DNA from: Raillietiella orientalis
Lineage: Eukaryota
Length of the DNA stretch: 64,000 nucleotides
NCBI GenBank assembly: GCA_036172245.1
Contig: JAYWIR010000029.1
Location: 372,001-436,000 of the forward strand
Direction: 5' to 3'
Shown: piece after piece, positions 1 through 64,000 of the stretch
How the letters are laid out: every line of letters begins with the position of its first letter
How positions within the stretch are numbered: the stretch's first letter is position 1
Notes under the pieces: generated by a model
What the model was told of the DNA's origin: nothing
Databases searched by the model: none
What the model saw: only the letters and a program-made list of their open reading frames with translations
Program-made: the position numbers and the translations under genes

Positions 1-350
1 CAGAAGACCGAGCCACGAGAGGGGTGCTGTCGAACTTGCAGTCCGCTACCTGCGGCTTGCGACCGGATGGCCCCACCTGGGAATCATTCGGATGGACCTC
101 GAGGGCATCCTGGAAAGGATGGACCCTCCTCCCAGTGGTCAGTGATCCCTCCCCAACCCTCCCAAATCTTTTTGTTTTTTATGTTTTATTTTTCTTTTTG
201 TTTTTTTCCCCCATCCCCTTCCGCTGCCGAGGAGAGTCGCGCCGGTCTGCGTACCGGCGACCCGGCAGGTCCTGTAGTATTGGCCGTAGTGGGGCCTTGT
301 ACCACAATATAGAGAATTTATAATAAACGCCCCGGCGTGACCGGGTGGCA
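1..350 (+). mobile_element. 3' end (ORF2 tail and 3'UTR) of an L1/Tx1-like non-LTR retrotransposon, family B; truncated by the window edge
   Basis: GC-rich. The 3'UTR (C-tract, T-tract, CTGCGT-loop hairpin, AATAAACGCCCCGG-N5-CCGGG terminus) aligns with the 3'UTR of the zf-RVT-encoding element at 17995-18960 (-). Confidence 0.7.
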
Positions 351-2181
351 ACTAACAGTGCTGTTGTGAAGGAGTATGCGACCGATGCAAATACATAAAT
401 GGATAATCAGATACATTGGAGTACCTACAATAAGAGAAGAACAGTGATCTTATACATTCAATTTAAATTTTGGAGAACCACACAAGCATTCTGAAACTAT
501 GCGACTAAAGGATGGATTAGAAGCTTCTCGAACAATATTTTAGCACCATGGAGTCTCTAGAATACAGATATTGATGAACGAAGTATTCTAGATTGATAAA
601 AGCAAAATTCGAAGTAGGCTTTCAATTCCCTCGCATTTTCATTAAGTCAAGAGTTTCGAGAGATTTTCCAAAACAAAGATTAAAACCAACTGACTATAGG
701 AGAAAAGTTAAGTCAGCACAGTGGCCTTTAATTGAAGCTCAGAATTATCACTAACTGCGTAAAATGAGACCACCATACATTCTAATTCGAGAAACAAAAG
801 GATGAGGGAACTAACCTTGCACGTGTAACACCTTCAATGGGAAAACTTCAGAAACATGAAGTTTAGACTTAAAAGTATCATCAATAAGCATCAGATGAAA
901 GACCACTGTTTCATCGAGTTTAAATACAAATGTAATTACTTTTTGAAATCCTAAGTAGTATATTTTTTCTTGTATTGTCGATGGACTTTAATAAGATATA
1001 CCATCTTAATTTTTGGCATACTCGCAATGCCTCTCATAGTTTGAATAATGATCATTCATCATAGCAAGGTCAACAAAGCATGGAATTCGACAGGGAATTC
1101 AAGATATCAAGACAGAAGCTTATACGTATCTTGCTTTGCTTGAAATTAAGAAAATGTGTAGCGTATAAGAGCAGAAATTTTTGTATAGCTCTAAAGTACC
1201 ATTGTGATCGGAAACTCACTATCTAAATGTTCAGTGTAAAAGACATCTTCATCTGTTCTCATAACCAAAACATAAACAGTCACCGTTGACCATCACTGAA
1301 ATCCAATCAACTTTTCGTTTTTTCACGAAATCACGACGAAAAACCAACACTGCGAGAGAAGTAAGAAAATCGGCATAAAAAATCAGAAGATACATTACAA
1401 AGATACATTACTGCCTATCATCCAAAACCAGAATTTTTTGCTTCAAAAGAACCTGCGTCCCTCCAAGTTTCATGCCGGGGACTTGCAATTCGGGGTGGCG
1501 GACTTCACGCCAAGACGAAGCCAAAAACTTTCCACGACTTCCGCCATGTGACAGTGCTACGATGCAAGTCGCTTCGTTTCGAATCTTGACTGATTAGAAA
1601 AAGAGGAAAATCTGCCAAACGAATTAAAATCCGAAAGATATGCTATTGCAGCATTTGTAAAAAGATGCATTCACTCCCTGAACATTGTAAACAGACATTA
1701 TCTTGAATCACTTCGATTTTGGAATTTAAACGCACTTTTCGGACGCTTTCGGCGTCTCCGTAAAGCATGCTGGAAGTGCCAACACCAATTATCCGAAGCT
1801 TTGTGCACGAGCGTTTTCGTGGGCGAGGAAAGCTATTGAGCCGTGATTATAGCTAGTTGAAAACTTTATCCAATGCTTCGCCAAGGCAGTGACTGATATC
1901 ACTGCCTCGGCAAATTTGGCGTGCCCTAGTGGGCAAATAAATTACTAAGAACAGTGCTTCGTGAATTGTAAATTGCGAAGTGTTTCGTGTTTGTTAAAAA
2001 AGTGTAGTATCAGTGCAGCAGAGGACGTCGACCATTTCCCAGGGCAGGAGCAGCGTGGAGGAAGGTCCGAGCCCCACCTCGACGGCAGGAGCCCAGCAGT
2101 TCGCCGACACGATGCAGGGACAGACGGACAGGACGACGGAAAAGCGGACAGCGTCGGACGGACGTGTGGTGACCCCCGGCC

Positions 2182-3228
2182 ATGTCTGCAACGTCGACGA
2201 CAGGGGTTCAGCCTCCGAGCCCCCACGTGGCGGGAAATTCGAAGGATGAGACGCCATCCTGTTCGACCACGACGACGCGGCCAATGTCCTACGCAGCGGT
2301 AACGGCGGGCACCAATGCCCAACAAAACCGCAGCTTCGGTAAGCCGGAAACAGGGAAAATAGAGAATAAGGATGAACCGGTTATACGGATAAGTCCAGAC
2401 GTGAAGCCTGTCACGTTTAAAAGTGGACTTATCCGTATAAACAACATCAAGGAGGTCTACTGAGCCCTCTTTAAGGCTAACGTCGACTTTGATCGCGTGC
2501 AGGATATCATATCAAGCACTACAGTGTTCCCTATCTACACGGATAGTGAACCCTTAATTGAAGATTTAATCGAGAAGGGGATCAACATACAAGGACGGTG
2601 GATGTGAGGCAACGGCGAGATGCCATACCCCATGGTGTTCCTAGGTGGCGTGTGCATTACCACGAATAAGCAAGCCACATGGAACTTTTTGGCGAAATAT
2701 GGTGAAGTCCTGGACGTGGAGTTCAGGAACTATTCCGGGAAAGTGTTTTCCGGAGATGTAAAAGCCAAAATAAAGTTACTGGAGGGGGCGCAAATTCCAG
2801 GGTTGACGCACATCGACGGCGACTCCCAGGAGGTCTATGTACGCTACAGGCAACAGCCCATTTTCTGCACAGGGTGCAATTACTTTGGCCATAGGGTCAG
2901 TGCTTGTCGAAGATCTAGGTGTTTCCGGTGTGGCAAGCTAGGCCATCAGGTTAGGTCATGCCAGCAGCCGGCGGTATGCGCCTTTTGCAAGGCTCCGGGC
3001 CATGCAAAGTGGAACTGCCCGGAGTTTGCGAACTGGCGAACTATGCGTGGAATTTCCCCCGTGGGGGAAAGGGTGGAAAAACCGGCCGAAGAGCCGAAAA
3101 GGGTGGTCGTGGAGAAGGCGAAGAAAAAGGGCGTAGACCTGAGTGTGTCTGAGGACGGTTTTGTGGAAGTAAGGAGGAAAGGGAAAAAGGGGGTCCCCCA
3201 AAGGAACAGAAAGTCTCCGAGGAGGTAA
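2182..3228 (+). pseudogene. LINE ORF1 (nucleic-acid-binding, 3x CCHC zinc knuckle), disrupted
   Basis: SYAAV N-terminal motif; knuckles CTGCNYFGHRVSAC, CFRCGKLGHQVRSC, CAFCKAPGHAKWNC; in-frame stop at 2461-2463 and a frameshift near 2600. Confidence 0.85.
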
Positions 3229-3234
3229 AAGACT

Positions 3235-6193
3235 TAATCTAAGCTGATCGATCATGTCTTGCACAGATCATGTCTTCGGAAATTGAGAACCGCATACAAG
3301 GTTTTCGTGGCATGCGAACATTGCTGTCCGATCATTTGTCGGTGCGGTTCTCCCTACGAACAGAAAATCCTCTTCGACGTAAGGCTACCAGGACGGCGCT
3401 CACCTGTATGCCCGCCTGGTTCGAAACGCTTCCCTGTCACCAGGAGGTCATCGAGGCGATTCTGCGAGATGTAACTATGCGCTGAGTCGCCGACTGGGAC
3501 AGCGTGAAGCATAGGATCCATTTATTCTGCAACATGCAGTTTGGCAATAAGAGACTGAGGCAGGAAGCGTACCGGGAGCTAAACACCTAAGCCCGCTCAT
3601 TCTCAAAGTATTACGAACAGTACGAGAGTCGATATGTCTTCCGAAATGTGAAAGGGGAAGTCGGCGTACTAGAAAAGAAGAATCTGGCAACAGATATCTT
3701 CTGCATCCAATCGGTGGCTATGGTCGACACACAACAGAAGACATCATGGATGCCTTTCAAAAAGCATTACACGCGACACTTCCAACAACAATTGTGTTTT
3801 GCAAATCAAAAGTTCTTCACGAAACATTTAGGGAAGATGGATGACCTTCAACGGGAGAGAATGGAAGAGGATTTCTCCAAAGAGGTGAAGGCTGCGTTTC
3901 TGGAATTGCGCAAGGATGTGGCGGCAGACCCTGATAGTGTTCCCATCACGCACTATCAGCGGTAATTGCATGCCTACCTGCGTTTGTTCCACCAGCTGAC
4001 CCTCTGAATCCGAGAAGAAGGACGGTTACCAGAATCCTTCTACGAGAGTCGGATGAGATTGCTGCCAAAAGGAGGCGACCTAACCAAGGTTAACCAATGG
4101 AGGCCAATCTCAATCCTGAACTCAGATGCCAAATGGTTGGCAAAACTTTAAGCCAATCGCTTAGGCAAAGTAATGCCGAGGCTTATTTCTCCCATCCAGA
4201 CATGTGCGGTGTCCGGACGCCACATGTCAGACAACGTCAAGTGTACCCAAGCTATGGTAGGACTCAGCCGATTTATCGGTGAGAACCTAGTGCTGGTATT
4301 CACTGACATGGAGAAAGCCTCTGAAACTATCGATCACGGGATGCTGCTGAAGATTCTGGAAAAGTTGGGCCTTCCGGAATACTTCAGCAACTTTGTAAGG
4401 ATGATACTCTGGAAGCAGTACTTCCGAATTAGGATCAACGGTGAAGAGACGGCAGCTCTCAGAATGGAACGGGGAGTCCGTCAAGGCGACTCTCTGAGTC
4501 CAATGCTGTTCGTCATTTACATGGAGGCACTGTCTTCTTTCATTGAAAAAAGCGGACATTTGCACGGGATTACCATTGATGACCAGAAGCTCACACATTT
4601 GGCTTACGCATACGACCTCGTGTTCTTCATCAAGGAGGAACGAGAACAGAAAGCGCTTCTAAACGTAATCGAGCTAATGGAAATAGGATTGGGCTTGAAA
4701 ATCAATGCCCAGAAGAGCCAACTTTCGCCTGTAGGAATCCTGGACCTTTCCATGCTCACGGGGAGAGGACTCCGAACAGTGGATACCGACAAATACCTAT
4801 GAGTCCACATCGGCGACGATTCGGCCTCGAAGCTTCTATGGACAGAAATCCTAGGGAAAATAGCAAAGGAAGCAGCAAGATATACGCAACTAGACTTTGG
4901 AATGAAGAGGAAGGCCAACCTTTGGAATGGAGTGCTCCTTCCAAAGGTACTATTCGGAGCAGCCTTCCACAGAACGAATAAGGAAATCACGAGAGAGATC
5001 GAGAAGCGCAAGACCCTATGGGGAACTTATCGCCCTAGAGTTAGACTGAAACCTTTGTGTCGTCCCAAGGAAGAAGGTGGAACGGGGATGAAGTCGCTTG
5101 CACATTCCATGGAAATCATGGATACGCGACACATCCTAGATATCGCCGTCCACTGGGACGACTAGCCGTATGCGGCGCATAGGGCCTCTTCGATGATGAT
5201 AAACAACTCGAAAGGCCTGATGACGGCACTGCTAGGCCGAGCAGGGGAATGGTTCACCATTGACCCCACCTGGAGGAGAAAAACGGCTGGTACGGAAACA
5301 CCAACTTAAAATCATACCCAGAAGCAAGGAACTCTGGCAGGATGAATCCATCCTGGTGATCCCGTGGATGCTTCCAGTGCTCCAGGACACGAGAAGCTGG
5401 ATCTACCAGCGGCCCACAGTTTCCATGCAACGAATCCAGGAATGGAGAAGAGGAGGGTGCCTACATCATGCTTGTATACTTCAGTATATAGAGATGATGT
5501 TAAGGAGATTCACCCATAGGACACGCGAGGTGTGGAAAAACCACAATGACTTTGCGTGGTCCAGGGTGAATAAACAGAACCTTCGCCGCTTAGGAGGAAG
5601 AGGATCAAGACATCAGTGCCCTCCAGGAAGCCGTTGATCGCTACGGGAGTGACAGGATCAACCTGTTAGCGATTGGCACGACGCTATGGAGAAGTGACCT
5701 TCCTTCGGACACCCAGGACAACCTCCTGATGTTTTATCGTGGAGGAATTCTGATTGGATCAAGATTGAAATACTTCACTGGAAAGCGGGAAGATGAAGAC
5801 TGCCAGGAATGTGGAGACACAGACAAGAGACTACATATCTTGACGTGTCCCACATTGCTTCGAAACTGGCTGATCCTGAAAAGGATCATAGGAATGGCCA
5901 CCACTTCAGTGATGGAAATACTTGCCGGGATGTTTCAACGATCTGGAAATGTTCCCTGCTACAACCTAATGGTAAGAACGACCATCGCTCTCTTCATCAC
6001 CGGCATACTTGTGCGGTGGTGGAAAATGAGGAAAGCCAGAAGAGATGCACCCCCGATGGAGATTCTACAAGGATTAATCCAAAAGGAGATCGGTATTAGG
6101 AATTGTGGTAGACTCCAGCCCTGAGCGTACCGTTACATCCTGAAGAGGATTGAGGACGACGCTCAGGCAACAACACCAAGAAACCCACCTTAA
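3235..6193 (+). pseudogene. LINE ORF2 (APE remnant - reverse transcriptase - zf-RVT), disrupted
   Basis: LIDHV...LSDH (APE end); WRPISILNSDAK (~4098); DMEKA; GVRQGDSLSPMLF; YAYD (YADD mutated); GLKINAQKS; KEEGGTG; CQECG...HILTC. Multiple frameshifts and stops. Confidence 0.88.
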
Positions 6194-7709
6194 AGCACAG
6201 AAACTTTTGAAACCCCAAACAGTGTAAGTGAACGTGTTTGAATTGTAGGTAAATAAATTTACCCCACCCCTTGTGGGACTTGGGGAAAATCGGAAGCTAG
6301 ACTTTATCGGAGGCTTTTACCGTCAGATTATGAGATCAAGATCAAACTGAAAAGGTTTATGCCAAAAGAGCGATTCTTCCTGATTTCATCTACTCAGTAA
6401 TCCTGTTAAATAATTCTGCTCCTATGCAGCACTTCACACTGAAACAAGTGATGCAAAGGTCCCCCTAACCAACCTCCAAGGGTTGTGTATCATGGAATGC
6501 AAACAGTACATGTTACAAGAGACCACAAACGTGAAATATTCAACAAGTGAAAAACAGTACACTTCCAATGACCTAGTTATACAGAGAGAAATGAATATCT
6601 TTCAGCAAGCTGCTTTAACTGATAATTCACCATCTCATTAGAACAGTCTGATTAATATCAAGACTCATGATAAGGAAAAATTTGCAATTATTATAATTTT
6701 AATACATCTAAACTAGGAGGATTATAAAAGCTGTACATTAAATGCATAAACTGTTCAATTATCCTTGGGAACATCTTTGTCAAGCCACTTTAACTTTTCC
6801 TACGAAAATTTTAATTGTGTTGAAAAGCTCTAAAAGAAAACTAGACTCTTATTTGAAAAATCAAACAAGCAAGGACGAAAGGAAATGGGCATTCAGAATA
6901 AAAGCTCGTCGTGGTAGGAAAACTAAAACTAGTTTAACTTTCTTCAAAGATCAACAGCTACTTCAGAAATAAAACCTTAGAATCTAGCATCATGTTTGAG
7001 AAATCTGATTTATTTTAGAATTTTCGTTGGAACATGAATTTTAAAATGCAATTAAAACGACTGCAATCCGATTTTGTTTTCAAGTCAGTTGGCTAATTGA
7101 TATATTGAATGTAATAACGAATGAATTCGTCGTTTGTATAGAGAGACATATTATACACCAATTATACGTACCTATTATAAAGTTGCAAAAATGTCTGGAT
7201 TTCACAAAGCTAAATGATGGTGCTTATAGTGTTTAAAGAATTCATCTCTGTAGTTGTAAAGCACATATGATTTTGATGGTGCAATGTCAATTGTGATTGA
7301 TTAATGGGTTTTGAGAATTACTCTTAAATTATTCAGATATTCGAGACTTGAGTGTGGTTACGGAATAATTCAAGAGAAAACAAAGATTTCTATTCCAAAC
7401 AAACATTTGGATGACTTGTTGTAATTGAAATGGTTCTTGAAAGTTGCCTGATAAATATTTCATCATTTATCTCCTACTTTTTTGCTCCCCCCCCCTGCAT
7501 CTTTCTTCCGATTTAAAAGTATTCTTATTGGAACATGATCAGAGTTCTTAATGAAAATGCAGTTTCACAACACAAAGATGGGTTGATTAATGTCATTTCA
7601 CACAAAGAGAGAGGGTAACCGTGAATTTGCTTAAAAATAACGAAATGTGCTAGCTGTTGAAAATGAAGCTGTTAAGCTGTTGAAATGCTTATTGTGGGTC
7701 AGGTATTTC

Positions 7710-9605
7710 TCGCCTGGCCAACTTGTGGAACGGCATGTTCCTTCCCAAGGTGTTCTTCGGGGCCTTCTCCTGCCGAATCGACTAGAAGACGAGGACGGAA
7801 GTGGAGCAGCTGCAGAGGAAGATCATGTGGCGAGAGTGCAAGCTGCCAGTCCGGCTCAAGTTGCTGTGCCGACCGCGAGAAGAAGGTGGGACCGGATGAA
7901 GTCGCTGCCCCAGGCCATCGATTACCTGGATGAGCAATTTTTGTTTATCGAATTAATTATTGTTACATCTGCAGATCGATTCTGGATGGCTCTGCCTGCT
8001 CTTCCTGGTTTTCCTATATGATTGATGAGCTGCTGTTTAGTTGACAGTGGATTGGTCTTTGGGTTGTCCTTCCTTCATTATGTAACGGATAGGGTCGCTT
8101 GCATCGTCGGGTGGATGCCCCAGTCTGTGCATCCAGTAGATGTCTCTACTTGCCCTGATGCAGCAGGATACGGCCAGTCTTCTTAACTTTTGGGCTTTAA
8201 TTCCTAGTAATTTCAGCAAAGCATCATTCTTGGTATCCCACGATCCTAAAGCTCCCACGATGAAAACCTGCATGATTGCTGTTTTTCCAGTCTGATTAAT
8301 CATGTGGATCAAATTCTCATATTTTTCTTTTCTTTTGTCATGCTTCAGTGAACGCGTTTTCTTTGCCTTCGAATGGGCAAGTATGGCCCATTCGAAGGCA
8401 TATGCATTGGGAAGAGTGTGTGGCCTTATGCAACCCAGAGGGCTTTACTCGAGTGACCTGCTGTCGGCACTCATTGGCAAACGTGGAGAATGGGATACCA
8501 TCGACCCCACGTGGAAACGGAAACAGGCACTGGTGGCCAAACACCGCTTCAAAATTGTGCCCTGAAGCAAAGAGTGGTGGATGGAAGAACTGGCCATGGT
8601 CATCCCGTACCCAGGGACACCTGGGAGTGGATGTTCGAGAGGCCAGCAATGACCATTCGCGACTGTGAAGAGTTTGCAACCGTGGGCAACGTCCACAAGA
8701 TGCGCCTGTTTCGCTACGCGCAAACCATGAGTGGAAGATTCACCAGCAAGACGCGAGAACTTTGGATGCTTCAGGCATACAACGCTTGAATCCTGACCAC
8801 CAAAGCCAACATCCGCGACACAATGAAGCAACATTACCAGAAGAAAGACGTCCTCGCTATATCTGCCAACCGCTACGGGACAAGGATAGTGAACCTGCAG
8901 GTGGCTGGAACTACAGTCTTTGAGAGCGATCTACCACAAGACACTCAGGACAACCTCCTCCTGTTCTACCATGGAGGCATCATGAGTAGGAACAGGATAG
9001 CAAACTGGACTGGCAACATCGATGACGAGGTCTGCAAGGCGTGTGGTAACAGGGGAACCCAGGTGCACGTCTTCAACTGTCCGACGCTGCGTCAGGACTG
9101 AGGCATGCTGAAGGCGGTGATTGGCCTGCAGAGGACCACAAGAGTGAACATCTTAGCAGGAAAGGTTCGACGGGAACCCCAATATTCTGTTATACAATCC
9201 CATGTTTCGAACCAACATCGCCCTCTTCAACACAGCAATTGTGATCAGAGGGGCAAAGATGTCAAATACGGGGGCTACAGCGCCTGCTATCGCCACACTT
9301 CAAGGACTCATCAAACGAAAGATTGAGATCAGAAAGTGTGGCAGGAAACCCGCCTGGACGTACCGCTACATCTTGCAGAAAATTGCGGACTTGACCCGAG
9401 CGAGTACACCGCTCTCCATCCCCCAGTGACCTATTCAGAGGAAACCACCCTGATCGGGACATTGCAGACTCTACTTGCGCAAAAAGCGAACTGAGGAAAT
9501 CCACAGAGGTAACGTGAGTGCATGTGTGAGTTACTGTTGTTGCCATGGAGCCACTTGTTGGTGATTAATAAACTCACTCCACCGCTTGTCGGAACTAGGG
9601 AAAAA
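7710..9605 (+). mobile_element. 5'-truncated family A LINE copy 2, split by a nested insertion (parts ~7710-7935 and ~8401-9605)
   Basis: Left part reads RLANLWNGMFLPKVFFGA...RLKLLCRPREEGGTG/MKSL, homologous to 4902-5165. Right part reads GEWDTIDPTWKRK, SDLPQDTQDNLLLFY, CKACG...HVFNC, IRKCGR. Same AATAAA + hairpin end (9567-9600). Confidence 0.88.
7937..8385 (-). mobile_element. 5'-truncated Utopia/NeSL-like (restriction-like endonuclease) non-LTR retrotransposon fragment
   Basis: Minus-strand translation TCPFEGKENAFTEA*QK/KEKYENL...VFIVGALGSWDTKND...IRASRDIYWMH matches the REL C-terminus typical of the NeSL/Utopia group. Stop at 8037, then a short 3'UTR. Confidence 0.8.
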
Positions 9606-12312
9606 TTGTAGATATATGGATTTTTATAATGTTCAGTTTTTTCCAAAGGGAAAATCATCAGCAGATTAAGTGAGGTTCGAGGAACGCTCACCCATTATCA
9701 CCGAAGCAACTGATGACTCTATGTCGAGGGCAACACATGCCATTTACTCCGTTGTTGCCATTATCGGTCTCAGAGTCCAATCTCATTAGCGGATCATGGT
9801 GAATCCATACCATATTTCATATAATCTGTCGAGAAAGAATCTGCATCATCGAGACACTCCTGTATCTTTACAAGGAACTTTTCAAATTACCGATTTTACA
9901 TATACTGAGTTTCATTAAAGGCACAGTAAACTGCATATATATTATTTACATTTATATTTAAGTTCCAGTAGGTACCCGAATGTTTTCTGGAATTTGTGAT
10001 CTCTTGAGAACGGATAGAAAAGGATGAGATACAGCAACGTTTCGTTTGCAATTGAAAATTAATTAAATAAGCATATATTATGGTTGCCGGAAAGAACTCT
10101 GTTTGATTAATTTACCTGTCAATGTAATAACTAGTATTGTAGTGCTATGAAATGAAAACAAGAGAGCTATTTGGTATATAATCCTTTGGAACCCTAATTT
10201 TTTTATTTTCTTGGGACACTGTTATGGAGTTAAATGTTCATCTTAAGCAGATGGCAAACAAAAAGAGCACAGTAAATTATCGTCTTGGAAGTGCTGCCAG
10301 GGTTCTAATATCTCCATCAGTTTTGGAAAAGGCTCAAAGGATTTTCGTTCAAAATTTTTCGCTAAAACCAAAATTATCCAATCATGCTTTTCATGAAAAG
10401 AAGCTGTTCTATATTAGCCAGTAATATCAACAGAAGTTTATTCCATTTTATAATTGAGAAAATACGCTAATGTAATGCTAATTATACTATTCCATGCAAT
10501 ATTCGAGTCGGTTCAGCACTTATAAGCAAATCGCAAATACTGTTTTAGGACTCATGTTTATGTGGAGTTATTCGAGAATGATTATCGCAGTTATAAAAAA
10601 AAAAATTCGGGATTGATTCGTTTACAATGAAATTACCTGCCTAATAATAGTTATGTTTCCAAACATCGGTGTATATTTGCATGTCATATGCATTTCATGA
10701 AAGCTATACTAAACAGAAAATCTATGCCGCTATTCTCCGCTGTAAACTGAGTAATTGAAAGAAATCGTCGAGGTTTGTTTCAACTTACGTATTATATGAA
10801 AATTGAGGGAACAATGGAAAAGTTAATTGAAATTTTTCTTGACTCTTCACAAGTCAGTTTCTTCGAAGGTGGATTTAAATAGTTTTGAATTTCAAATTTC
10901 AATAACTCCTCTGTGGTGATCTTTCAAGCATGGTCAATTGTTTGCAAAAGTAAAACCAGTATTTACTTTGGTTTTCCAAATGAAGTGATTTTTGTGGAAG
11001 CATCACGATGAAACCATTTAATTGGCTACTAGCTGATGGACTTGATCTAAATTTATTTTTTTCAAATAATAAAATCGCCTGTAAATGCGTATAAATATAT
11101 GTCCTTGCAAGTGATTTTATTTCATTTTACTGATGAGGAAATATAAATACAAAAGAAAAGAAGCAATGTTAGCTTAATTCTCAAGGTTTGGCACTAGAAA
11201 CAATCTATTCCAAATTGATGAAAAGAAATTAAAAATAGATGTTATTATAGCTAGACTAAAATCTTAATGAGAAATTTTATTTTTATAACTGCGATAATTT
11301 TTTGAATTCTTATTTCGAATTCTTGACAAGTCTTTTCCAATAAGGAAACTCAGATTTGTTTTTGGATGAACAAAAATACAAGAATCAAATTTTCTTGAGA
11401 TAATATTCTTTCTCCACTTAATATAGGCATAAACTTTGGTGAGATTCCTTAATTTCAGACAACTAGCTTTTTTACTTTATGGTTCAAATATTTCAAAGTT
11501 TCCAGAATGGTGAATGCCAGTTTTGATGCAGAACATCATACAGAAACAAATGATTTAAGAAGAACTTAAAGTAAAGGACATTAAATTTATATAAATGTAT
11601 GATTTTGGTACTCAAAGCTGCTAGTTGTGATGTACCCTTTAGAATCAATTACAAAGTTTGCTTTCAGGATTTTTTAACATGTAACTTCCGGAATTCATTA
11701 AATTCTAGAGCGCATTTTCTTTGTTCTTTTGAAAAAATACTACCAAAAATACTAGTATAGTATATGAATTCCAGAAATGCAAAATTTTTTGTTAAAATTT
11801 CTTGTGTTTTTGAAATAACTTGGTAATTCATAACCCCATAGCCACGAGCGTGTCTCACGTCGGCTGTAGCACTTGCATGAATCAAAGAGTTTATCTGGCT
11901 TTCTTGTGTATGAATTGAGTTTACATACATATGTGACAATAATTCTCATGTGTGATAAGTGATGATCATCTGATGTGACTTAGTTTTCGATTATTTTTTG
12001 TGCTTTGCAAAATTAATGATTGCATTCCCATTTCTTGGGGTAAATTGTTGCGTATTGAAGTTGGTTATTTGAAGTTTGGTTTGCATATATCTTTAAGCAT
12101 TTTTTACCAACGATTCAAGTTTTGCGACACCGAATATTGCCCCTTGTGGGAAATTGTTTAAGTTTTCTTCGGCACGGTTTTTTTTTCGGTGCGTTTATTT
12201 TTTTTGTTTGGTTCTTGAGTGATTATTTTGTACAGAATTTGAACCCTAAATTTCATATATTTCACTAATTTCACATAATAATAACAGTGATGATCTAAAA
12301 CCTATTGAAGTA

Positions 12313-15300
12313 ATGGATCTTGATTATGAAAATCGTTTGGATCAATCAATCTTCGATATTGAATATGAAGAACAGTACATCCATAAAATACCGGAATCAG
12401 TTAAAAACTTTATTCTTCATTTCCATAAAGCTTTTCATGATAATAATGTTTATGAGCTACAAAAGCTCTACGAAAATACGTGAGTATTTGTTGTTCTTTT
12501 GTTTTTTTTCTATAACTTACAGTCTGTGTGCTGTATTGAGGACTCATTTTGACCTGTTATTGCTGTATTCATGTAACATGTTAGAAAGTTCAAGATGAAA
12601 ACTGCTTTTCATTCCATACCTAGTTTTTGTGCTGCATTATGTTAAGTACATTTTAAAGTGGCATTATGAATGCTAACTTAAAATAAATAATCCAATGAAA
12701 TGGACTGTTGAAATCATGTGGCATCCATTATTATCCCTGATATTTATATTTCAAGCATTCAAGTAAAAGACTAACGTGTAGGCAATGAAGTCAGTTGCTT
12801 GCTTTCTATTTGCAATGTTATCTGTCTGATTGCATGAACTTTATATGTTTATCCTTTTCGCAGTATGGGAACTTAACTGTAATAGGATATTCGTGTAAAG
12901 TCTTCGGATTTATATAGCTGAAAATTTTTGTTTGTAGCTTTCCAACTTTAACAGAGCAGCACTTCAAAAATTCTGTTTGGCCTGATGCAGAAGATGTTGC
13001 AAATCTTGTAAATGATGAAGGGGTAAGTTTTTGATTGTTTTTTCTTAAAAACAATTATTCTTTATTTATTTGTAGATTTTTTTGAGTTTTTATAAAGAAC
13101 TCTATTATAGGCATATATATGCCAGAGTGATTGGACCTACATTGGATCAGAGATTTGAGTCATATTTCAATTATTGCAGTTTGTTTGCATATATTTTAAG
13201 TAAGTTTTTCATGTTATGTCTGTACATGGATATTTCTGATTATTTGCACATGTAACAAATGGGATATGGGAGAGTTTATTCATCACATTCTATGTATTTT
13301 TCGCCCCGATCTACTTGAGAAATATGATTGATTTGCTTCAATTAAAGTTACGAGTCATTCAAAATGTTAATATTTGGAATTTTGTTTTTTGCAAGATTTG
13401 TATTGTTTTCATGTGAATTTTTTTCAAGTATTCATAAAATGCAGGGAATGTTATGCTGCTTTTACAAAAATTTATCGACTTTAGTCTATGTAGTGTCATT
13501 TATTTGTTAGCATAATTCAGTGGTCTATATACTGTCATCTTGAAACAGTTAATGAAGAAAGAGGTTAACTGAAATGAAGAATTTAATGCAAAAGAGTCTG
13601 TAGAATCTAATGACTATGTACTAATCTTGCATCATTCTTATCCTTTCTGATTGTGAATTTCCTAATTTGTTCACTTTCATTAAGATTGAGTTCTCTTAGC
13701 TTATCATATATGTTCCTTTAAGCTCAGCAACATTTAGTTACTCAGCATCAAGTTGAGCAACATTTAGAGTGCTGCTCTTGTGCATCATTATGCATGTTAG
13801 GTTGTAAGTACATAGACATATTTCATTTTTAGATGCTGATGTACCTGTCCCACTTGAGTTACCAAATCAGTGGTTATGGGAGATAATTGATGAGTTTATT
13901 TATCACTTTCAATCATTTTTCATGTACATCTCAAAAGGACCCAAAAATATGAAAGAGATTGAACGTATTCAAGAGTCATCAACAACTTGGAATGTTCTTA
14001 GTGTTTTGAATGTTTTACATTCTTTAGTAGAGAAGTCAAACATAAATAGGCAGCTTGAAGTATTGGTTTTCTTTTGATTGTATATGTATAATCAGTTGAT
14101 ATTTTTTAACAAAGGTGTACACAAATGGAGGAGATCCAGATTCTGTTGCTGGGGAATTTGGGCGGCATTCTTTGTATAAGATGCTTGGTTACTTTAGCTT
14201 AGTGGGGCTTCTACGATTGCATTCTTTGCTGGGGGATTATTATCAAGCCATAAAAGTGTTAGAAAATGTGGAATTAAATAAAAAGGTAAGATTGTAAGTT
14301 TTATTAAAGTTTTATTTGTTCTGTCAATTTTATTTGTTCTGGTGCAATTTTTAAATCACATCAGCCAAAACAGTTTTCAGTGAATGGAATTAATCGTAAA
14401 TTTAAACTAAAATAGTAAATATTTGGGGATAACACACGTAATTAATCTGGATGTTTGGATTTAGGTTATTTTTCTTTTCTACAAAATTTATTATTCAAGT
14501 TTTGAATGATTCTGATAGATTGGACTTTTTCATTTGTAGTGTCTGGCTTATTTTTGAGCATTTTTAAATAAGTTTACAGATTTTTTATCCTACACATAAG
14601 TAACCATTAATTTAGGAAATGTTTGAATGTTGGAGATTTAATGGTGAGTACATGTTATCTGCAGAGGTTATGTTATGCCAGTCGATAGCTTTCTTATCTG
14701 TAGTTTTAACCACGATTGTAGCATCTTGATAAAACCTGTTAATTGTTAGATTAACATTAGTTTGCATAGGACAAGCATTTAAATTAATCTCCGCCTGATG
14801 AACACTTGGATTCTGCGTAAATGGGACACATAATGAGAAAATGGAACATGGTAGTGAGAACCAGAAAATCAACTTCTTTGTGCATGTTGCATTCATGAGA
14901 AAGAATGCAACATGCACAAAGTGGTTGATTTTGTAGTACTATTTCAAAACAATTTTGCTTGAAGATTCCATTTTAAAAATGCTATGTGCTTTAAAATTAG
15001 CTTTTATATTATCACATGGCCAATTGGAAGAAATTATTTGATTCTCTTATGGAATTGCAATGATTAAATTTTCCCTCTAAAAGTGTAAGTTGTGTACAAC
15101 TGTTAAACATCGTCACGAAACTCAACATATTTAAAAGCTTAAGAAGTTATCTGCGTTTAAATAAAAATCCAAGTTTCCAGGCTAATTCTGATCTTTTATT
15201 AAAGATTATTTATTTGCAACAGATGTGTTTTATTGTATTGAAGCATTGGAATCTTTTAATTTTAAAATGTATTCACATTAAATATGTGTTTTTTTTTTTG

Positions 15301-16391
15301 GACGTGTGTGAACTTTTCTTTAAAGTGCAGTGAAACTGATTTATATAAGTCTTTGAATTTTGTTTTTTTAGAGTCATTATTCAAAAGTTCCAGCATGCCA
15401 AATAACAACATACTATTATGTTGGATTTGCATATCTGATGATGAGAAGGTACTCTGATGCAGTAAGGACATTTTCAAATATTCTGTTATATATTCAGCGT
15501 ACTAAACAGCTGTTCCAAGCAAAGACATATCAAAATGATCTTGTAAGTATTCAAATCAATGATTCAAATTAATTTTTTTGTTGATAGATCAACAAACAGA
15601 CAGATCAAATGTATGTACTGTTAGCAGTCTGTCTAGTTTTACAACCACAGAATATAGATGAATCAGTCATGTCTGTTCTAAGAGAGAAACCTTATAATGA
15701 AAAAATTCAACGAATGCAAAGACGAGAATTAACGGAGTTTGAAGCATGCTTTTTATTTGCATGTCCTAAGTTTCTTTCATCTGTGCCTTCTGCTTATGAT
15801 GCATCGTTATCAGATTTCAATAAGGAATCAGTACAGTTGCAGTTGAAAGTATTCATGGATGAAGTACAGCAGCAATTGTATTTACCTACAATTCGCAGGT
15901 GTGTATACATTTTTTTTGTTTTTGTTTACCACGTTTCTTTTTGTGTTATATGTTGGGCACCTTTGAATTTTTTGTCTAGCAAAAGATGTTAGCTAATGCA
16001 TATTTTTAAATAATCAGCACATTTTAAATGTGATATTTTATAGTTACTTGAAGTTGTACACAACAATGCCAATATCAAAAGTGGCAGGATTCGTAGACTT
16101 GAAGGAGGATGTATTCAAAACTCAATTATTGTGCTTTAAACACAAAATGAAAAATGTTGTTTGGACAAAAGGGTCATCAGGTTTAGAAGGAGAATTCCAA
16201 TCTGGTTCTGAGGTAAAACTAAATAACCTTGCTGAATATTATTAATATAATTTTAGTTGGATTTTTACATTGACAAAAACATGATCCATATTGCTGATAC
16301 CTTAGTATCAAGAAGGTATGGAGATTTTTTCATCAGACAGATACACAAATACACAGAACTTATTTGCACGCTAAAGTCACTTCATATATAA
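12313..16391 (+). CDS. EIF3L: Eukaryotic translation initiation factor 3 subunit L (~519 aa, 9 coding exons)
   Basis: Exons 12313-12479, 12938-13022, 13076-13199, 13833-14059, 14115-14285, 15372-15542, 15588-15898, 16044-16212, 16257-16391. All introns are GT-AG with consistent phases. Motifs [73 protein letters not shown]. Confidence 0.96.
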
Positions 16392-17994
16392 ATTTTTCCC
16401 TGATATTTTCATACAAGATTCAAATATCTGAATAGCTGATTTGCATACATCATCAACATGCTTGAAGTTCCAAATGGGAGTAATTTTATGTGATCGTGAT
16501 TGGAAATTAAGAACAAATAGTATCTGAAAATACACAGTTTTCATGGAGTTTCTTTAAACCTTTCTGTTGATTTGTTCCTGCAGATTCGTAAAAAAGAGAG
16601 TAAGGCTTGTTAGCAAAATGGTAATTGCCCTGTTATTTAAGGCTACTGTATCCCTGTTTGTTATTTCTGTAAATGCTGGTGAATGGGATCCATAATGACA
16701 TGATTGGGAAAATCTGGATTTCTAATCACGTCTTCATCACTGATTGGATTAACAGTCTTCTTTTATCAACTTTAATGGAACAAAGGAACAGTAATGTAAC
16801 AGGATATAATAAAATAATTTATAATACAAGTGTAAATATTCAAACATATTCAGTGTAATCCAATTTATTTTATTTGGTACAAAAAATGATTTCATTGCAT
16901 CTTTGAGAAAGGGATCCATCTGCCTTTGGTTGTCAATGTCTTAATGGCTTTTTCATATTTATATGGAGATTTGTAATTGCATGCAAGTCTTGATTCGTTA
17001 ATTATTGCCAATTTCGATTAATGCACAAGGATTGTGGCTGATATGCTAGAATGCTAAATAGCCAATAGCGGTTTATGTACAAAATATCCGCAAAGCTCAT
17101 GAAATAGTGATTACAACAGAGATGCTCCAAAGTGTGCCTGGCATTGCTCCAGGTAGATGTTCGTATTAATATAATGGGAAATGGGGCAAATGGGCAATCA
17201 CTGGATGGGGCAAAAAATTGAACTTTGAAAATAGAAATAGGGTTTCACATTTTCTCATTAAAGTTAAGTGCTTTTTATGTCGGGATTCGTAACAGTCTTT
17301 CCATATAATGTGTCCATATATTTGTTACCTCGTGTGACTGTCAACAGTGCAATACAAGGATATTAAATTATAATGAAGAACTCGCATTTATGTATGGAAT
17401 GGGACTTGCAATGTAATAATTGGGATCTCTTGTTAATTTTCAGATTAAGATCGAATTCCGTTAAAGTAACCATGACTTTTGATGCGAATTTTCCATTTCT
17501 TGTGTCCCTTCATTGTAATTTGTAGCTTATGAAATAAACTGTTGCAGTTGCCAGGAAAAAGATGCTGGTGTGCAGGAGTCTGCGCAAAGATGGAATAAAG
17601 AAAATAGATGCTACAAAATGGGCACCTCTAAACAAGTTGTGGTGTAGCATTGTTGATTGTGAGGCAAAACAGCCCAGTAACGTGCTGATGTACGAACATT
17701 ACTATTCATATCAGTTGACACGGCTAAAAGCGCCATGTATGTGTGCTGAATCCTAGTGGACACAGAAAGATATTTTATGAATCCACGGGAATATTAAGAA
17801 ACAAAGTGCCGCACTGAACTGCTTCAGCACGACCTCTTAAAGCAACTCGAATCAAACAAGCTTAAATTTACTTTCGGTCCCAACTTAATATTGTTCTAAA
17901 CTAAATATGCCCTTCTGAATACCCCTCATTGCTACACGAACCCACAGCACACTCACGTTATCTAATGCAGTTATCTTTCTCTATCTGCCCCACT

Positions 17995-18960
17995 GTTTCC
18001 CACCCGGGTGCGCCGGGGCGTTTATTAGTAAACTATCCGGGAACAGTTCCCAGACAAAGGACACAATAACGAATGGAGGCATCACCGACACGCAGGTCGG
18101 TAAACCGAAAGTCCGGAACGGGAGGGAGGGGCCACAAATACACATATAAAAAAAATAGAAATAAATATTTGGGAAGGGTAGGGGGCCGGGGTCTTTGGTT
18201 TCGGCCGTTCCTTTCCTTCAGAACCGGCAGGGAGTGCCGGAGATCTTGTTCCTCACGTCTTCGGAAGATGGGTCCACACGGCAGCCGACGTCATGTTCTC
18301 GTCGGCTATTCCGGTGGCCTGACGAAGGATGGCCAGCTTCTCCAGCTCTCGGTGGGCCTTGTCGATGGCGCGGGTGCAACAGACCGTTGCGATGACAGCA
18401 CCTAAAGACAGGCCGCCTAGCGTGAAGAAGCGGCGCATCAAGTCTCTCGCGGTGTCCCCCTGGTGCAGGAGAGCTGAGGCCAGCCTCCTCCACAGTCCTT
18501 GGAGGACACCGCAGTCCAGGAGCAGGTGCGGGAGAGTTTCCACTTCCCCGCACCGCTTACAGTTCGGGGAGACAACTCCCCCGGAAACACGGTTCGTCCG
18601 CTGGTTGTAGTGAAAACCCCAATGCACCAGCATGATGACGTCCTGTTTCCAGCTCAAAGGTGCTTGTGCAATATCAGTTCAGGTACCAAGTGCTGACAAG
18701 GACGGCCACTTTTGCAAGGTAGGAAAGAACGGAACGTTCTCGTGTGTACCTCTAGACTGCAGTTCGCACCTCTGACTAAAAGCACCCGGTGCTGGACGCC
18801 GAGATCAGGGGGCCTTCCGTGGCGTCTGTCTGGAATTCCCATACGCCGGCGGCGCTGATAACGATTCTAGTTTACATCCGTCGTGTACCGGTGCCTCATC
18901 TCTGGATAAAAATGAAGGCACCAGAGACCCAACTTCATGGGGTTACTACACCGCTGCTAC
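17995..18960 (-). mobile_element. 5'-truncated L1/Tx1-like LINE, family B (ORF2 C-terminus and 3'UTR)
   Basis: ORF 18253-18657 contains the zf-RVT motif CKRCGEVETLPHLLLDC..LQGLW. The 3'UTR matches 120-350. Terminal AATAAA (rc 18021-18026) plus CCCGG/CCGGG hairpin. 5' boundary is approximate. Confidence 0.82.
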
Positions 18961-19019
18961 GGTCAGTGATGAGGTGAACGCACCTGAACCCTAATGAAAA
19001 AACTTGATGCAAAGAAATC

Positions 19020-19240
19020 CGCAGGTGGCAGTGGGGGTCATCGCCCGCCCAGTGTTCCCTTTATTTGCATGACATGTCCTCTGGACAGATGCACTGCAAA
19101 GTCGAGCTTCCTGTGGGCATTTCCTACCACCCCCTTCGGTTTAGTTTGCAGGTAGTCTGCAGGAACAGAAGTTCCTGTTTGGTTCGTTTATTTTCATGGC
19201 ACTTCCTTGTGAGAATAAACGCCCTGGTACAGCCGGGAGA
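19020..19240 (+). mobile_element. Short family-B-like LINE 3' end
   Basis: AATAAACGCCCTGGTACAGCCGGG at 19214-19237 is the same terminal motif as at 322-345 and 18003-18026. Confidence 0.5.
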
Positions 19241-21799
19241 CAAGAAATTGCGTGCTTTTTCTTCGCACCTTTGCAGCCAAAATTCACTTCTAAAGGATCG
19301 AACTGCAAGCTTCGAAAACTTTTAATCTTTTGAATTATTAAACACCTCAGTCTTCATTAACATTTTACGTTGGTTGAAGTTTTTAAAAATGTGCCTTTTA
19401 GTATCAACATTTTAAGAGTGGCTGCACACAGTAAGCACATATTTCTTTGTTAAAAAATCCAAACAGAATCTAAGGAGAAACCAAATACTGGCATAAACTC
19501 TGTTGAATAAGCAGTGGTATTCATTTTATTTAAAGATTTGGGAATACTAAAATCAGAACGATGCTTTTAGTGGGTTTGCAGATCCACAAACATTTCAAAA
19601 AGGAATGTGATCGGCAGGAAAAACGAAGTCGTAAAGAGACTGCAACAGTGCCTCACTTCCACTTCCGCTTGGTCCACAATTCTATTATGCAGCTTCCTTG
19701 CTGATTGGCAAGACAAAGATGTGTGTAACACGCACAGCTGTTTGCAAAAGAAATCTCATGGAGCTCTTGCAAAGCTGTTTCCTTAGTCCCAAAGCTGTTT
19801 TCTACATCTCAAATTCCTGAGGAACAAAGATTGCCACTTCGAATGCTCTGGATTCACCGCTTCCACCGCAACCCTGCTAGCGTTGATCTCTTTGGCTCAC
19901 ATACATTGCAGAACTTCTGTGAAAACTCTCGCGAGCAAATGCTTTATCTAGTTCCTCATTAGGCATTACATTGCGATTATGGGATCCCGGATGGGATATA
20001 AAAATATTTTAGCTTTTATGACTCAACAAAAGTGCATTCATTCGGGTAATAAAGCCCTCATATTTGAAGGGGAAAAAAAAAAAAAAAAAAATCGCAAAAT
20101 CCTGAATACCAGACAGTCAGAGAGCAGCACACTCTTACTTCCCATATTTAAAAATCCCATCACATGGAAACACGTTGAGCAGCAGCTGTGCGCATCCATT
20201 AAATGTAAACACGCTGACGTTAAATTGTGTACAAAAACCAAACACAATGGATGCGCCCGATAGTATGGGAAAATTGAAGATGGGAGACAAAAACAACCGA
20301 AACACACACAATCCCGGAATTACCACAAATGCAAATGAAGAGGAAGATACCAAAAGTATCAGTCGTGATGAAATGGAGAAAAATCCTCCTAATGAGAACC
20401 GATCAAAGCATCAACCAATATCAGAAAACAAAAGCAAAAAAAAGTGTCGCCCACCATATTTGATCACTTCGCTAGATTTTACTTTTCTTTTTTTTGTTTA
20501 AAAAAAGGCTGATACTTATTAATTTCCTTAGTTGCATTAGTCTTAACAAGGGAACGATCTTAAATGAAAAAACGATGCTTAAAAAAAATAAAATAAAATA
20601 GAATAAATGAATCTTTTTACTGTAAAACAGCCGGAAACAACCTGACCATCAACAAGCAAATGTGTTTTCCTTTTCACAAACTATGGAAAAATATTTTTCA
20701 CAAATGCTTTAATTACAATACGTGAACTGATTACAATCCACGTTTTACCTTTGAACCCCTGAAGTGAATCAGGTCACCTAGAGATTTTCTGCAGTCTGAG
20801 GTCCACAGGCAGATAATGGCTACATAGGCTACTATGTGTGGCCGTTTTCATGTTTTTCAGTGCAATTCAGTTCGCTTAACAAATATTTTCACGGTGCTAA
20901 TGATTGGCAAGTTCAAATCATAGCTAATATTTCGAGTTCCAAATAACAAGCGCCGTTTTGTAGCAGCATCTTAACTCTGTAAAGCGAACGTTTTCTTAAG
21001 TGAACACAGAGATCCTTCTTATACAATCCTTATGCCCCCAATGAAAATTAACCAGTGCCTTCACATCGTGCTAAGCATTTACTCACTAGGAAATAAATGA
21101 ATCCCTTCAGAACTATAGGAACATCTCTCTCCTTATTAAAGAAATCGCTCCCAATTTTCTCAGACTTAAAAACACATCTCGGTCAGAAAGACCCCAACGA
21201 TCATGCATGCTAGGAAAATGTTACTGCTTGGCAGTTTCCCTCGTGGACCACCCTTCTCTCTAATACAGGCATGCAGTTCACAGACGCACAGTTCATCTAT
21301 TGATTCTTTACAACAGGTCTTTTGTTTTTTCTCCCAAAGTATGTGATAACTTGGAAGATGAGATGCAATTCTTCAACAGAAGCGGAACCGCCCTTTCCCA
21401 TTAATACGGAAACCCTTATTCGGTTCAATCAATCAATGATGACCAATTAACAAAGTTATGAATCTGAAAATTCACACCTGCGAACGAACTGTCGGGAAAC
21501 CAGCAAAAGCCAATACCTACTAACAACGGACACATTTTCCTTTCAACCAGGAAAATGAATAACAACGTTACATTGCTTAAGATAGGTTCTTTTATTTAAA
21601 CACTGTAAAATCATATGTATGAATAAGAGATGAGCAAAATATGAGGCTTCATAAGGCTTCCTTCTACGAGTGGCTTACACAAATCGAGCAAGTTGTTATT
21701 ACTATGAAAGGTGCTGTCGTGTTTCTCTTCCTTTCCTTTCCCTTCAGGAAGTTCCTTGGCCAACCGAGCACCATCCCTAACACGAATTCCATTCGTGGC

Positions 21800-22300
21800 A
21801 ATCCCTATTTACCAAATACGACTGCTTATGGCTTATGCGATCAAAACTCACACACAATGCTGGCGTGGAGAAAGAAACGCACAACCATTCCGCCCTCAGC
21901 TGCCATCAGAAGAGAAAACCTCTCCGATACGAATGCCAACACGACGGCTCCCGAGCTCCCTTCAGCAGATTGCAAAATGACCTTCCTTACGTGCCTCGCC
22001 GGCGACAGAGGGTCCAGAAAGGAAAGACGCAAGACCGGCGATTGCCGAGGAAACCACGACTCCCTGGAAACCACCAGAGCTCTCTGCAAACCTCTCCGCA
22101 AGGGAACAAAGAACCCATTGGCACAGTGACTCCTTGAGCAAAAGCCCTGAATACGGCACCTTGCAGTATCCCTTCACCTTGGTTTTCCGAAATATATCGG
22201 CACACCAACCGCTGCTTACGCCAAAAGCATTGTGGCATTTATAATGATTTAAAAGAACTTCAAGAAGTGGAGGCATGGAAATGAAATCGCCAGGTTTTCA
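21800..22300 (+). mobile_element. Possible highly decayed LINE RT fragment
   Basis: GC-elevated island. Scattered colinear resemblances to family A ORF2: SADCKM~NSDAK, HLGFPKYI~KLGLPEYF, SGGMEMKS~GGTGMKS. Confidence 0.35.
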
Positions 22301-22577
22301 GAACAGTGCAGTCGTACAGAAATCAAAAGGGGGGGGGGGGAGAAGAAAACCAAAGTGTAATACTTTATACTTGGTTTTTTTTTCTTTTTTTTTACTAATT
22401 TGATTCAACACATGATTGAATACAATGATATTAAAAAGTTACAAAAGTGATAACCAAATAGAAAAAATGAAATCCTGAAAAAATTGCATATATCCATTCA
22501 AATGAACAGCATGAAAATTTAAAATTCACTATAATTTTCTACATGAAGAAAAATATAAAAAAGAAAATTAAACGATG

Positions 22578-25500
22578 TTACATTACTGTTTGACTAATAT
22601 TTCGAGAATTAAGGAAAACAGAATGTACAATATCCTTCAAATTGCTATTATCAGTTTCTAGCACGACACGTCGCTTGTGTGCTTCTAAGATTAATTCCCT
22701 CCAATGAGGATGTACCTAAATAATGCTCAATGAAATGAATACAGTTTTTTGAAACTCACTTTTAAAGAGGAAAGATGTCCAATAATGATGAGGCTGTATC
22801 TTGCACGCGTCAGTGCAACATTTAACCTTTGCGGGTGACTTAGAAAACCAATAGACTGTTTATTATTTGCTCGCACACAAGATAAAATAATAATATCCTT
22901 TTCTCTTCCTTGAAATCCATCAACAGTGTTCACTTCCACCTCAGGTTCGTTTTTGATCAATTCTGCCAACGTCTTTTGAATGATCAATTTTTGTTTTGCA
23001 TATGGTGTAATAATACCAACTGAAAGTCTGTTTATCAGTTTATTCTCTATTATGGATTTCGTTATTTCGGCCGTTACTACAGCTTCGTTGAGATTACTCA
23101 AACTCCTAAAAGAGAAAAATGCACACATCAATTTGAATGAGAACTCGGCTGGCTTCAAACATGGCAATGAGTACGAAGATCCGCCGAACCACTTCTTTCA
23201 ACAAGAAATTTTCAAGCACTCAACGTTCGAATTACGTAAGTTGAAACAAAAAAAAAGTACCTTACTTTTGAGCATGAAATTCAAAAAAGAATCAACAGCA
23301 TTTAGTAGCAGAACTAAAATAAGCATACCAATACATAAAGGTACCATTATTTCAATATGTAAAGAGAGAAATTAATGTTCGTAAATTTCCAAGTACAGAC
23401 TTGAATTTTCAATGCAATTTTTTTCGCCAAAATGTATTCATACAAAAAAGGCAAATTCACACTCATACTTTATAAATTAGAAGAAGTCTGTAAAGCAAAT
23501 TAAATTTTTTAGACAGAAAACTATTCCGCCAACTAAGAATAATCTGACAATGAAATTTTAAAAAATGTGGCAACACTGAACTTATAGAAAGTGCGTGTGA
23601 AATCATTGAGAAATGCCTGGTCTATACCTTAAAAAGTGATAGAAACAAAAACATTGAAAACAGGTGAAGGGGGGGGGGATCTATTTCTTGGAGAAACGAA
23701 AACAAACAAATTAGCAGCTAATAAGTTCATTCGAGTAATACGTTCACAATTTAAACTGCTCATGAAAAATGGAGGAGGAAAATTCGATACATAACTATAC
23801 GAATCAGCTGGAAAAAAAAAAAAATCATCATCAGACTGGCCCTCGTTCGTATTTCTATTTAGTTTGGTTAACACTGGAAAAAGAATTTTGCGGTTCGCGG
23901 TTATCCTATGACTGACTAATAAACATCGAGCATTCCCAACTGAAGTCACGATCAGTGAGGGAATAAAGGCAGTACTAAAAAGCAGCGTTTAAACATCTGC
24001 TGGCAGTAACACGCATGGGTTGGTTGGCCTTGCACTGGCGATAAAACCAATAATTCCACGTAAAATCTAGCTTTCTTTGTGAAAAAAGAAAAACGCATCT
24101 TCAGGGAGGAAATATGGGCTACTAGCACTCTAACTCTTCCCCAATTCACTGATTTGGGATTTAAGCATTAGGATCCATTTCTGAAACATCCAATATCGGG
24201 GTTCTGTTTTCTATGCATGAAGACCATCTCAAGTGGTCAGCGTGACGGAGACTGCTAAATCGCAGCACATCTTCAGAGACGGATTTTGCACCTGGTCAAA
24301 ACAGCAGCAGCAACGGAAAAGGGGGGGGGAGTTGGCAGCTGTGGGGAAAACACCAAAGTCAAAAATGCATAACTATGATCATTTTAACTCGTGAAAAGGC
24401 GAGAAAACTGTGCAACGTTTATCACAAAAGTCCGGGGAACAGGACAGACGTTATAAATTCAGAAAGCTTCATGCTCGACATACTGTGCAATGCGGGACGA
24501 CCACAATTCATTGCAGTTGCCAATTCACAGACTTTAAGGTTATGCTAGATTCAAGGAACATGTAATTCATTTAAGGTCAATAGATCACACTTCTACACTA
24601 CTACTTCTCAAAGAAGATAGCGCTATATCAGATTTGAAGTAGCAAACTGAGATTCTGATTCTGAAGCAACGCCAACAGTGGTCATTCTTACAATGAGTCA
24701 TCTCTTGAGTCTCCACTTGAAAACATCCTTTTCCCCATAATGCAATAGATACCCACAATACGTCTGTATTGTGTACTACGACTGCTCATTTCGAATAAGT
24801 GCTTATCTAGAGCACAATTCACTGCGTGGCAGTGTATTCATAGAGAACTACCATTCACATTCCTACTACGTTTGCGGCGCTCATAACCCCTCCGACCCTT
24901 CGATAAGGAACTCAGTATTTCTAGTTTATAATACAGATTCAAATGGGAAACAAAACTATTTCAGGGGGAAATGTGGTGTTCCAGAGTCAAATCATAACAC
25001 AGTAACTTAAGATAAATTCTGCAAAAATCCACCAAATTCCATTATTTTAATGTTTTGACAATGTTCTAACAAGAAACTAATACTAGCTACGTGATAGACT
25101 GCAAAATATGAAGAAATGAAAGTCATGGGTGAAAATCACAATGATTTCACATCTACTTTAAAGGCAAATAATATTTTCAATTACGTACGCAGGTTTAAAT
25201 GTTTAAATTAAATCAAAGGAATGCTCATCAATTAAAGTAGATTGTGTACGCAAATTTCAAATGCATTTATCTTTAACAGTGATTAATGACTTAAAAAGTC
25301 AGATGATCGGATTACATTGGGGAACCAGAACAAAACGAAAAAAAAAAAAAAAAAATATCGAATTCAAAAAATTATCAAAAACAACCTGAAACTGTTCAGA
25401 AATCAATGCAATAAGACTAGATACAAATATCAATATTTACCCATTTGTGCGTCTTCTTTCCTCTCCATTCTGAACATCTATCACAAAATAAGGCTTTAAC

Positions 25501-28500
25501 TGACATTCCCTTATTACATCAAGACTAGCATCTGAGAAGAGTTCATTTTTATAAAAGTACTGTGATGGCCACATTGCTATTTCTGGATGCATTCTATACT
25601 GCACATTAAGTAATGAAACAGAATGTTTTAATACATTTCGACTTTTGTAAAATTTGTACATTCTCTCAAAAAATGACTGCGTAAAATTGTGATGTGAAGC
25701 TAATCTGGATTTAATTACTGGGGGCAATTGTAAAGGATCACCAATTAAAATGAGTTTTTTTATACCAAACATTAGGGGTATTAAGGATTCTAATTCAGTA
25801 CTTTGAGCAGCTTCATCAACAAAACAACAGTCCAAAAGAAAAGACTTGTGACTTCTTAAAAACACATCCATAGCACCAGTTAAGCAAGTTTTCAAAGTTG
25901 AAACAATAACATCTGCATTTTTAATTAGATTCATCCTCATATCACTTTCCTTTTTCCTGAGATCTTCTGACCCAAAGCATAACTCTGGATTTAGAAGCTT
26001 TTTCTGAAGACGCAATTTTTGATTTTCCAGCTGAGCTAATGAACACTCACATTTAGAAATGTCTTTCTTTGAAACATCTGAAGTTCCCTGGAATGACTGA
26101 AAATTTCTAAGGCCTTTAAGTTTTTCCTCCTTCAGGTTGATTGCTTTATTTAGTTGATTAATTGATAATTGTATTGCATCCGAATCATTCCAAGTGCTCA
26201 ATTCTTTTTGCATATTTTTATTCAATAAGTTTTCCATGCTATATAAACGTGCTTCAGGATGGGCTGAAATTGGTTTTCCAAGTCGCAAAAAGTTAAACGT
26301 TTTGATTTCCTTTCTTTGTTTTAAATCCTGTTTCTCAACTACTAGTCTTCGAATAAGTTCATCAACAGCTGCATTTGATGGCGCTGTTAATAAAATTTTC
26401 TTATTAGTTTTTTTCATATGTTTATCATAAATAATATTTAATATGGTTTTTACAATAAAATGTGATTTCCCTGATCCAGGAGGCCCATGTATTAACTGAA
26501 TATCTGGTACATCAGAATGCTCCAATATGCTCCTAGATACAGATAATGCTGCCTGAGTTTGGGCATGATTCATACGGGGAAAAGTGCGTTTGCTGACGTT
26601 ACACGGTGCAGGATACGGATATTTACATTCCTTTAGCAAAACATTTGATAGCAAGGGAGACTGGGCTAAGGACAATAAGGATTTATACTGATTCACATCT
26701 GGACGTATATATGCAATCCTTGTAACATCAAACATTTGCTTAGTATTAATTTTTAAAAACGCTCTTCCTTTTAATAGAATTTCGAAACTTAAAGTGATTT
26801 CCTTTGATGGTTGAAAAGATCTAGATAAATTACGAATGTAGCCAAAGCATTTCAACTTTATTTCTTCATTGGATATACACTCATCTACATTAAGTTTCAC
26901 AACACCTTCTAATGTAGTCAAATCTCCTAATTGCCACAGACTATCATTCTCATTCCCATTTAAATTGCATGTACAATAGATACATATCAACTCTGTAGTA
27001 GTACTTATGAAAATTGTTTCGCTGTGATATACTTCAACAGTTAATTTTGTAAAACTAGTTTCACTAAAATGTTTGTAATTAGCTTTAACAGTTTCCCACA
27101 ATTCTATCATATAAAGAGGATAAAATACTTGATAATACTCCTCATAAGAATTAAAGTTGATTCCTACTGATTTTAATGGCTTATTACCATAAACACCTTT
27201 AGGAGACTGACCATTTTCTTTTTCATTCAACCACATAGGATTCCATGTCAGAACATCATAAATGATTTGGTTTTTGTTCAATTCAAAATTTGATTGTGAA
27301 GGCTTTGTACATTTTTCTTCTGAATGATTAGAAACTAGTTTTCCAGATGGCTGTAGGACAGTGCTTTCAACCTGATCAGGCAATGAAGGGCGCTTGTTTG
27401 CAGTCATCGCCTTGGAGATCGAATTACTTAGCACAGACAATTTCTCATCAGAATGTTCAATTACTTGATTAATTTCCTTTCTTACTTTCACTTCTCTAGG
27501 AGTAGGTGGGTCCCCTAGGAATTTTAATTTCTTAGGAACATCAAGACTCATGTCCGAATATAGTAAATCACTTCGTGATGAACTACAAGATTTTACTTTA
27601 GGGATAAACTTTTTTGAAGATTTGCTTAAAGAATTGGTTTTGCAGTGAAGATTTCTGAATTTTATCGAAGCACTATAGCCAGAGAGATTGAATTTGTTCT
27701 TCATTTCCTCTCTGAGCCTGGATGAATTTTTTTTCAAGCAAGTCTTACGGTACATTATACTGTTATAATTTGCACACTTATTTGATTCAGTAAATGGAGC
27801 AACAGGATTTACAGGCTTTTCCGTAGTTTTTACCTTCTCTGCCGCCACATTTTCCTTGAGTTTATCACGCTCCATTTCACTTAAAATTTCTTGTGACAAC
27901 TGAGGCCAAAAATCAGAAAAAGAATCTAACTGTTTCTCCTTCTTTTTTGAATGAATAGCATTTCGTAAATCAGATTCTTTACTTAGGTGTGCATGAGACT
28001 GAATGCTGAATTCTTGGGAATGAAAGGAAGGAATAGCTTTTTGCACACATAATTGATTACTTCCTACATTTGTATTCAAAAATGAGAAATTTCGAGCACC
28101 ACGAGTATCACAGAAAGAATTCTCAACTTTTTGTACAGCAAGTTTGCATTCATCACAGTTACCTGAAAGCAAAGTTTGCTGAGCAATTTCCTTACTTTCT
28201 TCATTATTCAAAATACATGTAGAGAATGGAATGGACTGCTTTAATGGTGTTTGTACATTCAATTTAGACTGTTCATGGTTATTCAGTGTGGCATTCTCAG
28301 AAGCACAATGATTGGAGTTTGTATCAAGTAATACATATCCCTTGTCCCAATTGATTTTTTCAGTTTGCACCTTGACATCGTCACCCTTTTTTGCAGCACC
28401 TTTCTCCTCAACATTAGTAAAACTAACTATTGGTTTCACAAAGGCATCACTTGGTTCAAATGAAATAGCAGAAGCATCTTTAAAATTGCACCATACAATT

Positions 28501-30629
28501 TCAATATCTTCATCTGCACTGTTTTCCTTACTTAGATCGACAGACAATGCATTATTGGCATCAGAATCAAGGTGGTTTTCTGGATATTTTCCTGAACACT
28601 TTGTACCTTCAAGTTTATCACCATCAGCATAAGTTTTCAAGCACTTGTCCTGCGAACTTTTATTAATATTTGCATCTCTATATATTTTGCTTTGCTCAAT
28701 TTTGTTATCAGCTAATTCACAAGGTAAATTTTGAAGACTGTTATTTAAAAGAACATCACTTGGAGTACCTGCACTACTGTTTTTTTCTATCACATGTTTC
28801 CCAACAAAACTTTCAAGCACATCTACTTCATCACTTAATTTGGAAAACTTTGTTTTTGTTGAAATCCCTGCTTTCACTGGGGTTAATTTTCGTTTATGAC
28901 ACTTCACAATAGTTTCTCGTTCTTCCAAATTAAGATCAGATATAATTATGGGTTCTTCCTTGAATACTTGTCTTATCTTTTCATTAGCTTCTTTTCCATC
29001 ATCCAATGAATCTAGCAAATTTGTTGATTCCCGAATCAGCTCACCTTCATTTACTGATAAGTCAAATGGCTCTTCCTAATCTATTTTAACATTGAGTTTG
29101 GGAGCATATTCATACCTTGATGATACGAGGAGGATTTGAAACCACATAGATGTAATGTGAAGATAAAACATTATCCAAATTGGTTGGAACACCAACTCCA
29201 ATTCTACTTCCTGGATTCAACTGGACTGGTATATTTGGTGTGATTTTTACATCATCTACCCATGTTCCATTTAGACTCTATTAAAGACCATCATTTCAAA
29301 ATACAATTATGGTCCTTTAATAAAGTAGACTGCTTTTAAAATCTCAAGAACAAATTGTTTACATTCAGTGTAGTTAGTTATGTGAAATATTAAAATATTT
29401 ATTTACTTACACCCATATCACTGATTTCAATACAATGCTCTGAAACAGTTATGATGCTGTGTACTCTTGATACAAAAGTACTTTTTAAAGATATATATTT
29501 GAAATTACTTATGGGACCTTCATAAGCACAATTTTTCCCTCTTCCAAAAATCTGTGAAACAACCAAAAAGAAAATAACATGACTCACGATGGAATAAAAC
29601 TCCTTACAGTGCATAAATTTAATTTACAGTGCATAAAGTTTCTCTCCATCAAAATACTAGTAAGTGAAATTTCATCATAACTAGCAAAAATTATTCAAAA
29701 CAAAGGCATTTAATATTTTGATGATATTGAGAAATCATTTATACTTGACACATACATGTCTTCTATGAACACAAATACAAACTGAATTTGTTTCATGCTA
29801 ACAATTTCTAACAAATCTACAATTCTCCTTTAATTTTTAATACAAGATATCTATCTTATTCATATGTTATAAACTGCCCTACACTTCAATTTTCATCCAT
29901 AACAAATAATGCATTACCATGTAATCTGTAGTCTACTTGTATTTGAATTGTATATTTTATTGTTCCAATATAAAGTTATTTTTTGATAACCCTATAAGAT
30001 AAAATTCAAGTTTTTGCTTTAATCAAATGCACAAAACTTGAGCAAACCATCATTAAAAGCACATACAATTACATGCTACAGTTTCTAAATAAGATGCACC
30101 TCTAACTATGATATCTGTATTGCACTTTTAATTAAAACAAAAAGAGTCTACTTTGGAATTTAACCTTACTATTAATTCTGTTTGCACAATTTAAAATTAT
30201 TCCAATATATTAGTTCTTTCAAGTAGCAGTTTGAAAAGTGATTTCACTGAGATTCAGCAATTCAAAAGAATACTTTGAAACGATTTCATTATTGTTTAGA
30301 ATGTTCCTTCAACTGTAGAATATAATAATGCTTGAGCTGTACAATTGGATCAGATTCTTTTATGTGATAGTCATTATGCAAAATACCACATTTGCCATCA
30401 ACCAACCAAAAAAATGCGCACTATTCATGATTAATAACTTTACTATTTAAAAAAAAAAATTCCAAATACTCCAAAATTATAATGTGAATGGAAATTCAAA
30501 ACAAGAGTACAACCACACCATACTAATAAAAATTGGAATAATCATAAACATTCTTACATGATTTTCGCACAGCTTCAATCTTCCTGGATATTTAATTCTT
30601 TGCAAAAAAACATCACATGTTTGTTCCAT
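22578..30629 (-). CDS. SETX: Senataxin/Sen1-like SF1B (Upf1-like) helicase with N-terminal FHA domain (~1497 aa, 6 coding exons)
   Basis: Exons (-) 30629-30558, 29551-29411, 29277-29116, 29075-25441, 23105-22760, 22715-22578. All introns are GT-AG and frame-consistent. Helicase motifs GPPGSGKS, APSNAAVDE, VDEAAQ, LIGDPLQLPP, QYRMHPEI, TVDGFQGREKD, RLNVALTRAR. FHA motifs FGRG, SRVH, DMGSLNGTWV. Orthology to SETX is inferred. Confidence 0.85.
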
Positions 30630-33600
30630 ATTATTAAATCAACATATCTATCAAATAAATGAAGCATGCATAAATAAGTAATTAAAAAACAATATTAAAA
30701 ATCTATATATATTATTCTTCCCATAAACTGATGACATCGTGTTTAGTCTATCATTAGAACTGACTGTCTGATTCAGTTACAAAACACAAATAACAGATAC
30801 TGAAACACAAGAAGCCTTGGCGAGATCACAAAACACCATATACTCAATATTGCAGCTGTCTTGCAATAACAAATATCCTAGAACATTTACGTGGACGAAG
30901 TAAAAAAATAACGATGCTACTTGTCTAATTTTGCAACTACTTGTTTTTACAGTATGATCTTACCATTTAGCTGGATGCTTAAGTTACCTTATGCATCCTG
31001 TTATGCTAAATACATGTGAAAAGCAAATAAATATATAACAAGCAATTTGAAAGGATCAAAATCCTGTAATTCATAAAGCATTGCATCACCATTTCAAAAT
31101 TCTGTAGCATAAGCTGCATACTTCGAAATGGACTTTGAAATAGAGTACACCTTATTTACATCGCTTGCATGATACCTTAACATTACACGATTCATGTTTA
31201 TGAAGTTGACCTTCAAATCATCTGCCCCAAATTTTGGAAAATTAAGGATTTCTGAAAGCACAAATATTGGGATCGTCCAACCTCAATGAACTATGATCTC
31301 TGAAAGGGTATTTTCGTTTCTGCACTGTTGACATGTTCAATAATTTTGATTTATGCATTTCCTGAGACACACAATTACGGACACCAATTTTTACACTGAC
31401 CCAACGCGCAAAATCAACAATCAGCGCGTTTCAAAATGCATAGCTTTTGGTGGTAAATTTCACTTCTGTTACTGCACGAAGGGCAGCACGAGTGAAAACA
31501 AAAAACTCTCGGAATGCTCAGTGCTCTCCACAAATCGAAACAATATATTAATACTGATTTGAGAAAACTGTCTGCAGATAACCATTAGTTAGCAGTGGAA
31601 AAACAACCGGATCAACAGCAAAGAATACAAACGAGATAAATCAGATACAGGTTGCATCAAGTATTCATTAGATTCATATGTGTCACACAGACTTTGACAT
31701 ATGATTAATAAGGCATTTTCGAAAATGTTTCTTCCCAAGCAAGAAAAGATTAAGACATTTTGAAAAAGGAGTTCATTTTCAATATTTATGTTGTGTACGG
31801 AACTTTTCACATGAGTGTTATAATCTGAAAAGAAGGAAACATGTGATCTCTTAATAGGCAAAAGCAAGTTTTTAGATCAGAAAAATTTACTCCCAAAACT
31901 TACTTTTACTGATTTAAGTTGCTGACTAGACAAGATGAATAGAAATTTTCTAGTTGCCTTTAAAACTCAGCTTAAAATGAAAACATATATGAACGAATAT
32001 GGTTAGAATAACATACTTGTTGATTCTGTATGTCAATAGTATGAAATGTTAGTAACTGTTTAATAATCCAATGAATGTAGAAATATCCATCTCTAAGTGG
32101 AGTACCAAGAATCCGTTTTTATAAATTTGAAACAAAAGTATTTTTATTTTATTAGAGCAATAATTAAATATCAACTTTCCTTGAATCGAAAAAATTATGT
32201 ATTCTAGAAGATAGCAGTCTAACTTAATTAATAGAACGTCATATGAAAACAAGCAAATCGCCAACAAGGAGTTTTGTTGCAAATCTAAATCATAGATTTA
32301 AGCTAGACACCACTCTTGTATCAAACAGATTTTAGTACCAAACAGATTTTATAGATACTTTATGTTCCATCTCAGCATTGAAAATTCGAGCAAACTCCCA
32401 AATGTACTAATAATTCGGAAAGATATTACAGGACATCTTCTTATACATGTTTATATTATCTGTCTGAGACTGGGTTCAAAATTCATACGGATCAGAGAGG
32501 CAAATATTCTGAACAGAATAGCACGCTGAGTATAAATCAGTGGTCTTGTTGCATCCTAACTCGTCTTATTTCACAATACACATAGTTCTAAAAGTGCAGT
32601 AGAACCACCATGCTTGTTAGCGTCAAAATAAAGTCATGTTGTATGACCCTACAAGTACCAATAGCAATTGGGGTTCTGCTCAAAATATATGAATGAGAAG
32701 GAATGGAGATGGACTTTTTTCTGGTGCTTTGCCTGTTGCCGCCGATTTGACTTCAGGAAGGATTTCTATGTGCTGGTTCAATAAATCGAATGGCTGGTGA
32801 ACAGATTACTTTGGAACAGTCATTCTAAAGTCTATTTAGGAGAGATATTGCTGTATTTGGCATCATATCATCTGTAATTTCTTCAAACTCAGCAAGAGTA
32901 ATGAATGCACATAGAATGGGGTGATTCTGTATGCTAGAAGCTATTTGTGGCTATAAGGAAAATTTGGTATTAGAGAAAGACCAATCCCTGAATTCTGTGG
33001 TGTATTATCAATGAAAAGGATCTTCATATCAAAGAAATATGATGGAACCCCGAAAGCAATTATTATGTATTTTCAAAGAGAATTCTTAAGGAGAAGTTTT
33101 CCTTAAGGAAAACCAGTATGGTACTGAAATCAGTTCACTCGTGTTGCATGACAAATACTCATTTCCAGCTTTATATTCAAGTTCTGCTGCAACTTTACCG
33201 AGCTCTATACGACAATGTGAGCTGTGGTTTGCAGGTTAGAGCAAATTTTCATTTCTATTTCATTATGAAACATCAACCATTTAGTCCGATACTGTGAGAA
33301 AAAATTTAAATCTTTAGCTTATTGAGGAAGCTTAAGTAGATTAGTATTTGGACCCCTTGTCTTGATTTTGTATGGTTTGCAACCGTTGCTGGCGTTGCAA
33401 TGCTTTGATTGCTGAACTGTATTCTTCATACTAAATATATATTGGATAAGTAAATAATAGGTTTTAGCTAAACAACAGATCTTGCTGACCAAAAATAACA
33501 GACTTGAGCAAACATTTTAATGCTCTTCTTTATACTTCGATGTTCTTTATACGGTATTCTCACTAGGGTTCTGGAATACGAGATAAGAAATAACAAGCAA

Positions 33601-34514
33601 ACTAGCTAAATACTAAACTGAAGCGCTGACTGAAGTAAAATACCTGTGAAAAATTCTAGTTTTAAATCATAGACACTTATGACTTCATATTACAACTCTT
33701 TTATTACCAAAATATAAAGATTATGAAAAAAAAGTCAAAACATGTGTGAGTGCATTTAGACAGCATGCACTTAATGATTAATGAGCAAGTTTAGATGATT
33801 TAGTTTTTTTCATTTTACAACAAAGTCCTTTGACGTTCTCTTCTTTGAGAGTTGAATTTTACATTACCTTGGTTGTTAAATCTCTGAAGACAATGTCAGC
33901 TTAGGAAAATCGTTAATAAATTAGTCCATATAGAGTTAGACATAGATTCTGTTAATTCAAATCGGTTGGCTTGATGTTAAAGCTGGTACTCTCATCCAAA
34001 TGCTGGTACATCAAACGGTATCAATTAAATTAAGTAAAATTCTGCGATCTGCAAAGACAATGACAAAAAAATTACAAAAATTACTTTCTCCCTGATAGTC
34101 TACTTAAGTGAATGAGCAAAGGAACATGTTTGTATGCAAACACATGAAAATTTACTAATTCTATTTAATTTGGGTTATTTGTAAGAGTGGAGAAGTGTGG
34201 GGTTATAAACTAGAAATAGTACTAAACTCAAATGTGCAAATCATATCCCAATTTTTCCATTGCATGGTTCTGTGGATAGGCATACGAATAGAAATAGGCA
34301 ACTTCTGGATTATTATTTGTGCCCAGGTAATAATACAGAAGTGGTGGTTACTGTTATTGCTCTCTTGGCAGATCACTCCATTTCATGCACTATGATTATT
34401 TAAAGTTGTTGATACCTTGCAATGAATTACACAGCCTAGAAGTGGATCATTTGAAAATTTTAGTCAAGGACGAAACCGAAAATCGTTAATTCCCTGTGCA
34501 TGCAATTTACACAG

Positions 34515-35990
34515 TTTCCCCATTCTAACATGAGGTGAGGTATTTAATCAAAACAACTTTACAAACAAAGCAAAGCATTATCAACTGCCCTACAAAAGAA
34601 GTAGATACGATTGTATACAATCGATCTCTTGTTCTCTCACTTTTCGCCGAGCACTCATACCATCTGCAGTGTTGGGGTTTCTTTGCACTTGGGCATTCTC
34701 TTAGGGTCTTAGGATCAATGTGAATGTTCCAGACTAAGAGTCTTCCGCACGTATTTCTTTTATCAAGCCCTGTGAGAGTTTCCAGGGTGTTTAGGCTACT
34801 ACAGTTGTTCCTAGACGAAATTACGACCTGATCAAAATGCTTGCGATAAAGAAGGCACTCGTGAACATTCTTTGTCACAAGGTCGCATAAGAGCACAACC
34901 CCTTCCTCTCAGAGTTCACTCAGGATCTCTGCCCTGCTCCTCTTCTGGTCTCTCTTGCAAGCCCGTAGTCTGCTCCATCATTTCCAGTCCTGGAGTAGCG
35001 TTCGGCAGCGAACACATGGAGTTGGATTTCCCTATCGGCATTTGTCCTTGAGAACTCGTCCGCGGGTTCCCATTCAGTACTAGTGTCACACAAGAGATGG
35101 AAAATCTTGGCTTTTCAGTGGTAAATCAGATTTCCTGACATTTGTTCCAAGTCCGACTGTGTACAGTTGCATTCAAATGGAAACGAGCTTTCCAGGAGAC
35201 CGTTGCGAGTGCATGAACAGAAGGCGAATGAAATGCGTATTAAATTGAATCCAACTTCCTATTCAGTGAAATGCGGACTTAATCGCGAGGAAACGCACGA
35301 TGCTCCAGGCAGGCAGGCGATTGTGACCGTCTTTTGCTTTTGTCCAGAAAAGTATGCGTTTCAAAGAAATGATGGTTGGTTGATGTTGATTCACTACATG
35401 AGTTTTTATTCCGATTTCATCTATTTTTATCTAAGGATTGCGTGAAGAAATGACAAGTATTAACTGACATTTGTTCCAAGTTTTCAGTCAACTGAGCAGC
35501 TTTCCGATCATTGGAAAGCTGCTCAGTTGTGTGGCTTCTCGGTGTGTAGTTGTCCAACGCTGTATCAGAGACTTTCTTCATTCTGCCATAGTTCCGTCAT
35601 CATGTGGGTCTTGTGGCTTTACATTGCTTTCATACAGTCGAATCTCGTGGAGATTGCCGCTCGTTGCAAACTGTTCAGGCTATCTTATTTTCATAGCTGG
35701 TCCTAACTTGATCCATCTCCCCGTTGTCCATGCCGTGGGAAGCAAATGGGGAATCATCAGAGCCATTCTCTTTTCCAAAATTCCTAGCTTTGGGAATCAC
35801 CTCGAGCCCATTGATGTTTACCGGAGTTTGTTTCCTCAACTGCGTGATAAATGAATGTTCATCCAGTGGCCCATTTTTCTGGTTAAGGGTGCTGTTAGAC
35901 TTTAATTGTCGATCAGTTTTGCGTGGGTCCTATATATTGCATTGGGGCATTCATCTTAAATGGCTGTGGTCTGCAGAAGTTAATAGGAGT
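34515..35990 (-). mobile_element. 5'-truncated, decayed family A LINE copy 3, interrupted at 35153-35463
   Basis: Minus-strand remnants LEVIPKARNF (~LKIIPRSKEL), KSDLPLKSQD (~SDLPQDTQD), QLHVF..RTLLQDW, ETLTGL..TCGR. Ends ATTAAA-ta-CCTCA-cct-CATGT-tag-aa-TGGGG, like copies 1 and 2. Confidence 0.75.
35157..35461 (+). repeat. Left arm of a near-identical inverted repeat; flanked by an 18-bp direct repeat
   Basis: Reverse complement of 36462-36706 apart from a 60-bp indel (35288-35347) and a few substitutions. CTGACATTTGTTCCAAGT occurs at 35135-35152 and 35464-35481. Confidence 0.92.
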
Positions 35991-36461
35991 AAATTTAAAG
36001 TCAAGATTTCAAAGTAAACGTGCAGCACTCACTAGTAATAATCATCAAAAGATGAAGTCAACTACCGACGCAGTGGTTTATACAAAGTTGTGTGGTTAGA
36101 CAACAAAATTATAAGTGAACCTAAATGCAACTTTGCAGCTTCTAGTATGCTTTAGGAGAAACGTATGATACCATACAATATGAGCCCTGATCGAAGCTCT
36201 GTAAAGCACAGGAGTTATTACCATGTATTTTTGAAGGTTTAAACATTTTGGGTGTTCCGAACTAACACAAGCTCTCTTTAATGCACTGCATAAAAGGGCT
36301 CAAGTTTGTAAAGATACCTACCATGGGAACGAAAATATACAGAGGTACACGCTAAGCAATGAAATCTTATTTGTGGTATGCTATGCGGTGCCGAGATGTT
36401 TGGAGAAAACTCTGGACTGCTATTAAGGAATTAACTTAAATATATGGATTACTTCATGAGA

Positions 36462-36706
36462 AATACTTGTCATTTCTTTACGCAATCCTTAGATAAAAAT
36501 AGATGAAATCGGAATAAAAACTCATGTAGTGAATCAACATCAACCAACCATCATTTCTTTGAAACGCATACTTTTCGCGATTAAGTCCGCATTTCACTGA
36601 ATAGGAAGTTGGATTCAATTCAATACGCATTTCATTCGCCTTCTGTTCATGCACTCGCAACGGTCTCCTGGAAAGCTCGTTTCCATTTGAATGCAACTGT
36701 ACACAG
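36462..36706 (-). repeat. Right arm of the inverted repeat (lacks the 60-bp segment)
   Basis: Direct comparison with 35157-35461; also seen as the twin ORFs 35167-35445 (+) and 36478-36696 (-). Confidence 0.92.
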
Positions 36707-37750
36707 CCATATTGAAATTACACATGCTATACGAGCAGTATGAAACTGCTGCATGCTTGACAAACCAAATAGGAAAAGTGAATGTCAGTTTACAATTGCC
36801 TACTTATAATTGAAGAATTTTTTAATACTGCTATCGAGAAGGCAAAAAGGGCTGGGGAGCTGTTGAAAATGAAATGGCAGCTAAAGAACAGCTTATACTA
36901 ACATCAACAAATGCAGTCGTCAGACTTGAATGTTTTTGGGGAAGATGCTAAAATTACTTCGATGAACTTATCAGAAGAAATACTCAGACTTTAAAATGAG
37001 GTTCCCACACATCCTTCTAATCCACTTTCAATCAGAGATTTCCATTTTGTTTTTTTTATTCATCATTTTTTAATTTTCACATGAGAATCCATATCCTTGG
37101 ACCTTTTTTTTATTGTTATTTATAGCACTTCTTTGCATGGATATAGTTGCCTTGCAAATGTTACATCTTCAAGACTTTCATTAATGTAGTCATAATACAA
37201 TCCTTATATAAGTCCGATCATAAAATGTATGTATTAAAAAGATATGTATCACTTTTCTCTGCTTCTGCCACACAATGCTGCTGCCATCTGGCTATGCTGA
37301 ACTTACCTGCTAATATTGCAGAGATGCAGCATAAACTTATGACTCACCTAGCATGCTTGCAACCCAGCATTAGTCTGATATGGTTTCATTTCACAACTGG
37401 AATTTAAATTAAAAAATGCATCAGACAAGCTATTTATGTTAAAAATGAAGATACCTACTATCACGAAACTCAGGACAAATTACTTATTTATTAACTAAGG
37501 TTTTCAAAGCATTTGTATTAAAAAAGATGCATTTTGATGTTAAGGGACATAAAAAAATACATGAAAACATATCCAATTTTCATTAGAAATTGAGAAACTC
37601 TGGACAAACCAATAACTGTGAAGGTACGAGATAATAAATCGAAACATGGAAATTGATACCCATTTTGTCAAATGTTTATAGCAACAGCAAGATCCACTAT
37701 AAAATACACATTTTTAAACAATAACCAATGTAAAGCAGAGGATTAAACAA

Positions 37751-39951
37751 CTATATTTCCTGTAAGATCTTTTTAAGCATATTGACTGCTATTAATCTGC
37801 CAAACTTCACTGATGGATTAATACATTCTTCAATTATAGAATAAAGATTCATGTGTGATGAATGATACTTAATTGTGGATCCATGTAAAAAATTGCCTCG
37901 TGCAGGTGAGAAGATTTCCTAAGGATATTAAGATTACAACACAAATTGACAGAAAATTTGCTTACTAAGCACACAGCATAGAAATTATGATCATTTAATG
38001 GGTGACTGCATAAACTTGTCAATGAGAATCCTAAACAAGCACTTCCACATTTATAGTCATCAACTTCATATAATTCTAAATCTCCTGCAGCAAGCATCAA
38101 AATTTTAGACTAAATTCAAGAGTTAATTTGTGATAAACCTTTTGGATTTAGCTGATCCACAACTACAATGCTGTCCGTATCTACAACATAAACATAATAT
38201 TTTTGTTGAAGCTGTTTCACAGAGAAGTTGTCAAATGAAGGATCTGTTAAATAAAATGAAAAATTCTCTTTTCCTTCTGAAAGAATAGTTACTACTTCCA
38301 AAAGTTGCAAGGCTATCTTTGCTCTAATAATAAAATTGGAATTTCTATACATCTTCAAAGGTTTGCCTTCATAAGTTTCTATCAAATAATCTTTGCACAA
38401 GCCCACATATTTTGGAAATGGCCATGCAGATGAATATGAAAACAACTTACACTGAATTGTGACTAACAAGAAAATACAACTTACTAATAAAAATAATGCC
38501 TCTTTGTTAGAAATCAGATGCACAATTACTTCACTGAATCTGCTCTTACATAAGGCGACTTTTAAATTGGAAAAACTGACTGAATTGTTTCCTGATGTGT
38601 AACTTGGAAGGCAAACATTCTATAAAAATAATAAATACAGAAAAATTCGCACAAGCAAATTTTATACAAAAAAACAAACTTAATGATAACTTTGCAGCGA
38701 TGAGCACTAAATGACAGTCTACGATAATTGTATACACGATTAGATGCTTTGAATTGGCTTTCCAAAGAAGTATTTCTAAAATTTGTTGAAACTTTAATGG
38801 TTGCATATATGCTTATATTACATCTAAAAGAAATTCATCTGTAAAACAAAACATACACACAATAAAATACATTCACGTATATGCATTAATGGAACTTAAA
38901 TCTGAAGGTGCTTTAAGTTATCATACATCTTTACAAATAAAACCAATGCACAGCAAATACACCTATCTTTGCAAACCTTCTCCTATTCATTAACACACAT
39001 TTTTTCCGTTGAACCAAAAGAATTCCAACAAATAAGCAATGCACAACAAATGCACAAACAACTTGCAAAATAAATAGGGTTAGAAAAATAACTTAGATTG
39101 ATGCATACAAAAAGCACAATTAAAGAATGCACTTTGATGGGAAAACATGGGTATACCCAACAAGAAATCATATCCGTAAGCCGATTGTCGTAAGACTAAT
39201 TGTCGTGTCCCCTTAATGGAATCCCTCCATATTCATCATTTCTGATGCCAAAAAAACAACTTGATTTTTTTTGAAAATTTCCGAAATTATTTCAAAAATC
39301 ATACTTTGATACGTTATGAACGGGAATCGATAATCTCACTCTTTTAATCATATTTAATTATAATCATTCTCTAATAATTACCGATCATGTTTCATGAATA
39401 GGTTGACAACAAGAGCCATTTCACAATATACTAACTTTTACCAGCCGCGTGAGCTGAAAATAAATCATTTTTCTTAATCTTATTGAAGCACAGCTTAAGA
39501 CATTTGGGGAATTCAAATAACAAATTCTACTGTCTAGAGCATTTTGTTGTGTTGACTCTGACTTCAAAAGATTGTAAACATATGCGGGAAATGAGTTTAT
39601 GCTGCATTCGAATGAATAATTGCTTCCTACGACACAGCAAGGGTTTTCTGTTGCAGAATTAAAGTCATCTCTCTTGATATACTTCTTGAGAACGACCTCG
39701 CGATTTTGAATGCTTCCGAAGTAGACACCTCTGTAGCTTGAAAAAAAATTTTCCAATATCGATGCTATTACGAATCTATCATCATCAAGGGTACAGTTAA
39801 ACGATATTAAATTGGCGATTTTATGCCAAACATGCCGGATGATGCTGATGGCACATATAGTTAATGAAAAACTGACCACTACCGATGTGAATGTCGATTT
39901 CTTTAATTTCCAGTACCAGAGCAGCTTTTTAAGATTCCTCAATTTTAACAT
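37751..39951 (-). CDS. DIPK2A: Divergent protein kinase domain 2A-like (C3orf58/DIA1 family) type II membrane/secretory kinase, ~387 aa
   Basis: Exons (-) 39951-39442, 38544-38485, 38445-38139, 38084-37966, 37918-37751. N-terminal hydrophobic segment, GVYFG...VVLKK, WPFPKYVGLC, IALQLLE, YLTDPSFDNF, ACLGFS..LC...DHNFYAVC, ECINP..FGR. The exon 2 acceptor is the least certain boundary. Confidence 0.85.
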
Positions 39952-42900
39952 TACAATGCACCTATAATGAATACGACTGCACTGTCTGCAGTGAACTATA
40001 ATCCGTACTTCATCACCGTCATTACATTAAGCTCCAGATGCACCACCACAAGCTAAATTTGGTTGTCCTAAACTTTGCACCCATAAAAAACGGAAACAAG
40101 GGTGTCCAGTGTTTTCACAAGAGTACATCCATCAAGGCATTGCATTGTACATGAACGTCAGGATAAAGATCCACATAGTCGACGTAAAACATTCAGGGTT
40201 AAATACATCTGAATTTTGCAAGTCAGCTTGGTACTAACGGTTTATTTTAGAAAAAAATATTATATGATGAAATTTCAGTAAATCCAAAGTAGGCATGCTT
40301 TAAAGGTTATGTAATCACAAAGTCGGAAAATAATAATGTCTTTTGAAGTCCAAAGCAAACAAAAAGGAATAGCTGAGTGAAAATGGGAGATGGATGGTAA
40401 GTTCGAAACTTCGTGTGAAAAGATTACTACACACAAAACCGTCTGCTGGCAAACAAATTGGACAAAAATTCCCAATATGCGCGTCTACCTATGCGAACCG
40501 TACACATAAATCCTTACATTAATTAATATAACTAAGAAATTCGTTTTATTGTAAGAATACAATGCTAATCTGGAAGCATGACATTTGAAATTTTGAAAAT
40601 AAGATGAAATATTATTGAAAGCATTTACCGAGTACTTTTTCATGAAATTACATCATGAATTTTTTTTTGAAAATTCCCTGTGCCTTGAAAATTTATCATA
40701 AGAAAGAACTCAAGCTGCATTTTTATTAACAATAACACTGAAAGCAAATAAATATCGCAGGCTGCAGATATGACAAATTCATGGAAAAGTTTTAAAATTC
40801 CTAGGCATTATTAATTAAGACTTAGGCATATGTGTGAGTTTTGTAAAGAAAAACCGGATGAAATCCTTTATATATCAGATTTATTTGCTCGTTTTATTAC
40901 ATTTGTTCTTTCAAAAAAATCAGCAGTTTTTCTTTTGTTCTTTTCTTCTCCACAAGAGATAACCGAAAAGGATTTCCCACAATTTATGTTATCGAAAACT
41001 GGAGGGGGAAAAAAAAAACTTTGGAAGATTGATTTGGAAGATTTCTTGTTCACACACGGATTCATATCCATGATTCCTGTTTCCCATGATGCTAACCTTT
41101 AAAATGTTGGTCACTTTGAAAATGGAAAGTCGAACTTCCAGTTTAACTTTGAAATATTGTGTATTATTAACTTATTAGCTAAAGGCCATAACTGTTCTAT
41201 GAGTGTAAGTAATTTTAAAATATGAAACAAAAAACAAGAACCTCCAAACATGAGGTGTAAAATAAAAGTATTCTGTTGATGATAAAAGGACTGCAAGAAA
41301 ATGCGATCACCAAGCAGAGATCGAGGAACACATTGCATGGAGTACATTTGAAAGACACATAGTCAAAAACATCGTAATCAGTGGGTTTCGTGATAATCGT
41401 ACCATATCAGAGATCCTGAAGAAGTACGATTTCGACTGATAGAAAACCATATCAATAATACATATAGCAGTTCTTTGTTATCGTTTTGTTTCAAAAGATC
41501 TCTTTAGAACTTCACTTGAGTAATGCCAACTGTTCAAGTTTATGATTTCAGATCGTAAAGATACAACAAATTTCAAGTATGCTTTTGTCAAAATTAACAC
41601 AGTACACAATAAATGGAAAATGAAAACAAACATCATGATAAAAGTCATAGGAAGCGAATCCAAATGGAATAAGATTGCTGGAATGTAAGCTTCATAGGAC
41701 ATGGAAAATATGTTTCAAAAATATTCAATTCAATTTCAATTTGATAACGGAAAAATCCTAATATGAGAATATTCGGCTAGAGAGCACTTGCGAACAAAAG
41801 TGAAGACTCTTCATGTTTCAAAACTTATTGAAAACACTTGAAATCACGACACTATATGTAATTCAAGATCAGAAAGTTGGATGAGCGTTGGTAACTGCAA
41901 AAGCATTTTCATCAATTAGTACCCCGTGGATCTAATGGAAAGGACTCTTACCGTAAATTAAATTTATAGTATCATCATATAAGCAAACGAATAATGAAAG
42001 AGGAAACCCGAGAGAATATAAGAATTTTATTCTAATACTCCAACACAGGTTCAACAATTACAAGTAAACATGAAATTACCAGGATAACAACCGGATCATT
42101 ATAGTGGTAGAATTCATGAATGTGAAAATAATCGAAAACTAAAACACAGATCATTTTAGAATGATGAAATTATTTGGCGCTATTGAATAATCGTAATGGT
42201 CTGGCCATTTTGTAGCTAAACATACTAGGTTGCTGAATGAGTCCATTATTTTATAGGAAAACACTGTATGAATCCATAGTGTCACAGACTTCGAGGAGTG
42301 ACAGAAAGCCACTAGAGTTCCAGCATAGATTACTAGGAAGAACAACATGTAGCCAACAAAAGTTGATTTATTCAATAGAAGCTTGCAATCAGCAATGAAT
42401 AACAAAGGTCAAAATCGATCATTTATATGATTAGGAGCGAATACCCAAGCACAATTAATGCAGAAGACAATTTTGCATTATCCACTTTTGCGTTTCCTTA
42501 AAAAAGAATTTTAACTTGCACAAAAAGTTCTTGTAGGTTTTCATTACATTTAGAGCAGAAACATAATACTTGAAATTTAATTTCATAAGGTGTGGTTTTG
42601 TAATTGTCATTCTATGCAAACCTCCTTTGCAGACCTTCAAGACTTGTGCAAAAAAAAAAAAAAAAAAAAACAAATATTTTGTTATCTATGCGAATCCAAT
42701 TAAGGTATTATTGAAAGATCATTGCTATTTTCGCCCGCAGACCTAGCAGGCAAAAATAGCTAATTGGGCAAAATGTGAAACGGGAAAAAAAGTTGATTCG
42801 AATAACTTAATTAAAAGGGTAAGAAAGCTCACGCTTCATTATACTGTTTTTCCTTTTCATTGCTTTAGATCATCATCACTGAAAGTCCATAGGCTTCTGT

Positions 42901-45900
42901 TTGTGTGCGGAAGACAGAATACTTATCGAATGAGAATGAATACACGAATGCATTTGTCATCACAAAAGTATTCATACTACCATAAATCATGTACATTAAA
43001 ACACCATCAGCTTCAAAGTTTCGACAAAGGGGCAAGAGAAAACGAGGTCTTAATGATGAAAATCAAGGTAAGACTCAAAGTATTCAAGAATTGGAAGACT
43101 CCGAATGATAATGGAAGAATCCTATGGACGTGATCGTGCTTAGGATTCCATGATGAAACCCCAAAGAAGAATCGTACTGTGGCTGTGCGGGCGCAGAAGT
43201 CAAAGATACGCATCCTACCCTTCTGAGAGAACAATATTTTTTCGGGATTTCAAAATGCGTTTTTTCTGTGGAAGTTTGCCAAGTTGACCTATATATCTTC
43301 AACATGTATTCCACGTGTTTACTGGGAGTCTTTTTCAGGACTTTTTTTTTTTTGTTTGTTTGTTTGTTGCCTTGTCGACGTCGAAATGCAGTTCAAATCA
43401 CTGAGCAAACTTCAACGAATCTGGGATCATGCATTGCGAATCTAGTCATAATTACAAACTTTTCTCTCTACTTAATTGTGTTTTGCAGACGCCAGACAGC
43501 AAGCACTGTTTTTTGTTTAGTCAAAACAACTAATACACGTGCAAGACCTGCCAACTGACTTATTACTACTCATAACGACGTGCCCCCTTCCTGTTTTTTC
43601 GTAAACAGTGCAACTTTCCTCATAAACACTGAAAGAATCCTAACATTCCCCATCCGTTGGCCTATCTTAGTTTTCACACTCGAATTCATCTTAAAGTCCA
43701 AATTCTCAGTCCAGTTATTTTCAAGATTTTCATTGGAGTTATAAAAATCTCCTCACTACTGCACTTTCCTTGCTTATTGAATTCAGTTGAAATGAAAATT
43801 ACGGCTGCATTTCGGCACAATAGGAGTTCTGGATGCTGTTGTTGCTTTATTGAATTACTGCAATGTATGAATACAGGAAATTAAGTAGGGCTTCATGCGA
43901 CAGAAGCAGAAAAAGATAAGTTCTGCTCTATCGCTTGTAGATTGAAATGCAATTATTGTACAACGAAATTTTCAAAGAGGGTACAGTATAGAGTCAGACA
44001 TCTTCCACGAGACTACAAATTCCATAATGCTAGTTGTGTGCACATATTCAGAGAGTGTCAGTGCAATGCTCTATACAGGCATGAGCAGAAAAGAAAATTC
44101 ATGTGGGTATTAAGCGATTGCTAACACAAATTGTGCCATACAGAGCATATTCTCGATAAATTGATTCAAATAAATTTAGATGTCTGACTATAACGAAAGA
44201 CTGTAATTCAAATCTTCAAGACAGCACGATGGTTTTATGGTTACCTAATTCTTTCTTGAATTTTAACAATAAAAGGAAATACAGCATCACTAATGCAGAT
44301 GTGTTTCGAAACTGATTTTATGCATACTGCATGCAAGATAAATGTGTTCAGTATACATACAATTTATCTTGTGTTGGAAAAAGCATTGATAGCTCACAGA
44401 AAATTGAACTAAAATCTTTAGCAATTTTTGTAGCTTCCATAAACAAAGGGATTATATAAAAATGAAAACCGAGCCTGTTGTTTCCACGAGCATGCATCAA
44501 CACGAGTTCAAAGTCACCTGCGAAGATCATGCCGTGCCTCAGACCCTGTTGAGACTTTCTACAAGTGTTGCTTATCGTGTCAATAGTACTTTGGGAGATT
44601 TAGAAACGAATCTTTCCAAAATTTAGCTGCCAAGGATAATAAGAAAAAATGTATATGTCTCTCCAGAAAGAAATTTTATAGCTCCAAGATCTTGCAAGAA
44701 ATCTGATAAACTATTGACCCAAACTGGAACTTATATTTGAATATATCGGCGTTGGAAATGTGCAACACTGTTACGTTAACTTTCATTAATGAATTAAATT
44801 AATAAGGATTTGTTGAACACTGCCTTCACCTTTAGTATTTGATGTCAGAACGTACCTTTCTCTAATCAGTTGAAAGCATCACTGTAACTTTTAAAATAAC
44901 ACTGTGATTTGGGGCTGTATCAAATTTCCCATAAAACTTTTTGCGAGCACTCTGCCTAGTAACTGAAGACTTCACATTCAAACTGAATTCAGACATGAAT
45001 GTTGTTTCTCTCATTCCTTGCGAGTGTTTCCATTTGATTTGCTATTCCACTATTCATTTTCATTATTTCCTTCTATTTGTTCTAGTGAAAGTTTGCCGTT
45101 TGCAAATTCAGTCGTTTTCGAGATCCGCTTCTCCACAATGCGCATGCTTCAATTCCATATAAGGCATATGTGTCTAGCATGGAATGCTATAAAGTCCCAT
45201 GTGTGTTTGCTTACTCATATGATTTCCAGGCTCTGGTTCTTGGTACCTGAAAGAACATTTGTGAAATAAATATCTTTTTTTTCCTTTAGTTTTTGAAATT
45301 AGCAGGTCACGTTTCGTTTTATCAATTTTAAAATGATCATTCAAAACGGTAAGTTTTCTCAATTAATTTTTTTTTTGCACCACCTTCCTTTCCGTTTAGT
45401 AGAGATCTTTCGTTTTTAGAACTTATCTTAAGGAGGAGGATGCACAGGCCAAATTTCATGGCATCACGGCAGAACCTTCAGTGAAAAAGCCAAACGTTTA
45501 CTACAATGAATTTCGCTGTTTTTATTTCTTCAAGAACTGTGTATGCTATGCCTTATAATTATGAATTTGTTGCATATGTGAAATTTTATATGTGAAACCC
45601 ATCGGCATCTTCTAGAGATTCACGATCTTCCGTTCATTTCCGTTTTCGCACACACTTGCCTTCAATTTTCAAAGCAACTTACGAGTTTTTGCAGATTGCA
45701 AACGACATGCGTTTCAGTTTTTCGCAGAAAAGTCGAAATTTGGAGAACGAGCAACTTAAACTGTGATCGCTGCTACTGAGGATGAAACCGAAGTCTTTTT
45801 ACTCTCATGCAATACTCATCATTTAATATTCATGCAACTTTCCCGGTGCTTGCAAAGCAACAGAAATATTGTTAACAAGCATCAAATGGAGCATCGCGTC

Positions 45901-48900
45901 TAGTGGTGAGGCTTCAGCCGTACGACTTTTTCTCATTACTTTTATTTTTGGAATTCGTTTTTTTTTTTTTTTTGAGAAAAAAATACCGGCTTCAAAATTT
46001 ATAGGGAGAGAAAATACAAAAATTTCAAATTCAATATCTCGTGTTTTCAATAAAACATGGGCACCTAGGACTGTTCAGGGGTTCAATTAAGCATGGGAAG
46101 ACAATCATACTTCCTGAAACACAAAGATTATGTTAATTACAAAACAAGTAATTAATGGAGGAAATATTGCTTAGCTCAAAAGGATGATTTAGTTTTAGTT
46201 GCCATATTCAACAAAAACGGAATAACGCACGACCTACGCACCTCACATTGAAGTTTCCAGACAAACAGCTGTTTGAAATTCTGAGCTAAAAAATTTGATT
46301 GCTTAGTTATTAGATATTGCAAACAGTTTTAATAATCCAAGAACTTGAAAAAGCGGTAGCTGACTTGCAAAGTGTAAGGCGATTCTCTTACCTATCGATG
46401 CAATATAAAATTAATAAATAATTAACACGGAGGATGAACTTTTTTATGTTCTGTAATTATCAAATTGCAAATAAATTATGGAAGCAAAAGAAGCTCTTCA
46501 GCTGGAGTACTGAGTGTGATTATTGATGTGATATGAATTTATTTCCTTTTTTTCAATATAAAAATTTGAGTCATGTTGAAAATAACTAATTAACATCCAA
46601 TATTAGCAAACTATAACAAGGATTTAGAAAGTTTTGAGGTTTTCAATGTGCAATTTTATGCATAGCATTAGGTTGGATGTAACTTCTCGATGATGAACAA
46701 GATTTATTGGTCTAGAGTTAGAAGATTATAATAAATGTAAACCTTTGTAAATAAATTTAATTGAAACTTCCTATTCAATTCATGATTAGGAAGCAATTAT
46801 CAGTTGCAATTATGATTACTTAATTACATGCATGATAAATATATAGACTTAGAGAGAAATTATGTAAGTAAAAGTTTCTCCGGAAAAAAAACCGATACAT
46901 TTGTATTTATTGAAGGTTTTAGAAAATTCGTTTATCTGCTTTTGTAGTGATTCATTCCAAAAACCAAAGAAGAAACTGGTATTTCTCCAGAGATAACAGT
47001 GGGGCATAGGGATGTTTGATGTGGTACGAATTTCCTCAAGTTTTGAAATCTGATAATGAGGGGGTCTACAGAAAAGGAAGATTCATTTCAACTATGATTA
47101 AACAACTCAAACTCAAAGGAACATATCAAAATTTGTTTATACTTCTATCGCTGGCAGACAAGTCAGAATCTTCATAGGTAGATATTTTTCCAATGTCTTG
47201 GAAAAAATCTGTTACTGAATTTCCAATCGCCCAACTTAAATTTTTGCATATTTGTATACAAAGCTTCCGCTTCTGTCATGGAAGTTCTATCTCCTTACTC
47301 TTAGCTTGAGCAGTATTTTGAAATCTTACATCTATGCTTTTCATGTCATAAACCTTTAGAAGCATCATCATTAATTTTCATTTCTAAGCATTTGATATCT
47401 AAATTGTTTTGTTAATCTCATTTGTTACTGTAGCTATTTTTTTTAACTGGCTGAAAGAGTTTCGAGACTTTTTTGGTTTGAGGATTCTCGACATAGGTAA
47501 TTTTCGTGGTCATTCTTTCCCCCTATTTTCTTTTTATGTCTGTTAATGCAAACTGAATCACGATGATACTCTAAATTCAGATTAAATAATCAATTTAGAT
47601 AATGATTTAGATGATAATCTATTGATTTTAGTATGTGTACAATCTAAATGTGCTTTGAAGACAGGTATACTATACATGAAAGATATAAGAGAAGCAATGA
47701 TACGATCATTTTGGGTGCCTTTTCATTTCTGAAGCCAAATTTTTAAATTGTAAAATAAAAGAAAGGCAACTGTTATGTTGTTGTGATGCTAATAAATATA
47801 TACGTTTGATTCAATACCATTCAACATGTATAGAATCGAAAGCATGGAAAGATTTGAAATGAGCTCCATTTGGTTGAATACGCCCTTTGTCCTTAGTAAT
47901 GTCCTTATTTGTTGGAATTCTTTAAAACGAATCTCAACCCTGAAATGTCCCTTACACACGAGCGAGACTGTTACCAGGTGCACTTGATACCTATTTCTAA
48001 GTAAAATTCCGATTTTTTATTTCAGCTGCAAAATAAAAATAAGATCAAAAATGTTGTTTAGTGCTCGTGGCATATACGTTTGTTTCATGTATTGCTGGAC
48101 AGCATGCTAAACCATTACCCCAATAAATTCCTCATGGGTGAAAATCTTGTTCTCTAAGTAAAATAATCTAGGTAATGAAATAAATGAAATGGAGAAGCAG
48201 CTCACAAAAGAATCACAACGAGTCCACGACCGCAAATATATATAACATGAAATTTAAGAGTTGAGGATTACAGAGTTGCTGTAGTTGGGAGTAGGTTTTT
48301 GTCCCTGAGTATCTAAGTATGTCAGCAAAATACAGCTTGCCAAAAGAATTCAACCGCTATGCTGATGCTATTCAGGATTCGAAGACACAAAAGGTGTAAT
48401 ATCGAAAAGTGTACCACGAATTAAATCTAATAATCCCGCTGGAGGATGTTCTTTATTAGGTGTCTCAGGTTTTTGGAATGTTTGAGCATCATGGTCTTTG
48501 GAATAATTTTTTTTTCTAAATTATATCTACTTCATATCCAATGAATACTTCATTATTGAGTCATTGCGATTTTATAGAGCGATTGTTGATTTATTTATTG
48601 GAAACTTAAGAATAATAATAATTATGAAGAATAGATCTTGAAAAACATTGATAAGGTATACGTTCAAATCAAAAACTCCTCTCGTAAAATATTTGTATTG
48701 GCGAAAAAATAATATAACTTTTGCAAATGCAGTAAAGAAACTTTAGAAGCATTGCTGATTTACCATATTGTGTAAAAAATGAACTGTTTCTTGCTAAACT
48801 AATATTCTTGAATTGTATGCAGTTATGTGGCATAGAGTGTAATGTTAATAAATATTCCAGCATTACTATTTACTTCTGTAATATTTTAATTTTTCTATAT

Positions 48901-49952
48901 CTTCGACAAAGTTCATAATGGCTTATGTTTATGGTATTTATGTAAAGTATACATTTAAAATTCACTATGGAGAAAACAGATTTACCAAAAATACGCCGCT
49001 ACTCATAATGCAAACCTCTTAAAAGTCGAACTGGGCTAAAATATATTTTTTCATGTGGAACTTCACACTGGGCAAGTCCGGATTGCAAAAATTTCAAATC
49101 ACAATCATTTTTCATTTTTTGGGGAGTAATCGCAGATGTGAATTAACAGGGCATTTCAACCTTAGTATGAAAGAAAAAAAAAAAAAAAAAAAAAAGCGTG
49201 CAGCGTGGAAATAAGATTTCATCAGCATCCTTCTAATAATTTTTTTCTCCCTGAATATTCCTTAAAGGAAAAGCTCAATTGTTTGCCAGCAGCGTGCATG
49301 CCATAAGCGCCGCAATTCGTATTGTGTTCCATTGCGTTCGCAATGCAAACGAATTTTCATCACATTACAATTCCAGAATTTATTTACGTTCGTCACGATC
49401 GTCAAATAAGCCCCTTACCAAGTAATTTCCCGTTTGATTATTGTGTACAGCCCCGAAATGCATTCATCCTTGCGATATACTAAAGATAGGAAGATGTTGC
49501 AAACTGTAAATGTGATTACAGTATTTGGTTTTGAAGATGAAAACTGTAGCATCTGTTATAACTATCCTACCTTCTCACATATGTTAACTCTCAACGCCAC
49601 GTGCTATGTTCTTCAAATTGATTGGCTTAACTCCGTATCTCGCATTATACAATTCGTTGTCTGACAGAAGGAGCCTTCTTCGGGGGAACATAGGTTTTGA
49701 TTTCCTTGTTTTTCTGTACGAAGAATTCGTTGCTGTACTGTTTTCGTTTTTGGTGTGGTGAATCATTTGACAGTCAGTACGAGATGCTTTGTAATTCACG
49801 CATGTTTTTGTAAAGCTGAATGCATCTCTGATCACAAGTAAATGATTTCATTGATTGCTTCTTACATGCTTTTCGTGCTCACCAGGTAAGTAAGGGAAAA
49901 ATCATTCAGAATCTGAATCTTGTATTTGATTTGATCTTAGAAGTAACTGAAA

Positions 49953-52900
49953 ATGATGTTGATGCCAGGAAATTCTTTGTCTTCCTCACTGAGTACAACG
50001 TCGACCTCTGCCAGTTGTATACCGACAGAAGGGCATCCACTTATACAAAAAGATACGACATTTACGAAGATATTTGTTGGTGGCTTACCTTACCACACAA
50101 CAGATAAAAGTCTACGTGAACACTTCGAAAGATACGGAGAAATAGAAGAAGCAGTTGTAATAACTGACAGACAAACAGGCAAAAGCCGAGGTTATGGATT
50201 TGTAAGTCTAAATGATGCAATTATCAGAATTTCGAACTCGAGATAAACAATCATTTTCATTCGAGTTCTAAGAAATGTCGTGGATAATTCCAAAAGTTCC
50301 TCATTCTGTGAATATTTTAATGACTTGTAACCGTACGAGATTCTAATCAGACGATCTTTCAGATGAATCATTCTCTAATTTGCATGTGCATTTTTCGTTT
50401 AGATGGGTTTCGTACCGCAAAGCGCATGTATCTTTTTATTTCGCTTGAAATAGGTACATATGGGTGCAACAGATAGCTTTTTAGGCGAGGGACGCAGAAT
50501 TGTTTTAGGGTACGAAAGTTGCACACATCACGTTTTTTTTTTTTTTTCCGCCTTGGAAGATTGCTTGTTTCGTCCATATGTTCGTAATGAAGAACAGATT
50601 TTGGGGAACATTCTTCTGTAAATTCGTTCAGCTCAGAAATCGAGTTTGTTTGTTTGTTTTTGTTTTTATCCCCGAACTGATCTTGGGAGTTTCTCGTCGA
50701 ATTTAGAAAAATTTATTCTCGATTCTGTAATTATTTGCGCTAATGCAGATAAGAGTGCTTTCCCGAATAACTTCACCTTTCCGAAACGGTCTCGGAAAGC
50801 TTCCGAACCCAACTTTTTCGAATATCATCAGCATGAATGTAACTTTCGTTATTTGCATTAGTATAACCAGCACGCAGTAATTACTGCAAACGAACATTTT
50901 TATATTTCAGTGAAAGCAATTTAAATGCTATTTCCTCATTGGTTCACTAATCCGGAAATTTGCGCATTTCCTGGTGTTTTAGAATTTTCCGGGTCATGTT
51001 TATAAACAGGGCAGGGCCATAAGAACTCCGGAGTTATAAATAGTACCATGACGATTCTCAGAGAGAAAATACATTGTACAGTCCAATTTTTCTCACCCTG
51101 CCAATATTCCTTTCTTGAACTTTAATCCTCCGTCCCTAACGTTTCTTAAAATAAAAACCTCTCCACCATCCCTGTAACAAAATGCGGATCCTTACCGCTA
51201 ATGACTTGATTCCCTTGGTTTCATAATTGAACACACAAGTACGTGTTCCCTACCTGGAGACCAAGTACTTCCATTTAGAAACGTGGAAACTCTGCACGTT
51301 TACCGAGTTACTCGCTATTTCTGTTTTGCATACGTAATCGCATTGGCTTCCCATGTCTTCGCACCGTTTCCAAATTCAGGAGTCGTCCAAGGATAAAATG
51401 CCACCGTGTGGTGTCATCCACTCTAAGAAAACTTCTCGAAAGAAAGGCTCAAAATTTATCCGGGAATCGAATTCATGCATTGGTTGCATCCCATGCTTTC
51501 AGCACTTTGTAATATGATACGCGTATTGGGTCAATGACAAAGCGGGATGAAAATCGTTCATGAGATTGGGATGTGCGTTAGAATCATCAAAACTTTTAGG
51601 CAGTCTCTTTTAGTAATCAGCACGGCTACCTCCGTTCTTTGGTTTTTTTTTGCCATCCTTCGAATCCATTCGAGTCTGGGAAATTTTTCCCGATGATTTA
51701 AAACGATCGTCCACGTAATTCTGGTGAATATTATAAGGTATTATTTGCGGAAAGATTAGCTCAGTCATCTTTCGTTCGTTCTCTTCGTATGTGTGAGAAA
51801 AAAAAAAAATCTCGTTGTGGGAGTCCATTTTTCTTCCTGGAAACCGCTAGTTCCTCTGTTCGTAAATAATAAATAAGGAAGCATTACCGAAGCAAGGGTA
51901 AACTACTTTGAGAAACTATAAAAGAGTCTTTCATCAACTGTTATTATTCTCGAACTGAAAGTCGGCCGTTTTTTTTTTTTTTTTTATGGACGCAAGGACT
52001 TGGGCGCGTAAGAAATTTCGTTTTTTTTTTTTTTTTCCTTTCCGTTCCCTTCACAGTTCATCCCGAGATGCCGAACTTTTTCCGATATCTTATACATCGT
52101 GCATTTGTGGACCTGGGCTGCGTATGCTCTGTCGATGATTTACAATCTTATCACTCGTTGTTTTCGGTTTTTTTGCCGATCCTGGCTGCCCCTCTCTGCT
52201 GCCGTTTTTGCTCGCAGTGCGGCGAGCAGAATAAAATCAGAGCATATGTTTCGGGAGTTTGCTTGCAAAACTTCTACGCGTTGCAAAACGTTTCTTGTGG
52301 AACCTCAAAGCAGCTGTGTGAGGTGTGAATCCAAATAGTAAGCGCCAGGAGACCTGCAAACAGGAATGATCATTCCAAAGTACAAAACATGATTCACTAG
52401 GTGTGCTTCCACATCCAGGTAGTCGTGCAGCAGCTCGAAAAAGGCACAGTATTTCATGAAATGGAACCGAATTCATGACATGGTGAAATCGCGCTACATT
52501 TTCGAGTGCAAGAACTTCATTTTTCATGTTTTCCTTCACTATGCAGTACTTATAAGACTGTCGTGAATTTTGTTTTGTTTGCTACTCCATGCGTTCCTTC
52601 GTAATGGTTTCTGTTCCCCTCTGTCCGCAAACTCGAATCGCCAAAGTCTTCAGTTTAAAATGAATTGGATAGCTGCAAACGAACGGAACAAACTCTTGTG
52701 TGCTGCAGTCTATCGTTTTCGAATGCCTTTTTCCTGCTTCCTTTTTGTTTCTGTAGTGTCCATTTCAACTTGAAGGCATTTCGAAGAAGTCTAGGGAAAA
52801 AAGTCCCGTTACGGATCGAAAAGTATTGGTTGTATTTCGAATCCACATGAGTTGCTACTTTCACGTGTGCAATGTCCATGCAACCTCATAGATTATCGTC

Positions 52901-55692
52901 TCTTCCATCTTTCCGTAGAGTCTGCAACTACGTTGCACCATTCCGTACTTGTGTTTGGAAAGGACATTGTGCACACATCATCCCAAACTTGTTTTCGAAC
53001 CGAATTCCGTAGAAACGGTCAACTCACGGACCTCGACACCAGAATCATTTTTTCCCACCTTTTAGCTATTATTACTGGCATCTACTAATTCCATCCAAGA
53101 TTATCGCTATGATTATGGAATGCAACAAACCTTTAAAAGTGCAGAAGGAATGCAATACGGCTTTTGTGTATGTATAACGGAATGTTGCCGTCCTCATTAA
53201 TAATTAAAATCCTGTTGTTTTGAAATAATGAGTTAATGTATTCGTAAAATCACGTGAAAATAGTCATAGGAAACAAAATTTCTGGAATACAACTCGCTCG
53301 ATTGATCTTGAAGGTTCAGATTGAAATAATAAGCTAATCATCTTCTATCCATTGGTTTTCCAGGTTCCGGCTCACAGTGGCTGAAGAAAATGTTTTATTA
53401 CTATTAAAAATTCATTTGCTTAACACCCAGTAGATACGATTGAAGACTTACGGATACGATTTTGAACGTTCGAAACACTGGTTATTAGTATTGAAGAAAA
53501 AAAAATAAAAAAATGGCCACTCTTTAGAATTTCCGCCCTAAAAGAGGACATTAGTTAATGCACACGATGCATGTGCATTCTAAAACGCCTAATAAGATAA
53601 ATAAACCAAGAAAAGGAGGTTTGGGTAAATTAATGTGTCATTCTGTCTGGTGAAAAACAGGTTTCTTTATTCTGTACCGTTGTCCCATATGACTGAAGGT
53701 CCGGAAGTGTTTTTCTTATCTCACTTATCCGAATTTATTACTTCTTCTAAACACTTGACGTTATTCAAAGTGTTTCTGCTTTATTCTTTGAAATTAGATA
53801 TTTATCTTGATTTGCAAACATCTTTCAGCGAATAAAGTGAATGCAACTTTCATTCCCTTAAAGTCCTTATCGGAATGCCATTCTTAGTCACGGAAGAAAT
53901 AATCTCTCGAGTTTTTTCTCTGTCTGTTGATTCGTTTGAGTTTCAACGAATGTGTCGTTCATAAATGAATCGCTTCCGATTCGATAACTTGCGAGAGCTT
54001 TTTTCTTCTTCATCATTCTGGGGTCCAAGTTCTAGTTTTTCCTTATCCCTCATCCCGCTGTCACTGTTGCAATTCTTGTCGACCTTCCATTCGCGAGGTC
54101 TCACGAGACAGTTTTACCATCGTTTTTGCTGCTCTCAATCTTAAAGATCCTCTTTTAGGTTCCTACGTTAAATTTTTTTGTGTTTTTCGTAGTCAATCCG
54201 TCAGTCATCAGGAATTGCAGAAGTTGTATTCTCAGGAAAGTATCATTGCACGGCATCCCTCTCACCTCACTGAGAAAATTTCTGCATCAGATTCTTACAC
54301 CCGTCTGCGGGAACCATGGCTGAAGTTCTTCTGGAGTAGCTATTTTTGAAAGATGCCTCCACAATTCTGTTTCTTGGGTGTGGATCTCTTTGCATGCTGG
54401 ACTTGACAGACGATAGGCCCTCATGCCAAACGAAGACCATTTTACCATCGTGGCCTCGTATGCTTTCATTGGAAATGAAGGGTTGCTGGACAAAACTTTA
54501 GGCGGAAATCAAACGGTGATGTTTGTTAGATGTTGTCGTCGATGTGAATGTTCTTTCCGGATTGGAATCGTCTCGTCTTCTTGTCTTCCAAGTTGAATGA
54601 ACAGGATGAACTTCTCCAGTTTTACCATGCTTTAGGTTCTCTTTATTAGAGTTGGGCCAACTTGGCGAATACGCTGGAAGGGCATAGGTGTTTGTAGGTG
54701 TGAACTACATCATGTTCACTACGCAAGCGCGTAATGTGCGTGTACTTAATGTACATTGACTTGGAGATTTTCGTTAGCCGATTATGACACGTTTTTTTTA
54801 TTGCGAGGAAAACCGATATCAGAAGATAGGATTTCACTGTTTATTTTTACAGCAGCCACGCTTTTTGCTGCACGCGCACTCGTGTCGATTTCCATGCTTC
54901 GAAATTTCTATAAATACAGCCAAGTTGGGATTCTTCCTGTCGATTTGCTAATGATTGAGAACCGGGCAAGCCGTTATGTTGATTCGCGGGTGTTTCTGTA
55001 CATCTTTCTGCTGGTGCAAGCTCGTAAAAGGAACCCTCCATTCATCTACCCACGGGATTCATCATCCCAATCCGAGGTTGGGCGACTTCAGACGGGTAGA
55101 GCAGGAATATATATATACCTTCTTGTTTGCAATCCAGATCGCATATTGCACGCTGATGTGTTCTACTGAACGAATGAGATGATATTCACATGTCTGATGC
55201 ACCCCTCGATTCGAATCCATGAAACGGAACAGAGGAACGGGTTATAGCCGGGAGGCAGCTTGCGATCCCAAAGTTCAAGGGGTACAGGATGAGATTTTTG
55301 AGAAAAACTTTTCAGCCATCAGAGTAAGAGGTGGACGGAAGGGGAAAGCATTCTTCCGTTCAATTCTTCACAAAGGCACTCGGCAGATCGAAAGTTGCAT
55401 TTGTTCCGGGCACTGACCACTGTGATCATCCTGCGAACGCAGACATCAGTTGTCCGCAAACTGATATCTGTGTGCTCCTGGTTTCAGAAACGCAGCATCT
55501 TTATTTCTCGTCAAAAAAGCAGAACTAATGAAATGTTTTTCTTTACAAAGGTGACAATGGCTGAGCGAGCTTCAGCAGAACTGGCATGCAAGGATCCTAA
55601 TCCGATCATTGATGGAAGGAAAGCGAATGTAAATCTCGCCTACCTTGGTGCCAAACCTAGAGGGAATTACGTCGCTGGAGATCTGTTGACAG
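49953..55692 (+). CDS. RBM24: RBM24/RBM38 (SEB4/SUP-12 family) single-RRM RNA-binding protein, 5' part; later exons not identified in the window
   Basis: Exon 49953-50201 ([20 protein letters not shown]...[11 protein letters not shown]|gtaagt) and exon 55551-~55692 ([37 protein letters not shown]), joined by a phase 0 intron. A 5'UTR intron lies at 49886-49940. Confidence 0.92.
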
Positions 55693-58600
55693 GTTGTATG
55701 ATTTGCTTTACTCTTCATTTCCGATTGATGCTAAATAAAATTCAAGAAAAAAAAAAAAAAAAGAGTGAAAAGGCCTTTTATCAACCGAAGCTGCTAAGGG
55801 AAGGATCGCCCTTCAAAGGGTTGCTTGACAAAGCGTAGCATCAATTACGAGGAAACGGGCGCACTAAGCCTGATCTTGGTGATCGTTCCGTGCTGCTCAG
55901 GGCGGCGGGAGAGAAATTTGTCAGCCCTCTCATCGCAAGAAGATCCACATGGCTTTTCTTCCTCCTGAAAAATCCCCAGATAATGCCACTAGTTAGAACG
56001 TCACCCCTCCTCATCCCGTCTATGACTGTCCCCTTTGGAATCGGGAGGGCAATGTTTCATGTGCAAGGAAAGCACCAGAAACACAAGAGTCTACCATCAG
56101 AATGCGAGAACACGGTCCTCGAGTCTCCTTCTCTACAGTGGTGAACTTTTCTCACTTTGAAAGTCGCCTCTCACATGGAATTCCATGTTTCGGCCCCAAA
56201 GGCTGCAAGCTCACCGAAACAAAAACAAAACAAATGAACAAAAATGAATCATGACGTTCTTTCAAACGCATCTGTAGATAAATGTGATTAAGATATACAT
56301 TAGAAAACAGAAAGATCAGAGCTGATCGTCGGAAGGAAAACTGGAATCACGAGATGAAATGACGTAAAAGAAGCATTTTTTGTTTGAGGCTCTTCCTGCT
56401 CCATTTGAGAAAGTTGGAGAATTCCCCCAAGCATCATATGAAAGAGAATCTAAAATCAGCGAAAGTCAACTTCGAACAACAAATCCACCTGGTCAACAGA
56501 AAGCGAGATCACACAGAAAGAAGGGACCGTGAGAGGGGTAGAAGGAAAACCTCTTTTCCCTTGGAAAAGACCTTTCCAGTTTCTCATACACACTCTAAGG
56601 ACTATTCTTGCATACTTTATGGAGGCGTAGACGTTGCCAATTGCATCCCAGCTCATGAAATAATCAAGGGCGAGAGTAACGGGATGGATCGTCTCCGAAA
56701 AGGATTTTCCAAGAATGGAGGTATCTGAAGATCCTTACATAGAAGATTCGAGTTCGAAGTCCTCTGTACCAAAACCAAGTATGTACCGGGTGAGAACATT
56801 TGGGTTCATGTTCCTTTGCTGTCAGAAACAGCAAAGGAGCATGAAAAATATGAAGCATTCCTTCAGCAAGGAGAGGAGGAAGTGACAAGACGGCAAGGCT
56901 GAAATTCACCGTAGCTGTTGTCCCAACCTAGGTTTCAATGACAACCTAGTTCGTGTTCATTTCTACTTTCTTGAAGCGCACGATTTACAAGGAGTTTGAG
57001 TGGAAGAAAACATCTTGAGCTGACTTGAAAATGTGGAAACGGGTACTGAAAGCATTTTGCTCAGGAGAAATTTCGCTTCTCATAGCAGCAACATCGACAT
57101 TAATCAGTCGTTGAAGCATATCCCGGGCTCATAGTATTTAACTCATGTGCTGTGAAAGCAACAGTTAGTTACCCTGGATTTCTGAAAGTCAGTGAAACGC
57201 TGTTGCATGCTCACAAAGTGCATGTCTCTATTTTTCGAAGACAATCATGGATCCAGAGAGGTCAAATAAAGACTGCCAAAAGAAATCAAGCAAGGATTTC
57301 ATTAGCTAAAGATGTGATCATCTGTGTCTGAAAGTGCCAATTAGAAATCTCATCTTTGGTGGCAATAATTTCCTTTATTCACTTGAGGAAAACATTTCTT
57401 CGAAACTAAGGCAACCTCTTGGTGTGATGGTCAGTACGTCATCGCTATTATGCTTATCACCTCAGAGAGATAAGTGCAAACACTCACATATTTCCATAAG
57501 GTTTCGGTAAATGCATTCCTCAGTTCATCTCAATTCGTGAATCCATAATTACAGTTTCCTTGCTTCAGAATTCTGAGAAAGCTTTTCCGAGACTTTTGTC
57601 TGCTCCCAGGTGTCATAGGTCCTTAAGACTATGAAGTTAGTCTCCGAAAACATCAGATGGGATTCGAGATAAATTTTCTATTTTGGATCAGGATGTCATT
57701 ACTGTAACTTCAAGCGATTCGAGCAGTGTGAACTGGAAACGTCATCTTCGACCGAATCACAATGACTCCGCGCCTTTCTCTACATTTGCGAGTGGTTCTT
57801 CATCTCATATGTCCTGTTGATTCAGGAAATAACAAATATGCTTTTCTCAAAATACAGAATCATAGTGACTGGTTTTCTGTGAGGTTCTGTGCTGAAGAGA
57901 GGAGGAACGGAAGAAAATTATCAAGAGGATAAAAGGACAATTCTGCACTGTTACTTTGAGGGACTCGAGATGAGCGACACGAGCTATACCTTTCGGAGGT
58001 GAAGAACATGGGATTCATTCTCATTCTTCCTGCTTCCCTTTGCAGAACGCTCACTGAAATTAATCTTCCTTCGGAAATATCTATTGTGAAAGAACGGAAC
58101 GGAAGCTCTCTCCTACTCCCCCCCCATTCCCCACCCCCACTCCCCAATACAGTTTTTTTTTTTAAAGAAATCTATTCCCATGCTTTCGCTTTCGCTCCAG
58201 ATACCTGGATAATTTTGTGTAGTCAGGTAGCACTGTGAGACGCTACCTTGACTACCCGACTGGAATGGATATTGTAAGACACATGATCCAAGTGTGACGT
58301 TCTCTGAAGCAGAGTCACAGACAAAACCGGATTGAGCACTCTAGCGGCTGCAATACAGCACTTCTTATTGCTCTCTCTTAGAGAGGAGGGTAGGGGTCGT
58401 GACGGAAGCGACAGATACCTATATCGTCGCACCAGAAGGGAATTCTTTTAATTAGCTGAATGTTCATCTCGTTGTTTCTGTTCGTTGCGCCGAACAGGAA
58501 TCAATAACCTTACCAAGACGATGAAACCGAAATTACCAATCAGTTCTCGAGGTGGATTTTAAAGGTCTCTAGGTGGAGCCGTCCGTTCTCAGGGTGCACT

Positions 58601-60991
58601 TGTTTTGCATCTGCTCTCGTCTTTCAATGAATTTCGAGCTAGGGAATCGACTTTTCACTTTTGCATTGTGCATCCGGCAATCCCCGAGTGTTGCGTTTCC
58701 ACTTGGAAACGAAGACGATGAGCGAAAATGTTTCAAAGCTTCGGTTTGATAAAACAAGATAAATAGCCCGTTTGAAATTCTGCAGTAAATACTGACTAAT
58801 AAATATGTGCGAAATTATGGCTGAATGGGTTGATGATGACGATGAATGCTCAAGGAAAATCAACTGAACCACGGGTCATGAAGTATTCATGACCTGACAT
58901 CAGGATGAAAGTAGTTTGCTAATACATCCTGTAAATAGAATGCTCCCACCTCTCAATGTTCACGAATAAAAAGGAAATGAAAATTGCATAAATTTCTCAA
59001 AACTCTCCCACAAACAAGTGCCAGACCCCACTTCGCATGCCAGTTAATTACAATGACTTTACAAGTGTTTCTTAACCAAAATGATTTCACAACTCATCAA
59101 CGAAGTTTCTTTCTTGCCCAGGTCTTCCTCTAGGATTACGATCAGCTTATTCTGCTGTTTTCCCTAGTCAGTATGGGTAAGTCGCCTCTTTCTTGTATTT
59201 TGATACAGAAACCTTCGAAGAAATTCATGAATTACCGTTTCAAATCTCATATTCAGGTCATTGAACTTGAAGAACAGAACCTTTTCTTTATATTGCTTTC
59301 CAATGAATTTCTTCGTGTTGGAATCAAATGTGTACATTTTCGTTTAGTAAGGCACACCGATGATCTCTTTGCATCAGTTTCTTGAAGCCCGACAAGAGTT
59401 GTAACTGTCTCATCCATCGCTCTATCATTCTGAATCTCGATTCGTACTGAATTTCTTACCGAGGAGTGTCGGAGGGAAGAGATAACCAGTAGCGTTCTGT
59501 AACGTTAGGTCCTACCCAACGGAAGATAATGTTAAGGAAGAAACCGAATTCTCAGTAGGCGTAGATAAACGCGTTTTTAACACTGGTTCGATGCTTAATC
59601 ATGCACTCTTACTCCTGTTACCACTTTTGGGGTAAAAAAAAAAAAAAAGAAAGAAAAGAAAAGGAAAGAAAAAGAAAAAAGCACGAGAATTGATCTCAAT
59701 TTCGACCACAAAAAATTGATAGTCCAAATTTTCGCAAATGACAAAAAATTGCAGCTGCTCATAAATAATTTGTTGCGTCGAACGCGATTTGCAGGCATAT
59801 TTATGCCTGTCGCACAAGTCACATTCGTTTTGCTGGATCTAGCCGGAAGATCTAGCTCCTCGCAAGGTTACGATAAAGCGCTTAATTAAGGTCAGGTCAG
59901 AAGCGAAGCTCACCACTTCCCTGAACGATATTGATTTTTTGAAACTTTTCTTGAGAAGAGAGTTTGCATCATTCTGTTAGTACGGACAGTAACATTCTGA
60001 ACTTGTTTACTCACTTTGATGAATGACAACCAGAGCATCTCAGGAAGACAATAAAAGTCACTAAGGCACATTCCATGGTAAGATAAATTTTAAACTGAAA
60101 TTCATGAGATATTCCTAGTGAGGAAAGCCGATGTTATTATCCCTGCTGACACGCTTTTCTTGATCCGCATTCTAGAGTCACCATCACTTTGTTGTCAGGG
60201 GGAATGCTGGCTTCTTTTCCTCGTAGCTTTCAAGATGTCGTCTTCCATCCCGGATGTAACATTTTCATTCATTGTCCTTACCCCGTACTTCTCTCGATCC
60301 GAACTGCTTACGGTACCCACACTCAACATATACGTCCAAGTGCATCAGTGACAGATAGATTGTGCCCGCGGGAAAAAACAGTGCTGTTGGTTCCTTCCTT
60401 CCACCTTAGGGTGTGTTATCAAATGCGTATCGGATTTCAAATGGATGACTCAGAGTCTTTACCGAGCTTTGGGTTTTCGAGGATGAGCGTGAGAAGAGAG
60501 AAAATAGAGAGACACATAGAGAGAAAAATCGGGCTAACAAGTTCATTTATGCGTTCCAGACTCACTGAGAACAACTCCATTCCATCTATTCAGTTTTTAG
60601 GTTGTTTTTCCTTTTCATGGTGCATTGGTGGTCCTCGAACCTGAAAACCGGGAACTTGAGCAGGAGCAGGATTTCTCAGTCATCGAGTTCTTTGCCATTT
60701 AGAATCCCTTTCCAGAAATCTGGAGGGATGCCATCATGGCTTGTAGAGGATGCATCTACAGTCGGCTCATTCGTTTCCCACTTAAAATCGACGAGCCTTT
60801 TCGCCTTCTACTGGTCGCACTGAGAAAATGGCGTGCTAATCCGTGCTCCATGTAAGGGGCTGTGTTCCTTGTAGCACTTGAACCCTGTTGGACGCGAGTT
60901 CAAAAAATGAAAGAAGTCTAAAAGAAAAGAAGGCTAAAAACAAGTGCAGGGAATATTTACTTTTCGACTTCTTCATAACACAAAGTTCCTC

Positions 60992-61038
<47 letters not shown>

Positions 61039-62399
61039 GCAGTTTTGGCTCCCATCGTTTTGGGAAATATGGGTGTTCGAGATAGCTAATCTCGAATTCT
61101 GTTCATAGGGGCAAGAATTCTGAGTCGATCCGTTTACGTCTTCTAAGGGAAACTCAGCATCCGAAGAAGAAAGCCACAATCCTAATCACCGCCATGAACG
61201 TTTCTTTGTCTCGAGGAAATCGCCTTTCCTTCTGGATCCAACCACGCAGTTGTACTCCGTGTGCTCTTGCCAGTCATCCTTATGAATTAGTTATTTTTTG
61301 TCCGTCTGTATCTTTCTCCTGGTTCCTTTTTGAGGGTGTTGGATTACCGAAGACAGACAAGCTTGAAACATGGAGAAGGACCTTTTGAAGCTTGTTTCCG
61401 GATTCAGGGGTTTTCCAGTCAATTCAGAGCTTGCTAGCTGGTAGCATGAAGAACACAGGTGTTGCCGATGAATTAATTGTCGTTTTCCGTGATTCAAAGA
61501 GCCCTCAAGTTGAAGCCTGCTAAATGTGAAATGGATCGGGGACACGTTGTTCAAGAAAAGCAGGATGCAATCTTTCCTCCAGTTTTTGAGAGTTCTGTTC
61601 CTTTCCTCTCGTCGTTAGTCTCGTCGACAGTTCTATGGAAATGAAAAGTGCCTCCGTTGAAGAAGGAAGTATCTTGTTCTACTGGAGATTTCACGATTAG
61701 AAGATATCAGTCAAGAGTAACGCTGGATAAGTTCCACTCTTTATCCCTTAATAAAAGTCGACGAATTACACATGTACCTTTCGATGCATGGACTTTTGGC
61801 AGTTGAGCCTCCTCTCTCGTTCCACAGGGTCGCAGCTTCCCGAATCCTTAGAATCTGTTCTTCTTAATCTCTTCGAAAAATGCTCCCTTTCGATCCGTTC
61901 TTTTCGCGTGTTTGGGGCATGTCAGCCTCCTAGCTTGTTCTGCATGTAGGTAGGAGGATCTCAGGAACCGAAAAGACGGATGCTGCCTTCCCAATAATCA
62001 CTTTTCTCCTATTTTCTGAAAATTACGTTCTTTTGGTCCTTTTCCAGCCTTCCACGAAGCGGGGAAAACATCACGCTCATTCCTGGTCACTGGCGTCGAG
62101 CGCATCCTTCATCGTGGTTTGCCGGTGTTCTTTCCATTCCGAAACCACCTTTTATCGTACGACAACCTTTTCTGCAACCGCGCGTTGCTGTCCACCAATC
62201 CGATGCTTGGTGTTAACGTGGACGAATCGGAGAGTCCCCGCTTTCCGATGCTCTTCCAATCGCGTCATTCATCTGGGAGGCATTTGGTTTCTTCGGATCG
62301 CAAACGCCTCGGGTCGTGACCAAGCGGATTCGTCTCTTCATCGAAAAATGAAAAAAAAAAAACAAAAGAAACAAAAACACTGTCTCTTCGCGACAGTCG

Positions 62400-62935
62400 C
62401 CGAATTCACTTTTTCGTCGGGAACCTTGTCCTTTGCAAACACGCGAATGCACCGAATCCTCCTCGGAAGGTAAGCTTCCAGAAGTCCCATCTCTCCTTCC
62501 CTCAGAAGTCCACCTTTGTTCGTTCTTCTCCGGGGAGCTTCTCATACTCCTCGCCAGGGGCCCTTCGCGTGTCTCGTTGTTCCTGTGACTCTTGAACTCT
62601 TCTTCATTAATTGTAAGCATGGACGACCGCTTTGGGTTTGTCCCTGTCACGCGCATGTTTCCCGAGATGGAAAGGAGATTCGGATGCTGCCCGATGATAC
62701 GCTGCAACCACGTTCCTCGAATGAAGCAACTGTAGGCGTTCCTTCTCATCAGATCAGAGACCACTAACCCCTTGCATTCCTTGATCTGATGGACGGGGAT
62801 GTTTTCCATCTCTTCCGAAGAAGCTTGTCGAGCAGGGATATCCCTGCTCCCCGAGGTTTGCGAAAGAGCCCTTGAGATTCTGTTTTTTCCGATTGCTCCT
62901 ACGTGATTCGGCTGGCGTAGAGGTTCTCTTGACAT
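62400..62935 (-). mobile_element. Possible decayed LINE ORF2 fragment, downstream of RBM24 exon 2 (probably intronic)
   Basis: GC-elevated. HQIKECKGLVVSDL...W.QRI resembles the post-RT 'K..GGL...DL...W+.R' motif of L1-type ORF2. Confidence 0.3.
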
Positions 62936-64000
62936 TTTTCGTGGTTACGCCTATCCCTTTGGTCATCCTTCCATCCTCTTTCATTTTTTCTTCCCTCTGC
63001 CCCGATGGTGTTCTTTTACTCTGCTTCTCTCGCACAAGCAGCTTAGCGATTTACATCTGATGGAGCTCTCTTACAGTTTTATGGAAAGAGAATTCGTGGA
63101 AGCTTGTCAATCTAAAGGCGAGTGGTCTGAAGAGAACCTGCTGAAAACGGAATCAGCCTTTGGGATTTATCCAAAATTCCATCCAGCCTGCTGCAACACA
63201 CAGTCGTGTGCATCAAGAAAAAAAGGGTTTCTCTGATAATATGTTTGCTACCATTACTGAGATCAAAGATGAGATAAGTTAAGCTCATGGGCTCATGATT
63301 CGTGCCTTTGATCCGCCGTGTAGCATTCTCACCTTCCACGTTTCTTTTCCTGCCCCTAGCCTTTCTCAGTACAATAGAACCTCGTATAACGCGACGAAAA
63401 AATGGCCTTCTTTAACGCGGTGAATCAGCCCCGTACGACACTATCGATAGATTCTGATTTTGCGCCTTTAGGAAGAAAACGAACACATCATTTAAGTAGC
63501 TTGACTTTTGTTTTATTTAAATTTTTGTGAATAAAGTAGAGCAAGCAGATACGTTTTTCAACAACAGGAATGACAGAGCTCCGACTAGAGTTGTCTAAAA
63601 CTGATGAGACGTCAAGAAAACTCTAAAAGTTTTTTTTCTACTTTACCTTGCATAATAAATAAACACTGATAAGTAGCGTTTCTTTTTTCTTTGAAATGAA
63701 ATAACAAATATTCTACTGTTATGACGTTTAAGATACATTTTATATCTTCCATAAATAAGGTCATATAACCCATAGGCATCGTATAACGCGGCAGGGATCA
63801 CACTATCCACAAGTGACTGGCCAGTACTCTGAATCAGATTACAGATCAACCCAGTTTCCATATTCTCTATTATTGGCTCTCCATCCTCCCTCTTCTCTGT
63901 CCAATAAAGCCGTTAATAAAGCGTTTCTCATTCACGTCGTATCATCGTCATCACTTTTTCCTCTTTACCTGCATCTTATTTTGATCATCAGTACCACGAG

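Follow-up and report, generated by a model that had tools for sequence, protein, structure and literature searches.

A divergent arthropod-type senataxin with a predicted N-terminal FHA domain in Raillietiella orientalis

A stretch of 64,000 nucleotides from Raillietiella orientalis (assembly GCA_036172245.1, contig JAYWIR010000029.1, positions 372,001 to 436,000 of the forward strand; hereafter the window) contains a long helicase reading frame with three short upstream frames that appear to encode an FHA domain. Do these frames belong to a single gene, what kind of helicase does it encode, and is the combination a new one? We consider it very probable that the locus is a senataxin (Sen1/SETX) orthologue composed of an N-terminal RNF8-like FHA domain, a disordered linker and an intact 5'-3' helicase of superfamily SF1B. 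By its sequence the gene is that of an arthropod-like animal, in all likelihood a pancrustacean of crustacean grade. Judged by sequence logic and homology, on which its splice junctions are predicted, the gene that leads from the FHA domain to the helicase is real and comprises six exons on the minus strand, running from 30629 to 22578:

30558..30629, minus strand, exon 1: 72 nt, 24 codons, with the ATG at 30629, the first FHA strands and a GT donor past 30558
29411..29551, minus strand, exon 2: 141 nt, 47 codons, with the G-R and S-R-x-H motifs of the FHA domain and AG/GT borders
29116..29277, minus strand, exon 3: 162 nt, 54 codons, with SLNGT, GVGVP and the second half of the FHA domain and AG/GT borders
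25441..29075, minus strand, exon 4: 3635 nt, with the linker and most of the helicase (RecA1, accessory regions and the start of RecA2)
22760..23105, minus strand, exon 5: 346 nt, with the remaining RecA2, helicase motifs V and VI and AG/GT borders
22578..22715, minus strand, exon 6: 45 codons and the TAA stop ending at 22578, in frame behind an AG acceptor

The six exons join in frame into a coding sequence of 4494 nt (1497 aa) that no stop codon interrupts; all introns have GT..AG borders, exons 1–3 are each in phase 0, and exon 5 completes the codon split at the end of exon 4. There is an in-frame TGA four codons 5' of the exon 1 ATG, and VFLQR in exon 1 corresponds to the WxLxR strand of homologues in the N-terminal alignment. 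A previous sequence-only reading had placed exons 1–3 and the start of exon 4 (29075) at these coordinates and joined them in frame through GT-AG introns; every coordinate was correct, and all peptides and motifs it quoted were found in the spliced protein. Exons 1–3 might nevertheless constitute a separate small upstream gene or mere chance frames, so that the helicase would be made without an FHA domain. Intron 1 is indeed long (1006 nt, compared with 133, 40 and 44 nt for introns 2, 3 and 5), and the join between exons 1–3 and exon 4 is, like the others, predicted. However, exon 4 is a 1212-codon open frame that a TAG closes immediately on its 5' side, and its first 400 codons include no Met; it thus could not start a protein alone. 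The phases fit at every junction, the FHA profile continues over the exon 2/3 junction, and 36 database relatives are single proteins that start with the FHA domain at their very N-terminus and also contain the helicase. We regard a separate origin of exons 1–3 as extremely improbable.

The domain encoded by the first three exons occupies the following span:

29137..30617, minus strand, FHA domain: residues about 5–118, from exons 1–3, with two introns within the span

A Pfam scan (PF00498, cut-off 20.7 bits), run exon by exon, matched residues 19–47 of exon 2 to profile positions 10–39 with 14.3 bits, and residues 1–29 of exon 3 to positions 40–67 with 21.5 bits. Because the two sets of positions match consecutively, the profile is gapless across the junction. 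The spliced protein scored 59.9 bits with an HMM trained on the N-terminal parts of 25 database homologues, and the N-terminal FHA domain proposed before was thereby confirmed by a match above the cut-off in exon 3, the adjoining match in exon 2 and the family HMM. The motifs are located at residues 26–29 (FGRG), 52–55 (SRVH), 72–76 (SLNGT) and 98–102 (GVGVP). The conserved residues of the phosphothreonine pocket (G27-R28, S52-R53-V54-H55 and N74-G75) are present and align with RNF8 as well as with conserved columns of the family N-terminal alignment (A1), in which conservation is 90% or more at the G, at S-R-x-H and at the last G. The same alignment reveals a 10-residue insertion after GR and before S-R-x-H in the window FHA domain, unlike in its arthropod relatives.

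Which FHA domain does it resemble? When the family profile A1 was compared with the PDB, the RNF8 FHA domain came first (72.3 bits, E 3e-19, profile positions 1–111), followed by a chain with 56.8 bits; CHFR scored 53.5 bits and APLF only 28.9 bits. We modelled one homologue (P0002) with AlphaFold using A1, an alignment that includes the exons of the window (pLDDT 87.5), and a Foldseek search with this model ranked the RNF8 FHA domain (2pie) first at 31% identity. All top matches were FHA domains, and the E-value of RNF8 was better than those of the others by a factor of only about ten. Taken singly, exon 3 of the window matched RNF8 at an E-value of only 0.34, tied with Rad53, and exon 2 had no match in the PDB. 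Since the single exons are too short to show such a preference, the likeness to RNF8 is a family-level result: by sequence profile and predicted fold, the family FHA domain is closest to that of RNF8. The earlier remark that the domain recalls RNF8/CHFR agrees with these results. The likeness to the RNF8 FHA domain (2pie, 2csw) extends from the first strand over the entire domain, with GRG, SLNG-x-W and LGVP shared with the window sequence, whereas CHFR (1lgp) is more distant. RNF8 has its FHA domain joined to a RING finger, the window protein to a helicase.

The helicase region occupies the C-terminal half of the protein, with the following landmarks:

22581..27272, minus strand, Sen1/SETX-type helicase region: residues 727–1497, with introns 4 and 5 within the span
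27228-27245, minus strand, WNPMWL: motif of the helicase region
26463-26486, minus strand, GPPGSGKS: Walker A
25803-25820, minus strand, DEAAQ: motif II
22799-22828, minus strand, RLNVALTRAR: motif VI, in exon 5

Motifs I, Ia, II, III, IV, V and VI are intact (GPPGSGKS, TAPSNAAVDE, DEAAQ, GDPLQLPP, QYRMHP, TVDGFQGREKD and RLNVALTRAR were located), as they are in the SF1B helicases yeast Sen1 and vertebrate SETX. Exon 4 matched Pfam AAA_11 (3.7e-51) and AAA_12 (1.1e-11), and its best PDB chain was yeast Sen1 (8ram_O, 2e-35, query 22–588 on chain 1146–1707). The Sen1 alignment takes in the accessory regions, whereas UPF1 aligns over the core only (422–563) and UPF1, IGHMBP2 and Nam7 together over about query 404–566. 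The RecA2 end in exon 5 matched UPF1, Sen1 and IGHMBP2 in the PDB. These results agree with the proposed order of an FHA domain, a low-complexity linker and a Sen1/senataxin-type SF1B helicase. What distinguishes the window protein from Sen1 and SETX is the N-terminus, where it has an FHA domain and no detectable SEN1_N (PF12726); neither exons 1–3 nor exon 4 matched that profile at E-values up to 10. SEN1_N is present in fungal, vertebrate and amphioxus members, and was not found at E 0.001 in the clam and crinoid relatives.

The missing SEN1_N raises the question of whether the FHA-type helicase is instead a lineage-specific Upf1-like paralogue with a role of its own, rather than the counterpart of Sen1/SETX in termination and R-loop removal. 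Exon 5 alone is also nearer to UPF1 (86.9 bits) than to Sen1 (73.6 bits), and the branches in our trees are long (1.2–1.4 for the window protein across the two trees). The helicase of the window is only about 30% identical to its best relatives. Even so, an FHA-type clade including the window protein received 98% SH-aLRT in a 45-row tree and 99% in a 40-row tree, where it lay inside the animals (95%) and apart from vertebrate SETX (100%), amphioxus, crinoid and clam. The 40-row tree contained one UPF1-like outgroup row, with IGHMBP2, MOV10 and ZNFX1 left out. The helicase phylogeny suggested earlier thus groups the window protein with animal SETX, apart from the UPF1-like outgroup (95%). The clade is located within animal SETX and its order roughly follows arthropod phylogeny, as would be expected of a single-copy orthologue. 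Moreover, none of the arthropod proteins among the 240 matches listed has SEN1_N, the Sen1 alignment reaches the accessory regions, and CG7504 is treated in print as the Drosophila senataxin, in a passing mention that describes it as encoding an FHA domain-containing factor (PMC8513875). We consider a separate Upf1-like paralogue unlikely, and an orthologue of senataxin remains our preferred reading. Inside the clade, Daphnia, decapods and hexapods form one group with the window protein (86%); because of the identity of about 30% and the long branch, we treat its place as a polytomy (86% being below 95%).

The combination itself is not new. The sequence-only reading had implied that an FHA-bearing senataxin might be a novelty, but an FHA domain and a Sen1-type helicase occur together in 36 database proteins, and CG7504 had already been called an FHA-domain factor. 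Commonness of FHA-SETX in databases, which had been named beforehand as speaking against novelty, was what the search found. All named proteins of this kind are from arthropods (decapods, Daphnia, ticks, a spider, a springtail, beetles, bugs and Drosophila), under names such as 'FHA domain-containing protein' (Scylla, Petrolisthes, Allacma and Callosobruchus), 'helicase SEN1 isoform X2' (Cimex lectularius) or 'probable helicase senataxin' (Uloborus diversus). These proteins and CG7504 share with the window protein the N-terminal FHA domain, the long disordered linker and the C-terminal AAA_11/AAA_12. In a scan of 120 matches, the FHA domain was located at the extreme N-terminus in all 25 FHA-bearing proteins, the same order as in the window protein. 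No FHA domain was called in two insect gene models of the clade (Cryptotermes and Xylocopa), which could reflect poor gene models or real loss. Arthropod senataxin usually combines the FHA domain with the helicase in this way, and the window gene is a divergent new member of the arthropod type, not a new kind of protein. Our literature searches found no binding, helicase or SUMO experiment for any FHA-type member.

Between the two domains lies a disordered linker of roughly 600 residues, rich in Ser, Lys and Glu (12.5% Ser), with two kinds of conserved short motif:

28935..29121, minus strand, two psiKxEP SUMO-consensus sites: IKEEP at residues 124–128 (spanning intron 3) and FKEEP at residues 163–167
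27870..27911, minus strand, linker motif FWPQLSQEILSEME: family pattern [FWYL]PxLSQx[FILWY], followed by acidic residues

The first half of IKEEP is encoded by the end of exon 3. Two SUMO-type motifs of the plain psiKxE form, IKEE (residues 124–127) and FKEE (163–166), had been pointed out before. The plain form does not stand above chance, with 4 occurrences in the whole window protein against 4.9 +/- 2.1 in shuffled sequences. The psiKxEP form, by contrast, is a family trait: 2 were observed in the window linker against 0.07 expected from shuffles, and 40 in 32 family proteins against 3.5 expected, an about tenfold enrichment. FKEEP is directly followed by IIISD (residues 168–172), which we infer from its sequence to be SIM-like. 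The second motif, FWPQLSQEI at residues 514–522 of the window protein, follows the family pattern present in 23 of 37 FHA-type proteins, the window protein included. Among 206 other helicase proteins it occurred in four, all belonging to the same clade without a called FHA domain, so across the 243 helicase proteins examined it is confined to the FHA-type clade. The narrower form [FW][FW]PxLSQ was absent from the vertebrate and fungal proteins among those examined and is, by sequence, a clade-specific linker motif. It is common to the window protein, crustaceans and ticks, and the psiKxEP sites are likewise shared with arthropod FHA senataxins. The window protein, with 1497 aa, is shorter than the decapod proteins (2000–2600 aa), and the LSQ motif occurs in it once but twice in many decapods.

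What might such a protein do? Sen1 and SETX unwind RNA:DNA hybrids and dislodge RNA polymerase II, and by analogy the helicase described here would do the same. The FHA domain might replace SEN1_N as an interaction platform and tether the enzyme to a partner bearing phosphothreonine. By its likeness to RNF8, the site on the partner could be of the pT-x-x-aromatic or pTQ type, made by checkpoint kinases. The linker might add SUMO-dependent contacts through the psiKxEP sites beside the SIM-like IIISD, and its LSQ site resembles either a docking motif or a target of ATM/ATR-type kinases. For human SETX, PMC3814643 describes sumoylation as governing the binding to the exosome subunit Rrp45; SUMO is thus documented for the human protein, and for the window protein it is suggested by the consensus sites. 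We infer, by analogy, phospho-dependent recruitment of the helicase, including recruitment to DNA-damage pTQ sites as proposed earlier, and the latter has become somewhat more plausible because of the likeness of the FHA domain to RNF8.

The FHA domain might alternatively bind phosphothreonine in its own Ser/Thr-rich linker, serving as an on/off switch of the helicase or for self-association rather than for binding foreign phosphoproteins. Precedents for FHA domains that recognise phosphosites in the same protein are the dimerisation of Chk2/Rad53 and GarA/OdhI; the family N-terminal profile has OdhI and GarA among its closer PDB matches, and the linker is both serine-rich and equipped with conserved short motifs. 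However, FHA domains read threonine, and the sole strongly conserved phospho-type motif of the linker, an SQ site, contains serine. We judge binding to the own linker highly unlikely, and recruitment to a partner protein would have parallels in DNA repair, where aprataxin, PNKP and APLF have N-terminal FHA domains reading kinase-made phosphothreonines. The aprataxin FHA domain is reported to bind MDC1 (PMC2836575). These enzymes follow the same logic, by which an N-terminal FHA domain brings a nucleic-acid-processing enzyme to its site, but they belong to another FHA subfamily (28.9 bits for APLF against the family profile) and their catalytic domains are unrelated.

A more far-reaching scenario, possible in our view but doubtful, is that senataxin in the arthropod stem gave up SEN1_N and acquired in exchange an FHA domain of the RNF8 type, together with a linker that bears SUMO-consensus, SIM-like and LSQ motifs. 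Phosphothreonine marks set by checkpoint kinases, for example pTQxF-type marks on an MDC1-like mediator, would then recruit the R-loop and termination helicase directly, and the helicase would assume part of the work that RNF8 does as a reader in vertebrates. If this were true, senataxin recruitment would be open to genetic dissection in Drosophila by single point mutants. Opinions still differ on how senataxin reaches R-loops, termination sites and DNA breaks, and its large N-terminal domain makes experiments difficult. Arthropod senataxin is simpler, with a small and well-understood phosphothreonine reader at its N-terminus as a convenient experimental handle. The FHA build is a phylum-wide property visible in databases and was not discovered by the window, which adds a very divergent member and thereby widens the sequence range of the family. 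Such a member helps to pick out the parts that are conserved, namely the RNF8-like FHA domain, the psiKxEP sites and [FW][FW]PxLSQ.

An FHA domain ahead of a Sen1-like helicase is the normal form of arthropod senataxin and not a new architecture, and the window protein is a very divergent new member of this family. Its gene model has six exons on the minus strand, running from 30629 to 22578, which were identified by inspection of the sequence and whose borders were all checked by script:

30629-30558, minus strand, exon 1, 72 nt
29551-29411, minus strand, exon 2, 141 nt
29277-29116, minus strand, exon 3, 162 nt
29075-25441, minus strand, exon 4, 3635 nt
23105-22760, minus strand, exon 5, 346 nt
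22715-22578, minus strand, exon 6, 138 nt, TAA at its end

All introns are GT..AG, and the spliced coding sequence of 4494 nt encodes 1497 residues with no internal stop. A TGA lies in frame four codons upstream of the ATG at 30629. The three small exons and the peptides quoted from them in the sequence-only reading were exactly confirmed. The FHA exons are unlikely to belong to a separate gene; the 3.6-kb exon 4 cannot be a stand-alone gene because its frame has a TAG directly upstream of the acceptor and its first 400 codons contain no methionine. Introns 3 and 5 are very short (40 and 44 nt). Intron 4 (23106-25440) measures 2335 nt as compared with these two and with the 133 nt of intron 2, and a repeat has likely been inserted there, since it is richer in G+C and contains poly-C and poly-T runs.

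The remainder of the window contains the following features:

1797-1934, plus strand, full-length U4 spliceosomal snRNA (Rfam RF00015, 74 bits, gathering 46, model positions 1-138)
2608-6124, plus strand, and 18253-18678, minus strand, non-LTR retrotransposon remnants (GC about 50% versus 31-35% in the surroundings)
2608-3228, plus strand, Gag-like frame with CCHC zinc knuckles, part of the non-LTR remnant
4152-4802, plus strand, reverse transcriptase in several broken frames (RVT_1 1.6e-19)
15588-15992, plus strand, eIF3L exon (Pfam Paf67 3.7e-32)
18253-18678, minus strand, weak, separate zf-RVT match (E 0.0013, 19.8 bits, under the 27.5 cut-off)
35157-35461 and 36462-36706, inverted repeat arms forming two adjoining pairs of 132 and 115 nt, 99% complementary and about 1 kb apart
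38116-38619, minus strand, FAM69/DIPK kinase-domain exon (PIP49_C 1.2e-13)

The eIF3L and FAM69/DIPK exons identify the window as animal DNA. Against 1.84 billion representative proteins, the eIF3L exon reaches at most 61% identity, so the host lineage is poorly sampled; among ten of its matches that were looked up, the nearest named proteins come from a coral (54%) and ticks (51%). Taken with the helicase tree, the best guess for the source would be a thinly sampled arthropod of crustacean grade. The FAM69/DIPK gene is the upstream neighbour of the helicase gene on the same strand, and a 201-codon frame at 39421-40026 (minus strand), a possible partner exon, had no Pfam match. The inverted repeats sit in the 7.5-kb gap between the start of the helicase gene and this neighbour, and look like a recent foldback element or a transposon with terminal inverted repeats. 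The U4 snRNA gene stands directly upstream of the GC-rich retrotransposon remnant.

The Pfam scan was performed exon by exon, and it matched both FHA and AAA_11/AAA_12. Residues 19-47 of exon 2 correspond to positions 10-39 of the FHA profile (14.3 bits, E 0.056), and residues 1-29 of exon 3 to positions 40-67 (21.5 bits, E 3.2e-4; curated cut-off 20.7). The two halves of the profile thus meet exactly at the predicted exon 2/3 splice site, which would be hard to obtain by chance and therefore argues for this junction. A family HMM made from 25 database homologues, taking the first 160 residues of each, gave the spliced window protein 59.9 bits. In the alignments, the window FHA domain retains G-R, S-R-x-H, S-L-N-G-T and I-G-x-G, with a 10-residue insertion after G-R, and VFLQR in exon 1 appears to correspond to WxLxR, which forms the first strand in the relatives. 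The proposal of an N-terminal FHA domain is borne out by the contiguous profile halves, the exon 3 score above the cut-off and the family HMM.

We compared the N-terminal region with known structures using A1, the FHA alignment of ten homologues and the two window exons. Among PDB sequences, the RNF8 FHA domain came out on top (72.3 bits, E 3e-19, profile positions 1-111) and is the closest match to the arthropod family profile; Vps64 (56.8 bits) followed, then CHFR further off (53.5 bits) and many other FHA domains. The AlphaFold model of P0002, a database homologue, computed with A1 as the alignment, had a mean pLDDT of 87.5, and its top Foldseek match was 2pie, the complex of the RNF8 FHA domain with a phosphopeptide (E 2.4e-8, 31% identity), with other FHA domains following roughly within one order of magnitude. 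Exon 3 alone resembled RNF8 residues 73-117 (SLNGxW ... GVP) with an E of only 0.34, level with Rad53, and exon 2 alone had no match among the PDB sequences. The likeness to RNF8/CHFR suggested earlier consequently holds for the family as a whole, by A1 and Foldseek, each window exon by itself being too short for the preference to emerge.

In Pfam, exon 4 matched AAA_11 (3.7e-51) and the start of AAA_12. When its last 593 residues were searched against the whole PDB, yeast Sen1 (8ram) was the best match (E 2e-35), with a single alignment from residue 22 to 588, which therefore takes in the accessory regions before and inside RecA1. UPF1, Nam7 and IGHMBP2 gave core-only alignments at about 1e-20 to 1e-22, and DNA2, Aquarius and ZNFX1 were far weaker than these four. 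The end of RecA2, in exon 5, scored by itself slightly higher with UPF1 (86.9 bits) than with Sen1 (73.6 bits), which counts against the Sen1 type. The motifs GPPGSGKS, DEAAQ, GDPLQLPP, QYRMHP, TVDGFQGREKD and RLNVALTRAR are all intact, from which the helicase looks active. By these sequence comparisons the motor is of the Sen1/SETX type, in agreement with the senataxin-like assignment of the sequence-only reading. SEN1_N had no Pfam match in the window exons, even at E up to 10; fungal Sen1 and vertebrate and amphioxus SETX possess SEN1_N, whereas the window protein carries the FHA domain instead.

FHA-senataxins turned out to be widespread in arthropods. With the helicase region as the query against proteins of 666-2121 residues, 1020 proteins matched at E <= 0.001, and 25 of the 120 listed had precomputed FHA and AAA_11/AAA_12 domains; the family HMM recovered exactly the same 25 from these 120, always with the FHA domain at the extreme N-terminus. 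A second search among longer proteins found nine further FHA-bearing proteins among the 120 listed of 852, the named ones being decapods. The third, with A1 as the query against longer proteins, was dominated by bacterial multi-FHA ABC-transporter proteins and provides no census; seven of the 120 listed had a helicase, two of them new (Daphnia and Diabrotica). Overall, at least 36 database proteins combine the FHA domain with the helicase. All named carriers are arthropods, comprising crustaceans (crabs, lobster, crayfish, shrimps, prawns, Daphnia), chelicerates (three Ixodes ticks and the spider Uloborus) and hexapods (the springtail Allacma, three beetles, two bugs and Drosophila immigrans); their records are annotated, for example, as 'FHA domain-containing protein', 'helicase SEN1 isoform X2' or 'probable helicase senataxin'. 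Proteins from a clam (4256 aa) and a crinoid (2428 aa) matched neither FHA nor SEN1_N at E 0.001. When protein clusters were searched with the helicase part, all matches were generic AAA_11 clusters, for the most part bacterial, and were uninformative on architecture. Drosophila senataxin (CG7504) is named in passing as an FHA-domain factor in PMC8513875, and the architecture is to that extent already in print. The novelty implied for the window protein is thus lost. We found no study of the role of the FHA domain within senataxin in the literature searched, which lacked most subscription journals.

For the phylogeny, helicase regions were excised by phmmer, and 30 of 121 rows were dropped for query coverage below 80%. 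Two IQ-TREE trees were computed from hand-picked rows by quick search (LG+C20+F+G4 PMSF, SH-aLRT support), the first with 45 rows and the second with 40 that newly included clam, crinoid, amphioxus, Daphnia and further decapods; a UPF1-like fungal protein was the single outgroup row. In the first tree, every FHA-type protein fell into one clade (98%) together with the window protein and a few arthropod models lacking a called FHA domain, apart from vertebrate SETX (100%) and fungal Sen1 (100%). In the second, fungi (99%), animals (95%) and vertebrates (100%) were recovered, and the FHA-type clade of 24 rows, again including the window protein, stood among the animals with 99% support. Within it, the spider grouped with the ticks (94%), and decapods, Daphnia, hexapods and the window protein formed a group (86%) with an internal polytomy. 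The branch of the window protein is long (1.2-1.4). The FHA-type helicase is unlikely to be a paralogue with a different role; the gene tree roughly follows arthropod phylogeny, as would be expected for a single-copy SETX orthologue with an exchanged N-terminus. Two clade members, from the termite Cryptotermes (P0012) and the bee Xylocopa (P0018), have models without an FHA or other N-terminal domain, and P0022, the unnamed sister of the Xylocopa protein, has the FHA domain. These absences could be true losses or faulty gene models, probably models with incomplete N-termini.

Between the FHA domain and the helicase lies a linker (residues 127-726) rich in Ser, Lys, Leu, Glu and Asn, in which no Pfam domain was found. 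Its segment FWPQLSQEILSEME matches [FWYL]PxLSQx[FILWY], usually with acidic residues next. This pattern occurs in 23 of 37 FHA-type proteins, from decapods (often twice), Daphnia, ticks, several others and the window, and in 4 of 206 other helicase proteins, all four being clade members without a called FHA domain; no vertebrate or fungal protein among the 206 has it, and in its strict form it is absent from hexapods and the spider. Leu-Ser-Gln with hydrophobic and acidic neighbours resembles the context that ATM/ATR favour in their targets, and the motif could be such a target or equally a docking motif. The two psiKxE sites pointed out earlier as SUMO-type both have the extended form psiKxEP (IKEEP, FKEEP). 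Plain psiKxE was rejected as a signal in the window protein, whose four sites over its full length do not exceed the 4.9 +/- 2.1 of shuffled sequences; psiKxEP stood up, with two sites against 0.07 expected. Over 32 family linkers, shuffles give an expected 62 psiKxE and 3.5 psiKxEP sites, and 123 and 40, respectively, were observed; these counts come from related rows and are not independent events. IIISD directly follows FKEEP in the window protein, and 12 of 37 relatives contain similar hydrophobic-Ser-acidic stretches (IIISDDDED and IVTISDSDED, for example) as defined by the strict pattern [VILT][VIL][VILT][VIL]S[DS][DES], which the window protein does not match because its IIISD is followed by Leu. 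Based on pattern counts uncorrected for chance, the resemblance to a SUMO-interaction motif is only a suggestion. In human SETX, sumoylation regulates the interaction of the protein with the exosome subunit Rrp45, according to PMC3814643; on this basis, a SUMO link would be a theme shared by human SETX and FHA-type senataxin.

The window protein joins an intact Sen1-type motor to a conserved FHA domain ahead of it and a motif-bearing linker, within the arthropod SETX lineage. The motor would move 5'-3' on RNA or DNA, clearing R-loops and displacing Pol II like Sen1 and SETX. The FHA domain would take over the targeting job of SEN1_N through phosphothreonine on a partner protein, and the SUMO sites, the SIM-like stretch and the LSQ motif might contribute regulated contacts. 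Because the FHA domain resembles that of RNF8, the partner sites may be checkpoint-kinase pT-x-x-aromatic or pTQ sites; other phosphothreonines, such as those of the Pol II tail, are equally possible. Much less probably, the FHA domain might be an intramolecular switch and bind within its own protein. The interest that is left in arthropod senataxins attaches to what their RNF8-like FHA domain and conserved linker motifs do.
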